Source: an uncultured Flavobacteriaceae bacterium | GTDB lineage: Bacteria; Bacteroidota; Bacteroidia; Flavobacteriales; Flavobacteriaceae | Length of the DNA stretch: 54,379 nt | NCBI GenBank assembly: GCA_964563585.1 | Contig: CAZLXG010000004.1 | Coordinates: 8,594-62,972, forward strand | Direction: 5' to 3' | Shown: in pieces, positions 1-54,379 of the stretch | Position numbering within the stretch: position 1 is the stretch's first letter | Layout of the letters: each line of letters opens with the position of its first letter | Position numbers and translations under genes: made by a program | The notes under the pieces: generated by a model | Told to the model about the DNA's origin: nothing | Databases searched by the model: none | What the model saw: only the letters and a program-made list of their open reading frames with translations

Positions 1-330
1 GGTTTATCTAAAATTATAGTGAATTCTACATTAAAAAAGCCAAATATTGCTGGTGAAGAAGAGAACCTAACGTTTGCAGAAAAGCGTAAAAAAACACTTG
101 TTAATTTTAAAACAGCCGCAGATATTTTAAGAGCAAGTGACGATGTATCAGAATATAAATTAGTTTTTAAAAATGAAAACGGAACTTTTGAACTTCCTTT
201 TTGGAATAATTTAAACGGACCCATTGGTGATGCTATTTGGCATTGCGGACAAGTAATTTCGTTTAGACGTAGTTCTGGGAATCCTTACAACTCTAAAGCA
301 AGTGTTTTTACAGGAAAAGTAAGTGAGTAA
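1..330 (+). CDS. 3-prime part of a hypothetical protein gene, open to the left window edge
   Basis: The frame is open from base 1 (GLSKIIVNST...), so the GTG at 19 in the ORF track is probably internal. Stop at 328-330. The tail AIWHCGQVISFRRSSGNPYN is reminiscent of DinB-superfamily proteins, but this is unverified. Confidence 0.4.
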   Translation, partial: GLSKIIVNSTLKKPNIAGEEENLTFAEKRKKTLVNFKTAADILRASDDVSEYKLVFKNENGTFELPFWNNLNGPIGDAIWHCGQVISFRRSSGNPYNSKASVFTGKVSE

Positions 331-339
331 TAGTGTTTC

Positions 340-1518
340 TTACAAATAACTCAACCACCATTTATCTTTATTATTTGCCTTATAAATCATATATTTTTTA
401 CAAACGGGATAGAGTAATAGTATAACACTTATCCAAACACAATAAACAACAACCAAAGAATAGCCGTAGTTTAAAAGCTTAGCATTCATAAAAACATCGG
501 CGGTTAATATCATATCTTTCCAATTACCACCAAAAATAAGCATACCAATTATTGCTAATACATGAATAACAAAAACATGTAAGAAATAATAAAGTAATGG
601 AACACGACCAAAAACTAGAAAGAAACCAGATAACTTGTTTTTAATATTTTCAACCCAATAAAGAAATAATAAAGAGGGTCCCATTGTTATTAATAAATAT
701 GAAAGTGATGGAGGATATTTTGTAACATTGAAAAACGAAAAAATTGTTTTTACTGTTGTGTCTTGAGTTGACCAAGGCACTAAATCACCATATACATTAA
801 CACCTCTTATAATAAAGAACAAGGCAATGGACGTAAAACCTATACGTAACAGCCATTTTTTTCTAACAGCAACATCAAAACCTTTAGTGTAGAACGTACC
901 AAAACAATAGCCTAAAGTTATTAATCCAAACCAAGGAATAATGGGGTAGACAAATACAAATTGAGTGTCTCCTATTGATATAAATTGTTGTTGATGTAAT
1001 ATATACCAAACTATAGATTTTAGGCTGTTACCTTGCAAAACTACACCATCTAATAGATTATGTCCAGCAACTAATACTAACCCAATTATAAGTAATGCTC
1101 TAAAGGGTAAATAAATTATCAATGATAATAATACCATACATAAACCTATTGCCCAAATTACTTGAAGAAAAATAAGACTATAAGTGAAATCAAATTTCCA
1201 AACTAAATTGTTAACCACAAATGCTAGAAAAACAAGCCAAAACCCTCTAGTAAATAAAAATTTAAAGAGTTGATTTTTTGTTTTTTTACTACCATATAAA
1301 AATGCAGAAGTACCCGCTAAAAAAATAAATACAGGTGCGCAATAATGCGTTATAAATCTGGTAAAAAACAGAATAGGAGTAGTGGTTTCTATATTAGAAG
1401 GATCTGAGAAAAACGAGCCATAATGGAAAAAATCTCTAACATGGTCTAGAGCCATAATAACCATAGCAACACCTCTTAAAATGTCTATAGATTCAATGCG
1501 GTTGGTTTTAATTTGCAT
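340..1518 (-). CDS. DUF1624 / heparan-alpha-glucosaminide N-acetyltransferase-like integral membrane protein
   Basis: 392 aa and polytopic. The N-terminus IESIDILRGVAMVIMALDHVRDFF is the typical DUF1624 acyltransferase-like signature. Confidence 0.7.
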   Translation of the reverse strand: MQIKTNRIESIDILRGVAMVIMALDHVRDFFHYGSFFSDPSNIETTTPILFFTRFITHYCAPVFIFLAGTSAFLYGSKKTKNQLFKFLFTRGFWLVFLAFVVNNLVWKFDFTYSLIFLQVIWAIGLCMVLLSLIIYLPFRALLIIGLVLVAGHNLLDGVVLQGNSLKSIVWYILHQQQFISIGDTQFVFVYPIIPWFGLITLGYCFGTFYTKGFDVAVRKKWLLRIGFTSIALFFIIRGVNVYGDLVPWSTQDTTVKTIFSFFNVTKYPPSLSYLLITMGPSLLFLYWVENIKNKLSGFFLVFGRVPLLYYFLHVFVIHVLAIIGMLIFGGNWKDMILTADVFMNAKLLNYGYSLVVVYCVWISVILLLYPVCKKYMIYKANNKDKWWLSYL

Positions 1519-1617
1519 AAGTTTTAAATTTATGTTTTTTGAAAAATGAAAAAGACTTAGGGAAGAATTTTATAAAGATATAAAATTCTTTTTTTACCGT
1601 ATCCTTTTATTAAAAAC

Positions 1618-2538
1618 CTAACTACTCTTATGTAGTTTCTGCATTTGTTTTATGGTAAGTGTGCTTCCGTCATGGCTCCAACCTGGTGCAGCAAAAGCAT
1701 ACATGAATTTATGATACCAGTTTTTAGATTTCTTCATGTCGTTCCAAATATCTTTATATTCATGTGTAAGAATAACTAATGGATTATAAGAGTTTGGTGC
1801 ATGTGTAACACCATATTTAATATCAATAGTTTCATCTAGCTCTTTCCAAGTTCCAAAAATCTTATCAAAAATATTTAAAAAACCACCATGATTTTTATCC
1901 ATATATTCAATATTTTGGGCATGATGTACTTGATGCATTGTATGTGTATTGAATACTTTTTCAATAATACCCATTTTGGGTACGTATACCGAATGTAATT
2001 GAAATTGCCATAGTGCTTCAATACCTAAACAAACCACTAACATTTCTGGAGGAAAACCAACTGCTGGAATCCACATATAGAAAAATGGTTTATAAAAAAT
2101 CGTGAACCAACCATTACGTACTGCTGTCCCTAAATTATAATTATCAGAAGAATGATGCACAATATGTGCAGCCCAAAGAAACCGAATAGTATGATTTTGA
2201 CGATGGAACCAATAATAACTAAAATCGTCCACTAATTGGCATGCCAACCAAATATACCAAGCATAACCAAAAGATTCCCAACCCATAATATTCATACGAA
2301 CACCATCAACTAACGGGTTGAAAACTTCATAAACATAATTAAAAAGAACAATAGCTGCTATTGTTTTGGTAAGTGGAGCTAATATTGCAGATCCAATTCC
2401 CATAGTAAGACTAGCCGCTAAATCTTTCCATTTGTATAAGTTTTTTTTTTCTTTATTACGTTTGCTATATATTAATTCGAGTAAAATGAAACCAATAAAA
2501 GCTGGTGCACCATAAACGAGAGGGTTAGTGAGGTCCAT
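1618..2538 (-). CDS. sterol desaturase / fatty acid hydroxylase family membrane protein
   Basis: 306 aa with the three histidine boxes HRQNH, HIVHH and HQVHH, spaced as in the di-iron fatty acid hydroxylase superfamily. Confidence 0.8.
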   Translation of the reverse strand: MDLTNPLVYGAPAFIGFILLELIYSKRNKEKKNLYKWKDLAASLTMGIGSAILAPLTKTIAAIVLFNYVYEVFNPLVDGVRMNIMGWESFGYAWYIWLACQLVDDFSYYWFHRQNHTIRFLWAAHIVHHSSDNYNLGTAVRNGWFTIFYKPFFYMWIPAVGFPPEMLVVCLGIEALWQFQLHSVYVPKMGIIEKVFNTHTMHQVHHAQNIEYMDKNHGGFLNIFDKIFGTWKELDETIDIKYGVTHAPNSYNPLVILTHEYKDIWNDMKKSKNWYHKFMYAFAAPGWSHDGSTLTIKQMQKLHKSS

Positions 2539-2609
2539 TAAAGTATTTTTGTTTCCCCAAAAATAGTATGATTTTTTACTTATACACTATAAAATTTCCT
2601 TTTTAAATG

Positions 2610-2643
2610 AAAAACCCTCTTTGAACTAAATTGTTTAAAGAGG
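2610..2643 (-). terminator. probable rho-independent terminator of lysA
   Basis: Read on the minus strand: stem cctctttaaac / gttcaaagagg (one mismatch) followed by gtttttcattt. It lies about 20 nt after the lysA stop. Confidence 0.5.
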
Positions 2644-2664
2644 ATTTAGATATAGAAGGTGTTT

Positions 2665-3909
2665 TTACTTCGCTAAAGCAGGTTCTTTTTTTGTTGAAAA
2701 ATCGATTTCAATTTGATTTTTTATAATATCATCAAACGTTTCTCTTTTTCTAATTAAATGCGCTTTGTTGTTATGCCACAAAACTTCAGCAGGACGATAA
2801 CGAGAGTTATAATTACTTGCCATTGAAAAACAATAAGCTCCTGCGTTTTTAAAACATAAAATATCGCTTTCATTTATCTCGTTAATTCTGCGATTGTTTC
2901 CAAAAGTATCAGTTTCACATATATAACCTACAACCGTATAAAAACGTTCGCGACCTTTTGGGTTAGAAATGTTTATAATATCATGATGCGAACCATAAAA
3001 CATAGGGCGAATTAAATGATTGAACCCAGAATCAACTTGCGCAAAAACCGTTGAGGTTGTTTGTTTTACTGCATTTACCTTAGTTAAAAAATTTCCAGAT
3101 TCGCTAACTAAAAATTTACCAGGTTCGAAAGCTAAGATTAAATCTTTACCATATTCTTTACAGAATTGATTAAATCTAGCAGATAATTTTGTGCCAAATT
3201 CTTCAATATTAGTTTCTATATCACCTAACTTATAAGGAACTTTAAAACCAGAACCAAAATCAATAAAATCTAAATTTTTAAAATGTTTAGCTGTATCAAA
3301 CAAAATTTCACTGGCATATAAAAACACATCAATATCTAAAATATCACTACCAGTATGCATATGTATACCATTAATATTCATTTTTGTATTTTCAATAATG
3401 CGTAATAAATGTGGGATTTGATGAATTGAAATACCAAATTTAGAATCTATATGTCCTACAGAAATATTACTATTTCCACCTGCCATAACATGTGGGTTTA
3501 TACGAATACAAACCGGTGTTTTAGGATACTTTGTTCCAAATTGTTCTAATATAGCTAGGTTATCGATATTAATTTGAACTCTTAGTTTTGCAGCTTCTTC
3601 AATTTCTGTTAACGACACACCATTTGGTGTATAAATAATTTGCTTTGGTAAAAAACCAGCAGCTAAGCCAAGTTTTATTTCTTGAATTGAAACCGTATCT
3701 ATACAAGAACCTAAAGATTTAAATAACTTAAGTATTGATATATTTGATAATGCCTTTACAGCATAATTTATTTTTAAAGATTTAACGCTTTTAAATGCGT
3801 TAGTTAAGCGTTTGTATTGTGCTGTGATTTTTTCAGCATCATAAACATAAACTGGACTTCCGTATTCTTTTGCTATTTTTAGCAACTGTTCGTTTACCAT
3901 GGTATTCAA
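2665..3909 (-). CDS. lysA: diaminopimelate decarboxylase (PLP-dependent, group IV decarboxylase)
   Basis: 414 aa. Shows the YAVKA PLP-lysine region (INYAVKALSN), HMHTGS, the GSGF glycine loop, EPGKFLV and the C-terminal CE.D motif (GYICETDTF), typical of LysA. Confidence 0.85.
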   Translation of the reverse strand: MNTMVNEQLLKIAKEYGSPVYVYDAEKITAQYKRLTNAFKSVKSLKINYAVKALSNISILKLFKSLGSCIDTVSIQEIKLGLAAGFLPKQIIYTPNGVSLTEIEEAAKLRVQINIDNLAILEQFGTKYPKTPVCIRINPHVMAGGNSNISVGHIDSKFGISIHQIPHLLRIIENTKMNINGIHMHTGSDILDIDVFLYASEILFDTAKHFKNLDFIDFGSGFKVPYKLGDIETNIEEFGTKLSARFNQFCKEYGKDLILAFEPGKFLVSESGNFLTKVNAVKQTTSTVFAQVDSGFNHLIRPMFYGSHHDIINISNPKGRERFYTVVGYICETDTFGNNRRINEINESDILCFKNAGAYCFSMASNYNSRYRPAEVLWHNNKAHLIRKRETFDDIIKNQIEIDFSTKKEPALAK

Positions 3910-4061
3910 TTTTCACCAAAGATATTTTTTTAGTTTTAATAAAAAATAAAAAATCATAAAATTAATTAAATTAAACAAAATGTTAATTATTTAACAATAT
4001 AATTTATATTTTAATCAGTGTATTCTTAAATAAAATATTAGTGTAATTAGTAGCTATTATA

Positions 4062-4069
4062 TACATTTG
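4062..4069 (+). promoter_or_regulatory. candidate Bacteroidota -7 promoter box (TAnnTTTG) for sucC
   Basis: tacatttg lies 27 nt upstream of the sucC ATG. No clean -33 TTG was found at the canonical spacing. Confidence 0.35.
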
Positions 4070-4095
4070 CTAATCTTAAAACCATTAAGCAAATT

Positions 4096-5286
4096 ATGAA
4101 TTTACACGAATATCAAGGTAAAGAAATATTGAGCAGTTTTGGTGTGCGTATCCAACGTGGTATTGTTGCACAAAACGCAAATGAAGCTGTTGCAGCTGCA
4201 AAACAATTAACAGCAGAAACCGGAACAGGTTGGCATGTTATAAAAGCACAAATTCACGCTGGTGGGCGAGGTAAAGGTGGTGGTGTTAAATTGGCAAAAA
4301 GCCTTAAAGAAGTTGAAGAGATTGCAGGGCAAATAATAGGAATGGATTTGGTAACGCCTCAAACATCTGCTGCTGGTAAACGTGTTCATCAAGTTTTAGT
4401 TACTGAGGATGTTTATTATCCAGGTGAAAGTGAAACAAGTGAGTTTTATGTATCTGTTTTATTAAATAGAAGCACAGGACGTAATATGATTATGTATTCT
4501 ACCGAAGGTGGAATGGATATTGAAACTGTTGCAGAAGAAACACCTCATTTAATATTTAAAGAAGAAATTGACCCAGCTGTTGGATTAATGCCTTTTCAAG
4601 CAAGACGCGTTGCTTTTAATTTAGGATTATCTGGATTAGCTTTTAAAGAAATGACAAAATTTATTGTAAACCTTTATACGGCTTACGTAAAATCAGATTC
4701 ATCTTTATTTGAAATTAATCCTGTTTTAAAAACAAGCGATAATAAAATAATGGCAGTTGATGCTAAAGTTACTATTGATGACAATGCACTATACAGACAT
4801 AAAGATTATGTTGATTTACGAGATTTACGTGAAGAAAGTGCTATTGAAGTTGAAGCTGGAGCTTTAGGATTAAACTATGTGGATTTAGAAGGGAATGTTG
4901 GATGTATGGTGAATGGTGCTGGTTTAGCAATGGCAACCATGGATTTAATTAAACAAGCTGGTGGAGAACCTGCTAACTTTTTAGATGTTGGAGGAACTGC
5001 TGATGCGGCACGTGTTGAAGCTGCATTTAGAATTATTTTGAAAGACCCAGAAGTAAAAGCTATTTTAATAAATATTTTTGGTGGTATTGTAAGATGTGAC
5101 CGTGTAGCACAAGGTGTTATTGATGCGTATAAAAATATGGGAAATATTAGTGTACCAATTATTGTACGTTTACAAGGAACCAATGCAGATATAGCAAAAG
5201 AACTTATTGATAAATCTGGTTTAGATGTTATGAGTGCAACTGAATTTCAAGAAGCTGCTGATAAAGTACAGGAAGTTTTAGGTTAA
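4096..5286 (+). CDS. sucC: succinate--CoA ligase (ADP-forming) beta subunit
   Basis: 396 aa. MNLHEYQGKEIL N-terminus, ATP-grasp region KAQIHAGGRGKGGGVK, and C-terminal GCMVNGAGLAMATMD and INIFGGI motifs. Confidence 0.95.
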   Translation: MNLHEYQGKEILSSFGVRIQRGIVAQNANEAVAAAKQLTAETGTGWHVIKAQIHAGGRGKGGGVKLAKSLKEVEEIAGQIIGMDLVTPQTSAAGKRVHQVLVTEDVYYPGESETSEFYVSVLLNRSTGRNMIMYSTEGGMDIETVAEETPHLIFKEEIDPAVGLMPFQARRVAFNLGLSGLAFKEMTKFIVNLYTAYVKSDSSLFEINPVLKTSDNKIMAVDAKVTIDDNALYRHKDYVDLRDLREESAIEVEAGALGLNYVDLEGNVGCMVNGAGLAMATMDLIKQAGGEPANFLDVGGTADAARVEAAFRIILKDPEVKAILINIFGGIVRCDRVAQGVIDAYKNMGNISVPIIVRLQGTNADIAKELIDKSGLDVMSATEFQEAADKVQEVLG

Positions 5287-5330
5287 AAATTGTTATGCTG
5301 AACTTGTTTTAGTATTTTATTATAAATTAA

Positions 5331-5360
5331 AAGAGCAACGTTAATTGTTGCTCTTTTTTT
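5331..5360 (+). terminator. rho-independent terminator after sucC
   Basis: Stem aagagcaac / gttgctctt followed by a T7 run. It overlaps the last codons of the convergent DUF1456 gene. Confidence 0.55.
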
Positions 5361-5607
5361 GTTTTGTTTTTTGTGATTCATCTTTTTTTGGTCTCGGACC
5401 ACGTAAATGAATAACCAATCCGTTTAAAAAATTACGTAAAATTTGGTCACCACATTCCATATATTTTGGATGGTCTTCTTTTCTAAAAAAAGCACCTAAC
5501 TCACTTTTCGAAATTCTAAAATCTACAAGTGCTAATATCTTTACAATATCATCATCACGTAATTTTAAAGCTACTCGTAATTTTTTTAAAATATCATTAT
5601 TTGTCAT
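5341..5607 (-). CDS. DUF1456 (YehS-like) family protein
   Basis: 88 aa. MTNNDILKKLRVALKLRDDDIVKIL and SKSELGAFFRKEDHPKY match the DUF1456 repeat signature. Confidence 0.7.
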   Translation of the reverse strand: MTNNDILKKLRVALKLRDDDIVKILALVDFRISKSELGAFFRKEDHPKYMECGDQILRNFLNGLVIHLRGPRPKKDESQKTKQKKSNN

Positions 5608-5972
5608 TCCTATAGTTTAGTTTTTTCAACTTGCGTTTTATCGATCATTATAAAAACACATGTTCTATTAGCGTTTTTGAAATTTTTGTAAAGGTACTTC
5701 AAATATTTTGTTTGCTACATGCTGTTTTTGATTGCAAAATTAACGGTAATTATCTGATAATTAGTTATTTGAATTCATTATTAGAGCTGATGAGAAATAT
5801 TATAAAACACGATTTGTCTGATTTTATTGACTATTTTATTTATTATAATTGTTGAAACAAATAAAAAACCCGATTAAAAACATACCACTTTTCGATAAGT
5901 TACATTATATCTACGATTATAAAAAAGGGGTTCTGTTGTATATTTATAGTATAATTATTTAATCCCTTAGAG

Positions 5973-6386
5973 ATGGTTAATAGAGTAGAAAAATTAAGTC
6001 TTTTATCAGAAATGATAGCATTTGCAAAATATGATAAAGACATAAGAAATATAGAATATAATTTTTTATTAGGTGTTGCAAAACAACTTGAAATAACTCG
6101 TGAAGATTTTGAGTATTTAATTGAACATCCAGTTTCATATACACATTTAAAATCTCATAGTGAGCGTATTGTACAATTTCATCGATTAGTATTATTGATG
6201 AATATTGAAAGTAATAATGTAGAAGGGAAAAATTCTGCTGGTGTTATAAAATTATACAATTTTGGTTTAAGAATGGGGCTAAGTCATGAGTCTATTACTA
6301 AGGTTTTATATTTAATGGAAAGTTTTCCAAATAAAATTGTACCACCAGATGTATTAATAGATATTTTTAAAACACAGTATAATTAA
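5973..6386 (+). CDS. hypothetical protein, possibly TerB-like
   Basis: 137 aa helical protein. The pattern LSLLSEMIAFAKYDKDIRNIEYNFL resembles TerB/DjlA-N type domains. The assignment is weak. Confidence 0.4.
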   Translation: MVNRVEKLSLLSEMIAFAKYDKDIRNIEYNFLLGVAKQLEITREDFEYLIEHPVSYTHLKSHSERIVQFHRLVLLMNIESNNVEGKNSAGVIKLYNFGLRMGLSHESITKVLYLMESFPNKIVPPDVLIDIFKTQYN

Positions 6387-6432
6387 GATTTTATTGCTAA
6401 GTTTAATTTTAGTGTTGATACTTAGATTTTTT

Positions 6433-6465
6433 GAAAAGCTAAAAGTTTTAAACTTTTAGCTTTTC
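6433..6465 (+). terminator. long perfect palindrome after the 5973-6386 gene (possible terminator)
   Basis: gaaaagctaaaagttt / aaacttttagcttttc, followed on the plus strand by a T-rich tail. It straddles the uvrB stop codon. Confidence 0.4.
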
Positions 6466-8451
6466 TAGTTTATTTTGGTAAGTTTTAATATCGTCGCGTA
6501 ATTTTGCAGCAATAATAAAATCTAAAGCTTTAGCAGCCTGCTCCATAAGTTTACGTTTTTCTCTAATTTTCTTTTCTAATTCAGGTTTACTTAAGTATTC
6601 GTTTTCTGGTTCGGCGGCTCTTAAAGCTTCTAATTCGTAACTATAAGTGCTTACAGAATTTTTTGACAAAGCATTATTTAAACTTTTGTTTAAAGATTTT
6701 GGTGTGATATTATGTTTTGTATTGTATGCAATTTGTTTTTCACGTCTGTATTCAGTTTCATCAATAGTTTTTTGCATGCTTTTAGTGATTTTATCAGCAT
6801 ACATAATAGCTTTTCCATTTAGGTTTCTTGCAGCTCTACCAACAGTTTGGGTAAGTGAACGCGCCGAACGTAAAAAACCTTCTTTATCAGCATCTAAAAT
6901 GGCGACCAATGATACTTCTGGTAAATCTAATCCTTCACGAAGTAAGTTTACACCAACTAGCACATCAAATATGCCTTTACGTAAGTCTTGCATGATTTCA
7001 ACACGTTCTAATGTATCTACATCACTATGGATATAACGACAGCGTATTTGAATTCTATCTAAGTATTTCGTTAATTCCTCTGCCATTCGTTTGGTAAGGG
7101 TTGTAATTAAAGTACGCTCGTCTTTTTCAACACGTTGTTGAATTTCTTCTATTAAATCATCTATTTGATTTAAACTTGGACGAATTTCTATAATTGGGTC
7201 TAATAAACCTGTTGGACGAATTACTTGTTCAACAAAAATACCATCTGTTTTTTGAAGCTCATAATCAGCAGGTGTTGCACTAACATAAATGACTTGGTTT
7301 TGGATGGCTTCAAATTCTTCAAATTTTAATGGTCTATTATCCATAGCAGCCGGAAGTCTAAAACCATATTCTACTAAATTTTCTTTTCTACTTCTGTCTC
7401 CACCATACATGGCGTGTACTTGAGAAATGGTTACATGACTTTCATCTACTACCATTAAATAATCATCTGGAAAATAATCTAATAAACAAAACGGTCGTGT
7501 TCCAGGAGCCCGTCCGTCTAAATACCTTGAATAGTTTTCTATACCTGAACAATACCCTAATTCTCGAATCATTTCTAAATCGAATTCGGTACGTTCTTTT
7601 AAACGTTTTGCTTCTAAATGTTTACCAATTTCTTTAAAGTAATCGTGCTGTTTTACTAAATCTACTTGGATTTCTTTAATAGCACCTTGAAGTACATCTG
7701 GTGAAGTAACAAACATGTTTGCAGGATAAATAGTTAGTCTGTCATACTTTTCTACAACTTTATTGGTTTGAATATTAAAGGATTCAATATCTTCAATTTC
7801 ATCTCCAAAAAAGTGAATTCTAAAAGCATCATCTGCATAACTTGGAAATATATCAACGGTGTCTCCTTTTATTCTGAAGTTTCCATGTTTAAAATCGGCT
7901 TCAGTTCTAGAATATAAACTTTGTACTAATTGATGTAATAGTTTTGTTCTGGAAATAACTTGGTCACGTTTTATAGTAACTACATTTTTTTGAAACTCAA
8001 TAGGGTTTCCAATACCATAAATACAAGAAACTGATGCAATTACTAAAACATCACGACGACCCGAAAGTAGGGAAGACGTGGCGCTTAATCGCATTTTTTC
8101 TATTTCTTCATTAATTGATAAATCTTTTTCTATATAAACACCAGAAACAGGAATGTAGGCTTCGGGTTGATAATAATCGTAATATGACACAAAATATTCT
8201 ACTGCATTGTTTGGGAAAAATTGTTTGAATTCAGAATATAATTGTGCAGCAAGTGTTTTATTATGTGCTAAAACTAAAGTTGGCTTTTGTACTTCTTCAA
8301 TAACATTTGCAACTGTAAATGTTTTACCAGAACCTGTTACACCAAGTAGAGTTTGGTACTTTTCATTGGAGTTAATTCCGTTTACAAGTTGTTTTATTGC
8401 TTGTGGTTGGTCGCCTGTTGGACTAAATTCAGATTCAATTTTAAATTGCAT
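6448..8451 (-). CDS. uvrB: excinuclease ABC subunit B
   Basis: 667 aa. Walker A GVTGSGKT, DESH box (VVDESHVT), helicase motifs, beta-hairpin region YYDYYQPEAY, and a C-terminal UVR domain. Confidence 0.97.
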   Translation of the reverse strand: MQFKIESEFSPTGDQPQAIKQLVNGINSNEKYQTLLGVTGSGKTFTVANVIEEVQKPTLVLAHNKTLAAQLYSEFKQFFPNNAVEYFVSYYDYYQPEAYIPVSGVYIEKDLSINEEIEKMRLSATSSLLSGRRDVLVIASVSCIYGIGNPIEFQKNVVTIKRDQVISRTKLLHQLVQSLYSRTEADFKHGNFRIKGDTVDIFPSYADDAFRIHFFGDEIEDIESFNIQTNKVVEKYDRLTIYPANMFVTSPDVLQGAIKEIQVDLVKQHDYFKEIGKHLEAKRLKERTEFDLEMIRELGYCSGIENYSRYLDGRAPGTRPFCLLDYFPDDYLMVVDESHVTISQVHAMYGGDRSRKENLVEYGFRLPAAMDNRPLKFEEFEAIQNQVIYVSATPADYELQKTDGIFVEQVIRPTGLLDPIIEIRPSLNQIDDLIEEIQQRVEKDERTLITTLTKRMAEELTKYLDRIQIRCRYIHSDVDTLERVEIMQDLRKGIFDVLVGVNLLREGLDLPEVSLVAILDADKEGFLRSARSLTQTVGRAARNLNGKAIMYADKITKSMQKTIDETEYRREKQIAYNTKHNITPKSLNKSLNNALSKNSVSTYSYELEALRAAEPENEYLSKPELEKKIREKRKLMEQAAKALDFIIAAKLRDDIKTYQNKLEKLKV

Positions 8452-8476
8452 TTTACAAAATTACACAAAATATAAA

Positions 8477-11400
8477 TTAACGCTTCAATGCAAAATGACC
8501 TTTAACATCAAAATCTTCACCATTTTGTTTCACTTTTGCAACAAACCAATAATCATCTGACGGCATATTTTCACCTCTGAAAGTTCCATCCCACCCAATT
8601 GAAGTATGAGGTAAGGTTTTAATTAGTTTTCCGTGTCGGTTATAAATGTAAACAATGGTTCCTGGAATTTGATCTATACCTATAATATGCCAAGTATCGT
8701 AATGTCCATCATTATTTGGAGTTACAAATTTTGGAATATCAATAACGACTACTTCAGTAGTAACATCTTTACAGCCATTTAAATCTCTTATTGTTACGAT
8801 GTGAAGTCCGAAAGTTACATTTTCAAAAACATTAGAAGTTTGTGGCTCACCATCATCTAACATAAATACATAATCGCCAATACCACTTATGTTTACAGTA
8901 ATACTATTCGGGTCTGCAAAGTCTACTGTGGTTGTAAAGTTAATGGTCGCGTCTTCAGATTCAATAACTGAAAAAGCTTTAGTGTATTCACAATTATCAA
9001 GTGTTGTTACTGTTAACCAATAATCGCCTAAGTCATTTAGTCCCAATTGTATTTCTGAAGTAATTTCTCCTGTCGACCATAAATACGTGTCACCACTATT
9101 TCCTGTATTTCCATCAATGATTAAAGGTAAATCATTAATACAAAGTGGTACAACATTTTCAATAGGAATAATAGGTAAAGGATTTACTTGAGCAATAAAT
9201 TGAGTAATATTATAACACCCAGTTGTATTATTTTCAATTCTAGTATAAATAGTTTCACCATCAATTGCTGCGTACATATTGCTTAATGAATTGCTAGCGT
9301 TTTCTGCATTTGTTATATCGTTATAATATGTAACTGCAAACGAAGAAGGGTTTTGAGTTCCTAATACATCATTTGTATTTGCTGATAAATCAAATTCAAA
9401 AAAGCCATCAAAATCATCATCACAACTTATTAGGTTTGGTGGTGTATTAGCAGTTGGATTTGGATTTATTTGTAAATTAAAAGGCACCGTTATTGGACAA
9501 CCAATATTTAAATCGATAATCCTTGCATAAATAGTAGTTAAAGCTGATGTGTAATTGTATAGATTACCTATAGCTGCTACATTATTATCTGCATCATTTT
9601 GATTGTTATGATACGATATATTTACCAAACTAGTATCGGTTACTAATAAATTACTTGCTTCAGATAAATTAAAAGTAGCAGAATCATTATCACAAATTTG
9701 TATAGTTGTAATTGTATTTGTTGCTGGTGGAAGTATTACTAATAATTCTAAAGGAATTACACTAAAACAACCTGTTAATATATTTGCAACTTTAATATAG
9801 GTTGTTCTTGTATTTGAGATAAAGTTTGTTGGATCAATAATTTCATTGCTATTATCCAACCCATCATCTTGATTAATATCTTCAAAATTTTCAAAATAGT
9901 TTACAATTAAATCAGTTTGTAGTCTGTCTAGAATTTCAAAATCGGCAGTTTCTAAATTAAAAGTAACGAACCCATCATAATCTGTATCACAAGACTCCAT
10001 TGTTGAAGCTTCAGTAATATCTGGCGAAGCAATAATATTAATACCTAATTCTTCTACAATATGACAGAATGAATCACCACTTTCTATTCTTACATAAAGT
10101 GTTTGTGGGTTTTGAATATTTGTATACTGCAATGCTTGTGCATTCGCATTATTTTCTGCATCGGTTGGATTTAAATGAAATGAAATATTAAGGTTATCTG
10201 GTGAGCCTTGAGATATTTCTGTGATTTTCGCTGTTAAATCGAAAACATGAAAACCATCATTACTAATATCATCACAAATTAAATATGGAATAATTGGATT
10301 GTAAACTGGGTCTGGTGATACTTGTAAATCAAATGTCGAAGTAGCAAAACAAGAGGAATCTGTAATGTTTTCAACTCTTACATAAACTATTTGTGGGCTT
10401 ATTGTGTTTTGGAAGATTGAATTTTTATCAATAGGAATAGTGAAAAGAGCATCTTCAAAATAAAATACTTCTTTTCCAGTTTGCCCATTTAAAATTTCAG
10501 TGTCTTTATCAACAAGTAGAAAATCGGCAATAACATCTCCATCATCTTCACATATTTGAAAATTAGTAATTGTAGGTATATCTGGAAGTGTATTTACTGT
10601 TACATTAAACGTTACAATATTATAACAACCAGAACTTGAATTTTCAACGCGTATAAAAATTGATTGTGTGTTTGTGTTATATGATGTTCTGTTAGTGATT
10701 GCATTTGTATTTATATCTGCATCATTAAAAGAAGTGAAAAAATCAATATTTAAACCTGTGGTACTTGGTAGTATTTCTGGAATTTTATCTTCCAAATTTA
10801 TTATTGAAAATCCATCTTGATCGTTATCACAAATCAGTAAAAGTGTTGGTTCTATAACAGCAGGAGCGACTATAATTTGAATTTCTAAAGGATTAACGCT
10901 GAAACACCCTGTATCAATATTTTCAATACGAGCAAATATGTTTTCTACAGAGGTAGTATTCGTATAAAAAGGTGGTAGTTGGTTGGTGTTGTTTTCTGCA
11001 TCAAGTTGAGTAGGGTAATAACTAACTTCAAAATTTGTATTTCCACCTGTTATATCACTATCAAATGATGTAAGATCAATACTAATAATACCATCATCAT
11101 CTGTATCACAATATAGGTAGGGACTTGTTTGATTGAATAATAAAATTGGATTTACTAATAATGTAATTTCAGTTTTTTCAATACAATCTCCATTGTCTAT
11201 TTTAATAAATAATATACTTGGACTTGTAGCTGAATAAAAAATAGATTTATCTAGTGCGTTAGTATCATTGTCAATATCTAATTGTGTTTCGTAAAATGTA
11301 ACTATAATGTTAGGTAAATCGTTTGCAATAAATAATTCAAGTGCAAGAAGGTCAAAATTTAAAGTATCAGTAGTATCATCGTTATTATCACATAATGCAA

Positions 11401-13312
11401 AATCGCCAGTATCTGTACCGGTAAGTAATAAATTGGTATGAATTTCTACCGGAACTATAGAATAGCAACCTGTAATATCATCTTCAATTCTTACATAAAG
11501 AACTTGTTCTTCTGTACTTATGTTTTCGTAATTATTTGTATTTGGAATTGAATTAATTCCATCTACTGCATCTTGAAAAATTTCATGAAATGTTACAGTA
11601 ACACCAGTTAAACCTCCTAAAATATTATTTAGTACCGAAGTTAAATCAAAAGTTGCAGTTCCATCTAAATCTCTATCACATGCATCTATATACTGAGTAT
11701 CTCTATTTACTATAGGGCTAGTAGTTAGATTAATAGTTAAAGAAGTAGTATTAACACAACCTGTTTGAGTATTTATAACCCTTACATAAACTATGTCAAT
11801 TGGTGTGTTTGTGTTAATATATGTTGCAGGTATTGGATTGTTACCACTGCTAGCATCTGCTGGTGAGTAATGATATGTTACCATTAAATTAGTTTGTCCT
11901 GAAGTAATTTCATCATCTTTTTGCGATAAATCAATTATGGTATAGCCATCAGGAGAATCATCTCCATCACAAATTTCTAGTGGAGATGGAATCACAATAT
12001 TTGGTAGTGAGTTTACAACTAAATTAAATGTTGTATATCCATAACAACCAGAATCTAAATTTTCAATTCTAACAAATATTGGCTGTGGATTTATAGTATT
12101 TGAAGTTGTTGTTATGCTATTTATGTTGTTTCTAGCATCTGAATCTGATAGATGATAAGAAAATGAATAATTAGCAAACGGAATATTATTTATTACTTCT
12201 GTATTTTTAGTTGTAAGGTTAAATGTTTCTATTCCATCTTCAGTTGGGTCGTCACAAAGTTCGTAATCTGAGATTAAATTGATTGTTTCTTCATTGTTTA
12301 AAAGAACAACAATTTCATCTTCTTCTATACAATCGTTACCATTTAATTGTACGGTAACTTCAACTCTATAAGTGCCATTTTGAGTTGCGTTTAGAGTGGG
12401 ATTTGTTCCCGCTATTGGATTATTGTCTAAAAACCACGCATATGTAGCTAAAGGGTTTTGTATGTCTGCATTTAAAAGCGCAAAACTTTCACAAGTTGAA
12501 ATGTCTTCACCTAAATCTAAAATTTTAAAACTATTACCTTCAATAAATACTGCTGAATCAAAAGTACCATCTGTTTGATCCGCAATTACTAATTTAATAT
12601 GGTATTGTACATATGGCGTTATAGTTGTAGAAGCAGTTAAGATGTTGGTTCGTCCATTATAATTGGTATCACCAATATTGTAACCATTAAAATATTGGTC
12701 GTTTTGTGCAGGACAAACTCCAAAAATTTCATCATGAATGGTATTAGTATTAACTGGAATTGAAGTGCCTGGTACTAAAGCAATATTCTGATATGGTAAT
12801 GCGCTTCCAGTTTCTTTAATTAGAAATGCAAATCCATCAGCTAGTTGACAAGGATTTATTCCAAAATATTCTTCTGAAGCTAAAATATAATTAAATTGAA
12901 TTAAATTAGAAATAGATATAATGTCAAATTCAATAGAAGTTGCGTTTAAGGTGTTATTGATACCTAATGCTGTTTCTAAATCAGGGTCTGATCCCCAAAT
13001 TGAAGAACCTTCACTAAGAGTTGGAGTAATTAAACCATTACCTCCAGAATTTGCATCACCTGTAGAAAGCATAATGCCATCTTCAAAAGGAAAATTAGAA
13101 CTTGCTCTACTAAATTGTGCAAAACTAGAAAGTCCACTAACACTACCATTAACAGTTGAGGTTATATTAGTAATTTCTACACAGCTATTTTGTACAAGAT
13201 TATTTTCTATAAGTTGCTGTAAGCCAACCGAGCTATCAACCGAAATTTGCTGAGAATACATATAATTGCTACAGCAAAATAGTATTACAAAAAAGGAATA
13301 GACAAATTTCAT
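8477..13312 (-). CDS. giant T9SS type-B sorting-domain surface protein with a choice-of-anchor-L head and 11 tandem ~94-aa modules
   Basis: 1611 aa. Signal peptide MKFVYSFFVILFCCSNYMYSQQ. N-terminal choice-of-anchor-L-like region (MLSTGDANSGGN, ILASEEYFG, DGFAFLI, ALVPGTSIPVNTNTIH). Eleven tandem modules, then the C-terminal motif FVTPNNDGHYDTWHI...YNRHGKLI...WDGTFRGENMPSDDYWF typical of the gliding-motility C-terminal (type B) sorting domain. Confidence 0.85.
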   Translation of the reverse strand: MKFVYSFFVILFCCSNYMYSQQISVDSSVGLQQLIENNLVQNSCVEITNITSTVNGSVSGLSSFAQFSRASSNFPFEDGIMLSTGDANSGGNGLITPTLSEGSSIWGSDPDLETALGINNTLNATSIEFDIISISNLIQFNYILASEEYFGINPCQLADGFAFLIKETGSALPYQNIALVPGTSIPVNTNTIHDEIFGVCPAQNDQYFNGYNIGDTNYNGRTNILTASTTITPYVQYHIKLVIADQTDGTFDSAVFIEGNSFKILDLGEDISTCESFALLNADIQNPLATYAWFLDNNPIAGTNPTLNATQNGTYRVEVTVQLNGNDCIEEDEIVVLLNNEETINLISDYELCDDPTEDGIETFNLTTKNTEVINNIPFANYSFSYHLSDSDARNNINSITTTSNTINPQPIFVRIENLDSGCYGYTTFNLVVNSLPNIVIPSPLEICDGDDSPDGYTIIDLSQKDDEITSGQTNLMVTYHYSPADASSGNNPIPATYINTNTPIDIVYVRVINTQTGCVNTTSLTINLTTSPIVNRDTQYIDACDRDLDGTATFDLTSVLNNILGGLTGVTVTFHEIFQDAVDGINSIPNTNNYENISTEEQVLYVRIEDDITGCYSIVPVEIHTNLLLTGTDTGDFALCDNNDDTTDTLNFDLLALELFIANDLPNIIVTFYETQLDIDNDTNALDKSIFYSATSPSILFIKIDNGDCIEKTEITLLVNPILLFNQTSPYLYCDTDDDGIISIDLTSFDSDITGGNTNFEVSYYPTQLDAENNTNQLPPFYTNTTSVENIFARIENIDTGCFSVNPLEIQIIVAPAVIEPTLLLICDNDQDGFSIINLEDKIPEILPSTTGLNIDFFTSFNDADINTNAITNRTSYNTNTQSIFIRVENSSSGCYNIVTFNVTVNTLPDIPTITNFQICEDDGDVIADFLLVDKDTEILNGQTGKEVFYFEDALFTIPIDKNSIFQNTISPQIVYVRVENITDSSCFATSTFDLQVSPDPVYNPIIPYLICDDISNDGFHVFDLTAKITEISQGSPDNLNISFHLNPTDAENNANAQALQYTNIQNPQTLYVRIESGDSFCHIVEELGINIIASPDITEASTMESCDTDYDGFVTFNLETADFEILDRLQTDLIVNYFENFEDINQDDGLDNSNEIIDPTNFISNTRTTYIKVANILTGCFSVIPLELLVILPPATNTITTIQICDNDSATFNLSEASNLLVTDTSLVNISYHNNQNDADNNVAAIGNLYNYTSALTTIYARIIDLNIGCPITVPFNLQINPNPTANTPPNLISCDDDFDGFFEFDLSANTNDVLGTQNPSSFAVTYYNDITNAENASNSLSNMYAAIDGETIYTRIENNTTGCYNITQFIAQVNPLPIIPIENVVPLCINDLPLIIDGNTGNSGDTYLWSTGEITSEIQLGLNDLGDYWLTVTTLDNCEYTKAFSVIESEDATINFTTTVDFADPNSITVNISGIGDYVFMLDDGEPQTSNVFENVTFGLHIVTIRDLNGCKDVTTEVVVIDIPKFVTPNNDGHYDTWHIIGIDQIPGTIVYIYNRHGKLIKTLPHTSIGWDGTFRGENMPSDDYWFVAKVKQNGEDFDVKGHFALKR
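9155..12268 (-). repeat. array of 11 tandem, diverged ~94-aa coding modules inside the 1611-aa gene
   Basis: Each unit reads C-[DE]-x-D-x-DG...F[ND]L...[VI][ST][FY][HY]...DA...Q.[IL][FY][VA]R[VI]E[ND]...GC. Boundaries were counted from the protein (about aa 349 to 1386). The copies are diverged at DNA level. Confidence 0.8.
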
Positions 13313-13348
13313 AGTATGTAGGCTTTTTATTGGGTGAAATTAAAACTT

Positions 13349-13379
13349 AAAAAAGTTTACTTTCGTGTTGAAAGTAAAT
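13349..13379 (-). terminator. hairpin plus T-run between the 815-aa and 1611-aa T9SS genes
   Basis: Read on the minus strand: atttactttc-aacac-gaaagtaaac followed by ttttttaag. It lies only about 40 nt upstream of the 1611-aa gene ATG and overlaps a near-consensus -7 box (tacattta). It could therefore be a terminator or a leader structure. Confidence 0.5.
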
Positions 13380-13452
13380 GTATTTTAGATGAAACGCAAA
13401 AAAAACACGATGAAATACATTTTTATTTGTTTTTATGTTGAAATACACAGTA

Positions 13453-15900
13453 CTATCGTTTTAAAGTAAAATGATTTTTAAAGATTCTACCGTCTTGTAA
13501 AGTAACTGCAAACCAGTAATCATCAGCGGGTAATTTTTCGCCATTAAATAAACCATCCCAACCATCACCTAACGGGTTTAATTGTTTAATTAGTTTACCA
13601 TATCTATTAAAGATAATGACGTTAGAGTTTGGTTGAAACATGGTAGATATACCAAGTACTTGCCAAGTATCATGTTTGCCATCATTATTAGGAGTAAAGA
13701 ATTTAGGAAACCCAATAACAGATACATTCTCTTGTACTACACCACAATTATTTTTAATATCTCTAACACTAACGGTATAAATACCGGGGTATATATTTTC
13801 AAAAACATTACTTTCTTGATAAGGCACGTAAACTATATTGTTTTCATCAAGTAATCGATATTCGTAGACACCTTCACCAGAAACTAAAACAGTAATGGTA
13901 TTGTTTTGAGAAGCATCTACCACCTTAATAGATTGAAAGGTTGCTGTATTAGAAGATTCAATAGTAATAGTTCTTACTTTAGAACATCCATTAGCATTAT
14001 TTGTAACGGTAACGGAATAGGTTCCAATTTCATTAATTTGTACTTCATAACTATTTTCGCCAGTAGACCAACTGTAGCTATAGTTTAAAGCGGAATCGTT
14101 TAATACAGCTGCATTGATAGGAATTGTTTGCGGAAATGTATTCAAGCAGTAATACTCAAGATCTTCAAAAGTAATATCGGGCAATTCATTAACGGTTAAA
14201 AGAATTTCACTAATACCATAACAGTTATTTGCGTTTTCAACACGGGCAAAAATGGTTTGAGAATATGGTATTGTATTAGTAAATGAAGAGTTAAGATTGT
14301 TTGTTTCTAAAAGCGCATCATCATAGGTTTCAAAATAAGAAATTACTAACCCAGGAGGAAGGCTAATAACAATATTATTATCGGCATCATTTAGATTAAA
14401 AAGATAAAACCCATCTTCAGTACCATCATCATCACAAGCAATAAGTTGAGTGTTTTCAGAATTAGTTACGCTAACCTCTAGTGTTAGTTCAGAAAAACTA
14501 AAACAACCTGTTAAATCATTAATAACTTCCACATAAATAGTTTGTGGGTTTGTGGTATTGCTAAATGAACTACCATCAACTTTATCTGTTCTAGCAGAGT
14601 TGGTAAAGAAATGTGTAGTTCTACCATTCGCATTTCCTGTTAAATTATCATTGGCTTGATTAAGATTAAAAAGTGTTAATCCATCAACAAGACCATCTTC
14701 ATCGCATTGTATAAGTGTTGAGTTAAAAGATGTGGGGTTAAGGTTTACAGCTAAATTTAAGGTTGTAATGCTTTTACAATCGGGATTTAAAACATCTTCA
14801 ATCCTAACAAATATTTCTTGATTAAATGGCGTTGTATTATAGTATAGATTTGGTAATATCCCAGCTTTAGTTTCTGCTTCCGCAGAGGTTAAATGATATG
14901 AAATATTAATATCTGCTGGATTTTGTCCATCAAGTATTTCAGTGTTTTTAGTAGATAAATCAAAAGTTACTTGACCATTAGTATCATCACTATCATTAGT
15001 ATTATCACAAAGAATATAATCACTAGGTTGGGAAAAATGAGCACCTAAAGTAGCTGTTAAAGTAAAGTTTGTAATATCAAAGCAACCAGTAGTAGCATTA
15101 GTAATTCTTACAAAAATAGTTTGAAAGTTACTAATATTAGTATATGGGCTATTTAATTCACCGATGCCAATATTCGCATCACTTTCAGTTTCGTGATATG
15201 TAATATTTACATTGGTTTGTGAACCAGTTATTATACTTGTATTATCGGTTAAATTAAAAGTAGTAAACCCATCATTAAAAGGGGCAACAACATCACAAGT
15301 TTCTAAATCTATTGCAGCTTGTGTAGTTGATTCATTTGTTGGTGGATCTGAGAATTGAGCAGTTCCAGTCCATTCAAGTGAAAATGGGCTATTGCCAATA
15401 GGTCTATCAATAACTATGTAATAAGTTTCTCCAGCTAAAACATTTAGCCATTTTACAAAACTGTTACCATTTGGACCAGGTCCTTCTGCTGTATCGGTTG
15501 AAGTGCCATTCATTCCAGTTAGATTATTTCCTTGATTAGCTGCTTGAGGGTTAGTTGTTGAGCAACGAATAGCTTGCCCAATATTACCACAAGTAACGTT
15601 TGGTCCGAATACAAAAAAATCATAATCTTCTGTAATTGCTGTACTATTTGGGGTTAGTGTAAAACCTAATGTACCACTCGTAACTAAAGTTACTTGTAGC
15701 CAAACACTATTGTTTTCTTGACTAGAACATGTATTTGACCCGTTTAATTCTTGAGTTCCAACTCCACTAACATTCAAATTAATATTTGAATTACCACAAG
15801 CAATTACAGCATCAATACAATCTGTAGGTTGTTGGGCTATTGTTAAATTTGATATAGCTATAAATATAGAAAAGTAAAATAGTTTGTTATGTAATTTCAA
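13453..15900 (-). CDS. T9SS type-B sorting-domain surface protein with a Cys-rich beta-sandwich-like head and 4 modules
   Basis: 815 aa with a TTG start. Signal peptide KLHNKLFYFSIFIAISNLTIAQQ. Four copies of the CD.D.DG...GC module. C-terminal FFTPNNDGKHDTWQV...FNRYGKLI...WDGLFNGEKLPADDYWF. Confidence 0.85.
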   Translation of the reverse strand: MKLHNKLFYFSIFIAISNLTIAQQPTDCIDAVIACGNSNINLNVSGVGTQELNGSNTCSSQENNSVWLQVTLVTSGTLGFTLTPNSTAITEDYDFFVFGPNVTCGNIGQAIRCSTTNPQAANQGNNLTGMNGTSTDTAEGPGPNGNSFVKWLNVLAGETYYIVIDRPIGNSPFSLEWTGTAQFSDPPTNESTTQAAIDLETCDVVAPFNDGFTTFNLTDNTSIITGSQTNVNITYHETESDANIGIGELNSPYTNISNFQTIFVRITNATTGCFDITNFTLTATLGAHFSQPSDYILCDNTNDSDDTNGQVTFDLSTKNTEILDGQNPADINISYHLTSAEAETKAGILPNLYYNTTPFNQEIFVRIEDVLNPDCKSITTLNLAVNLNPTSFNSTLIQCDEDGLVDGLTLFNLNQANDNLTGNANGRTTHFFTNSARTDKVDGSSFSNTTNPQTIYVEVINDLTGCFSFSELTLEVSVTNSENTQLIACDDDGTEDGFYLFNLNDADNNIVISLPPGLVISYFETYDDALLETNNLNSSFTNTIPYSQTIFARVENANNCYGISEILLTVNELPDITFEDLEYYCLNTFPQTIPINAAVLNDSALNYSYSWSTGENSYEVQINEIGTYSVTVTNNANGCSKVRTITIESSNTATFQSIKVVDASQNNTITVLVSGEGVYEYRLLDENNIVYVPYQESNVFENIYPGIYTVSVRDIKNNCGVVQENVSVIGFPKFFTPNNDGKHDTWQVLGISTMFQPNSNVIIFNRYGKLIKQLNPLGDGWDGLFNGEKLPADDYWFAVTLQDGRIFKNHFTLKR
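13459..14711 (-). repeat. copy 1 of a 1,253-bp apparently identical direct repeat (3-prime part of the 815-aa gene)
   Basis: A base-by-base visual comparison with 15910-17162 (offset 2451) showed no differences. The encoded 417 aa and both antisense ORFs in the track are identical. Confidence 0.95.
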
Positions 15901-15903
15901 ATC

Positions 15904-18618
15904 TTAATATTTTAAAGTAAAATGATTTTTAAAGATTCTACCGTCTTGTAAAGTAACTGCAAACCAGTAATCATCAGCGGGTAATTTTTCGCCATTAAAT
16001 AAACCATCCCAACCATCACCTAACGGGTTTAATTGTTTAATTAGTTTACCATATCTATTAAAGATAATGACGTTAGAGTTTGGTTGAAACATGGTAGATA
16101 TACCAAGTACTTGCCAAGTATCATGTTTGCCATCATTATTAGGAGTAAAGAATTTAGGAAACCCAATAACAGATACATTCTCTTGTACTACACCACAATT
16201 ATTTTTAATATCTCTAACACTAACGGTATAAATACCGGGGTATATATTTTCAAAAACATTACTTTCTTGATAAGGCACGTAAACTATATTGTTTTCATCA
16301 AGTAATCGATATTCGTAGACACCTTCACCAGAAACTAAAACAGTAATGGTATTGTTTTGAGAAGCATCTACCACCTTAATAGATTGAAAGGTTGCTGTAT
16401 TAGAAGATTCAATAGTAATAGTTCTTACTTTAGAACATCCATTAGCATTATTTGTAACGGTAACGGAATAGGTTCCAATTTCATTAATTTGTACTTCATA
16501 ACTATTTTCGCCAGTAGACCAACTGTAGCTATAGTTTAAAGCGGAATCGTTTAATACAGCTGCATTGATAGGAATTGTTTGCGGAAATGTATTCAAGCAG
16601 TAATACTCAAGATCTTCAAAAGTAATATCGGGCAATTCATTAACGGTTAAAAGAATTTCACTAATACCATAACAGTTATTTGCGTTTTCAACACGGGCAA
16701 AAATGGTTTGAGAATATGGTATTGTATTAGTAAATGAAGAGTTAAGATTGTTTGTTTCTAAAAGCGCATCATCATAGGTTTCAAAATAAGAAATTACTAA
16801 CCCAGGAGGAAGGCTAATAACAATATTATTATCGGCATCATTTAGATTAAAAAGATAAAACCCATCTTCAGTACCATCATCATCACAAGCAATAAGTTGA
16901 GTGTTTTCAGAATTAGTTACGCTAACCTCTAGTGTTAGTTCAGAAAAACTAAAACAACCTGTTAAATCATTAATAACTTCCACATAAATAGTTTGTGGGT
17001 TTGTGGTATTGCTAAATGAACTACCATCAACTTTATCTGTTCTAGCAGAGTTGGTAAAGAAATGTGTAGTTCTACCATTCGCATTTCCTGTTAAATTATC
17101 ATTGGCTTGATTAAGATTAAAAAGTGTTAATCCATCAACAAGACCATCTTCATCGCATTGTAATAAAGTGGTGTTAAAGGCTTCTGGATTTTCATTATAA
17201 ATAACGTAAGCTTCACCCTCAATAGCACAGTCGCCATTGTTTGGGTCTATATACACTTCGTAATGACCACCTTGTGTAATAAATAAATCAAAATCGTTTT
17301 CTGGTAATGGATTCCCGTCCATAGTCCAAGTATAGCTTGCGCCTATAAGATTTTCAGCAATTAATGTATAAGAACTATTTTCACAAAGTTCAAGATTAGT
17401 AACACTTAGTCCATTTTTAATAATATCTACTTGTGTATTAAAAAAAGAAGTGATAAAAGGCGGTAATCCTTGTGACGAATTATTAGGAGAAAGGTTAACT
17501 GCGTTGTGTTGGTAGTTGCTTGCTGTACCAAGTTCATCAGGGTTGTTTATTACACCTAAAAAGGGTAACCCTTGACTATAAGTTGCACTAAGGGCTCTAT
17601 ATATTTTTCCGTTTGGCCCAAGTTGTAAAGCGCCTCTGTATAATTGTCTGTTATCAATAACTATAGCGGAAGCTTGAATATCTGCAGCTAAAAGATTGTA
17701 CTGTATTAATGACGATGTATGATTTGCAGGATTGTTGCTATTAGTTTGATTTTGAAAATCGAAAAAATCGTTTGAAGCATGAATATAAAGTAATTCGCTA
17801 TTTGGTGAAAATTCCACACCATATGCTTTGTTGTTAGGAGCATTTAATTGTAATTCAATTTGATTACTAACAATACCAGTAACAACATCAAAATCATACA
17901 AATACATACCATCAATAGTATTTGCAGATGCAAGTTTTGTTCCATCTGGTGATAGTTTTAAATAACCACGTGAATTACTAACGATAAGATTACTGAAAGA
18001 TGAAGAAACAGGAGTTGTATTTACACCTATGTCTGTTACCTCAAATGCGTGATAAGTATTATAAGTATTTGGACTCCCATCTACAGAAGCAAAAGTTATT
18101 ACCCAAATAGATTTTGTTATACAATCTTTTAAAACTGCTGATATTTTTTCTGAAGAATCTTGTAATAAGTTCGTATTTTTATTTGTTACTTCACCTAATC
18201 CACCATCAAGAGTTATATCAATTTCTGAATAATTTAAACCAAAATTATTACCATCAACGTTATTATCAACAGTAAAAATGTAGTAAATGTTTGAATCATT
18301 TGGTTTTGGGACAATAATGGCAGATTGTGTACTTGAAGAATCTCCAAACAATCCATTGCCATTTCGCATTATTACATGGTTTTTATTCCAAACCGTTTTA
18401 CCGTTTGAGTAAAATAATAAATTACCATTATTATCAGAAATGGTTGAACAACCTTCATTTGTAAATAATAGTCCATCATCTACAGAATTAATCGTATTAT
18501 TTGCTTGATTGAATTGAATGCCTCCACCAAAACCAAAGTACCAGTTAGCAGCTTCACTTTGAGCATGTAGGTTTATATAGCCTAAGCAGGCAATTATTAA
18601 TATGATAATTTTTTTCAT
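15904..18618 (-). CDS. T9SS type-B sorting-domain surface protein with a beta-propeller-like head and 2 modules
   Basis: 904 aa. Signal peptide MKKIIILIIACLGYINLHAQS. N-terminal ANWYFGFGGGIQFN...NGNLLFYSNG repeats typical of flavobacterial propeller-type heads. The C-terminal 417 aa are identical to the 815-aa protein except the last residue. Confidence 0.85.
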   Translation of the reverse strand: MKKIIILIIACLGYINLHAQSEAANWYFGFGGGIQFNQANNTINSVDDGLLFTNEGCSTISDNNGNLLFYSNGKTVWNKNHVIMRNGNGLFGDSSSTQSAIIVPKPNDSNIYYIFTVDNNVDGNNFGLNYSEIDITLDGGLGEVTNKNTNLLQDSSEKISAVLKDCITKSIWVITFASVDGSPNTYNTYHAFEVTDIGVNTTPVSSSFSNLIVSNSRGYLKLSPDGTKLASANTIDGMYLYDFDVVTGIVSNQIELQLNAPNNKAYGVEFSPNSELLYIHASNDFFDFQNQTNSNNPANHTSSLIQYNLLAADIQASAIVIDNRQLYRGALQLGPNGKIYRALSATYSQGLPFLGVINNPDELGTASNYQHNAVNLSPNNSSQGLPPFITSFFNTQVDIIKNGLSVTNLELCENSSYTLIAENLIGASYTWTMDGNPLPENDFDLFITQGGHYEVYIDPNNGDCAIEGEAYVIYNENPEAFNTTLLQCDEDGLVDGLTLFNLNQANDNLTGNANGRTTHFFTNSARTDKVDGSSFSNTTNPQTIYVEVINDLTGCFSFSELTLEVSVTNSENTQLIACDDDGTEDGFYLFNLNDADNNIVISLPPGLVISYFETYDDALLETNNLNSSFTNTIPYSQTIFARVENANNCYGISEILLTVNELPDITFEDLEYYCLNTFPQTIPINAAVLNDSALNYSYSWSTGENSYEVQINEIGTYSVTVTNNANGCSKVRTITIESSNTATFQSIKVVDASQNNTITVLVSGEGVYEYRLLDENNIVYVPYQESNVFENIYPGIYTVSVRDIKNNCGVVQENVSVIGFPKFFTPNNDGKHDTWQVLGISTMFQPNSNVIIFNRYGKLIKQLNPLGDGWDGLFNGEKLPADDYWFAVTLQDGRIFKNHFTLKY
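15910..17162 (-). repeat. copy 2 of the 1,253-bp direct repeat (3-prime part of the 904-aa gene)
   Basis: See copy 1. Identity starts one codon before the stop codons (CGA TAG versus TAT TAA). It ends at the CDEDG start of a module, after which similarity decays within about 25 nt. Confidence 0.95.
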
Positions 18619-18647
18619 CTATTCAGTAGCAAAAGCTCCCAAATATA

Positions 18648-19472
18648 TTACAAATCTCTCTTTTTTAATAATCTGTACGATAAAAAGACGAATAGAGCAG
18701 TCCAACCAATTACAATAGCAAATTCATACCAATGTACAGCATAGTCATATGCTAAATCACCTTTTTCAGGAAACTTTGTCATAGCAATACGTTGAAAAGG
18801 TTGGTCGATTAATTTGGTCATAGATTTTAAAGGAAAGAAATTTTGAATTTTTTCTGCTATGTCAAAGTTAAATTGCCATCCAATTAACCCATAAGTAATC
18901 CATTCTATAATAAAAAGAATAAACAAAAAGGCTAATGCAAATGCTGAGCGTTTTACTAGCATTCCAAGGAATAAACACAAACTAAAAAATCCTACTAATT
19001 TTACAAAATAAGCTAATATGAATTCGGTTTCTCGAATGATTATTGAAAATTCATTATAACTAGAATAATATAAACCTATACAAAGAGAAATGAGTGTTAT
19101 TAAAACAGTTGATACTAGCGAAAAGAAGACTATTGTATAAAATTTTGATAAAATAAACTCCTTTTTACTTAAACCATCAATTAGGTTCTGTTTAATGGTT
19201 TTATTACTGTATTCATTACCAATCATACTCACCACTACAATAGCAAAAAAGAACTTAAATTGTGATGCGAAAAAGGTGGTTAAATGCCAAATTATTGGAA
19301 AATTGAAAATGCCTAATTCACCTAACTCTAGGGTGAAAAAACCAAAAACATTAATTTTTAATGATGAAAGAAGTATAACAAAAAACGGTAAAATAAACGA
19401 TATAAAAATGAGGATTTTACTTGCTTTGTTCAGTAATAATTTTTGTAATTCTAAATTTAGAAGTCGTAACAT
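18648..19472 (-). CDS. ABC-2 family transporter permease
   Basis: 274 aa with six predicted TM segments. The motif GNEYSNKTIKQNL after TM2 is typical of ABC-2 exporter permeases. It lies directly downstream of the ATPase gene. Confidence 0.7.
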   Translation of the reverse strand: MLRLLNLELQKLLLNKASKILIFISFILPFFVILLSSLKINVFGFFTLELGELGIFNFPIIWHLTTFFASQFKFFFAIVVVSMIGNEYSNKTIKQNLIDGLSKKEFILSKFYTIVFFSLVSTVLITLISLCIGLYYSSYNEFSIIIRETEFILAYFVKLVGFFSLCLFLGMLVKRSAFALAFLFILFIIEWITYGLIGWQFNFDIAEKIQNFFPLKSMTKLIDQPFQRIAMTKFPEKGDLAYDYAVHWYEFAIVIGWTALFVFLSYRLLKKRDL

Positions 19473-19501
19473 AATGGTTGATTTTTTTTTTTGATTGGTG
19501 G

Positions 19502-20398
19502 TTAGTTGTCGTCGGTTAATTTTAAAAACTGTTCTTCTAAACTTTCTTTACGTTTTACTAAATGAGAAAGTGTAATGCCTTTTTCAAACATAAGTTTATT
19601 AAATCCCGTGGCATCCATTGAATCGTTTAAAAAAGCTGTGATTAATCCATCTTCAATTTTAAGTTTTCCAAAAGATGTATTGCTTTCTAAAACTTTAATT
19701 AATTCCTCATGCTTATCAGATTTTAATTCAAAAAAACCATGACTGTTAATCATTTCATCTACACGACCAGAATATAGTTTTTCACCTTTACGCAATACCA
19801 CAACATGTGAACAAACTTTTTCAACTTCATCTAATAAATGCGAAGCCAATAAAATGGTAGTTCCTTTTGCAGCAATATCTTTTATAATTTCTCTTATTTG
19901 ATGAATCCCTTGTGGATCTAAACCATTTGTAGGTTCATCTAAAATTAAAATTTCTGGATCATTTAATAGGGCAGAAGCAATGGCTAAACGTTGTTTCATA
20001 CCTAAAGAGTAGGTGCTAAATTTGCTATTTTTTCTATCTAAAAGCCCAACAAGGTCAAGTTTTTCTTCTATTTTGTTATAATCAACACCTTTAATTTTAC
20101 AAACTAGTTTCAGGTTTTGTGTAGCAGTCATGTACGGATAAAAATTTGGTCGCTCTATAATCGCTCCAACTTTTTTTAGAGCATCATGTGTAGTGGTTTG
20201 TCCGTCAAACCAATGAAAATCACCTTCGGTTTTATTTACAACATTTAAAACAATGCCTAAAGTTGTAGATTTACCGCTTCCGTTTGGCCCTAAAATACCA
20301 TACACATCTCCTTTGTTAATGGTGAATGTTAAATTTTTTACAGCAGTTAAATACCCGAATTTTTTAGTAAGATTGTTAATAGAAAGTATTGGTTCCAA
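19502..20398 (-). CDS. ABC transporter ATP-binding protein (ABC-2 type)
   Basis: 298 aa. Walker A GPNGSGKST, Q-loop, signature YSLGMKQRL, Walker B ILILDEP, H-loop SH. Confidence 0.9.
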   Translation of the reverse strand: MEPILSINNLTKKFGYLTAVKNLTFTINKGDVYGILGPNGSGKSTTLGIVLNVVNKTEGDFHWFDGQTTTHDALKKVGAIIERPNFYPYMTATQNLKLVCKIKGVDYNKIEEKLDLVGLLDRKNSKFSTYSLGMKQRLAIASALLNDPEILILDEPTNGLDPQGIHQIREIIKDIAAKGTTILLASHLLDEVEKVCSHVVVLRKGEKLYSGRVDEMINSHGFFELKSDKHEELIKVLESNTSFGKLKIEDGLITAFLNDSMDATGFNKLMFEKGITLSHLVKRKESLEEQFLKLTDDN

Positions 20399-20505
20399 GT
20401 TATAATATTTTTAAGCTGAAACTAAAATCAGCAAAGGTTAGTTATTTAAGTATGACGAGACTATGTCAATTTTGTTACAAGTGTATCAATAAAAGCTTTA
20501 AATTG

Positions 20506-20587
20506 AAAAAGAATTCCTCCATGTTTTAATATCGAGGTTTCCGTTAAAATTGTCATTTTCGCTAAAGTTGGGAATCTAAAATAAAGA
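20506..20587 (+). repeat. copy A of an ~80-bp double-hairpin intergenic element
   Basis: Shares the ordered blocks aaaaagaattcc / ggtttccg / aaattgt / gggaatctaaaataaaga with 22265-22344. The hairpin arms are degenerate here. Confidence 0.6.
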
Positions 20588-20633
20588 ATAATTTTTTGAA
20601 AAATATTTCTTTACTTTGAATAACTTTTAACTT

Positions 20634-21695
20634 ATGGAAGATTTAAAGATATCTAAAAAAAAACCATCATATTCTATAACCTCTAAATTAGACAATTATC
20701 TTTCTGAATATAACAGAAATATAAAAATTCCTATTTTTTATGATGATTTGTTACGCTTTCAAGGTTCTATTGTGGTGTATGATAAAAATGATAACGATAC
20801 GCTTTGGGTACGTGTTTATTACAATGAATTTGAAAGAGAAGAAATAGATTTATCATTAAAAAAAGTATATACACTTTTACATTCTGATGGTAACGAAAAT
20901 ACTATTCCGTTTTTAAATGTTGATGCTATTGATTTTTGTACGTTCGGAAATTCTAAACCTTTCAGAATTAAAATCAGGAATATTTTAAATGATAATTATA
21001 CATATTTTTATGTGAAAATTGCTGATGCATCACGTGTTTATGGATTGGAGTTAGAGCATATGTTATCGCCATATAATTTAAACTTTTTAGTAAGTAATAA
21101 CACTTTAATTGAAGAGCATGTAGCAGGCATACCAGGTGATGAGTTTATTAAACATATGTTGCCAAAATGTAGTAAATCTGAAAAATCTCAAATAGCAAAA
21201 GAGTTTGTTAAGTTTAACGAGCGTTGTATGATTAGGCTTTTAGGCGATATGCGTTCGTATAATTATGTAATTGTACCAACACATGATTTTGACCATGTTG
21301 TTTATAAAATTAGAGCTATTGATTTCGACCAGCAATCCTATGAAGGGAAATTTAATATTTACAGACCGCAGTTTTTTAAAGAGAATTTAAAAATGGTTGA
21401 GTTGGTTGCTGAAAGCATTGAGAAACTATCTATCAATCAATATAAAATTGAAGAACGTTCCATTCTTGTAAAACGATTAAAAAGTTTTCACGATAGGGTA
21501 GATGAGTTATTAGATTGTATGTTAGCAGATTCTATTTCGAAACAAGAAAATATAGATTTATTAAAAACTAAAATTTTCGATTACACGCAGGACGTTAAGT
21601 TTAAACGTTGTAAAAATATGGGAGAAATACTTAAAAATGCACTTGGGTTTTTAGTGCATAATTATGAAAATGTAAACCCATTAAATTTTCAATAA
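20634..21695 (+). CDS. hypothetical protein with a possible atypical protein-kinase-like fold
   Basis: 353 aa. LGDMRSYNYVI (D-x4-N) followed by AIDFDQ resembles the catalytic loop and metal-binding Asp of kinase-like phosphotransferases. This is an inference only. Confidence 0.5.
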   Translation: MEDLKISKKKPSYSITSKLDNYLSEYNRNIKIPIFYDDLLRFQGSIVVYDKNDNDTLWVRVYYNEFEREEIDLSLKKVYTLLHSDGNENTIPFLNVDAIDFCTFGNSKPFRIKIRNILNDNYTYFYVKIADASRVYGLELEHMLSPYNLNFLVSNNTLIEEHVAGIPGDEFIKHMLPKCSKSEKSQIAKEFVKFNERCMIRLLGDMRSYNYVIVPTHDFDHVVYKIRAIDFDQQSYEGKFNIYRPQFFKENLKMVELVAESIEKLSINQYKIEERSILVKRLKSFHDRVDELLDCMLADSISKQENIDLLKTKIFDYTQDVKFKRCKNMGEILKNALGFLVHNYENVNPLNFQ

Positions 21696-21704
21696 AATCG
21701 AAAC

Positions 21705-22220
21705 TTAGTTCCAGTTTTCATCGAAGTCTAAATAGTCATAGTCATCAACATCTAACTCATCTTTGAACTCATTAAAGTCGTCATCATTATCGGCTTCAAA
21801 TATTTTTTCTGGAGCAGTATCAGGTACTTGTCCTTGTACAAACATAAGGTTTGGGTAGTCTGTTCCTTCTGTAACTTCAACAATTTCAGCAAGCTCAACA
21901 AAAAATGTCCACATACTTAAAAAATCGTATACATAAATAAGTTTTGTTTGTACTTCGTGTACGACATCATTTATTGTAGTTTCATTCATTAAGCGAACAG
22001 GATTTGCACCTTCGCTTACATCAAACATCGATATTTCTTCACCTTGATTCCATTGGTCATCACTTAAATAAAACGATGCCATTTCCATACCATCAAATCC
22101 AAACGATTGAGTGATAATATTATGTAAGTCTTCTAATGTGTCAGTTTCACGAATTTCTAAATCGCGAAAAATATCATCTTCCGTATCGTTGTCGAGTATA
22201 ACTCTAAATCTGTAAATCAT
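21705..22220 (-). CDS. pRiA4b ORF-3-like (MM3350-like; IS1096 passenger TnpR family naming) domain protein with an acidic tail
   Basis: 171 aa. The N-terminus MIYRFRVILDNDTEDDIFRDLEIRETDTLEDLHNIITQSFGFD matches my memory of that family. The C-terminus is a D/E-rich tail. Confidence 0.55.
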   Translation of the reverse strand: MIYRFRVILDNDTEDDIFRDLEIRETDTLEDLHNIITQSFGFDGMEMASFYLSDDQWNQGEEISMFDVSEGANPVRLMNETTINDVVHEVQTKLIYVYDFLSMWTFFVELAEIVEVTEGTDYPNLMFVQGQVPDTAPEKIFEADNDDDFNEFKDELDVDDYDYLDFDENWN

Positions 22221-22264
22221 TGTAAAAAATTATGATGCAAAGGTATGTTTTTTTTCAATTATTC

Positions 22265-22344
22265 AAAAAGAATTCCACGAGTCTAAACCTCGTGGTTTCC
22301 GCTGAAATTGTTATTCCCGTGAAAACGGGAATCTAAAATAAAGA
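22265..22344 (+). repeat. copy B of the ~80-bp double-hairpin intergenic element
   Basis: Has two clean hairpins, ccacgag-tctaaac-ctcgtgg and attcccgt-gaaa-acgggaat, plus the same flanking blocks as copy A, in the same orientation. Confidence 0.6.
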
Positions 22345-22350
22345 TTTTCT

Positions 22351-23367
22351 TTATTTACTGAAACGATGTAAAGTAAATGTCATAGCACTTAATAGTAAAA
22401 AAGCGCCTATTTGGTGTGCAACTCCTAGCCAAACAGGGACTTGTAATAAAATGGTTAAAACACCTAATAAAAATTGAATGGTTACAATGACTAATAATGC
22501 TTTGATACCTTTTGATTGTGTTGATGTAATATTTATTTTTTTTGATTTATACCAAATCATAAAAATTAAGATCACAACTATATAAGCGAGTATTCTATGT
22601 GCAAATTGCACACCACTTTTACCTTCTATAAAGTTTTTATATATGGGGTTTTGCTCTATATAAACAGTTTCGTGTATAAACTTACCATCATTCATTAAAG
22701 GCCAATGGTTGTGTATAAAACCAGCATCTAAACCTGCTACAAAAGCGCCATAAATTATTTGAAGTAGGAGTACAGATAATCCAATTCTAATAAAGTTTCT
22801 TAATCTTGTATTGATTGTTTTTTTCTGAGGAAATATTAAATCTAAAGCTACCCAAAACGTATATGCAAAGGTTATAAATGCGGTTGTTAAATGAGCTGCT
22901 AATCTGTAATGACTAACATCTGGATTGTCTACCAAACCACTTTTAACCATATACCAACCTAAAAAACCTTGAAATGCACCCAGACCAAGTAGTATAATTG
23001 ATTTTTTTATAGTAGATTTTGTAAGTTGTTTTCTTATTAAAAAGTATAGAAATGGTAAGAAAAAAACTAAACCAATCATTCTGCCAATAAAACGATGTAG
23101 CCATTCCCAGAAATAAATATCTTTAAAATCTTGTAATGAAAATCGATTGTTTAGTTTTTGATATTCTGGATATTGCTTGTATAAATCGAAAGCAGTTTCC
23201 CATTCAACATCATTCATTGGTGGAATTGTACCAGAAATTAATTTGTAATTTGAAATTGATAAACCAGAATGTGTTAAACGTGTTATGCCGCCAATAACTA
23301 CCATAATGAATATGAGCAAACATCCTATAAACAGCCAGTAAATTACTTTTTTGTTATTTTTTTTCAT
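22351..23367 (-). CDS. ctaA: heme A synthase (COX15/CtaA family)
   Basis: 338 aa polytopic protein. TRLTHSGLSI near TM1, and conserved His in HR.IG, AAHL and AHQIGA contexts typical of COX15/CtaA. Confidence 0.8.
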   Translation of the reverse strand: MKKNNKKVIYWLFIGCLLIFIMVVIGGITRLTHSGLSISNYKLISGTIPPMNDVEWETAFDLYKQYPEYQKLNNRFSLQDFKDIYFWEWLHRFIGRMIGLVFFLPFLYFLIRKQLTKSTIKKSIILLGLGAFQGFLGWYMVKSGLVDNPDVSHYRLAAHLTTAFITFAYTFWVALDLIFPQKKTINTRLRNFIRIGLSVLLLQIIYGAFVAGLDAGFIHNHWPLMNDGKFIHETVYIEQNPIYKNFIEGKSGVQFAHRILAYIVVILIFMIWYKSKKINITSTQSKGIKALLVIVTIQFLLGVLTILLQVPVWLGVAHQIGAFLLLSAMTFTLHRFSK

Positions 23368-24790
23368 TTGTACTTAATCCTAATTTTTCACCTTCTTTTA
23401 GCATTAATTGAAATGCAGCTTCGTGTTCATTTGGAATAACGCCATCTAAAATAGCTTCTTTTATTTTTTCTTTAATAATACCAATTTCTCGTGAAGGTTT
23501 TATGTTGAAGGTTTTTATTATGTCGCTACCAGAAATAGGTGGTTGAAAATTTCGAACATGGTCGCGTGCTTCAACTTCAATAATTTTGTTTCGAACAACC
23601 TTGAAATTGTTATGATATTTTTTGAATTTATTGGGATTCTTAGTTGTAATATCTGCTTCACAAAGTGTCATTAAATCATCTACATAATCGCCAGCATCAA
23701 ATACTAAACGCCTTACAGCAGAATCTGTAACATCTTGTGCAAGTACAATTGGACGTGAACTCATAAACACTAATTTCTGAACAAATTTCATTTTTTCATT
23801 CAATGGCATTTTCAATCTTTTAAATAATTGATATACCATTTTTGAGCCTTCAAATTCGTGTGCATGAAAAGTCCAACCTACTTTTTTACTAAACTTTTTT
23901 GTTGGTGCTTTTCCAATATCGTGTAGTAAAGCTGCCCAACGTAACCATACATCTTCTGTATGTTTAGAAATATTATCGACCACTTCTAGCGTGTGGTAAA
24001 AATTATCTTTATGACGCTGACCTTCAATGTCATCAATACCTTTAAGCGCAGTAAGTTCCGGTAGAATATGTTTTAAAAGCTTTGTTTTTTCTAATAGAAG
24101 AAATCCAATTGAAGGTGTTTTACTTTCAAGAATTTTATTAAGTTCAACAACAATGCGCTCATTAGTAATAATTTCAATGCGTTGATTGTTTCTTGAAATA
24201 GCATCTAATGATTCTTTTTCAATTGTAAAATTAAGTTGTGTTGCAAACCTAATGGCACGCATCATACGCAACGGGTCATCACTATATGTAATATCTGGAT
24301 TTAATGGTGTGCGAATGATTTTATTTTCTAAATCTTGAAGCCCATTAAAAGGGTCGAGAAGATTCCCGAAATTTTCTTCAGACAAATCTAAAGCAAAAGC
24401 ATTTATGGTAAAATCACGTCTGTTTTGGTCGTCTTCTAAAGTTCCGTTTTCAACAATAGGGTTTCTACTGTCTTCGTTGTAAGATTCTTTTCTAGCTCCA
24501 ACAAATTCAATATCAATATCATCATAACGTAACATTGCAGTTCCGTAAGTTTTAAATATTTGAACGTTCGGCGTGTTTGGTAAGTTTTTTGCAACCTGTT
24601 TTGCAAGTTCTATTCCACTACCAATTGTAACAATATCAATATCTTTATGTGTACCTCTTTTTAAAATAAAATCGCGTACAAATCCACCAATAACATAACT
24701 GTCTAAACCTAATTCGGAAGTAGATTTAGTAATAATTTTAAAAATGTTATGCTGTAACGCTTGCTTGTAATTCATATTCTTTTTTGCCAC
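23354..24790 (-). CDS. CCA-adding / poly(A) polymerase family tRNA nucleotidyltransferase with an HD domain
   Basis: 478 aa. GGFVRD...DID nucleotidyltransferase head, RDFTINA, DPLRMMRAIRF, and HD motif LLHDIGK. The track start is a GTG at 24790; an ATG at 24775 (MNYKQ...) is an equally plausible start. Confidence 0.85.
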   Translation of the reverse strand: MAKKNMNYKQALQHNIFKIITKSTSELGLDSYVIGGFVRDFILKRGTHKDIDIVTIGSGIELAKQVAKNLPNTPNVQIFKTYGTAMLRYDDIDIEFVGARKESYNEDSRNPIVENGTLEDDQNRRDFTINAFALDLSEENFGNLLDPFNGLQDLENKIIRTPLNPDITYSDDPLRMMRAIRFATQLNFTIEKESLDAISRNNQRIEIITNERIVVELNKILESKTPSIGFLLLEKTKLLKHILPELTALKGIDDIEGQRHKDNFYHTLEVVDNISKHTEDVWLRWAALLHDIGKAPTKKFSKKVGWTFHAHEFEGSKMVYQLFKRLKMPLNEKMKFVQKLVFMSSRPIVLAQDVTDSAVRRLVFDAGDYVDDLMTLCEADITTKNPNKFKKYHNNFKVVRNKIIEVEARDHVRNFQPPISGSDIIKTFNIKPSREIGIIKEKIKEAILDGVIPNEHEAAFQLMLKEGEKLGLSTNEKK

Positions 24791-24798
24791 GAATACAC
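24786..24798. repeat. left arm of a 13-bp perfect inverted repeat
   Basis: gccacgaatacac here; its exact reverse complement gtgtattcgtggc is at 25000-25012. Confidence 0.85.
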
Positions 24799-24811
24799 GA
24801 ATGTTTTTTGT

Positions 24812-24991
24812 TTATAAAACTATTCTTTTATGGTCTAATATAATTTTATCAAATACAACAAAATCTGTATAGAATTTATGTTTTAGAACTATATCTTTAT
24901 ATTTAACACTAAACTCTTTTTTTCTTTGAAATAGAATATTTAAAGATTTAAACTCATATTCTAGCGCATCTTTAAAAATAATTTTTGACAT
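24812..24991 (-). pseudogene. truncated GxxExxY / PD-(D/E)XK-like protein remnant (59 codons)
   Basis: A hand translation gives MSKIIFKDALEYEFKSLNILFQRKKEFSVKYKDIVLKHKFYTDFVVFDKIILDHKRIVL. This aligns by eye with the central ALxYEL...V.YK...D..V.DKIIVELK core of GxxExxY proteins, which are normally about 125 aa. Both the N-terminal GxxExxY helix and the C-terminus are missing. Confidence 0.45.
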
Positions 24992-24999
24992 AACAATTT

Positions 25000-25012
25000 G
25001 TGTATTCGTGGC
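25000..25012. repeat. right arm of the 13-bp perfect inverted repeat
   Basis: gtgtattcgtggc, the reverse complement of 24786-24798. Confidence 0.85.
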
Positions 25013-25018
25013 TTAGAT

Positions 25019-25579
25019 TTATTCACGTATAATCTTTACAATACCATTATTACTTAATTTAATAATTGATGATGGTTTATTGCAAATTTTTTCGTGATGC
25101 AAATTTACAATATAGTCTACACCTTTTAAAATATCGTCACTTATTTCTTTAAAGCATTTTGGTGTTGGTTGCCCGCTTATATTTGCAGAAGTTGAAACAA
25201 TAGCACCGTTAAACTTTCTAGTTAATTGGTAGCAGAATTCATCATCAGGTATTCTAATAGCTATTGTATTGTCGCTAGCAATTAAGTTAGCTGCTAAATT
25301 TTGAGGATTATCATAAATGATAGTAGTAGGTTTTTCGGCGATATCAATAATTTCTAAAACAGTTTCAGGTATTTCTTTTATATATTTTTTTAGCATATTA
25401 GCATTAGCTACTAAGCATATAAGGGATTTGCTATTTTCTCGTTGTTTTAATTTGTAAATTTTTTTAATTGCATTTGTATTAGTTGCATCACAGCCAATGC
25501 CCCAAATGGTATCTGTAGGGTAGAGTATAAGTCCACCGTTTTTTAGTATTTTAAACGCTCTGTTTATTTCATATTGCAT
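25019..25579 (-). CDS. tsaC: L-threonylcarbamoyladenylate synthase (YrdC/TsaC family)
   Basis: 186 aa. LILYPTDTIWGIGCDA, SLICLV and VSTSANISG motifs of the YrdC domain. Confidence 0.85.
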   Translation of the reverse strand: MQYEINRAFKILKNGGLILYPTDTIWGIGCDATNTNAIKKIYKLKQRENSKSLICLVANANMLKKYIKEIPETVLEIIDIAEKPTTIIYDNPQNLAANLIASDNTIAIRIPDDEFCYQLTRKFNGAIVSTSANISGQPTPKCFKEISDDILKGVDYIVNLHHEKICNKPSSIIKLSNNGIVKIIRE

Positions 25580-25650
25580 AAATCAAAAATAATAAACTAG
25601 CAGGAATAATAGTTTATATTTGTTCTTTAAAGACTAGATAAATAATTTAG

Positions 25651-26760
25651 ATGACAGTATTACATATTTCTGGAGCAACATCATGGGGAGGAAATGAGCA
25701 ACAACTAATAGATATTATACCTGCTTTAAAAAAATTAAATGTTAAGAGTTTAGTTTTTGGAGTTAAAAATTCGCCTTTGCATAATAAATGCGAGGAAAAC
25801 TCAATACAATTTATTTATTCAGAGACCGAAAAGCTCAATAAATTTTCTAATTATAAATTTTTAAAACAACTTGTCAAAGATATAAATCCAAGTATTATTC
25901 ATTTGCATACAAGCAATTCAATAACCGTTTTTGTTATTTCTGATTTATTATATAAATTAAAAACGCCAACAGTTTTTTCTAAAAAAGGAATGGGCAATAG
26001 TATGAGTTGGCTGAGTCTTTATAAGTATAATTATAAAAATATTAATGCTGTTTTATGTGTTTCTGAGGCTGTAAGAAAATCTATGAAAGCTAAGATAATG
26101 AAACTTAAAAATCATCATAAATTAAAAGTTGTTTATGAGGGAATTAATATAGATAGGTTGCAATTAAGCTCTTTAGAAACAACTAATACTTTTAGTATCG
26201 ATAATAATAAGAATAAATTTACTATTGGTAATATAGCAAACCATAATCCTGCAAAAGATTTAGTAACATTAATAAAAGCTATTGATTATTTAGTGAACGA
26301 GATAGGGTTTAAAAAATTTCATTTATACCAGATAGGAGCTTATTCTAAACATACTGCAGGATTGAAAGAATTAATTGAAGAATTAAATATAAAAAATTAT
26401 ATTAGTTTGGTGGGGTTTGTTAAAGGTGTTGAACAAGTATTTTCTAAATTTGATATTTATGTTATGAGCAGTGAAAGAGAAGGATTGCCATTAACTATTT
26501 ATGAAGCATTTTATAAAAAAATACCTGTAGTAAGTACAAAAGCTGGAGGTATTCCTGAAGTAATAAGTGATGGTGTTAATGGTTTTTTAGTAAAAATAAA
26601 AGATTATAAAAAGTTAGCAAAAAAAATAAAAGAACTCTTAGAATCAAAAGAAACACAAGCTAAATTTAGCGAGGCATCTTTTAAATTGTTCAATAAGAAA
26701 TATGATGTGAATAAAACTGCAATTAAGATGTTGGATGAATACCATAATATAGCTAAATGA
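25651..26760 (+). CDS. glycosyltransferase family 4 (GT-B, GT1 domain)
   Basis: 369 aa. The C-terminal SEREGLPLTIYEAFYKKIPVVSTKAGGIPEVI is the EX7E region of GT4 enzymes. Confidence 0.85.
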   Translation: MTVLHISGATSWGGNEQQLIDIIPALKKLNVKSLVFGVKNSPLHNKCEENSIQFIYSETEKLNKFSNYKFLKQLVKDINPSIIHLHTSNSITVFVISDLLYKLKTPTVFSKKGMGNSMSWLSLYKYNYKNINAVLCVSEAVRKSMKAKIMKLKNHHKLKVVYEGINIDRLQLSSLETTNTFSIDNNKNKFTIGNIANHNPAKDLVTLIKAIDYLVNEIGFKKFHLYQIGAYSKHTAGLKELIEELNIKNYISLVGFVKGVEQVFSKFDIYVMSSEREGLPLTIYEAFYKKIPVVSTKAGGIPEVISDGVNGFLVKIKDYKKLAKKIKELLESKETQAKFSEASFKLFNKKYDVNKTAIKMLDEYHNIAK

Positions 26761-27554
26761 TTACAACTTTAATTATAACCACTTACAATTGGCCAGAAGC
26801 TTTAGAGTTAGTTTTAATTAGTGTTAAGAACCAAAGTATATTGCCTACCGAGGTTATTATTGCTGATGATGGCTCTAAAAATGAAACAAAGCAACTAATT
26901 GAAAAATATCAAACCAATTTCCCTGTGCCATTAAAGCATGTTTGGCATGAAGATAGCGGGTTTAATAAATCGATGATTTTAAATAAAGCAATTGTAAATG
27001 CGGTTGGAAATTATATTATTCAATCTGATGGCGACTGCATATTGCATCCACATTTTGTGAAAGATCATTTGGATTTTTCTGAAAAAGGGACTTATTTGTT
27101 TGGTTGTAGAGTAAACATACAAAAGGTATATTTGAATATATTATTTTCAAAAAAGCAAACACGTTTTAATAGCTTTTCTAAAGGAATAAAAAAAAGATCG
27201 AGGGCTTTACATATCTCTATATTGAGTCAGTTTTATAAAAAAAGTAATTTATTTTCAAAAAAATATAGAGGATGTAACACCTCTTACTTTAAGGCTAATG
27301 CTATTGCTATAAATGGTTATAATGAAGATATAAAAGGTTGGGGTAGAGAAGATTCTGAATTTGCATTGCGATTACATAATTTAGGTATAGATGGACGGCG
27401 ATTAAGGTATAGAGGTATTGTGTTTCATATATATCACTTAGAAAAGGCAAAAGATAGATTAGAAATTAATGATGATATTGAGCAAAAGGCAATATTAGAA
27501 AAACATGTTTGGTGTGTTAACGGCATTGATAAATATTTAGATGAAAAGCAATAA
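26757..27554 (+). CDS. glycosyltransferase family 2
   Basis: 265 aa. LIITTYNWPEALELVL, IIADDGS and QSDGDC (DxD) motifs. Its ATGA start overlaps the upstream GT4 gene. Confidence 0.85.
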   Translation: MITTLIITTYNWPEALELVLISVKNQSILPTEVIIADDGSKNETKQLIEKYQTNFPVPLKHVWHEDSGFNKSMILNKAIVNAVGNYIIQSDGDCILHPHFVKDHLDFSEKGTYLFGCRVNIQKVYLNILFSKKQTRFNSFSKGIKKRSRALHISILSQFYKKSNLFSKKYRGCNTSYFKANAIAINGYNEDIKGWGREDSEFALRLHNLGIDGRRLRYRGIVFHIYHLEKAKDRLEINDDIEQKAILEKHVWCVNGIDKYLDEKQ

Positions 27555-28311
27555 GACCATACATAGAAATTTTGAATGCAATCGTACTTTTTTTAATGAC
27601 ATTATTAATAATTTTGACAGCAAAGGTGAGAATTTTGGTAATCAAGACAGGAATTCTTTAAAACTATTTAAGTTAGATAATAAAACTATTAATGTTAAGT
27701 CTTTTAAAGTGCCTAACATTGTTAACCAAATTGCATATCGTTTTTTTAGAAAAAGTAAAGCGCAACGATCGTTCGAGTATGCAAATAAACTTAAAGAATT
27801 AAATATAGGAACACCACAACCCATTGCATATTACGAATATAAAACGCCTTTATTTTTTAATAAAAGTTTTTACATAAGCGAGCAAATAGATTGCGATTTA
27901 ACTTATAGAGAATTAACCACAGATTTTAATATTACTAATTATAACAAAATTCTTAGAGCATTTACAAGGTTTACTTTTAATTTGCATAAAAAAAATATTC
28001 ATTTTTTAGATCATTCTCCAGGAAATACATTGATAAAGAAAATTGATAATAAGTATAATTTCTATTTGGTTGATTTAAACCGAATGGAATTTAAAACTTT
28101 AGATTTTGAAACTAGAATTAAGAATTTTTCTAAGTTAACCATTCATAAACAAATGGTTGAAGTTATGAGCGATGAGTATGCAAAATGCTCAGGAGAAAAT
28201 TATGATACTATTTTTAACTTAATGTGGAAATTTACCCAAGAGTTTCAAAATAAATACCATCGAAAAAGACGTTTAAAAAAGAAACTTAAATTTTGGAAAT
28301 CAGCCAATTAA
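27541..28311 (+). CDS. lipopolysaccharide kinase (Kdo/WaaP/InaA-like) family protein
   Basis: 256 aa. FLDHSPGNTLI (D-x4-N catalytic loop) and LVDLNRMEF. It sits among LPS-type transferases. Confidence 0.65.
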   Translation: MKSNKTIHRNFECNRTFFNDIINNFDSKGENFGNQDRNSLKLFKLDNKTINVKSFKVPNIVNQIAYRFFRKSKAQRSFEYANKLKELNIGTPQPIAYYEYKTPLFFNKSFYISEQIDCDLTYRELTTDFNITNYNKILRAFTRFTFNLHKKNIHFLDHSPGNTLIKKIDNKYNFYLVDLNRMEFKTLDFETRIKNFSKLTIHKQMVEVMSDEYAKCSGENYDTIFNLMWKFTQEFQNKYHRKRRLKKKLKFWKSAN

Positions 28312-30159
28312 TTTTTTGAGTTCTTTGTATCTATAATTTACTCCGTAAGCACTTAAATAACAAATTATTAAGCCTTCTTTCCCGTCTAAAAAACCTAACC
28401 TAAAAAAGTAATTTACTATAAACTTGTAAATTGGTCTTAAATAAAAATGAAATGCACTTGGCTTTTTTCCTTTTTTAAAAAGCTCTAAAGCTTTAAGGCC
28501 TGCATAGAATTCCATTTTTGCTTTATAATGTGCAGTACTATCAAAACAAAAATGTAGCATATTATTTTTTAATATTTCACTTTCACCATTAACTATAGGC
28601 ATTTCATGTACTATTTTGTCTTCAATATATTTTACCTTATTTTTTTTAAACAAGCGATAGGTAGTATCGGTTTGAAATCCACTAAATCGTATTCTTTTTT
28701 TCTTGAAGAAAAATATACGCTTGAACATAAATGCAACAGCATCGGTTGGGTTATTAATTGTGTTAATAATTTCGGTTTTTAATTTATTGGTTATACGCTC
28801 ATCGGCATCAATAAATAAAACCCATTTGTAAGTAGCTTGTTGCAAAGCAAAATTTCTTTGGTTTGCAAAATTTTTAAATTCGCGTTGTATAGTTGTTATA
28901 TTTTTAAATTCTGATAATTTTTCAATTGTGCCATCTGTACTAAAAGAATCTACAACTATAATTTCATCAACAAAACTTAAGTTTTCAATAACAGCTTTAA
29001 TATTAAGTTCTTCATTTTTAGTAATGATTAAAGCACTAATCTTTGGTTTATCATTAATAATTACCGATTCAGATAATTTATAATTACTGATGTCTGTTTT
29101 ATTTAATTTTATTAAATATTGTTGTAACGCTTCGGTTAATAATTCAGGTTTAAAATGTTGATATAAATCAATGGAATTTTTTTTCAGAAAAGCTGTGGTT
29201 TTACCTTCAAATAGTTTTGGTAAATAATCTTTTAAGTGTACTGATTGATGATAAAGTCCATCTTCAAAAGTTGCCCAAACCTTTTTCTCTATCCATGGCG
29301 AAAAAATAATAAATGAAGGTTTGTTTAAAGCCTTTGCCATATTTATAGCACCACCATCATTACCAATAATATAATCGCATTGGTTCATAATTGCTATAAA
29401 TTCACGTAGGTTTTTGCCTAAAACATTAAAGTAAATTTGTTTTTTAGTGCTTTCGGCACAATTATCATATACAATTTGTGCGTCTGCCAATTGGTTAGGG
29501 ATGTAGTTAAACAATAGGTTGCAGTTTGTTTGTTTGTTAATACAATCTATTACTTTACTCATATAGGTTAGCGGATACGTTTTGTTTTTGCTACTACCAA
29601 TAATACTCACCATAATAATTTTTTTACGAGTATCTAAACTGTTTTTTTGTAATAAGGTTATCGCTTTTTTATTTTCATTTGCATCCAAATATATTTTTGG
29701 AAGTACTTTAAAATCATGATAAATATCTAAAGGGCTTAACAATTGTTGTCTGTTTTCAATAGCTAAGCCTAAATTAGAGCTTGTACCTTGTAACGGATTT
29801 ATTGGGTTGGTGTATAAAAATTTATTGTATGCTTTTGTATATGATATTTTTGTTTTAGCACCACTAAACAATGTAATTAAATTACTTTCTAATTTTCCGT
29901 AAGCATCAATTACCACATCGTATTTTTCTTTTCTAATGTGAAATAAAAATAGAATGAGTTTTAATTTATTTTTTCTAAAATCTGGAGTAAAAAGCACTAA
30001 TTTATCTATAAAAGGATTGTTGGTAACAACAGGTTGTGTATTACTGTTTACTAAATAATGCACTTCATATTCTGGATGCTTGTTTTTAATCATTTCACAT
30101 AGCATAGAGCAAGTAAGCACATCACCAATCATTTTTTGCTGTATGACTAATACTTTCAT
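28300..30159 (-). CDS. fused glycosyltransferase: N-terminal GT9 (heptosyltransferase-like) plus C-terminal GT2 (WaaE/KdtX-like)
   Basis: 619 aa. The N-terminus MKVLVIQQKMIGDVLTCSML and GNDGGAINMAKAL are GT9 hallmarks. From about aa 365, ISALIITKNEELNI, VVDSFSTDGT and FIDADE form a GT2 module. Confidence 0.75.
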   Translation of the reverse strand: MKVLVIQQKMIGDVLTCSMLCEMIKNKHPEYEVHYLVNSNTQPVVTNNPFIDKLVLFTPDFRKNKLKLILFLFHIRKEKYDVVIDAYGKLESNLITLFSGAKTKISYTKAYNKFLYTNPINPLQGTSSNLGLAIENRQQLLSPLDIYHDFKVLPKIYLDANENKKAITLLQKNSLDTRKKIIMVSIIGSSKNKTYPLTYMSKVIDCINKQTNCNLLFNYIPNQLADAQIVYDNCAESTKKQIYFNVLGKNLREFIAIMNQCDYIIGNDGGAINMAKALNKPSFIIFSPWIEKKVWATFEDGLYHQSVHLKDYLPKLFEGKTTAFLKKNSIDLYQHFKPELLTEALQQYLIKLNKTDISNYKLSESVIINDKPKISALIITKNEELNIKAVIENLSFVDEIIVVDSFSTDGTIEKLSEFKNITTIQREFKNFANQRNFALQQATYKWVLFIDADERITNKLKTEIINTINNPTDAVAFMFKRIFFFKKKRIRFSGFQTDTTYRLFKKNKVKYIEDKIVHEMPIVNGESEILKNNMLHFCFDSTAHYKAKMEFYAGLKALELFKKGKKPSAFHFYLRPIYKFIVNYFFRLGFLDGKEGLIICYLSAYGVNYRYKELKKLIG

Positions 30160-30161
30160 GC

Positions 30162-32054
30162 CTATTCTATGGTTAGTGTATTATTGATGAGGTTGTTGTT
30201 TAAAGACTGTAAATATGCTTTTAATTGCACAGTTAAATCTTGTTGTAAAACTGGGTTTTCTAAAAGAATATTGTTTTGCAAAGTGCTATCCTTTTTATAA
30301 TTGTACAATTCAATAGTTTTTGTGCCATCAAAAATCAAATAATAATCATTTATAGTAGCGTGATACATGCCATTAATAAAATTAATCACTAAGTTTTTGG
30401 AAGTTGTATATTCAAAACCATAACTTATAAACGGTTTGGTGTAATGTAAATATTTTAAAATACTAGGTAAAATATCTATTTGCTGAAAATTGCGTTTGGG
30501 TAAACTTGCTAATTCTTCATTAGTAGGATCAAAAAATAAAATAGGAATGGAATATTCTTGCAAAATTGAGATATAACCACCTTTTTTTCCCATAGAACAG
30601 TGGTCTGCTACAAAAACAAATAAGGTGTTTTTATACCATTTTTGTTGTTTAGCGTAGTTGAAAAATTTTTTCAATGAGTAATCAGTATATCCTACAGTTT
30701 CATAAAAAATTGTATTTCCTTTTTTAAATTTGCCTTTGTGTTTTTTAGGTATTATAAATGGTATGTGTGATGAAATAGTAAAAATACTAGAGAAAAAAGG
30801 TTCTTTAAAACTGGTTAGTTTTTTACCAAAATAGCCTAAAAACTCTTCATCAAAAATACCCCATTTACCATCTTCTTCATCTGGTGAAGTTTGTGGATAT
30901 TCATTTTTGCCATAATAAGCATCAAAACCTGCGATTTTTGCATATTGATTAAAATTTTGACTGCCATTAAATGCACCATGAAAAAAAGAAGTATTGTAGC
31001 CTTCAGCTTTTAATAATTTAGGTAAGGTATTTACCTTATTGAAAGCGTAGGTAGAGGAAACATAAGGTTGACCAATAATATTGGGAATACCAGAAATAAC
31101 AGAAGGTACTGCATCTGCAGAAACTCTACCGTTAGCAAAACCATTTTTAAAATACATTGATTTTTTAATAATTGAATCTAAAAACGGAGTATTGCCTTCA
31201 TCAGGGGAAGAATAACTTACATTTTCATCTCCAAAACTTTCTAAAATAATTACCACTACATTTTTTTTGATAAATGGCACACTATCTTGAAATTGTTTTA
31301 CAGGTGAAAATTGTTTTGCTAATTCATCATTCTTATAAAAATGAAATGGTTGCAAATCATGCTTTCTGCCCATTGTTTTTAAAATGCAAAAAGGAGTGTT
31401 TAATACAATAGGGGTATTGTTTGCAGTGGCGTATTTTATAGCATCAACTCTACGTAAAGGTTTACGTTGTACGCCACCTCTACCTATTAAAATACAGCTT
31501 GCAGTTACAATTAAAAAGACAAATATTTGTTTTAAGTTGTTGGGTAAAGTTGCTTTTTGTAAACTTGTAAAAGGGTGTTTTGTTTTGGGTAGAAATTGAT
31601 AAAAAAGATAAGCAAACATTATAAATAAAAGTAAAACGTACCAATATCTTTTTGCGAAATCGGGTAGGAGACCTCCAATTTCTTGTTCCATTCCTTTTGC
31701 TGTAATTAAATCAAATGTACTACGTTTACCCGTAAATTTATAATATATAAAATCAATAAAATTGGTGCTAATAAAAACTAGATTAACTACATAAAATAAC
31801 AATTTTAATACTTTTTGATAACCAGTTTTGTATTTAAAACGTCCAGGTATGGTGTGTAAAGCAATTAATAGAATATTACTGTAAAATATTACAGATAAAT
31901 CAAACCTAATACCACCTATAAAGTTAAAAAAACTAACATTTTGAAAGCTATTCCAATGAAAAGCTAAAAAACCAATGCGTACCAAACTATATGCAGAAAT
32001 CACATATAAAATACGTTTGAGTAATAAAGTACAACTTAAAAGGTAGTTATTCAT
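30162..32054 (-). CDS. LTA synthase / phosphoglycerol- or phosphoethanolamine-transferase-like sulfatase family membrane protein
   Basis: 630 aa. N-terminal five-TM region followed by an alkaline-phosphatase-superfamily domain (VVIILESFG, ADHC region FVADHCSMG). Confidence 0.8.
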   Translation of the reverse strand: MNNYLLSCTLLLKRILYVISAYSLVRIGFLAFHWNSFQNVSFFNFIGGIRFDLSVIFYSNILLIALHTIPGRFKYKTGYQKVLKLLFYVVNLVFISTNFIDFIYYKFTGKRSTFDLITAKGMEQEIGGLLPDFAKRYWYVLLLFIMFAYLFYQFLPKTKHPFTSLQKATLPNNLKQIFVFLIVTASCILIGRGGVQRKPLRRVDAIKYATANNTPIVLNTPFCILKTMGRKHDLQPFHFYKNDELAKQFSPVKQFQDSVPFIKKNVVVIILESFGDENVSYSSPDEGNTPFLDSIIKKSMYFKNGFANGRVSADAVPSVISGIPNIIGQPYVSSTYAFNKVNTLPKLLKAEGYNTSFFHGAFNGSQNFNQYAKIAGFDAYYGKNEYPQTSPDEEDGKWGIFDEEFLGYFGKKLTSFKEPFFSSIFTISSHIPFIIPKKHKGKFKKGNTIFYETVGYTDYSLKKFFNYAKQQKWYKNTLFVFVADHCSMGKKGGYISILQEYSIPILFFDPTNEELASLPKRNFQQIDILPSILKYLHYTKPFISYGFEYTTSKNLVINFINGMYHATINDYYLIFDGTKTIELYNYKKDSTLQNNILLENPVLQQDLTVQLKAYLQSLNNNLINNTLTIE

Positions 32055-32075
32055 TTTTTTACAGGAATATTGTAA

Positions 32076-32891
32076 TTAAACAACAACATCATGTTCGCGA
32101 AGTGCATTGTTAAGCGATGTTTTTTTGTTGGTACTTTCTTTACGTTTACCAATAATTAAAGCACAAGGTACATTATAAGTTCCAGCAGCAAATGTTTTAG
32201 GGTAACTACCAGGAATAACTACAGAACGAGCAGGAACACGACCTTTGTATTCAACAGGTTCATTACCAGTAACATCAATAATCTTAGTACTCATAGTTAA
32301 AACTACACCAGCACCAAGTACAGCTTCAGTTTCAACATGAACACCTTCAACGACAATACAACGACTACCAATAAACGCATTATCTTCAATAATTACAGGA
32401 GCAGCTTGTAAAGGCTCTAAAACACCACCAATACCAACGCCACCAGAAAGGTGAACATTTTTACCAATTTGAGCACAACTACCAACTGTTGCCCAAGTAT
32501 CAACCATAGTACCTTTATCTACATAAGCACCAATGTTAACATAACTAGGCATTAAAATAGTACCGCTAGAAATATAAGCACCATGTCTTGCAACAGCATG
32601 TGGTACAACACGTATGCCTTTTTCAGCATAACCAGTTTTTAGTGGAATTTTATCATGATATTCAAAAATGCCAACTTCAAAAGTTTTCATTTTTTGTATA
32701 GGAAAGTATAGAACTACTGCTTTTTTAACCCACTCGTTAACTTGCCAACCACTTTCAATAGGTTCAGCAACTCTTAATTCACCTTTATCTAAAAGGTCTA
32801 TTACTTTTCTAATTGCTGAAGTTGTAGCGTTTTCTTTTAAAAGTTCTCTGTTATCCCAAGCTTTTTCTATGGTAAGTTGTAATTCTGTCAT
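32076..32891 (-). CDS. dapD: 2,3,4,5-tetrahydropyridine-2,6-dicarboxylate N-succinyltransferase
   Basis: 271 aa. N-terminal helical domain followed by hexapeptide (LbH) repeats IGAYVDKGTMVDTWATVGSCAQIGKNVHLSGGVGIGG. Confidence 0.9.
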   Translation of the reverse strand: MTELQLTIEKAWDNRELLKENATTSAIRKVIDLLDKGELRVAEPIESGWQVNEWVKKAVVLYFPIQKMKTFEVGIFEYHDKIPLKTGYAEKGIRVVPHAVARHGAYISSGTILMPSYVNIGAYVDKGTMVDTWATVGSCAQIGKNVHLSGGVGIGGVLEPLQAAPVIIEDNAFIGSRCIVVEGVHVETEAVLGAGVVLTMSTKIIDVTGNEPVEYKGRVPARSVVIPGSYPKTFAAGTYNVPCALIIGKRKESTNKKTSLNNALREHDVVV

Positions 32892-33221
32892 TAGTGTTTA
32901 AATTTTGAACAAATATAATGTGTATCTATTAAAAAAGTGAAGGAAAGACGCAGAATATGGGTTTTAGAATTGATAAAAATTTCATCTTTTTTATCAGAAT
33001 TATTCAAAATATAAAGTCGTTTTTTCCTTTTAAGGAATTGAATAAATCGATGAATTACATTTCTGAGGTATTTAATCGGTTTAAATAAACTGTTTATCTA
33101 TTCATCGATGGAAATCCTACCGTTTTCTAATAAACGAGTATTCGGTTGCTTACAACTAATTTTTTGCACATAAACTTTAGTGTGGAAGTATATTTGTCTC
33201 ATCAAAAAGAAACCAAATCTG

Positions 33222-33527
33222 ATGAAAACAAATTATTACATATTATTAATTTTATTACTTTCTTTCTCTTTCGCAAATGCGCAGAGTACAGAAGTAAGTG
33301 TTGAAGCTGTTAATACAATTACTGTTTCAGAAATTAATGATGACGTTACTGTTTCTGTAGAGAGTACATCTACAATAAACAAAAATGTAATAATTATTGA
33401 CGCTGCTAAAGTGAAAGAGCGTATTGCAAGAAGTAGTAGTGATATTAGAATATTTTTAAATCGTGAAAGAAAGGTTGAAAATATTAAGTTATTGTTTCCA
33501 AAAATAAATAAAGCAAGAACTGCTTAA
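33222..33527 (+). CDS. small secreted hypothetical protein
   Basis: The ATG at 33222 gives MKTNYYILLILLLSFSFANAQ, a clean signal peptide. The GTG at 33180 in the track adds 14 unlikely residues. Confidence 0.5.
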   Translation: MKTNYYILLILLLSFSFANAQSTEVSVEAVNTITVSEINDDVTVSVESTSTINKNVIIIDAAKVKERIARSSSDIRIFLNRERKVENIKLLFPKINKARTA

Positions 33528-33640
33528 AAAAGGAATTTATATTCAAATATTAATAATAAAGTTAAACTATTAAAAAAAGGCAGTCTGTAAAAAGGCTGTC
33601 TTTTTTGTTTTAAAGCACTATTTTTGTACAAAATTTATTT

Positions 33641-34051
33641 ATGGCTCGCATTTTAGCAATAGATTATGGTAAGAAAAGGACAGGAATAGCTATAACGGAT
33701 GAGTTACAAATTATTGCTTCTGGTCTTACAACAGTTTCTACAAAAGAACTAATTCCATTTTTAAAAGAGTATACTGCAATTGAAAACGTTGAGTTGTTTT
33801 TAATAGGAGAACCAAAGCAAATGGATAATACAGCATCAGAAAGTGAAGCTTTAATTTTACCATTTATTGAAAAACTAGAAAAACAAATTCCTATTATTCC
33901 TATTAAAAGAGTTGATGAACGTTTTACATCTAAAATGGCTTTTCAAACGATGATAGATAGTGGCTTAAAAAAACAACAACGCAAGAACAAATCGCTTGTA
34001 GATGAAATTAGTGCAACACTTATTTTACAGAGTTACTTGTATAATAAATAA
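33641..34051 (+). CDS. ruvX: Holliday junction resolvase-like / pre-16S rRNA nuclease YqgF
   Basis: 136 aa. The N-terminus ILAIDYGKKRTGIAI and DERFTS are the YqgF signature. Confidence 0.9.
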   Translation: MARILAIDYGKKRTGIAITDELQIIASGLTTVSTKELIPFLKEYTAIENVELFLIGEPKQMDNTASESEALILPFIEKLEKQIPIIPIKRVDERFTSKMAFQTMIDSGLKKQQRKNKSLVDEISATLILQSYLYNK

Positions 34052-34085
34052 TGTATTTTTACACGAATAAACCCAACTTATAATA

Positions 34086-34676
34086 ATGATTTTACCAATA
34101 GTTGCATACGGCGACCCCGTTTTAAAAAAGAAAGGAATTGAAATAACAAAAGACTATCCGAAATTTGATGAGCTTTTGTCTAATATGTTCGAAACCATGT
34201 ATAATGCTTTTGGTGTTGGTTTAGCAGCCCCACAAATAGGGCTGCCAATACGAATGTTTTTAGTAGATATGACTCCTTTTTCTGAGGATGAAAAATTATC
34301 TGAAGAAGAACAAAATACTTTAAAGGATTTTAAACGGGTTTTTATAAATGCAAAAATAACTAAAGAAGATGGTGATGAATGGGCTTTTAACGAAGGTTGT
34401 TTAAGTATTCCAGATGTGAGAGAAGATGTTTTTAGGCAGCCAAAAATTACTATTGAGTATGTTGATGAGAATTTCAAAAAACATAAAGAAGAATATGAAG
34501 GCTTAATAGCAAGAGTTATTCAGCATGAATACGACCATATAGAAGGCATTTTATTTACTGATAAATTATCAAGTTTAAAAAAACGCTTAATAAAAGGAAA
34601 GCTTAGTAATATTTCAAAAGGAAAAATTAATGTGGATTATAGAATGCGTTTTCCAAGTCAAAAAAAGAAACGATAA
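34086..34676 (+). CDS. def: peptide deformylase
   Basis: 196 aa. GVGLAAPQIG, EGCLSIP and QHEYDHIEG, the three Def motifs. Confidence 0.95.
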   Translation: MILPIVAYGDPVLKKKGIEITKDYPKFDELLSNMFETMYNAFGVGLAAPQIGLPIRMFLVDMTPFSEDEKLSEEEQNTLKDFKRVFINAKITKEDGDEWAFNEGCLSIPDVREDVFRQPKITIEYVDENFKKHKEEYEGLIARVIQHEYDHIEGILFTDKLSSLKKRLIKGKLSNISKGKINVDYRMRFPSQKKKR

Positions 34677-34732
34677 TATTTGCACGACATTAATAAACAG
34701 ATGATATTTGCGCTTTTAAAAAATAATAATTT

Positions 34733-35167
34733 ATGACTTTAGATAAAGTATTAGCTATAGGAGGAAAACCCGGTTTATATAAATTAATTACTCAAACAAG
34801 AGGTGGTTTTGTTGCAGAATCGTTAATAGACAATAAACGTATATCTGTAAGTGTACAACAAAATGTAAGTGTGTTAAGTGAAATCGCAATTTACACACTA
34901 ACTCAAGAAATTCCTTTACGTGAAGTTTTATCAAAAATTAAAGAAAAAGAAAACGGTAAAACTACAAGTGTAAAACCTAAAGACTCTAAAGATAAATTAG
35001 AAGAGTATTTCTTTGATGTATTACCCGATTATGATGAAGACAGGGTATATCCTAGCGATATTAAAAAAGTTTTGCAATGGTATAATTTATTACAACAAAA
35101 CAATTTGTTGGATTTATTAGAAGAAGAAGAAGCTGAAAAAAACAAATCTTTTGATGAAGAAGAATAA
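34733..35167 (+). CDS. DUF5606-like conserved hypothetical protein
   Basis: 144 aa. The N-terminus LDKVLAIGGKPGLYKLITQTRGGFVAESL is as remembered for DUF5606, which is commonly found next to def in Bacteroidota. Confidence 0.55.
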   Translation: MTLDKVLAIGGKPGLYKLITQTRGGFVAESLIDNKRISVSVQQNVSVLSEIAIYTLTQEIPLREVLSKIKEKENGKTTSVKPKDSKDKLEEYFFDVLPDYDEDRVYPSDIKKVLQWYNLLQQNNLLDLLEEEEAEKNKSFDEEE

Positions 35168-35188
35168 TTAAAATCACATATATTATAT

Positions 35189-35218
35189 AAACCTTCTTAT
35201 TTATGGAGGTTTTTTTTA
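35189..35218 (+). terminator. weak rho-independent terminator after the DUF5606 gene
   Basis: Short stem aacct / aggtt followed by a T8 run. Confidence 0.45.
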
Positions 35219-35282
35219 TGCTTTTTTTGTAAGTTTCTCTATTATCTTCCGACAAGAATATAACTAACAAAACTCACTTTAA

Positions 35283-35956
35283 ATGAAATCACTTTGGTTT
35301 TTCGATGATGTCAACCTATTTAAGGCGCTTTGTCCACATAAATTTAAAGCATACAAAGCCAATCATAATTTTGATGCCTATAAAAAACAAGATTATATTT
35401 ACTTTGAAGACGATTCATCTAATAAAGTGTATTTAATAGAAAAAGGTAAAGTTAAAATTGGCTATTATAGTGAAAATGGAGAAGAGGTAGTAAAAGCTAT
35501 ATTAACAAGTGGTGAATTGTTTGGAGAAAAGGCAATTCTTGGTGAAAATGTTAGAGACGAATTTGCACAATCTATAGAAAACGAAACTTCCATCTGCCCA
35601 ATAGGAGTGGAAACTATGCATGAATTAATGCGAGATAATCAAAACTTCAGTTTTAAAGTATATAAGTTTATTGGTTTTAAGTTTAAAAAATTAGAGCGCA
35701 GACTTCAGCTTTTATTATTTAAAGACACTAAAATACGTTTAGTAGAATTTCTTGACGAATTATGTGAGGAATATGGTTACGATTGTAAAAAAACAGGCGA
35801 CCATGTTATTAAACACCCTTATACACAAAAAGATATTGCTTCATTAATAGGTACTTCAAAAGACCTACATTAAATATTCTTTTAAACGAATTAAAAGAAG
35901 AAAACTACATTAATTTTAGAAGGAAAGAAATCAGAATTTTAAAAAAAACAGCTTAA
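35283..35956 (+). pseudogene. Crp/Fnr family transcriptional regulator interrupted by a 1-nt frameshift before the HTH recognition helix
   Basis: The cNMP-binding domain is intact (GELFGEKAILG). The ORF ends ...DIASLIGTSKDLH* at 35873. The adjacent frame, from about 35861, reads RPTLNILLNELKEENYINFRRKEIRILKKTA* and stops at 35954-35956. That is exactly the expected HTH continuation. The shift maps to the run tcaaaaga at 35857-35863. Confidence 0.75.
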
Positions 35957-36030
35957 TGTTAGCTAGCTAACATTTTCTAAAAGTATCATACTCTAATTTT
36001 GAATTATTAAATAATTTAAAAAAAAATAGT

Positions 36031-36909
36031 ATGATTAGAAAAATGTTTTTTGCAGTATTAGCAATGGGAATCTTTGCTACTTCTTGTGGTAGTGATGATG
36101 ATAACGGACCTACAACCTCAAGTTTAACCATAGACTTTACAGGGTTAGATGAATTAGGTAATGGTTATGTTTACGAAGGTTGGATTATTATTGATGGCGC
36201 ACCAGTTTCAACAGGTGTTTTAACAAGCTTAACATTTCCGCAAACTATAACAATGGAAACTGCTCAAATTGAAGCAGCAGCAACGTTTGTGTTATCCATT
36301 GAGCCACCAAACGATACAAATCCTGACCCAGCACCAACTAAAATTTTAGCGGGTGATTTTTCAGGAAATACAGCCAATGTAAGCTCAAGAGGTATAGTTG
36401 GCGATTTTAGTAGTTCCACAGGAGCTTACATTTTAGCGACTCCTACTGACGGAGGAGGTGATACAAACGAAGAAAGTGGCGTTTGGTTTTTAGATAATTC
36501 TAGCGGAACTGCGGTTGCTGGATTAAACTTGTTACCAATACTTAATGACGGGTGGATATATGAAGGTTGGGCAGTAATTGGAGGAGTTCCAGTAAGTACA
36601 GGAACTTTTACATCAGCTTCAGGTTTTGATGATAATGCAACCACAACACCATTTAAGGGTGATGCGGGTGATGGACCAGCTTTTCCAGGTGAAGATTTTT
36701 TACAAAATGCGCCATCAGGAATGACATTTCCAACAGATTTAAAAGGAGCAACAATTGTTATTTCTGTTGAGCCTAGTCCAGATAATAGTGCAGGTCCTTT
36801 TACATTAAAACCACTAGTACATGTGGTTCCTACTGATGCAATGAATCATGTTACAATTGCAATGGGAACAGGTCTAGTAGCTGAATTAACAGGAATTGTT
36901 ACACGATAA
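36031..36909 (+). CDS. lipoprotein with two tandem RskA-C-terminal-like (anti-sigma-K-like) domains
   Basis: 292 aa. Lipobox AMGIFATSCGSDD. Internal duplication GYVYEGWIIIDGAPVSTGVLTS...VLSIEPPND versus GWIYEGWAVIGGVPVSTGTFTS...VISVEPSPD. Confidence 0.65.
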   Translation: MIRKMFFAVLAMGIFATSCGSDDDNGPTTSSLTIDFTGLDELGNGYVYEGWIIIDGAPVSTGVLTSLTFPQTITMETAQIEAAATFVLSIEPPNDTNPDPAPTKILAGDFSGNTANVSSRGIVGDFSSSTGAYILATPTDGGGDTNEESGVWFLDNSSGTAVAGLNLLPILNDGWIYEGWAVIGGVPVSTGTFTSASGFDDNATTTPFKGDAGDGPAFPGEDFLQNAPSGMTFPTDLKGATIVISVEPSPDNSAGPFTLKPLVHVVPTDAMNHVTIAMGTGLVAELTGIVTR

Positions 36910-36943
36910 AATCGTTATTATACTTTGCTTTTTGTTAGATTTG

Positions 36944-36980
36944 AAGCATAGTTTCGACATAGAAACTATGCTTTTAATTT
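36944..36980 (+). terminator. rho-independent terminator after the lipoprotein gene
   Basis: Perfect 12-bp stem aagcatagtttc / gaaactatgctt followed by ttaatttt. Confidence 0.6.
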
Positions 36981-36987
36981 TATAAAA

Positions 36988-37545
36988 ATGAAAATTTCTA
37001 AGTCTCAACGAAACAATATTATTTTTCTTGTCATAATTGCATTTTTAATTATTCCACAAACAAGAAAACCTATACAAGTCTTTTTAAATAAGGGTCTAGC
37101 TTTATTTAGCCCATCTACTATAAATAAAAACAAACAATCTAGGTTAATAACTTATAATTGGAAACTGAAAGATGAAAACGGAAATGTTTTCAATTTTAAA
37201 AGCACAAAAGGTAAAGTTGTTTTAGTAAATTTTTGGGCAACTTGGTGTCCGCCATGTATTGCCGAAATGCCAAGTTTACAAAAGCTTTATAATGATTATA
37301 ATGATAAAATTGAATTTGTTTTTGTTTCAAATGAAAAAAATAATATAATTAATTCCTATTTAGCAAAAAACGATTACACTTTTAAAGCATATAAACCAAT
37401 TGATAATTCAAATTTCTTTGAAGTATCAAGTATTCCTAGAACGTTTTTAATAGATAAAAAGGGTAATATTGTAATTAATAAAACTGGTGCAGCCAATTGG
37501 AATAGTGATTCGGTAAGAAAAACTATTGATAATTTATTGAAATAA
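36988..37545 (+). CDS. TlpA-family thiol:disulfide oxidoreductase (thioredoxin fold)
   Basis: 185 aa. N-terminal membrane anchor, active site FWATWCPPC, and the cis-Pro region SSIPRTFLIDKKG. Confidence 0.85.
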   Translation: MKISKSQRNNIIFLVIIAFLIIPQTRKPIQVFLNKGLALFSPSTINKNKQSRLITYNWKLKDENGNVFNFKSTKGKVVLVNFWATWCPPCIAEMPSLQKLYNDYNDKIEFVFVSNEKNNIINSYLAKNDYTFKAYKPIDNSNFFEVSSIPRTFLIDKKGNIVINKTGAANWNSDSVRKTIDNLLK

Positions 37546-37549
37546 AAAG

Positions 37550-37635
37550 TGCGCACGAGAAGATTCGAACTTCCACATCCTAAAACGGATACTGGCCCCT
37601 CAAGCCAGCGCGTCTACCAATTCCGCCACGTGCGC
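37550..37635 (-). tRNA. tRNA-Leu (anticodon GAG), class II with a long variable arm
   Basis: Hand fold: acceptor gcgcacg/cgtgcgc, D-arm tggcggaattggtagacgcg, anticodon stem ctggc/gccag with loop ttGAGgg, long variable arm, T-arm ggaag-ttcgaat-cttct, discriminator A. CCA is not encoded. Confidence 0.9.
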
Positions 37636-37658
37636 AAATTAATTTCAAGATTAGTGGG

Positions 37659-37666
37659 TAAAGATA
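37659..37666 (-). promoter_or_regulatory. candidate -7 box upstream of tRNA-Leu
   Basis: The minus strand reads tatctttacccac about 23 nt upstream of the tRNA 5-prime end. This is a near-consensus TAnnTTT(A) followed by a C-rich discriminator, like the tRNA-Lys promoter. Confidence 0.3.
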
Positions 37667-37961
37667 ATAATGTAAATTCTACCACGAAATTTTTAGTAAA
37701 GTAAATTAAGCACATACATATTATCAATTCTTCTTATTATTTTATCATTTTACTTATTTTGCATTGTATTACTTCATTAATTTAAAATTTAGTGCATATT
37801 TTAACCTAAATTAAATCAATTAAGATGAATAATATCAAGCCTAAATTTTCAATAGTAATACTATTTTTATCTTCTTTAAAACCATTTTCTTGAATAATAC
37901 CTCAGTTAATTTGCATTATATTATACATATACTGATAATAAAATCCTGCATCAACAGTACT

Positions 37962-38219
37962 CTAAAACAATTCAGGATTCATACTTGCCATATTAGCTTT
38001 TTTACGCTTTTGTATTGGGCTATCCATATCAACTTGAAAAACATCTAAATAATCATTGTTTATACCTCCAACTGTTGCGCTTAATGACAACCCAAAGTTT
38101 CTTATTCCTGCTTCATTGGTTACATCTGTAAATTTACCTTCATCATTTCTATATAAGAGGTCTGTTTCATTATCCTTTACGTTATTCATTCTATAATATA
38201 AAAAAAAGCCCATAAACAT
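37962..38219 (-). pseudogene. relic of a VCBS/FG-GAP (CRTAC1-like) repeat protein gene
   Basis: The 85-codon ORF contains LLYRNDEGKFTDVTNEAGI...GGINNDYLDVFQV, a single FG-GAP/VCBS repeat unit. Such units normally occur in proteins of several hundred aa. No signal peptide and no further repeats are present. It sits between two tRNA genes. Confidence 0.45.
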
Positions 38220-38259
38220 TATGTTTATGGACTTTTTGAATAACTTAAGTTATTCTCTG

Positions 38260-38332
38260 TGACCGGGCTGGGGCTCGAACCCAGGACCCTCTCCTTAAAA
38301 GGGAGATGCTCTACCAACTGAGCTACCAGGTC
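38260..38332 (-). tRNA. tRNA-Lys (anticodon UUU)
   Basis: Hand fold: acceptor gacctgg/cccggtc (one T-C mismatch at 5:68), D-arm tagctcagttggtagagc, anticodon stem tctcc/ggaga with loop ctTTTaa, T-arm ctggg-ttcgagc-cccag, discriminator A. Confidence 0.88.
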
Positions 38333-38368
38333 ATTAATAACAACTAATGATATTGCTGTTAGCGGGTG

Positions 38369-38398
38369 CAAATATAAAATGTTTAATTAATAAAACAA
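38369..38398 (-). promoter_or_regulatory. Bacteroidota-type promoter of tRNA-Lys (-33 TTG, 19-nt spacer, -7 TAtaTTTG)
   Basis: The minus strand reads ttg-N19-tatatttgcacccgctaacagca. The -7 box ends about 36 nt upstream of the tRNA 5-prime end. Confidence 0.5.
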
Positions 38399-38474
38399 TA
38401 CTTTTTTTGAAGAAATTTTCGTTTTTTTGCACTACTTAAACGTATGTTTTTAATAATCAATTTATAGCAAAAAA

Positions 38475-38996
38475 ATGATAGTAGTTTTTATAGGATATAT
38501 GGCTTCCGGAAAGTCTACTTTAGGTAAGGTATTAGCTCAAAAATTGAACTATAGTTTTATTGATTTAGATGATTATATTGAAGAAAAAGAAAACACATCA
38601 GTTAGCAATATTTTTAAAACAAAAGGTGAAATTTATTTTAGAAAAGCAGAAATGTTGCATTTAAAAAGTATTTTAAAAAGTAAAAACAATATAGTTTTAT
38701 CCTTAGGAGGAGGAACGCCTTGTTATAGCAATAACATAGAATTGCTTTTAAAAGCTAATAATATTAAAAATATTTATTTAAAGGCATCAATCCTAACTTT
38801 AGTAGAAAGACTCAAAAACGAAAAAACAAAACGCCCTTTAATTGCTCATATAAAAACAGACGAATTACTTACAGAGTTTATTGGTAAACATTTATTTGAA
38901 CGTACTCAATATTATAATCAAGCTGAAATAGTAATATCAACAGATAATAAAACTGAAATTGAAATTATTGAAGAATTAATTTTTCAACTATTCTAA
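38475..38996 (+). CDS. aroK: shikimate kinase
   Basis: 173 aa. Walker A GYMASGKST, FIDLDDYIE, and GGGTPC (the shikimate-binding GGG). Confidence 0.9.
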   Translation: MIVVFIGYMASGKSTLGKVLAQKLNYSFIDLDDYIEEKENTSVSNIFKTKGEIYFRKAEMLHLKSILKSKNNIVLSLGGGTPCYSNNIELLLKANNIKNIYLKASILTLVERLKNEKTKRPLIAHIKTDELLTEFIGKHLFERTQYYNQAEIVISTDNKTEIEIIEELIFQLF

Positions 38997-39491
38997 AACA
39001 GCTTTAAAAGTTTTACCTTCTAAAACTACATTTACATGTTCGTGTAACGACGTAGATAAAGAAATACCTTTGAAATCTGCTTTAACAGGATATTTTTTAT
39101 GATTTCTATTTACTAAAACAGCAGTTTTAAATTGTTTTAAAGGCACATCTAAGAAATGTTTAACACCATAAATTAATGTAGTGCCAGAATTTAAAACATC
39201 ATCTACAAGAATTAAAGATTTATTTTGATAATCTACAGATAGAATAGATGTTTTAATTTCTGCTGTAGGATTCTTTTTATCAATAATAACTTTGCAAAGA
39301 ATAGGGTTAATATCAGAAATTTTTTGAAGTGCGGTTTTTAATTTTTTTGCAAGAACATAACCATTACTATCAATACCAGCTAAAATCACTTCTTTCTCAT
39401 TTACATTATTTTCATATATCTGAAATGCAATGCGTTTAATTTTATGATTAATTTCGGTATGTGTTAGAATTACATTATTCGTAACATTCAT
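38988..39491 (-). CDS. phosphoribosyltransferase family protein (PyrR-like)
   Basis: 167 aa. PRPP-binding motif LILVDDVLNSGTT. Its end overlaps aroK by 9 nt in convergent orientation. Confidence 0.75.
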   Translation of the reverse strand: MNVTNNVILTHTEINHKIKRIAFQIYENNVNEKEVILAGIDSNGYVLAKKLKTALQKISDINPILCKVIIDKKNPTAEIKTSILSVDYQNKSLILVDDVLNSGTTLIYGVKHFLDVPLKQFKTAVLVNRNHKKYPVKADFKGISLSTSLHEHVNVVLEGKTFKAVLE

Positions 39492-39521
39492 ATAGATTAG
39501 GTATTAAATTAAAATATAAAA

Positions 39522-39893
39522 TTACTCATTTTCATCAGTAAAATCGTCAATATCTCTTCTATCTTTTTTTGTTGGTCTACCAACACCTTTTTTACGGTAA
39601 TAATCTTTCGAGTATTTTAAAAGCTCTTGAGCTTCAAATTGCTCTTTAGGTGTAATGTCTGTTCTGTAAAGATTAACCAATTTAGCACCAATTCTACTCT
39701 CAGGTATCTCATTAACAGTAAGTTTGTAGTTTATTTGATTTTTTCTTAATTCAATAATATCTAAAGGAAATACTTCTCTGCTTGGTTTAACTATGTCTCC
39801 ACTTACTCTTACTTGCCCTTTTTTACATGCAGTTGTGGCCAGCGTTCTAGTTTTGTAATACCTAATACACCATAAATACTTATCAATTCGCAT
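39522..39893 (-). CDS. S4-domain RNA-binding protein (Hsp15-like)
   Basis: 123 aa. The N-terminus MRIDKYLWCIRYYKTRTLATTACKKGQVRVSG is an S4 domain. Basic C-terminal tail. Confidence 0.8.
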   Translation of the reverse strand: MRIDKYLWCIRYYKTRTLATTACKKGQVRVSGDIVKPSREVFPLDIIELRKNQINYKLTVNEIPESRIGAKLVNLYRTDITPKEQFEAQELLKYSKDYYRKKGVGRPTKKDRRDIDDFTDENE

Positions 39894-39974
39894 ACAATTA
39901 TTCTAAAAACTACGTTAATGTTCTTGTACAAGATTATATTAAAATTGTATCTTGCGCCTCAAAAATAGGCAATA

Positions 39975-40901
39975 ATGGGAAAAGGAAAAGTAGCTTTATT
40001 AATTTTATGTTTACTAGTTGGTTTTTTATCTTGTAATAAAGATGATGGTAATGGGGGTACAACTGTAGTAGAAGTAAGAGATAGAGCTGAACAACAAATA
40101 GCAGACAATGATTCAATTGTAGCCTATTTAGAAACACATTATTATAACGCTAGTGCATTTGTTTCAAATTTGGACTCAAGTATTTCTGATTTGATTATAA
40201 GTGAATTACCTGAAAGTGGTGTATTGCCAGATCCTACTAATAATGCATTGTTAATGAGTGCTGTAGAAACAAAAACTGTTGTTTTCGCTGATACAGATTA
40301 CGAATTTTATATTCTTAGATTAAATGATGGAGGCGGAGAATCTCCAATTTTTTCTAATACAATTCGTGTAAATTATGAAGGCTTTACATTAGATAATAAA
40401 GTGTTTGATAGCGCAGTTACACCAGTAGATTTCGATTTAACGTCGTTAATTCCTGGGTGGAGAAAAGTGATGCCGTTTTTTAATACAGCAGAAAATTTTA
40501 TTAATAATGGAGATGGTACTGTAAGTTATATAAATCATGGAGCAGGTGTTATGTTTTTGCCTTCAGGTTTAGGATATTTTTCTAATGCCACCGTTGGAAT
40601 TTCGTCATATACCCCGATTGTTTTTAAATTTGAATTATTTCAAACATCAGAAAATGATCATGATAACGATGGTGTGCCTTCACAATTGGAAGATTTAAAT
40701 GGAGATGGAGAATTTACTTTAGATGATGATGATACTGATGAAGACAATATTCCTAACTATTTTGATAATGATGATGATGGAGATGGAATTTTAACAATTG
40801 ATGAGGACATAAATAATGACGGTGATCCAACAAATGATGATTCAAACGGTAATGGTATCCCTAATTATTTAGATTCTGAAGATGTAGAATCTAAATCATA
40901 A
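39975..40901 (+). CDS. FKBP-type peptidyl-prolyl isomerase lipoprotein with a C-terminal thrombospondin-type-3-like calcium-binding repeat tail
   Basis: 308 aa. Lipobox LLVGFLSCNKDD. FKBP core IRVNYEGFTLDNKVFDS...LIPGWRKVM. C-terminal DNDGVPSQLEDLNGDG, DTDEDNIPNYFDNDDDGDG and NNDGDPTNDDSNGNGIPNYLD repeats. Confidence 0.75.
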   Translation: MGKGKVALLILCLLVGFLSCNKDDGNGGTTVVEVRDRAEQQIADNDSIVAYLETHYYNASAFVSNLDSSISDLIISELPESGVLPDPTNNALLMSAVETKTVVFADTDYEFYILRLNDGGGESPIFSNTIRVNYEGFTLDNKVFDSAVTPVDFDLTSLIPGWRKVMPFFNTAENFINNGDGTVSYINHGAGVMFLPSGLGYFSNATVGISSYTPIVFKFELFQTSENDHDNDGVPSQLEDLNGDGEFTLDDDDTDEDNIPNYFDNDDDGDGILTIDEDINNDGDPTNDDSNGNGIPNYLDSEDVESKS

Positions 40902-40923
40902 AAAAACTATATAAATTATAAAC

Positions 40924-40953
40924 AAAAAAATCTCGCAGCTGCGAGATTTTTTT
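40924..40953. terminator. bidirectional rho-independent terminator between convergent genes
   Basis: aaaaaaatctcgcagctgcgagattttttt: a GC-containing perfect palindrome flanked by an A7 run and a T7 run. Confidence 0.75.
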
Positions 40954-40967
40954 GTTTAGTATATCAT

Positions 40968-41552
40968 TTACAAAATAAAAGACAAGCTTAAAATTATCTG
41001 GTCAGGGCGCGTATCTATTCTGCTAGTGTCAATATTGTTATTGTTTAAAAAAGATGCTTCATTATTGCTTAAACCTCTTTCATATCTAACATCAATACCA
41101 ATTTTATTTAAATTAAGACCAATTCCGAAGTTTAAACCAAAAGACAAATCTTTTTCAATATCATTAATAGAAATGCCTTCAAATTCCGAATCTAAAATGT
41201 ATTGAAACGATGGTCCCGCAAAAACACTAAGCGGGCCAATAACTTTTATTCCTACTAATACCGGAATATCAATTTTTTGCATTTTAAACTCCTCATTTGC
41301 ATAATCACTTTTTGTACTAGTATATACAATTTCTGGTTTTATGTAAAGTTTCTTTCCAAATTTTCCAAAAACACCAATATGGAAACCAATATTTCTGTCT
41401 GGGTTTTCTGCGTTTGTAGATATAGATTCAAAATAATCACCATTGGCATTATAATTTAAACCAGCTTTAAATCCAAATCCACTTGCAGATTGTGCAAAAG
41501 TTGTAGTAGTAGTTAACACTAAAATTAATGTAATAAAAAAGGAATTTTTCAT
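40968..41552 (-). CDS. outer-membrane beta-barrel (porin family / OmpA-beta-barrel-like) protein
   Basis: 194 aa. Signal peptide ending TFAQS, alternating-hydrophobic beta strands, and a C-terminal ...ILSLSFIL with terminal aromatic/hydrophobic residues. Confidence 0.7.
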   Translation of the reverse strand: MKNSFFITLILVLTTTTTFAQSASGFGFKAGLNYNANGDYFESISTNAENPDRNIGFHIGVFGKFGKKLYIKPEIVYTSTKSDYANEEFKMQKIDIPVLVGIKVIGPLSVFAGPSFQYILDSEFEGISINDIEKDLSFGLNFGIGLNLNKIGIDVRYERGLSNNEASFLNNNNIDTSRIDTRPDQIILSLSFIL

Positions 41553-41675
41553 AATGTTCGTTTTTAAGATTTGATGTATAGTATCAAAAACGTTGCCAAA
41601 TCAATATTATTTTCTTTTTATAATAATCATTATCTTTTTTTACTTATTTATCTTTGCGCCGACAGAATTTTGAAT

Positions 41676-42806
41676 ATGATATTTGAATTAAAAGGAAAAG
41701 ATGCTCAAAGTAAAGCAAGAGCAGGAAAAATCATTACTGACCATGGCGTAATTGAAACGCCTATTTTTATGCCTGTTGGCACGGTTGCATCTGTAAAAGG
41801 TGTACACCAACGCGAACTTAAAAATGATATAAACCCAGACATTATTTTAGGTAATACTTACCATTTATATTTACGTCCAAAAACACATATTTTAGAAAAA
41901 GTAGGTGGCTTGCATAAGTTTATGAATTGGGACAGACCAATTTTAACAGATTCTGGCGGTTATCAAGTATATTCACTTTCGGGTAGAAGAAAAATTAAAG
42001 AAGAAGGGGTAAAGTTTAAAAGTCACATTGATGGTAGTTATCATATGTTTACTCCAGAAAATGTGATGGAAATCCAACGTAGTATAGGAGCGGATATAAT
42101 TATGGCTTTTGATGAATGCACACCGTATCCTTGCGATTATAATTATGCAAAACGCTCTATGCATATGACGCATCGTTGGTTAGATAGATGTATAAATCAT
42201 TTAGAAAAAACACCATTAAAGTACGATTATAATCAAGCGTTTTTTCCTATTGTACAAGGAAGCACGTATAAAGATTTGCGACAGCAATCGGCCGAATATA
42301 TTGCAAACGCTGGTGCAGTTGGTAATGCAATTGGGGGTTTGTCTGTTGGTGAACCTGCCGAAGAAATGTATGCCATGACTGAGGTTGTTACAGAAATTCT
42401 TCCAGAAGATAAGCCCCGTTATTTAATGGGAGTTGGCACACCAATCAATATTTTAGAAAATATTGCGTTAGGAATAGATATGTTCGATTGTGTGATGCCA
42501 ACACGTAACGCAAGAAATGGCATGTTGTTTACGGCTTATGGTTCAATAAATATTAAAAACTTAAAATGGGCAGATGATTTTTCGCCAATTGATGAAATGA
42601 ATATTACATGGGTAGATACAGATTATTCAAAAGCATATTTAAGGCATTTGTTTACAGTGAATGAAAGGCTGGGTGCGCAAATAGCAACCATACATAATTT
42701 AGGTTTTTATTTATGGTTGGTTCGCGAAGCAAGAAAACATATATTAGCGGGAGATTTTAGAATTTGGAAAGACAAAATGGTTAAACAAATGAATAATCGT
42801 TTATAG
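41676..42806 (+). CDS. tgt: tRNA-guanine transglycosylase (queuine tRNA-ribosyltransferase)
   Basis: The ATG at 41676 gives MIFELKGKDAQSKARAGKIITDHGVIETPIFMPVGT, the canonical Tgt N-terminus. DSGGYQ, GLSVGE and the zinc site CVMPTRNARNG...H are present. The track start at 41571 adds 35 non-homologous residues. Confidence 0.95.
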   Translation: MIFELKGKDAQSKARAGKIITDHGVIETPIFMPVGTVASVKGVHQRELKNDINPDIILGNTYHLYLRPKTHILEKVGGLHKFMNWDRPILTDSGGYQVYSLSGRRKIKEEGVKFKSHIDGSYHMFTPENVMEIQRSIGADIIMAFDECTPYPCDYNYAKRSMHMTHRWLDRCINHLEKTPLKYDYNQAFFPIVQGSTYKDLRQQSAEYIANAGAVGNAIGGLSVGEPAEEMYAMTEVVTEILPEDKPRYLMGVGTPINILENIALGIDMFDCVMPTRNARNGMLFTAYGSINIKNLKWADDFSPIDEMNITWVDTDYSKAYLRHLFTVNERLGAQIATIHNLGFYLWLVREARKHILAGDFRIWKDKMVKQMNNRL

Positions 42807-42809
42807 GAT

Positions 42810-43886
42810 TTGAAAATATTAGACTGGTACATATTAAAGCGTTATATATTTACATTTTTCATGATGTTGCTATTGTTTATTCCCATTGGGATAACAGTGC
42901 ATCTTGCTGAAAAAATTGGAAAAATTCTTGATAACGAAGTACCTTTTGATGCGGTAATGGTATATCTTTTTGATTTTACCATCTATTTTGCACATTTATT
43001 ATTTCCGCTATTTTTATTCTTATCAGTTATTTGGTTTACATCCAAACTAGCTAATAATACAGAGATTGTTGCGTTTTTAAGTTCGGGCGTTTCATTTACT
43101 AGATTTTTAAGACCTTATCTTATTGGCGCTTTTTTCGTTTCAATATTAGCACTTTTATTAGGTATGTTTTTAGCGCCTAAAGCAAGCCAAGGATTTAACG
43201 ATTTTAGTTATAAATATTTTAAAAAGGGCAGGAGTGCTGTAAAAGATAAAAATGTTTTTAGACAAATAAATGATAACGATTTTATTTACGTAAGTAGTTT
43301 TAATGTTAAAAATAAGCAAGGACAAAACTTTACTTTAGAGCATATTGAAGACAATAAACTTGTTTACAAAATTAACGCTACAGGTATTAAATATATTGAA
43401 AAAGACACTATATATAGATTAACAAATTATGTAAAAAGAACCGTTGGTGAAATTAATGATGAATTAGATATTATTAGAAGTAAAGACACATTGTTTTCTT
43501 TCGATATTGAAGATTTAACACCAGTGATTTATATAGCAGAAACATTATCTTATAGTGAATTAACAGATTTTATTGACAAAGAAGAAAAACGAGGTTCATC
43601 AAATATAGGACGATATCAACTTGTAAAATACAGAAAATGGAGTTTGCCAGTTTCCGTATTTATTTTAACCATAATTGCGGTTGCAGTTTCGTCAATAAAA
43701 AGACGTGGTGGCATGGGTGTTAATTTAGCTGTTGGTATTTGTATAGCCATGATTTTTGTTTTCTTCGATAAAATTTTTGGTGTGATGGCAGAACAATCAG
43801 ATTTTCCACCAATTATAGCGGTATGGTTTCCTAATATCATTTTTGGTATTTTAGCAGCATATCTTTTATATAATGCCAAACGCTAA
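42810..43886 (+). CDS. LptF/LptG family LPS export permease
   Basis: 358 aa with a TTG start. The N-terminus MKILDWYILKRYIFTFF is typical of YjgP/YjgQ permeases. Topology is three TM segments, a periplasmic domain, then three TM segments. Confidence 0.85.
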   Translation: MKILDWYILKRYIFTFFMMLLLFIPIGITVHLAEKIGKILDNEVPFDAVMVYLFDFTIYFAHLLFPLFLFLSVIWFTSKLANNTEIVAFLSSGVSFTRFLRPYLIGAFFVSILALLLGMFLAPKASQGFNDFSYKYFKKGRSAVKDKNVFRQINDNDFIYVSSFNVKNKQGQNFTLEHIEDNKLVYKINATGIKYIEKDTIYRLTNYVKRTVGEINDELDIIRSKDTLFSFDIEDLTPVIYIAETLSYSELTDFIDKEEKRGSSNIGRYQLVKYRKWSLPVSVFILTIIAVAVSSIKRRGGMGVNLAVGICIAMIFVFFDKIFGVMAEQSDFPPIIAVWFPNIIFGILAAYLLYNAKR

Positions 43887-44767
43887 GTTTAAAAATTACT
43901 TACACCTTCATTTTTTAGTTTTTATAGCTGGTTTTACAGCTATTTTAGGAGAATTAATTACCATAAAAGCAATTCCTTTAGTTTGGTTTAGAATGGTTAT
44001 TGCTGTTGTTTTAATGTTCTTATATATTAAAATCACTAAGGTGAACATAAAGGTTTCTCTAAAAGCAATAGTTAAGTTTTCAATTGCGGGTATTATAATC
44101 GCTTTACATTGGATCACTTTTTTTGGATCTATTAATGAATCTAATATATCCATAGCTTTAGCAATGTTTTCTACAGGTGCCTTTTTTGCATCTTTTATTG
44201 AGCCTATTATTTTTAAACGAACCGTTATTTGGTATGAAATTCTTTTTGGAATACTTATAATTATTGGCGTTTTTATAATTACACAAAGTGAAATAAAATA
44301 TATAAAAGGCATTTTATTAGGTATTTCTGCAGCATTGTTTTCTACATTATTTGCTGTACTAAATGGTAGTTTTTTAAAAAAGCACACCGCAACAGTTATT
44401 TCGTTTTACGAATTTTTAGGAGGTATTATATTTATTACAATTTTCTTATTGTTTCAAGGAGATGTTTTTTCAACAGATTTTTTTATTCTTAGTATTTTTG
44501 ATTATAGCTATTTATTTATTTATTTTAGCTTCAATCTGTACTGCTTATGCATTTATTGCATCTGTACATGTTATGAGATATATTAGTCCTTACACAGTAG
44601 TGTTAACATACAATTTAGAACCTATATATGGTATTATAATGGCAATTTTTCTTTTTCCAGAAAAAGAGAAAATGAGTTTAGCTTTTTATTATGGCGCTTC
44701 TATTATAATTGCAACCGTATTACTAAATGGTGTATTAAAAAATATAACAACATTAAAAAGAAAATAA
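43873..44767 (+). pseudogene. EamA/DMT family transporter split by a frameshift inside an (ATTT)4 repeat
   Basis: The 237-aa ORF becomes nonsense (FSFNLYCLCIYCICTCYEIY*) after 44525. The +1 frame continues with a proper second EamA half: ILASICTAYAFIASVHVMRYISPYTVVLTYNLEPIYGIIMAIFLFPEK.... Removing one ATTT unit joins them into a protein of about 296 aa. Confidence 0.75.
44510..44525 (+). repeat. (ATTT)4 tetranucleotide repeat at the EamA frameshift point
   Basis: atttatttatttattt was read directly. Three units would restore the frame. Confidence 0.9.
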
Positions 44768-44850
44768 TTGTAACAACTTATTAAGGTTTATTTTATAATT
44801 AATGCATTTCATTTTAATACTTTTATTTAAGTTAAAATGAAAAAATTATG

Positions 44851-44858
44851 TACGTTTG
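44851..44858 (+). promoter_or_regulatory. candidate -7 box (TAcgTTTG) for accA
   Basis: An exact TAnnTTTG match 40 nt upstream of the accA ATG. No clear -33 TTG was found. Confidence 0.35.
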
Positions 44859-44897
44859 TAGACTAACTAAATATTAATAGCATTAATTAAAATTCTT

Positions 44898-45851
44898 ATG
44901 GAATACTTAGAATTTGAACTACCTATAAAAGAGCTAGAAGATCAACTACAAAAATGTAGAGTGATTGGAGAAGAAAGTGAAGTCGACGTTACAGAAACTT
45001 GTTCTCAAATTGAAAAGAAACTAAAAGAAGCCCAAAAAGATATTTATAAAAACCTATCGCCATGGCAACGTGTACAATTGTCTCGCCACCCGAATAGACC
45101 TTACACATTAGATTATATAAAAGCTATTTGTGGTGATTCGTTTTTAGAATTGCATGGAGATCGTAATATAAAAGACGATAAAGCGATGATTGGTGGTTTA
45201 GGAAAGATTGGTGATCAAAGTTTTATGTTTATTGGCCAGCAAAAAGGCTATAATACGAAAACTAGACAATATAGAAATTTCGGAATGGCAAATCCAGAAG
45301 GCTATCGTAAAGCATTACGCCTAATGAAATCTGCCGAAAAATTTGGAATACCTGTTGTCTCTTTAATTGATACACCAGGGGCATATCCAGGTTTAGAAGC
45401 AGAAGAACGTGGACAAGGAGAAGCCATAGCTAGAAATATTTTAGAAATGACACGATTAAAAGTTCCTATCATTACTGTAGTTATTGGTGAGGGAGCCTCA
45501 GGTGGCGCCTTAGGTATTGGTGTTGGAGATAAAGTGTTGATGCTAGAAAATTCTTGGTACTCTGTAATCTCACCTGAGAACTGTTCTTCAATTTTATGGC
45601 GTAGTTGGGAATATAAAGAACAAGCAGCAGAAGCTTTAAAATTAACGGCTACAGATGCTATGAGGATAAAAGTAGTAGATGGAATTATAAAAGAGCCATT
45701 AGGTGGCGCACATAGAGATAGAACTAAAACGTTTACATCTGTAAAAAATGCGATTTTAAAATCTTTTGAAGCACTTAAAAACTTATCACCAAAAGATTTG
45801 GTCTCTCAGCGCATGGAAAAATATACTCAAATGGGAGTTTATAAAGGGTAA
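44898..45851 (+). CDS. accA: acetyl-CoA carboxylase carboxyltransferase subunit alpha
   Basis: 317 aa. [47 protein letters not shown]. Confidence 0.95.
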
Positions 45852-45874
45852 ATCATTTAAAATCATATCATAAT

Positions 45875-45907
45875 AAAATCTGAAGTTTTATACTTCAGAT
45901 TTTTTTT
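45875..45907 (+). terminator. rho-independent terminator after accA
   Basis: Stem aaaatctgaagt / acttcagatttt followed by a T run. Confidence 0.7.
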
Positions 45908-46020
45908 ATGGTTATTGACAATATTTTTAAGTTATTAACAGTTAAATTGTTAACGAGTAGTTGACAACCAGAGCTTAAGAATTCTATAAAACCACACTCA
46001 TTTTAGTTACTTTCGTAGTT

Positions 46021-47562
46021 ATGAAACAACCCAACCAACTTCAAGGATTTAAAGTAGATAAAAGTAGGATAATAAGCCTTGAAAAAGGAAAAATACCACC
46101 ACAAGCTCTTGATTTAGAAGAAGTTGTTCTTGGAGCGATGATGATTGATAAAAAAGGGGTTGATGAAGTTATCGATATTTTAAGTCCAGATGCTTTTTAT
46201 AAAGAAGCCCATCAACATATTTTTGAAGCAATTTTTCATTTGTTTGAAAATAGCGAACCTGTCGATTTGTTAACCGTTTCTACTCAGTTAAAGAAAAATT
46301 CAAAATTAGAATTGGCTGGTGGAGATTTCTATCTTATCTCGCTAACGCAAAAAGTATCATCTTCTGCACATATAGAATTTCATGCACGCATCATTTTACA
46401 AAAATTTATTCAACGTAGTTTAATAAAAATTTCAAGCGAAATTATTGAAGATGCGTATGATGAAACAAAAGATGTTTTCGATTTATTAGATAACGCCGAG
46501 TCTAAACTTTACGAAGTTACACAAGGTAATATTAAAAAATCTAGTGAAACAGCACAAGATTTAGTAATACAAGCCAAAAAGAAAATTGAAGAAATATCTA
46601 ATAAAGAAGGGCTTAGTGGTATTCCAACTGGGTTTCATAAGCTAGATAAGCTAACTTCTGGTTGGCAACCTTCAGATTTAATTATTATTGCTGCTCGTCC
46701 AGGTATGGGTAAAACGGCTTTAACGTTATCTATGGCTAGAAATATAGCTGTAGACCAAAATATACCCGTTGCTTTTTTCTCTCTAGAAATGGCATCAGTA
46801 CAGTTAATCACACGTTTAATTTCTAGTGAAACAGGATTGTCTTCTGAAAAATTACGTACAGGTAAATTAGAAAAACATGAATGGGAACAATTAAATGTAA
46901 AAGTAAAAGGTTTAGAAAAAGCACCGCTATTTATTGATGATACGCCATCACTTTCAATTTTTGATTTACGTGCAAAAGCTCGTCGTTTAGCGTCTCAGCA
47001 TGGTATAAAACTAATCATGATTGATTATTTACAGTTAATGACTGGTGGTAGTAATCATAGTGGAAATCGTGAGCAAGAAATATCGATGATTTCTAGAAAT
47101 TTAAAAGCTTTAGCAAAAGAATTAAGTATTCCAGTAATTGCATTATCTCAATTATCGCGTGCGGTTGAAACACGTGGAGGAAGTAAACGACCTTTACTTT
47201 CAGATTTACGTGAATCTGGAGCGATTGAGCAAGATGCCGATATTGTATCGTTTATTTTTAGACCCGAATATTATAAAATTGATGAATGGGATGATGACGA
47301 ACGCTCACCAACTGAAGGGCAAGCGGAATTTATTATAGCAAAACACCGTAATGGAGGTTTAGATAATATAAGATTAAAGTTTATTGGTAATTTAGGTAAG
47401 TTTGATAATCTGGACGATTTTGATTCACCTTTCGAGTTTCATTCAAAAATGAATGCAGCAGCTAACGACGATACCTTTAAAACTGATAACTTTAAAGCAA
47501 GTCCAGACCAAGCTTTTGGTAGTTCGTTTAACGAAGAAGATGAAAATGAAGTGCCATTTTAA
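46021..47562 (+). CDS. dnaB: replicative DNA helicase
   Basis: 513 aa. PPQALDLEEVVLGAMM N-terminal domain, Walker A ARPGMGKT, SLEM, IDYLQLM, and LSQLSRAVETRGG.KRP.LSDLRESGAIEQDAD. Confidence 0.97.
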   Translation: MKQPNQLQGFKVDKSRIISLEKGKIPPQALDLEEVVLGAMMIDKKGVDEVIDILSPDAFYKEAHQHIFEAIFHLFENSEPVDLLTVSTQLKKNSKLELAGGDFYLISLTQKVSSSAHIEFHARIILQKFIQRSLIKISSEIIEDAYDETKDVFDLLDNAESKLYEVTQGNIKKSSETAQDLVIQAKKKIEEISNKEGLSGIPTGFHKLDKLTSGWQPSDLIIIAARPGMGKTALTLSMARNIAVDQNIPVAFFSLEMASVQLITRLISSETGLSSEKLRTGKLEKHEWEQLNVKVKGLEKAPLFIDDTPSLSIFDLRAKARRLASQHGIKLIMIDYLQLMTGGSNHSGNREQEISMISRNLKALAKELSIPVIALSQLSRAVETRGGSKRPLLSDLRESGAIEQDADIVSFIFRPEYYKIDEWDDDERSPTEGQAEFIIAKHRNGGLDNIRLKFIGNLGKFDNLDDFDSPFEFHSKMNAAANDDTFKTDNFKASPDQAFGSSFNEEDENEVPF

Positions 47563-47598
47563 AAGTTAATTAACTTCTATTTTAAAAAGAAAACTTAC

Positions 47599-48612
47599 AT
47601 GTTAAACGAGCGAAGAACCACAAATATATTATTACTAATTATTGTTATACCAATAGTTTTTTATTTATTAAAAGTATTGTCTTTTATATGTATTCCGTTG
47701 GTGTTTTCTATGTTTATTGCCTTACTATTTTTACCATTAATGCGTTGGTTAGGCAAACGTAAAGTGCCAAAAATTGTAAGTATTATTATAGTTTTACTAT
47801 TAATTATTGGAGGTTTTAAAGTAGGGGTAGAGCTTGTAAAATTATCAAGTAAACAAATTATAGCTACAGATACAGCTTTCTTTGATAAAGCAGAAGGGAA
47901 AATTCATGACGTAGCAGTTTATTTGGAAACTACTTTTGGGTTAGAAATACAAGAAAACCAAAATTTACTTGGTCAATTGGTGAAAAAAGAAAATATAGGA
48001 ACGACTGTAGATTTTTTAAGAAAATTTTTAACCATGTTACTCATGACTGCATTTTTTGTAGTGCTTTTGTTAGCAGAATCTATTAATGCACACGAAGTGC
48101 TAAATAAAGTAGTTTTAAAAGGTAAACATGCATCTATACGTGCTTTTAGAAAAATTGAAAAAGAACTTATTACTTTTATTAAAGTGAAGTTTTTGGTTAG
48201 CTTTTTAACAGGAGTTGGTACAGGTTTAGCTTGTTATTTCTTTGATGTGAGCTTCCCTATTTTTTGGGGGCTTTTTGCATTTGTAATTAATTTTGTGCAA
48301 ATGGTGGGTTCTTTTATTGCAGTAATTCTACTTTCTATTTTTGCGTTTGTAGAATTAGAACCAACAAGTATATTACTGTTTTTTATATTATCTATAACAG
48401 GAGTACAAATAATATTTGGCGCCATTTTAGAACCAATTTTCATGGGTAAATCATTCTCTATAAATATTATAGCAGTATTAATTATGTTAATGTTTTGGGG
48501 ATTTCTATGGGGAATTCCAGGGCTTATTATGGCAATACCAATTACTGTATTTCTTAAAATTATTTTCGAACAGTTTCCAAGTACTAAAAATATTTCAGAT
48601 TTAATGTCTTAA
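47599..48612 (+). CDS. AI-2E family transporter (PerM/YdiK-like permease)
   Basis: 337 aa polytopic protein. The C-terminal WGFLWGIPGLIMAIPITVFLKIIFE is the family signature. Confidence 0.8.
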   Translation: MLNERRTTNILLLIIVIPIVFYLLKVLSFICIPLVFSMFIALLFLPLMRWLGKRKVPKIVSIIIVLLLIIGGFKVGVELVKLSSKQIIATDTAFFDKAEGKIHDVAVYLETTFGLEIQENQNLLGQLVKKENIGTTVDFLRKFLTMLLMTAFFVVLLLAESINAHEVLNKVVLKGKHASIRAFRKIEKELITFIKVKFLVSFLTGVGTGLACYFFDVSFPIFWGLFAFVINFVQMVGSFIAVILLSIFAFVELEPTSILLFFILSITGVQIIFGAILEPIFMGKSFSINIIAVLIMLMFWGFLWGIPGLIMAIPITVFLKIIFEQFPSTKNISDLMS

Positions 48613-48828
48613 TTACACACATCTTATAACTGGAAATTTCAACAACAATTATTACAGCACGTAGGTAAAAGCTATGATGTAATTAATATTCAATTGACTT
48701 CAATTGACTTCAAATGGCAAAAAATTAGTTTACTATTTTGATATCACTTCTTTTTTCGGAAAGTTTTAATCCCTAATATTTCCTTAAACCATTTCAATCA
48801 ACATTATTTTTTAAGTATCTTTCGGTCT

Positions 48829-50085
48829 ATGAAAAGACTGTGCCTCATTATTTTCTTATTATTCTCTATAAATACATTTGCATCTTATATTCTTATTCCT
48901 ATGGATGTAGAGAGCCAGAAAAATCATTTAAAAGCTTACGGTATAACTTATTGGACACTTAATAAGCAGTTAAAAATTAAATGGTTGTTAAATTATAGAG
49001 GTGGCTCTTTTTTGTTGCCAGATTCAGAAGAAATTCAACGTGAATGTCAAATACGTGGTGTGTCTTTCGAGGTTATTTCTAACGCTAAAGCAGAAAGTAT
49101 TTTAGAAGAAATTAGTAGTCCGAGTAAAAATATGGAAGCCGTTGTTTTAGAAAAAGCTCCAAAAATAGCGGTGTATACACCGTATGGAAATCAACCTTGG
49201 GATGATGCAGTAACTATGGTTTTGAAGTATGCAGAAATCCCTTATGAAACTATTTATGACGAAGAAGTTTTAAACGACAGTTTGTTGTTATTTGATTGGT
49301 TGCATTTGCATCATGAAGATTTCACAGGACAGTACGGAAAATTTTATGGAACTTATAGATCTGCAGCTTGGTATATAAATGAAAAAAAGGAAGCTGAAAC
49401 ATTGTCTGAAAAACTGGGATATAGTAAAGTATCTGACGAAAAATTAGATGTTGCTTTAAAAATTAGAGACTATGTTGTAGGTGGTGGATTCATGTTCGCT
49501 ATGTGTAGTGCTACCGATAGTTTTGATATTGCACTTTCTGCCGAAGGTATTGATATTTGTGAGCCTATGTTTGATGGCGATGGAAGTAGCCCGAGCTATC
49601 AAAATAAAATAGATTATAGAAATACCTTTGCTTTTACTAATTATATTTTAGAACGAAGCCCAACAATTTATGAGTTTTCTTCTATTGATACTACTAGAAA
49701 ACGACATATTTCAAGAACTGTAGATTATTTTTCTCTTATGGAATTTTCAGCAAAATGGGACCCAATTCCAACTATGCTATGTCAGAACCATACAGCTTTA
49801 GTTAAAGGGTTTATGGGGCAAACTACGGCTTTTACAAGAAATGAAATAAAATCGAACGTATTGGTAATGGGTGAGAATAAAAGTAATGGAGAAGCAAAAT
49901 ATATTCACGGAATAAAAGGAAAAGGATTTTTTACATTTTATGGAGGGCACGACCCAGAAGATTATCAGCATAGAGTAGGAGATGCTAAAACCGAACTCGA
50001 TTTGCATCCAACATCACCAGGTTATAGGCTTATTTTGAATAATGTACTTTTTCCTGCGGCACGAAAAAAGAAGCAGAAGACTTAA
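48829..50085 (+). CDS. conserved hypothetical secreted protein
   Basis: 418 aa with a signal peptide (LLFSINTFASY). GGGFMFAMCSATDSFD could be a nucleophile-elbow Cys of a class-I glutamine-amidotransferase-like fold, but this is speculative. Confidence 0.55.
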   Translation: MKRLCLIIFLLFSINTFASYILIPMDVESQKNHLKAYGITYWTLNKQLKIKWLLNYRGGSFLLPDSEEIQRECQIRGVSFEVISNAKAESILEEISSPSKNMEAVVLEKAPKIAVYTPYGNQPWDDAVTMVLKYAEIPYETIYDEEVLNDSLLLFDWLHLHHEDFTGQYGKFYGTYRSAAWYINEKKEAETLSEKLGYSKVSDEKLDVALKIRDYVVGGGFMFAMCSATDSFDIALSAEGIDICEPMFDGDGSSPSYQNKIDYRNTFAFTNYILERSPTIYEFSSIDTTRKRHISRTVDYFSLMEFSAKWDPIPTMLCQNHTALVKGFMGQTTAFTRNEIKSNVLVMGENKSNGEAKYIHGIKGKGFFTFYGGHDPEDYQHRVGDAKTELDLHPTSPGYRLILNNVLFPAARKKKQKT

Positions 50086-50158
50086 TTTATTTTTTTAACT
50101 TTAGATAAATTCAAATTACTAAGGCTTTAAAATAGTATATGTATTATAACCACCTATT

Positions 50159-50471
50159 TTAATTATCAGAAATTATTATTCTCTGAAATTCATATAAATA
50201 TCTGTCTGCACCGTCTCCTTCTGAAGTTATATTTTGATTAATAGTTAAACTTTCAGTATCAATCACAAGGTTTCCAAATTCATTATTATCAACGATAAGA
50301 AAAGATTTATCATTGGTGTTTAAAACAGAAAACGTATAAGTTCCAGAGTTTAATCCATCTTCAATACTCTCGTCTTTATTAGTGTTTATAACTGTTAAGC
50401 TTGATGTTTCTTCATTAAAATGCCATATAATAGTTTCTAATTCAAATTGCTTATTAACACCAGAAAATCAT
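50159..50471 (-). pseudogene. start-less ~102-codon open frame (possible truncated or frameshifted small gene)
   Basis: Hand translation: FSGVNKQFELETIIWHFNEETSSLTVINTNKDESIEDGLNSGTYTFSVLNTNDKSFLIVDNNEFGNLVIDTESLTINQNITSEGDGADRYLYEFQRIIISDN*. There is no ATG, GTG or TTG in frame. The only ATG (50469-50471) is one frame off and runs into a stop after five codons. Confidence 0.3.
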
Positions 50472-50491
50472 GTGTACGTTACTTAAAGGTT

Positions 50492-50527
50492 AAAAAAAAA
50501 TCCAATTCAATTAAGAATTGGATTTTT
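50492..50527 (-). terminator. rho-independent terminator of the thrS-infC-rpmI-rplT operon
   Basis: Read on the minus strand: aaatccaattc-ttaatt-gaattggattt followed by a T9 run, about 40 nt after the rplT stop. Confidence 0.75.
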
Positions 50528-50564
50528 ATTAAGCGAATAATATGTTTATAATAGGCTAAATGCC

Positions 50565-50909
50565 TTATTTTACTTTATCAATTACAGCTTTAAAAGCTTC
50601 AGGGCTATTCATAGCTAAATCTGCTAAAACCTTACGGTTTAATTCAATATCATTAGCTTTTAATTTCCCCATAAATTGAGAATAAGATAAACCATGTAAT
50701 CTGGCTCCAGCGTTAATACGCGTAATCCATAATGCACGGAATGTTCTTTTTTTGTTTCTACGGTCTCTATACGAATATAGCATCGCTTTATCAACCGCAT
50801 TTTTTGCTACTGTCCAAACGTTTTTACGTCTTCCAAAGTAACCTTTTGCTTGCTTAAGAACCTTTTTTCTTCTGGCTCTCTTCGCAACTGAATTTACTGA
50901 TCTTGGCAT
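50565..50909 (-). CDS. rplT: 50S ribosomal protein L20
   Basis: 114 aa. [30 protein letters not shown] is canonical L20. Confidence 0.97.
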
Positions 50910-51008
50910 AATTTTAATTGTTTTTTGTAGTAGGCGATCAACTTAATGATACTTTTTTGTTTGCCTAACTCCAGGGTTATTAATTTGTTTTAACCTATTA
51001 AAACAATA

Positions 51009-51206
51009 TTACTTTAAACGTAACATTGTTTTAATATTGCTCTCATCTGCTTTATGTACTAAACCATCATGAGTTAGCTTAAGCTTACGCTTTTTAGATT
51101 TCTTTGTTAAGATGTGACTCTTAAAAGCGTGCTTTCTTTTAATCTTACCAGTACCTGTTATTTTAAAACGTTTTTTGGCACTAGATTTGGTTTTCATTTT
51201 AGGCAT
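51009..51206 (-). CDS. rpmI: 50S ribosomal protein L35
   Basis: 65 aa. [33 protein letters not shown] is canonical L35. Confidence 0.95.
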
Positions 51207-51272
51207 TTTCTTCTCCTAGTTTTTAATTATCGCTTAATTATCTTTTATACTGAAATGTATCAGTATCCTTTT

Positions 51273-51821
51273 TTATTTTTTTGGAGCAATAAACATAGTC
51301 ATACGTTTACCCTCTAATCTTGGCATTTGTTCAACTTTACCAAATTCCTCAAGGTCTTGTGCTAAACGCAACAATAAAATATGACCTTTCTCTTTAAATA
51401 TAATTGAACGCCCTTTAAAAAACACGAAAGCTTTTAACTTCGCGCCTTCTTTTAAGAACTTTTCAGCATGTTTCTTTTTAAAAGCATAATCATGATCGTC
51501 GGTATTTGGACCAAAACGAATCTCTTTGATTATAACTTTAGTAGCTTTAGATTTTAGAGCTTTATCACGTTTCTTTTGTTCGTAAAGAAACTTTTTATAA
51601 TCCATAACCTTACATACAGGTGGATCTGCTTTTGGTGAAATCTCTACCAAATCCAACCCTTGCTCATCAGCTATTTTTAATGCGTCACGAGTACTATAGA
51701 CACCTATTTCAACGTTGTCTCCAACTAGTCGAATATTTGGTGCTAAAATTTTAGAGTTAATCTTATGCTTGTCTTCTTGAATAACCCTTCTATTGGGTTG
51801 TCTTCTTCTACGTATTGCTAT
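51273..51821 (-). CDS. infC: translation initiation factor IF-3, with a non-canonical ATA start
   Basis: The track ORF (TTG at 51656) lacks the N-domain. The frame stays open upstream and encodes (M)[63 protein letters not shown], a typical IF-3 N-terminus. The first possible codon after the in-frame TAA is ATA at 51819-51821, and there is no ATG, GTG or TTG in between. Confidence 0.85.
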
Positions 51822-51855
51822 GACTTTGTAATTTTAGTTAAACTTATTTTTATTT

Positions 51856-53790
51856 TTAAAACGGTTTTAGCGTTTTATTTATTTCTTTTTTAATTATTTC
51901 AGAAAATGCTTCAACAGAAATCATTCCTAAATCTGCACCACCATGTTGTCGCACAGTTATTTTTCCTTCTTTCTCTTCTTGTTCCCCTATAATAATCATA
52001 TATGGGTGTTTTTGCATTTCTGCTTCTCGAATCTTCTTCCCTACAGTTTCATTTCTATGATCAACGAGGGCGCGAATTTCGTCATTTTCTAGCAAATGTA
52101 AAACTTTTTCAGAGTATTTTTCATATTTCTCGCTAATAGATAAAATAATTGCCTGTGTTGGCATTAACCAAAGCGGGAAATTACCACCTGTATGTTCTAA
52201 TAATAATGCTACAAAACGTTCCATGCTTCCAAAAGGTGCACGATGTATCATTATAGGTCTATGTAGCTCATTATCACTACCTTTATAAGTTAAGTCAAAA
52301 CGTTCTGGCAAGTTGTAATCTACTTGAATAGTACCAAGTTGCCAACGTCTTCCTAAGGCATCTTTTACCATAAAATCTAACTTAGGGCCATAAAAAGCAG
52401 CTTCACCTTCTACAACAACATAATCCAACCCTTTATCCTTGGCAGCATTAATAATTGCGTTTTCAGCTTTTTCCCAATTAGCAACATCTCCAATATACTT
52501 GTCGGGATTTTTAGGATCCCTTACAGAAACTTGAGTACTAAAATTCTCAAAACCTAATGCGCCAAATACATAAAGCACTAAATCTATAACGCTTTTAAAC
52601 TCTTGATCAAGTTGATCTGGCATACAAAATATATGAGCATCATCTTGTGTAAAACCTCTAACACGAGTTAAACCGTGTAATTCGCCACTTTGTTCGTATC
52701 TATAAACAGTTCCAAACTCAGCATAACGTTTAGGTAAATCTTTGTAACTCCATTGAAAGCTATTATATATTTCGCAATGGTGCGGACAATTCATAGGTTT
52801 TAATAAAAATTCCTCACCATCTTTAGGTGTAAGAATAGGCTGAAAACTATCTTCACCATATTTAGCATAATGTCCAGAAGTAACATAAAGTTCTTTCTGT
52901 CCAATATGTGGTGTAATAACCATTTCGTATCCAGCTTTCTTTTGTGCGGCTTTCAAGAAATTTTCTAAACGCTCACGTAAAGCGGCGCCTTTAGGTAGCC
53001 ATAAAGGTAAACCCTGTCCAACTTTTTTCGAAAACGTAAAAAGCTCTAATTCTTTCCCTAGTTTTCTATGGTCACGTTTTTTTGCTTCTTCTAATAAATG
53101 TAAATGCTCCGTCAACTCTTTTTGTTTCGGGAACGAAATTCCGTAAACACGAGTAAGTTGTGGGTTATTTTCATTACCTCTCCAATACGCACCAGCAACA
53201 CTTAAAATTTTCACAGCTTTAATAATACCAGTATTAGGTATATGTCCACCACGGCATAAATCTGTAAAAGTAGAATGATTACAAAAAGTAATCGTACCAT
53301 CTTCCAAGTTTTCAATCAACTCAGTTTTAAATTCGTTACCTTTATATAAAGCCAAAGCTTCAGATTTACTAACATCACGCATTTTAAACTCATGCTTCCC
53401 TCTAGCAATCTCAATCATTTTATCCTCAATAGATTTAAAGTTCTTTTCAGATAAAGTTTCCTCACCAAAATCTACATCATAATAAAACCCATTCTCAATA
53501 GCAGGACCAATAGTAAGTTTAGCATCACTATATAGTTCCTCAATCGCTTGAGCTAATACATGTGCAGAACTATGCCAAAAAGCAGTCTTACCTTCATCAT
53601 TTCTCCAAGTATATAAAACCAAACTCCCATCAGTAGTTAAAGGCGTAACAGTTTCTACGGTTGTACCGTTAAAATTTGCCGAAATCACATTTCTAGCAAA
53701 CCCTTCACTAATGCTTTTAGCAACATCCATTGGTGTAACGTTTTCCTCAAACTGTTTCACACTTCCGTCTGGCAATGTAATATGTATCAT
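51856..53790 (-). CDS. thrS: threonine--tRNA ligase
   Basis: 644 aa. TGS domain MIHITLPDGSVKQF, editing-domain HSSAHVLAQA, class II motifs (FRYEQSGELHGLTRVRGFTQDDAHIF, GTIQVDY), and an anticodon-binding tail. Confidence 0.97.
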   Translation of the reverse strand: MIHITLPDGSVKQFEENVTPMDVAKSISEGFARNVISANFNGTTVETVTPLTTDGSLVLYTWRNDEGKTAFWHSSAHVLAQAIEELYSDAKLTIGPAIENGFYYDVDFGEETLSEKNFKSIEDKMIEIARGKHEFKMRDVSKSEALALYKGNEFKTELIENLEDGTITFCNHSTFTDLCRGGHIPNTGIIKAVKILSVAGAYWRGNENNPQLTRVYGISFPKQKELTEHLHLLEEAKKRDHRKLGKELELFTFSKKVGQGLPLWLPKGAALRERLENFLKAAQKKAGYEMVITPHIGQKELYVTSGHYAKYGEDSFQPILTPKDGEEFLLKPMNCPHHCEIYNSFQWSYKDLPKRYAEFGTVYRYEQSGELHGLTRVRGFTQDDAHIFCMPDQLDQEFKSVIDLVLYVFGALGFENFSTQVSVRDPKNPDKYIGDVANWEKAENAIINAAKDKGLDYVVVEGEAAFYGPKLDFMVKDALGRRWQLGTIQVDYNLPERFDLTYKGSDNELHRPIMIHRAPFGSMERFVALLLEHTGGNFPLWLMPTQAIILSISEKYEKYSEKVLHLLENDEIRALVDHRNETVGKKIREAEMQKHPYMIIIGEQEEKEGKITVRQHGGADLGMISVEAFSEIIKKEINKTLKPF

Positions 53791-54253
53791 AAAATAAATT
53801 AAAATCTGAGTGCAAAGATAATAGTATAAACAGATACATACAATATATATATAGGTATAATTTTAATTTTGGCGTTACCTTGTTAAAAAACAAGGTCGGG
53901 CTTTGCTCTCTATCTTTTTTAAGTGCCTTAAAAAAGGATGCCGTTACAATCCCTAACGCGGGCAAGTTTGTTAAGATTGAGTGTTTTTCTTTGTTCGGTT
54001 TGAGTTTGCATATACCAGTTCTAGTAAAAACGAATCAATCCGCAACTATTTTATTATTACTGCAAGCTTAAATAAGGTATCAGGATACATGATTCTAGAT
54101 ACACCTTAATAGATATATAAGCCACCACCCGCTAATAATTTCTCATTGGCACCAGCTTTTTTTTCATGTGTAACCAAGCGTGAATCAAGACCATAGAAAA
54201 CAATGTTAAAAATAGATTTAAAAAAAAAGGTTAGGAATTGTGGTTATAGGATG

Positions 54254-54261
54254 TACATTTG
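54254..54261 (+). promoter_or_regulatory. -7 promoter box (TAcaTTTG) of a stable-RNA-type promoter reading out of the right window edge
   Basis: tacatttgcacccgcttagcagca shares the 12-mer tttgcacccgct with the tRNA-Lys promoter (minus strand at 38361-38372). Downstream, caccgttcttaaagcc resembles a boxA antiterminator. No ORF follows. Confidence 0.45.
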
Positions 54262-54379
54262 CACCCGCTTAGCAGCACAGACCTTAAAATCTGTAGAGCA
54301 AAGCACCGTTCTTAAAGCCTATTGAAAATAGTATAAAAAAAGCTTAAAAAAGTTGTTGTGATAATAAAAATGTGTTGTA

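Follow-up and report, generated by a model that had tools for sequence, protein, structure and literature searches.

In the stretch of Flavobacteriaceae DNA analysed here (54,379 nucleotides, termed the window), two tandem genes encoding different surface proteins carry the same 3' half, and our comparison with related genomes argues that this identity reflects segmental concerted evolution by recurrent gene conversion, a reading to which we assign a probability of roughly 0.85. Positions 13459–14711 and 15910–17162 are identical at 1253/1253 bases with an offset of 2451, and the maximal exact run has exactly these coordinates; a 1253-base exact match in 54 kb cannot be attributed to chance. 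The value of 100% is an upper bound and the true identity could be slightly lower, because the succession tail, head A, tail is a simple de Bruijn loop, for which an assembler, if its source was short-read, would write both copies from one consensus. Both copies form the 3' ends of minus-strand genes (Table 1), and the 417 aa common to the two proteins comprise two FIDD-type CD.DG modules, two Ig-like domains and the TIGR04131 type B sorting domain (type B CTD).

At its 3' edge, the repeat stops one codon short of the stop codon, where the 815-aa gene reads CGA TAG (R) and the 904-aa gene reads TAT TAA (Y). At its 5' edge, it stops at the Cys-Asp of CDEDG, upstream of which about 30 nt retain a weaker homology, NP.(A/S)FN.TL(L/I)Q. 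By comparison, the remaining modules of the 904-aa, 815-aa and neighbouring 1611-aa genes match at only 60–78%, over at most 61 nt. An earlier sequence-only reading had described a 1,253-bp identical direct repeat in adjacent co-oriented genes, one with a propeller-like and one with a Cys-rich head, joined to a common block of two modules, Ig-like domains and a type B sorting domain. Both the repeat and this anatomy are borne out by our analysis. The same reading regarded the boundaries as sharp and meaningful; the edges are real, but they mostly mark where homology ends, and their meaning was overstated.

Table 1. Features of the two-gene locus and its neighbour, in window coordinates
Feature	Position	Strand	Description
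1611-aa neighbour	8477..13312	-	Choice-of-anchor L head, long FIDD array, own type B CTD
815-aa gene	13453..15900	-	ORF with TTG start; putative signal peptide, Cys-rich beta-sandwich head, two unique FIDD modules, common tail; ends KR-TAG
Repeat copy 2, tail of 815-aa gene	13459..14711	-	Type B CTD at about 13456-13716; identical to 15910-17162
Head A and two FIDD modules, unique 5' part of 815-aa gene	14712..15900	-	AlphaFold model, pLDDT 85
3-nt spacer, 904-aa stop to 815-aa TTG start	15901..15903	-	Sequence; same junction in independent contig L102
904-aa gene	15904..18618	-	ORF; putative signal peptide, beta-propeller head, Ig-like domain, then common tail; ends KY-TAA
Repeat copy 1, tail of 904-aa gene	15910..17162	-	Two FIDD modules, two Ig-like domains, type B CTD at about 15907-16167
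Head B, unique 5' part of 904-aa gene	17163..18618	-	AlphaFold model, pLDDT 67.5

The sorting domain TIGR04131 is recognized in both proteins well above its cut-off of 35 bits, with 114 bits at aa 818–903 of 904 and 117 bits at aa 729–815 of 815. PF13585 is matched at 48 bits (cut-off 27). The type B CTD lies at the extreme C-terminus, the arrangement of T9SS type B cargo. The N-termini, MKKIIILIIACLGYINLHAQ and MKLHNKLFYFSIFIAISNLTIAQQ, look like typical signal peptides when read by eye. Head B has no Pfam family match; the Foldseek matches of its model are 7-bladed propellers, including Photorhabdus lectins, BtuG2 and WD40 proteins, and by this model the head is a propeller at the fold level. 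The model of head A is a Cys-rich beta-sandwich, with Foldseek matches to MAM-Ig, to fragments of the Aureispira GhpA grappling hook and to chains of cadherin-like domains. The 904-aa protein belongs to a conserved orthologue family of 902–906 aa with 60–75% identity. The exact 904-aa and 815-aa proteins are both present in a public protein collection, where the 815-aa protein also has two near-identical JGI members, and orthologues of head A that are 61–84% identical occupy the syntenic position in relatives. The 1611-aa gene lies outside the identical repeat, its tail being about 34% identical at the protein level. The 904-aa and 815-aa genes are likely co-transcribed; a promoter and terminator scan, run with models that include no Bacteroidota promoters, gave matches at or below chance expectation.

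Our comparison across the Flavobacteriaceae reveals that the gene order ABC transporter, head-B gene, head-A gene, choice-of-anchor-L gene and uvrB recurs (80 genome loci), with the head-A gene present in about 20 of the 80. Eight genomes have homogenised tails. The within-genome identity is 100% in the window, 99.8% and 99.4% in two Wocania MAGs, 99.3% in Jejuia spongiicola, 97.7% in Hwangdonia seohaensis, 95.3% in strain MAR_2010_72, 94.2% in Wocania ichthyoenteri and 92.8% in Flaviramulus. Between these eight genomes, the tails are only 58–88% identical, except for two closely related Wocania genomes (94–98%). By comparison, the tails of 12 other two-gene genomes, from Algibacter-like genera, are not homogenised (64–74%), and tail pairs on metagenome contigs are 64–81% identical. 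When metagenomes were scanned with head A, every relative was at or below 70% identity, and the scan added only further examples with diverged tails. In the tail tree, tails of the homogenised clade group by genome, and those of the Algibacter and Hyunsoonleella groups follow orthology.

The same pattern holds at synonymous sites. Between species, pS is 0.56–0.9 for heads and tails alike, with a pN of 0.14–0.26, whereas the within-genome tail pS is 0.002–0.21. For head A, pS is 0.58–0.73 to the nearest relatives and up to 0.81 to MAR_2010_72, matching the divergence of head B. The partly homogenised pairs (L003, L005, L008 and L034) are mosaics, in which patches of mismatches lie between runs of 250–750 identical bases. 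Thus, paralogues closer to each other than to their orthologues in several lineages, the extension of this pattern to synonymous sites, and mosaic tracts with variable end-points, which are the marks of concerted evolution, are all found. A-type tails in single-gene species would have revealed earlier losses by crossover between the tails; in these species, the resemblance of the tail to the A type and to the B type differs by at most 2.3 points, except in L040, which is of the B type. Between the two causes proposed in the sequence-only reading, recent duplication or ongoing gene conversion, the old orthologues in many genera, the normal rates of tail change and the independent homogenisation in eight genomes support gene conversion. 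That reading had also named ordinary divergence of the two tails in relatives, together with a lack of structural variants, as an argument against active conversion; when checked, the relatives do not show such divergence.

Sister strains provide a view of the most recent event. Compared with the window tail, the tail on the sister-strain contig L002 (JGI sample 3300049254) has 14 differing sites and that on the sister-strain contig L102 (JGI sample 3300039254) has 16, with 12 sites common to both; the two window copies do not differ from each other at any site. On L002, A-type sequence in the head-B gene begins 17 nt upstream of the window repeat edge, so the tract edge differs by at least 17 nt between strains about 1% apart. 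In the window genome, the last conversion covered 1253 bp and is younger than the split from the sister strains that differ by about 1%.

The locus consists of two old, tandem, co-oriented genes for T9SS type B surface proteins, with different heads and a homologous stalk and anchor of two FIDD modules, two Ig-like domains and the type B CTD. We propose that homologous recombination between the tails, on the same chromosome or between sister chromosomes, repeatedly overwrites one tail with the other. This non-reciprocal conversion is presumably RecA-dependent, and its direction and rate, like the role of RecA, we infer. Conversion would erase divergence along the entire homologous segment and end where homology ends. 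The same repeats would also serve as substrates for unequal crossing-over, by which the 2451-bp unit with the beta-sandwich-head gene could be deleted or duplicated. Tails that have drifted too far apart would escape homogenisation, and such escape appears to have occurred in Algibacter-like genera and in a third paralogue of Jejuia and some Wocania genomes.

Among the alternatives, the one that survives best is that a selected or programmed switch keeps the tails identical, the advantage lying either in reversible or frequent loss and amplification of the head-A unit or in a single PorP/SprF-type anchor that has to accept both cargoes; we consider it unlikely. The structural variants count in its favour. 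The sequence-only reading had predicted deletion or amplification through the repeat, and the sister-strain contig L002 is exactly the predicted 2451-bp deletion form, while in W. ichthyoenteri Th78 the head-A gene appears in duplicate, a possible amplification. Both cases agree with the prediction and both carry assembly caveats. Whether L002 is a real deletion allele is uncertain, because an assembler that skips the tail/head A/tail loop gives the same contig, and in the draft scaffold of W. ichthyoenteri the duplication adjoins a gap of 1885 N. Two further observations are in line with a switch: PorP-like proteins are the cognate binding partners of type B CTD proteins (PMC9143113), and in Jejuia and Wocania genomes gene conversion links the first gene with the third and skips the paralogue between them. 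However, a deletion is irreversible without an outside template, and many genera retain both genes with diverged tails, indicating that identity is unnecessary for function. The skipped gene is simply explained by a tail too diverged (65%) to recombine, and no PorP/SprF-like gene is present among the 10 further window ORFs scanned (54 kb of genome). The suggested swapping of heads onto a common anchor was overstated, as recombination between the tails removes or duplicates the beta-sandwich-head gene and adds no new heads; a programmed head-swap in this locus is not shown. Cassette-type antigenic or phase variation, as in pilE/pilS, vlsE and tprK, where silent cassettes lacking a promoter supply one expression site and the variable part is exchanged, was rejected: each of the two genes is complete, having a start codon, a putative signal peptide and a CTD, and what is exchanged is the conserved stalk with its anchor, the heads staying unexchanged.

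Improbable, in our judgement, is a single recent event, in which the tail was duplicated, or a cassette of head A plus tail was inserted or horizontally acquired, with no conversion continuing thereafter. The zero divergence in the window genome would fit such an event equally well, and the patchy occurrence of the head-A gene could be read in the same way. However, head A is orthologous and syntenic in relatives and its pS resembles that of head B, which rules out recent acquisition of the head-A gene. Furthermore, at least seven other genomes are independently homogenised, to graded extents of 92.8–99.8% and with mosaic patterns, and the tract edge varies between strains about 1% apart. Even one overwriting of an existing tail, moreover, counts as gene conversion.

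It is more improbable still that the repeat is an assembly artefact, that is, one tail copy, or two ordinarily diverged copies, duplicated or collapsed by the assembler. Short-read assemblers do resolve a tail/head A/tail loop heuristically, and L002 shows a one-copy path. Against this, all four repeat junctions are present in independent assemblies of the same species from other samples, and on this ground the repeat is real, with two copies in the genome. In L002, head B is joined directly to the tail, followed by the downstream flank. L102 runs from the end of the B tail through TAA, gat, head A, the full tail and KR-TAG into the downstream flank. The head B–tail junction is thus found in L002, the tail–head A and head A–tail junctions in L102, and the junction of the tail with the downstream flank in L001, L002 and L102. 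The contig L001 (megahit, k=141), which matches the window at 99.93% identity, stops at 13599, exactly 141 nt inside repeat copy 2. A break exactly k nt inside the repeat marks a branch of the assembly graph at the edge of the repeat, and for this the repeat must have two different exits. In related isolate genomes, both genes have tails that are 92.8–99.3% identical, and these slight differences indicate that the copies were assembled separately. The presence of one copy only, which the sequence-only reading had taken as the outcome that would discredit the repeat, was looked for in the independent assemblies, and both copies with all junctions were found. Finally, sequence-level purifying selection that keeps the tails identical, whether through an RNA or DNA element within them or through extreme constraint on codons, has next to no probability: protein-level constraint is plausible for a secretion and anchoring signal, but between species the tail gains synonymous and non-synonymous changes at the head rate (pS 0.56–0.9, pN 0.14–0.26) and the two tails differ by 26–36% in other genera, which contradicts it.

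Segmental concerted evolution is a process of a long-known kind, which also acts on T9SS type A cargo of Porphyromonas gingivalis (PMC5266723), and no new mechanism emerges. In Helicobacter pylori, intragenomic recombination among babA, babB and babC homogenises near-identical segments and makes chimeras (PMC5483490, citing Pride & Blaser 2002). The bab genes resemble the present pair in being paralogous surface adhesins with near-identical segments and a differing ligand-binding part, and they undergo concerted evolution and RecA-dependent gene conversion. However, the bab genes lie at dispersed loci and their exchange alters the binding phenotype and expression, whereas here the genes are tandem and only the stalk and anchor are exchanged; the bab proteins are outer-membrane proteins, while the 904-aa and 815-aa proteins are T9SS type B cargo. 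In P. gingivalis, automated assemblies break at the C-terminal adhesin-domain repeats that rgpA, kgp and hagA share, and the origin of these repeats is ascribed to domain rearrangement and recombination (PMC5266723). Those genes encode type A CTD cargo at dispersed loci of a host-associated pathogen, and their repeats are haemagglutinin/adhesin domains instead of FIDD modules with Ig-like domains and a type B CTD. That study did not describe a tandem two-gene unit in which concerted evolution proceeds lineage by lineage.

Within-genome paralogues that are more alike than between-genome orthologues, across lineages, are also known from tufA/tufB, rRNA operons and amoCAB (PMC6053082), which share this defining pattern with the present locus. 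These are whole core-pathway genes for which dosage or complex balance is the explanation, whereas in the present locus homogenisation is confined to the 3' half of two surface-protein genes of different function, and several genera escaped. The two proteins further resemble the SprB/SprF-type adhesins of Flavobacterium johnsoniae, which are likewise large, modular, exposed at the cell surface and equipped with a TIGR04131 type B CTD; anchorage is thought to come about through binding of this domain to an outer-membrane protein of the PorP/SprF type (PMC9143113). In contrast to SprB, they have other heads and are much smaller, no sprF-like gene is adjacent among the scanned ORFs, and a role in gliding is not implied. 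Our literature search found nothing for the term 'FIDD'. As far as this search showed, gene conversion in T9SS type B CTD proteins has not previously been reported in any paper.

In databases, many head-A homologues are 'partial' genes at contig ends. For annotation, these tail repeats carry a warning: they break or mis-route short-read assemblies, and the presence or absence of adhesin genes of this kind in MAGs is unreliable for this reason.

The locus offers a clean natural example in which homogenisation by recombination is limited to one half, the stalk and secretion anchor, of two different surface proteins. It has recurred, each time independently, within a clade of marine Flavobacteriaceae, with escape in sister genera. 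In this regard, the homogenised and escaped tails form a comparison set for asking which residues of the type B CTD and stalk count in recognition by PorP/SprF-like partners. A tentative extension, to which we give only a small chance, is that homogenisation is itself selected: both cargoes would dock one PorP/SprF-type anchor or shuttle, with the module co-evolving while the heads diversify, and the beta-sandwich-head adhesin would show a standing and frequent on/off and copy-number polymorphism. If this were true, the lineages with escaped tails would have gained separate anchors.

The two repeat copies of the window are identical at 1253 of 1253 positions and lie at an offset of 2451 bp; if the source assembly was built from short reads, both copies would be identical by construction, and their actual identity may be a little below 100%. 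The exact match noticed by eye in the sequence-only reading is therefore borne out, the maximal exact run spanning exactly the coordinates in the table below. The copies lie on the minus strand as the 3′ ends of the 904-aa gene and the 815-aa gene, which are separated by a 3-nt spacer. At its 3′ edge, the identity ends one codon short of the stop (CGA TAG vs TAT TAA), whereas at its 5′ edge it ends at the Cys-Asp of CDEDG, with about 30 nt of weaker homology upstream. These edges agree with the earlier description, as does the strong divergence of the remaining modules of these genes, which match only weakly at the DNA level (60–78% over ≤61 nt).

Coordinates of the repeat, its genes and the compared loci (positions refer to the window unless a locus is named)
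Feature	Position	Strand	Description
Repeat copies	13459-14711; 15910-17162		3′ coding parts
904-aa gene	15904-18618	minus	3′ end is one repeat copy
815-aa gene	13453-15900	minus	TTG start; 3′ end is the other repeat copy
1611-aa gene	8477-13312		Beyond the 815-aa gene, as is uvrB; choice-of-anchor L domain, long FIDD module array and type B CTD
Strain indel	L002 666-1091; window 23365-23374		120-aa gene in L002, about 10 nt in the window
Head-A gene, doubled	L003 (KN525716.1) 9427-16111		Copies at 9427-11826 and 13712-16111
Third gene	L004, L005, L007 at ~12730-16070 (locus coordinates)		Second propeller-type head, own tail
Tail pair	L034 11459-15143		Two tails

The T9SS type B sorting domain (type B CTD; TIGR04131) is found at the end of all three proteins (904, 815 and 1611 aa), scoring 103–117 bits against a cut-off of 35. 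The 417 aa shared by the first two, hereafter the tail, consist of two FIDD modules (Pfam PF26689, assigned from precomputed annotations), two Ig-like domains and the type B CTD. Head B, the head of the 904-aa protein, is predicted to adopt a generic seven-bladed β-propeller fold (model pLDDT 67.5), and its Foldseek matches are Photorhabdus lectins, BtuG2 and WD40 proteins. Head A, that of the 815-aa protein, together with its two private FIDD modules is predicted to form a chain of β-sandwich domains (pLDDT 85), with Foldseek matches to a MAM-Ig ectodomain, fragments of the Aureispira GhpA grappling hook and cadherins. Both products are modular cell-surface proteins whose unlike heads sit on the same stalk and anchor. 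For type B CTD proteins, anchorage is thought to depend on PorP/SprF-like partners (PMC9143113); none of the window ORFs scanned is PorP/SprF-like.

Four further assemblies represent the same species-level lineage. Contig L001 (ENA, megahit k=141) matches window 1–13599 at 99.93% identity and terminates exactly 141 nt within the repeat, the signature of an assembly-graph branch at the repeat edge. Contig L102 (JGI, 99.2% identical) runs from the final 30 nt of the 904-aa gene through TAT TAA gat, head A, a complete tail, KR-TAG and the downstream flank into the 5′ part of the 1611-aa gene, and contig L002 (JGI, ~99% identical) joins head B to the tail. Therefore, each junction of the two-copy arrangement is independently seen among these three contigs. 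The fourth, a 41-kb JGI contig, encodes a near-identical 815-aa product (same 90% cluster).

A head-B alignment scan of species-representative genomes yielded 80 syntenic loci with the order ABC transporter, head-B gene, optional head-A gene, choice-of-anchor-L gene and, often, uvrB. The 904-aa orthologues, present in Jejuia, Hwangdonia, Wocania, Seonamhaeicola, Algibacter and others, are tightly conserved (902–906 aa, 60–75% identity), and the head-A gene is patchily distributed, occurring in about 20 of the 80 loci. When head A served as query, the word-indexed protein search missed the cluster to which the window's 815-aa protein itself belongs (P0242–P0244), which exact look-up located in the collection; negatives of that search need care. 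Many relatives carry a second, shorter choice-of-anchor-L/type B CTD gene between the 1611-aa counterpart and uvrB (L011, L013–L018, L025, L031, L041, L048), which makes the locus as a whole a variable array of genes for type B cargo.

Comparison of the two tails within each genome revealed two classes, with homogenised tails (92.8–100% identical) in several genomes.

Nucleotide identity between the tails of the head-B and head-A genes within a genome
Genome	Identity
Window	100%
Wocania MAG (L007)	99.8%
Wocania MAG (L009)	99.4%
Jejuia spongiicola (L004)	99.3%
Hwangdonia seohaensis (L008)	97.7%
Strain MAR_2010_72 (L034)	95.3%
Wocania ichthyoenteri (L003/L006)	94.2%
Flaviramulus sp. (L005)	92.8%
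12 other two-gene genomes (Algibacter, Seonamhaeicola, Hyunsoonleella, others)	64-74%
Metagenome contigs	64-81%

Between homogenised genomes the tails are 58–88% identical, except for two closely related Wocania genomes (94–98%). In the tree, the tails of homogenised genomes group by genome, whereas those of the Algibacter and Hyunsoonleella groups sort by orthology. Synonymous differences (pS) between species are the same in heads and tails, being 0.56–0.9 to the window and 0.41–0.53 among Jejuia, Flaviramulus and Wocania, as compared with 0.002–0.21 between the tails of one genome. Partly homogenised pairs are mosaics, with mismatch patches between long identical runs. Clustering, synonymous sites and mosaics together argue strongly for recurrent, lineage-specific gene conversion restricted to the homologous tail, which some genera would have escaped. 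The same three lines exclude purifying selection as the cause of tail identity, recent acquisition of the head-A gene and recent whole-gene duplication; of the two origins first proposed, recent duplication or ongoing conversion, conversion is the one that finds support.

Jejuia spongiicola, the Flaviramulus isolate and one Wocania MAG carry a third gene between the two homogenised genes. Its head is 46–47% identical to head B, and its tail, ~65% identical to the neighbours' tails, groups by orthology and is not converted, so conversion appears to skip over it, compatible with a simple similarity threshold for recombination. In Flavobacteriaceae bacterium MAR_2010_72, the tails are only ~60% identical to all other tails, and its nearest tree neighbour (L027) carries one gene only; homogenisation here is an independent case and lies outside the Wocania/Jejuia clade.

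The window tail differs from the L002 tail at 14 sites and from the L102 tail at 16 (12 common to both), while its own two copies differ at none, so homogenisation in the window lineage postdates the ~1% strain split. In the L002 head-B gene, the B-type to A-type switch lies between TTTAAC and TCAACACTTATACAATG, 17 nt upstream of the window repeat edge, so the tract end-point varies between strains. Elsewhere in L002, a 120-aa gene (Pfam 23S_rRNA_IVP/bAvd-like four-helix bundle) separates the 478-aa gene from the COX15/CtaA gene; in the window these two ORFs overlap.

L002 equals the window less exactly one 2451-bp unit: head B, a tail ending KR-TAG, and then the flank of the 815-aa gene. The nearest 904-aa orthologues end in KY, and L002 is therefore a derived head-B/tail-A chimera rather than the ancestral state. 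This structure is the expected outcome of unequal crossing-over; about equally likely, the assembler skipped the tail/head A/tail segment, a simple loop to a de Bruijn assembler, which gives the same structure. In Wocania ichthyoenteri Th78 (L003), the head-A gene occurs twice (2400 nt, 99.83% identity, 4 mismatches), with 1885 N between the copies in a draft scaffold; this suggests that head A and its tail were amplified in tandem, unless the repeated tails caused a scaffolding artefact. The predicted deletion form and copy-number variation among relatives were thus both encountered, each possibly assembly-made. Through recombination between identical tails the head-A gene can be lost or gain a second copy, but no new head–anchor combinations can arise, so the proposed 'head-swap' was overstated.

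The locus displays all sequence-level hallmarks of concerted evolution by gene conversion; it does not fit cassette-type antigenic variation. Among the closest known cases are the bab adhesin paralogues of H. pylori (PMC5483490), rgpA, kgp and hagA of P. gingivalis, T9SS type A cargo with common identical adhesin-domain repeats (PMC5266723), and prokaryotic concerted evolution in general (PMC6053082). Our literature search found no report of gene conversion or concerted evolution for type B CTD proteins; this is therefore a new, well-supported case of an already known process. Many public head-A homologues are annotated 'partial' and lie where a short contig ends, or belong to contigs that break off inside or close to the tail (e.g., L010, L012, L089, L096). 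This suggests that short-read assemblies are commonly broken by repeated tails, leaving homogenised pairs under-sampled in metagenomes. The locus thus carries a warning for the assembly and annotation of such genes, and offers a comparison set for the function of the type B CTD and stalk.
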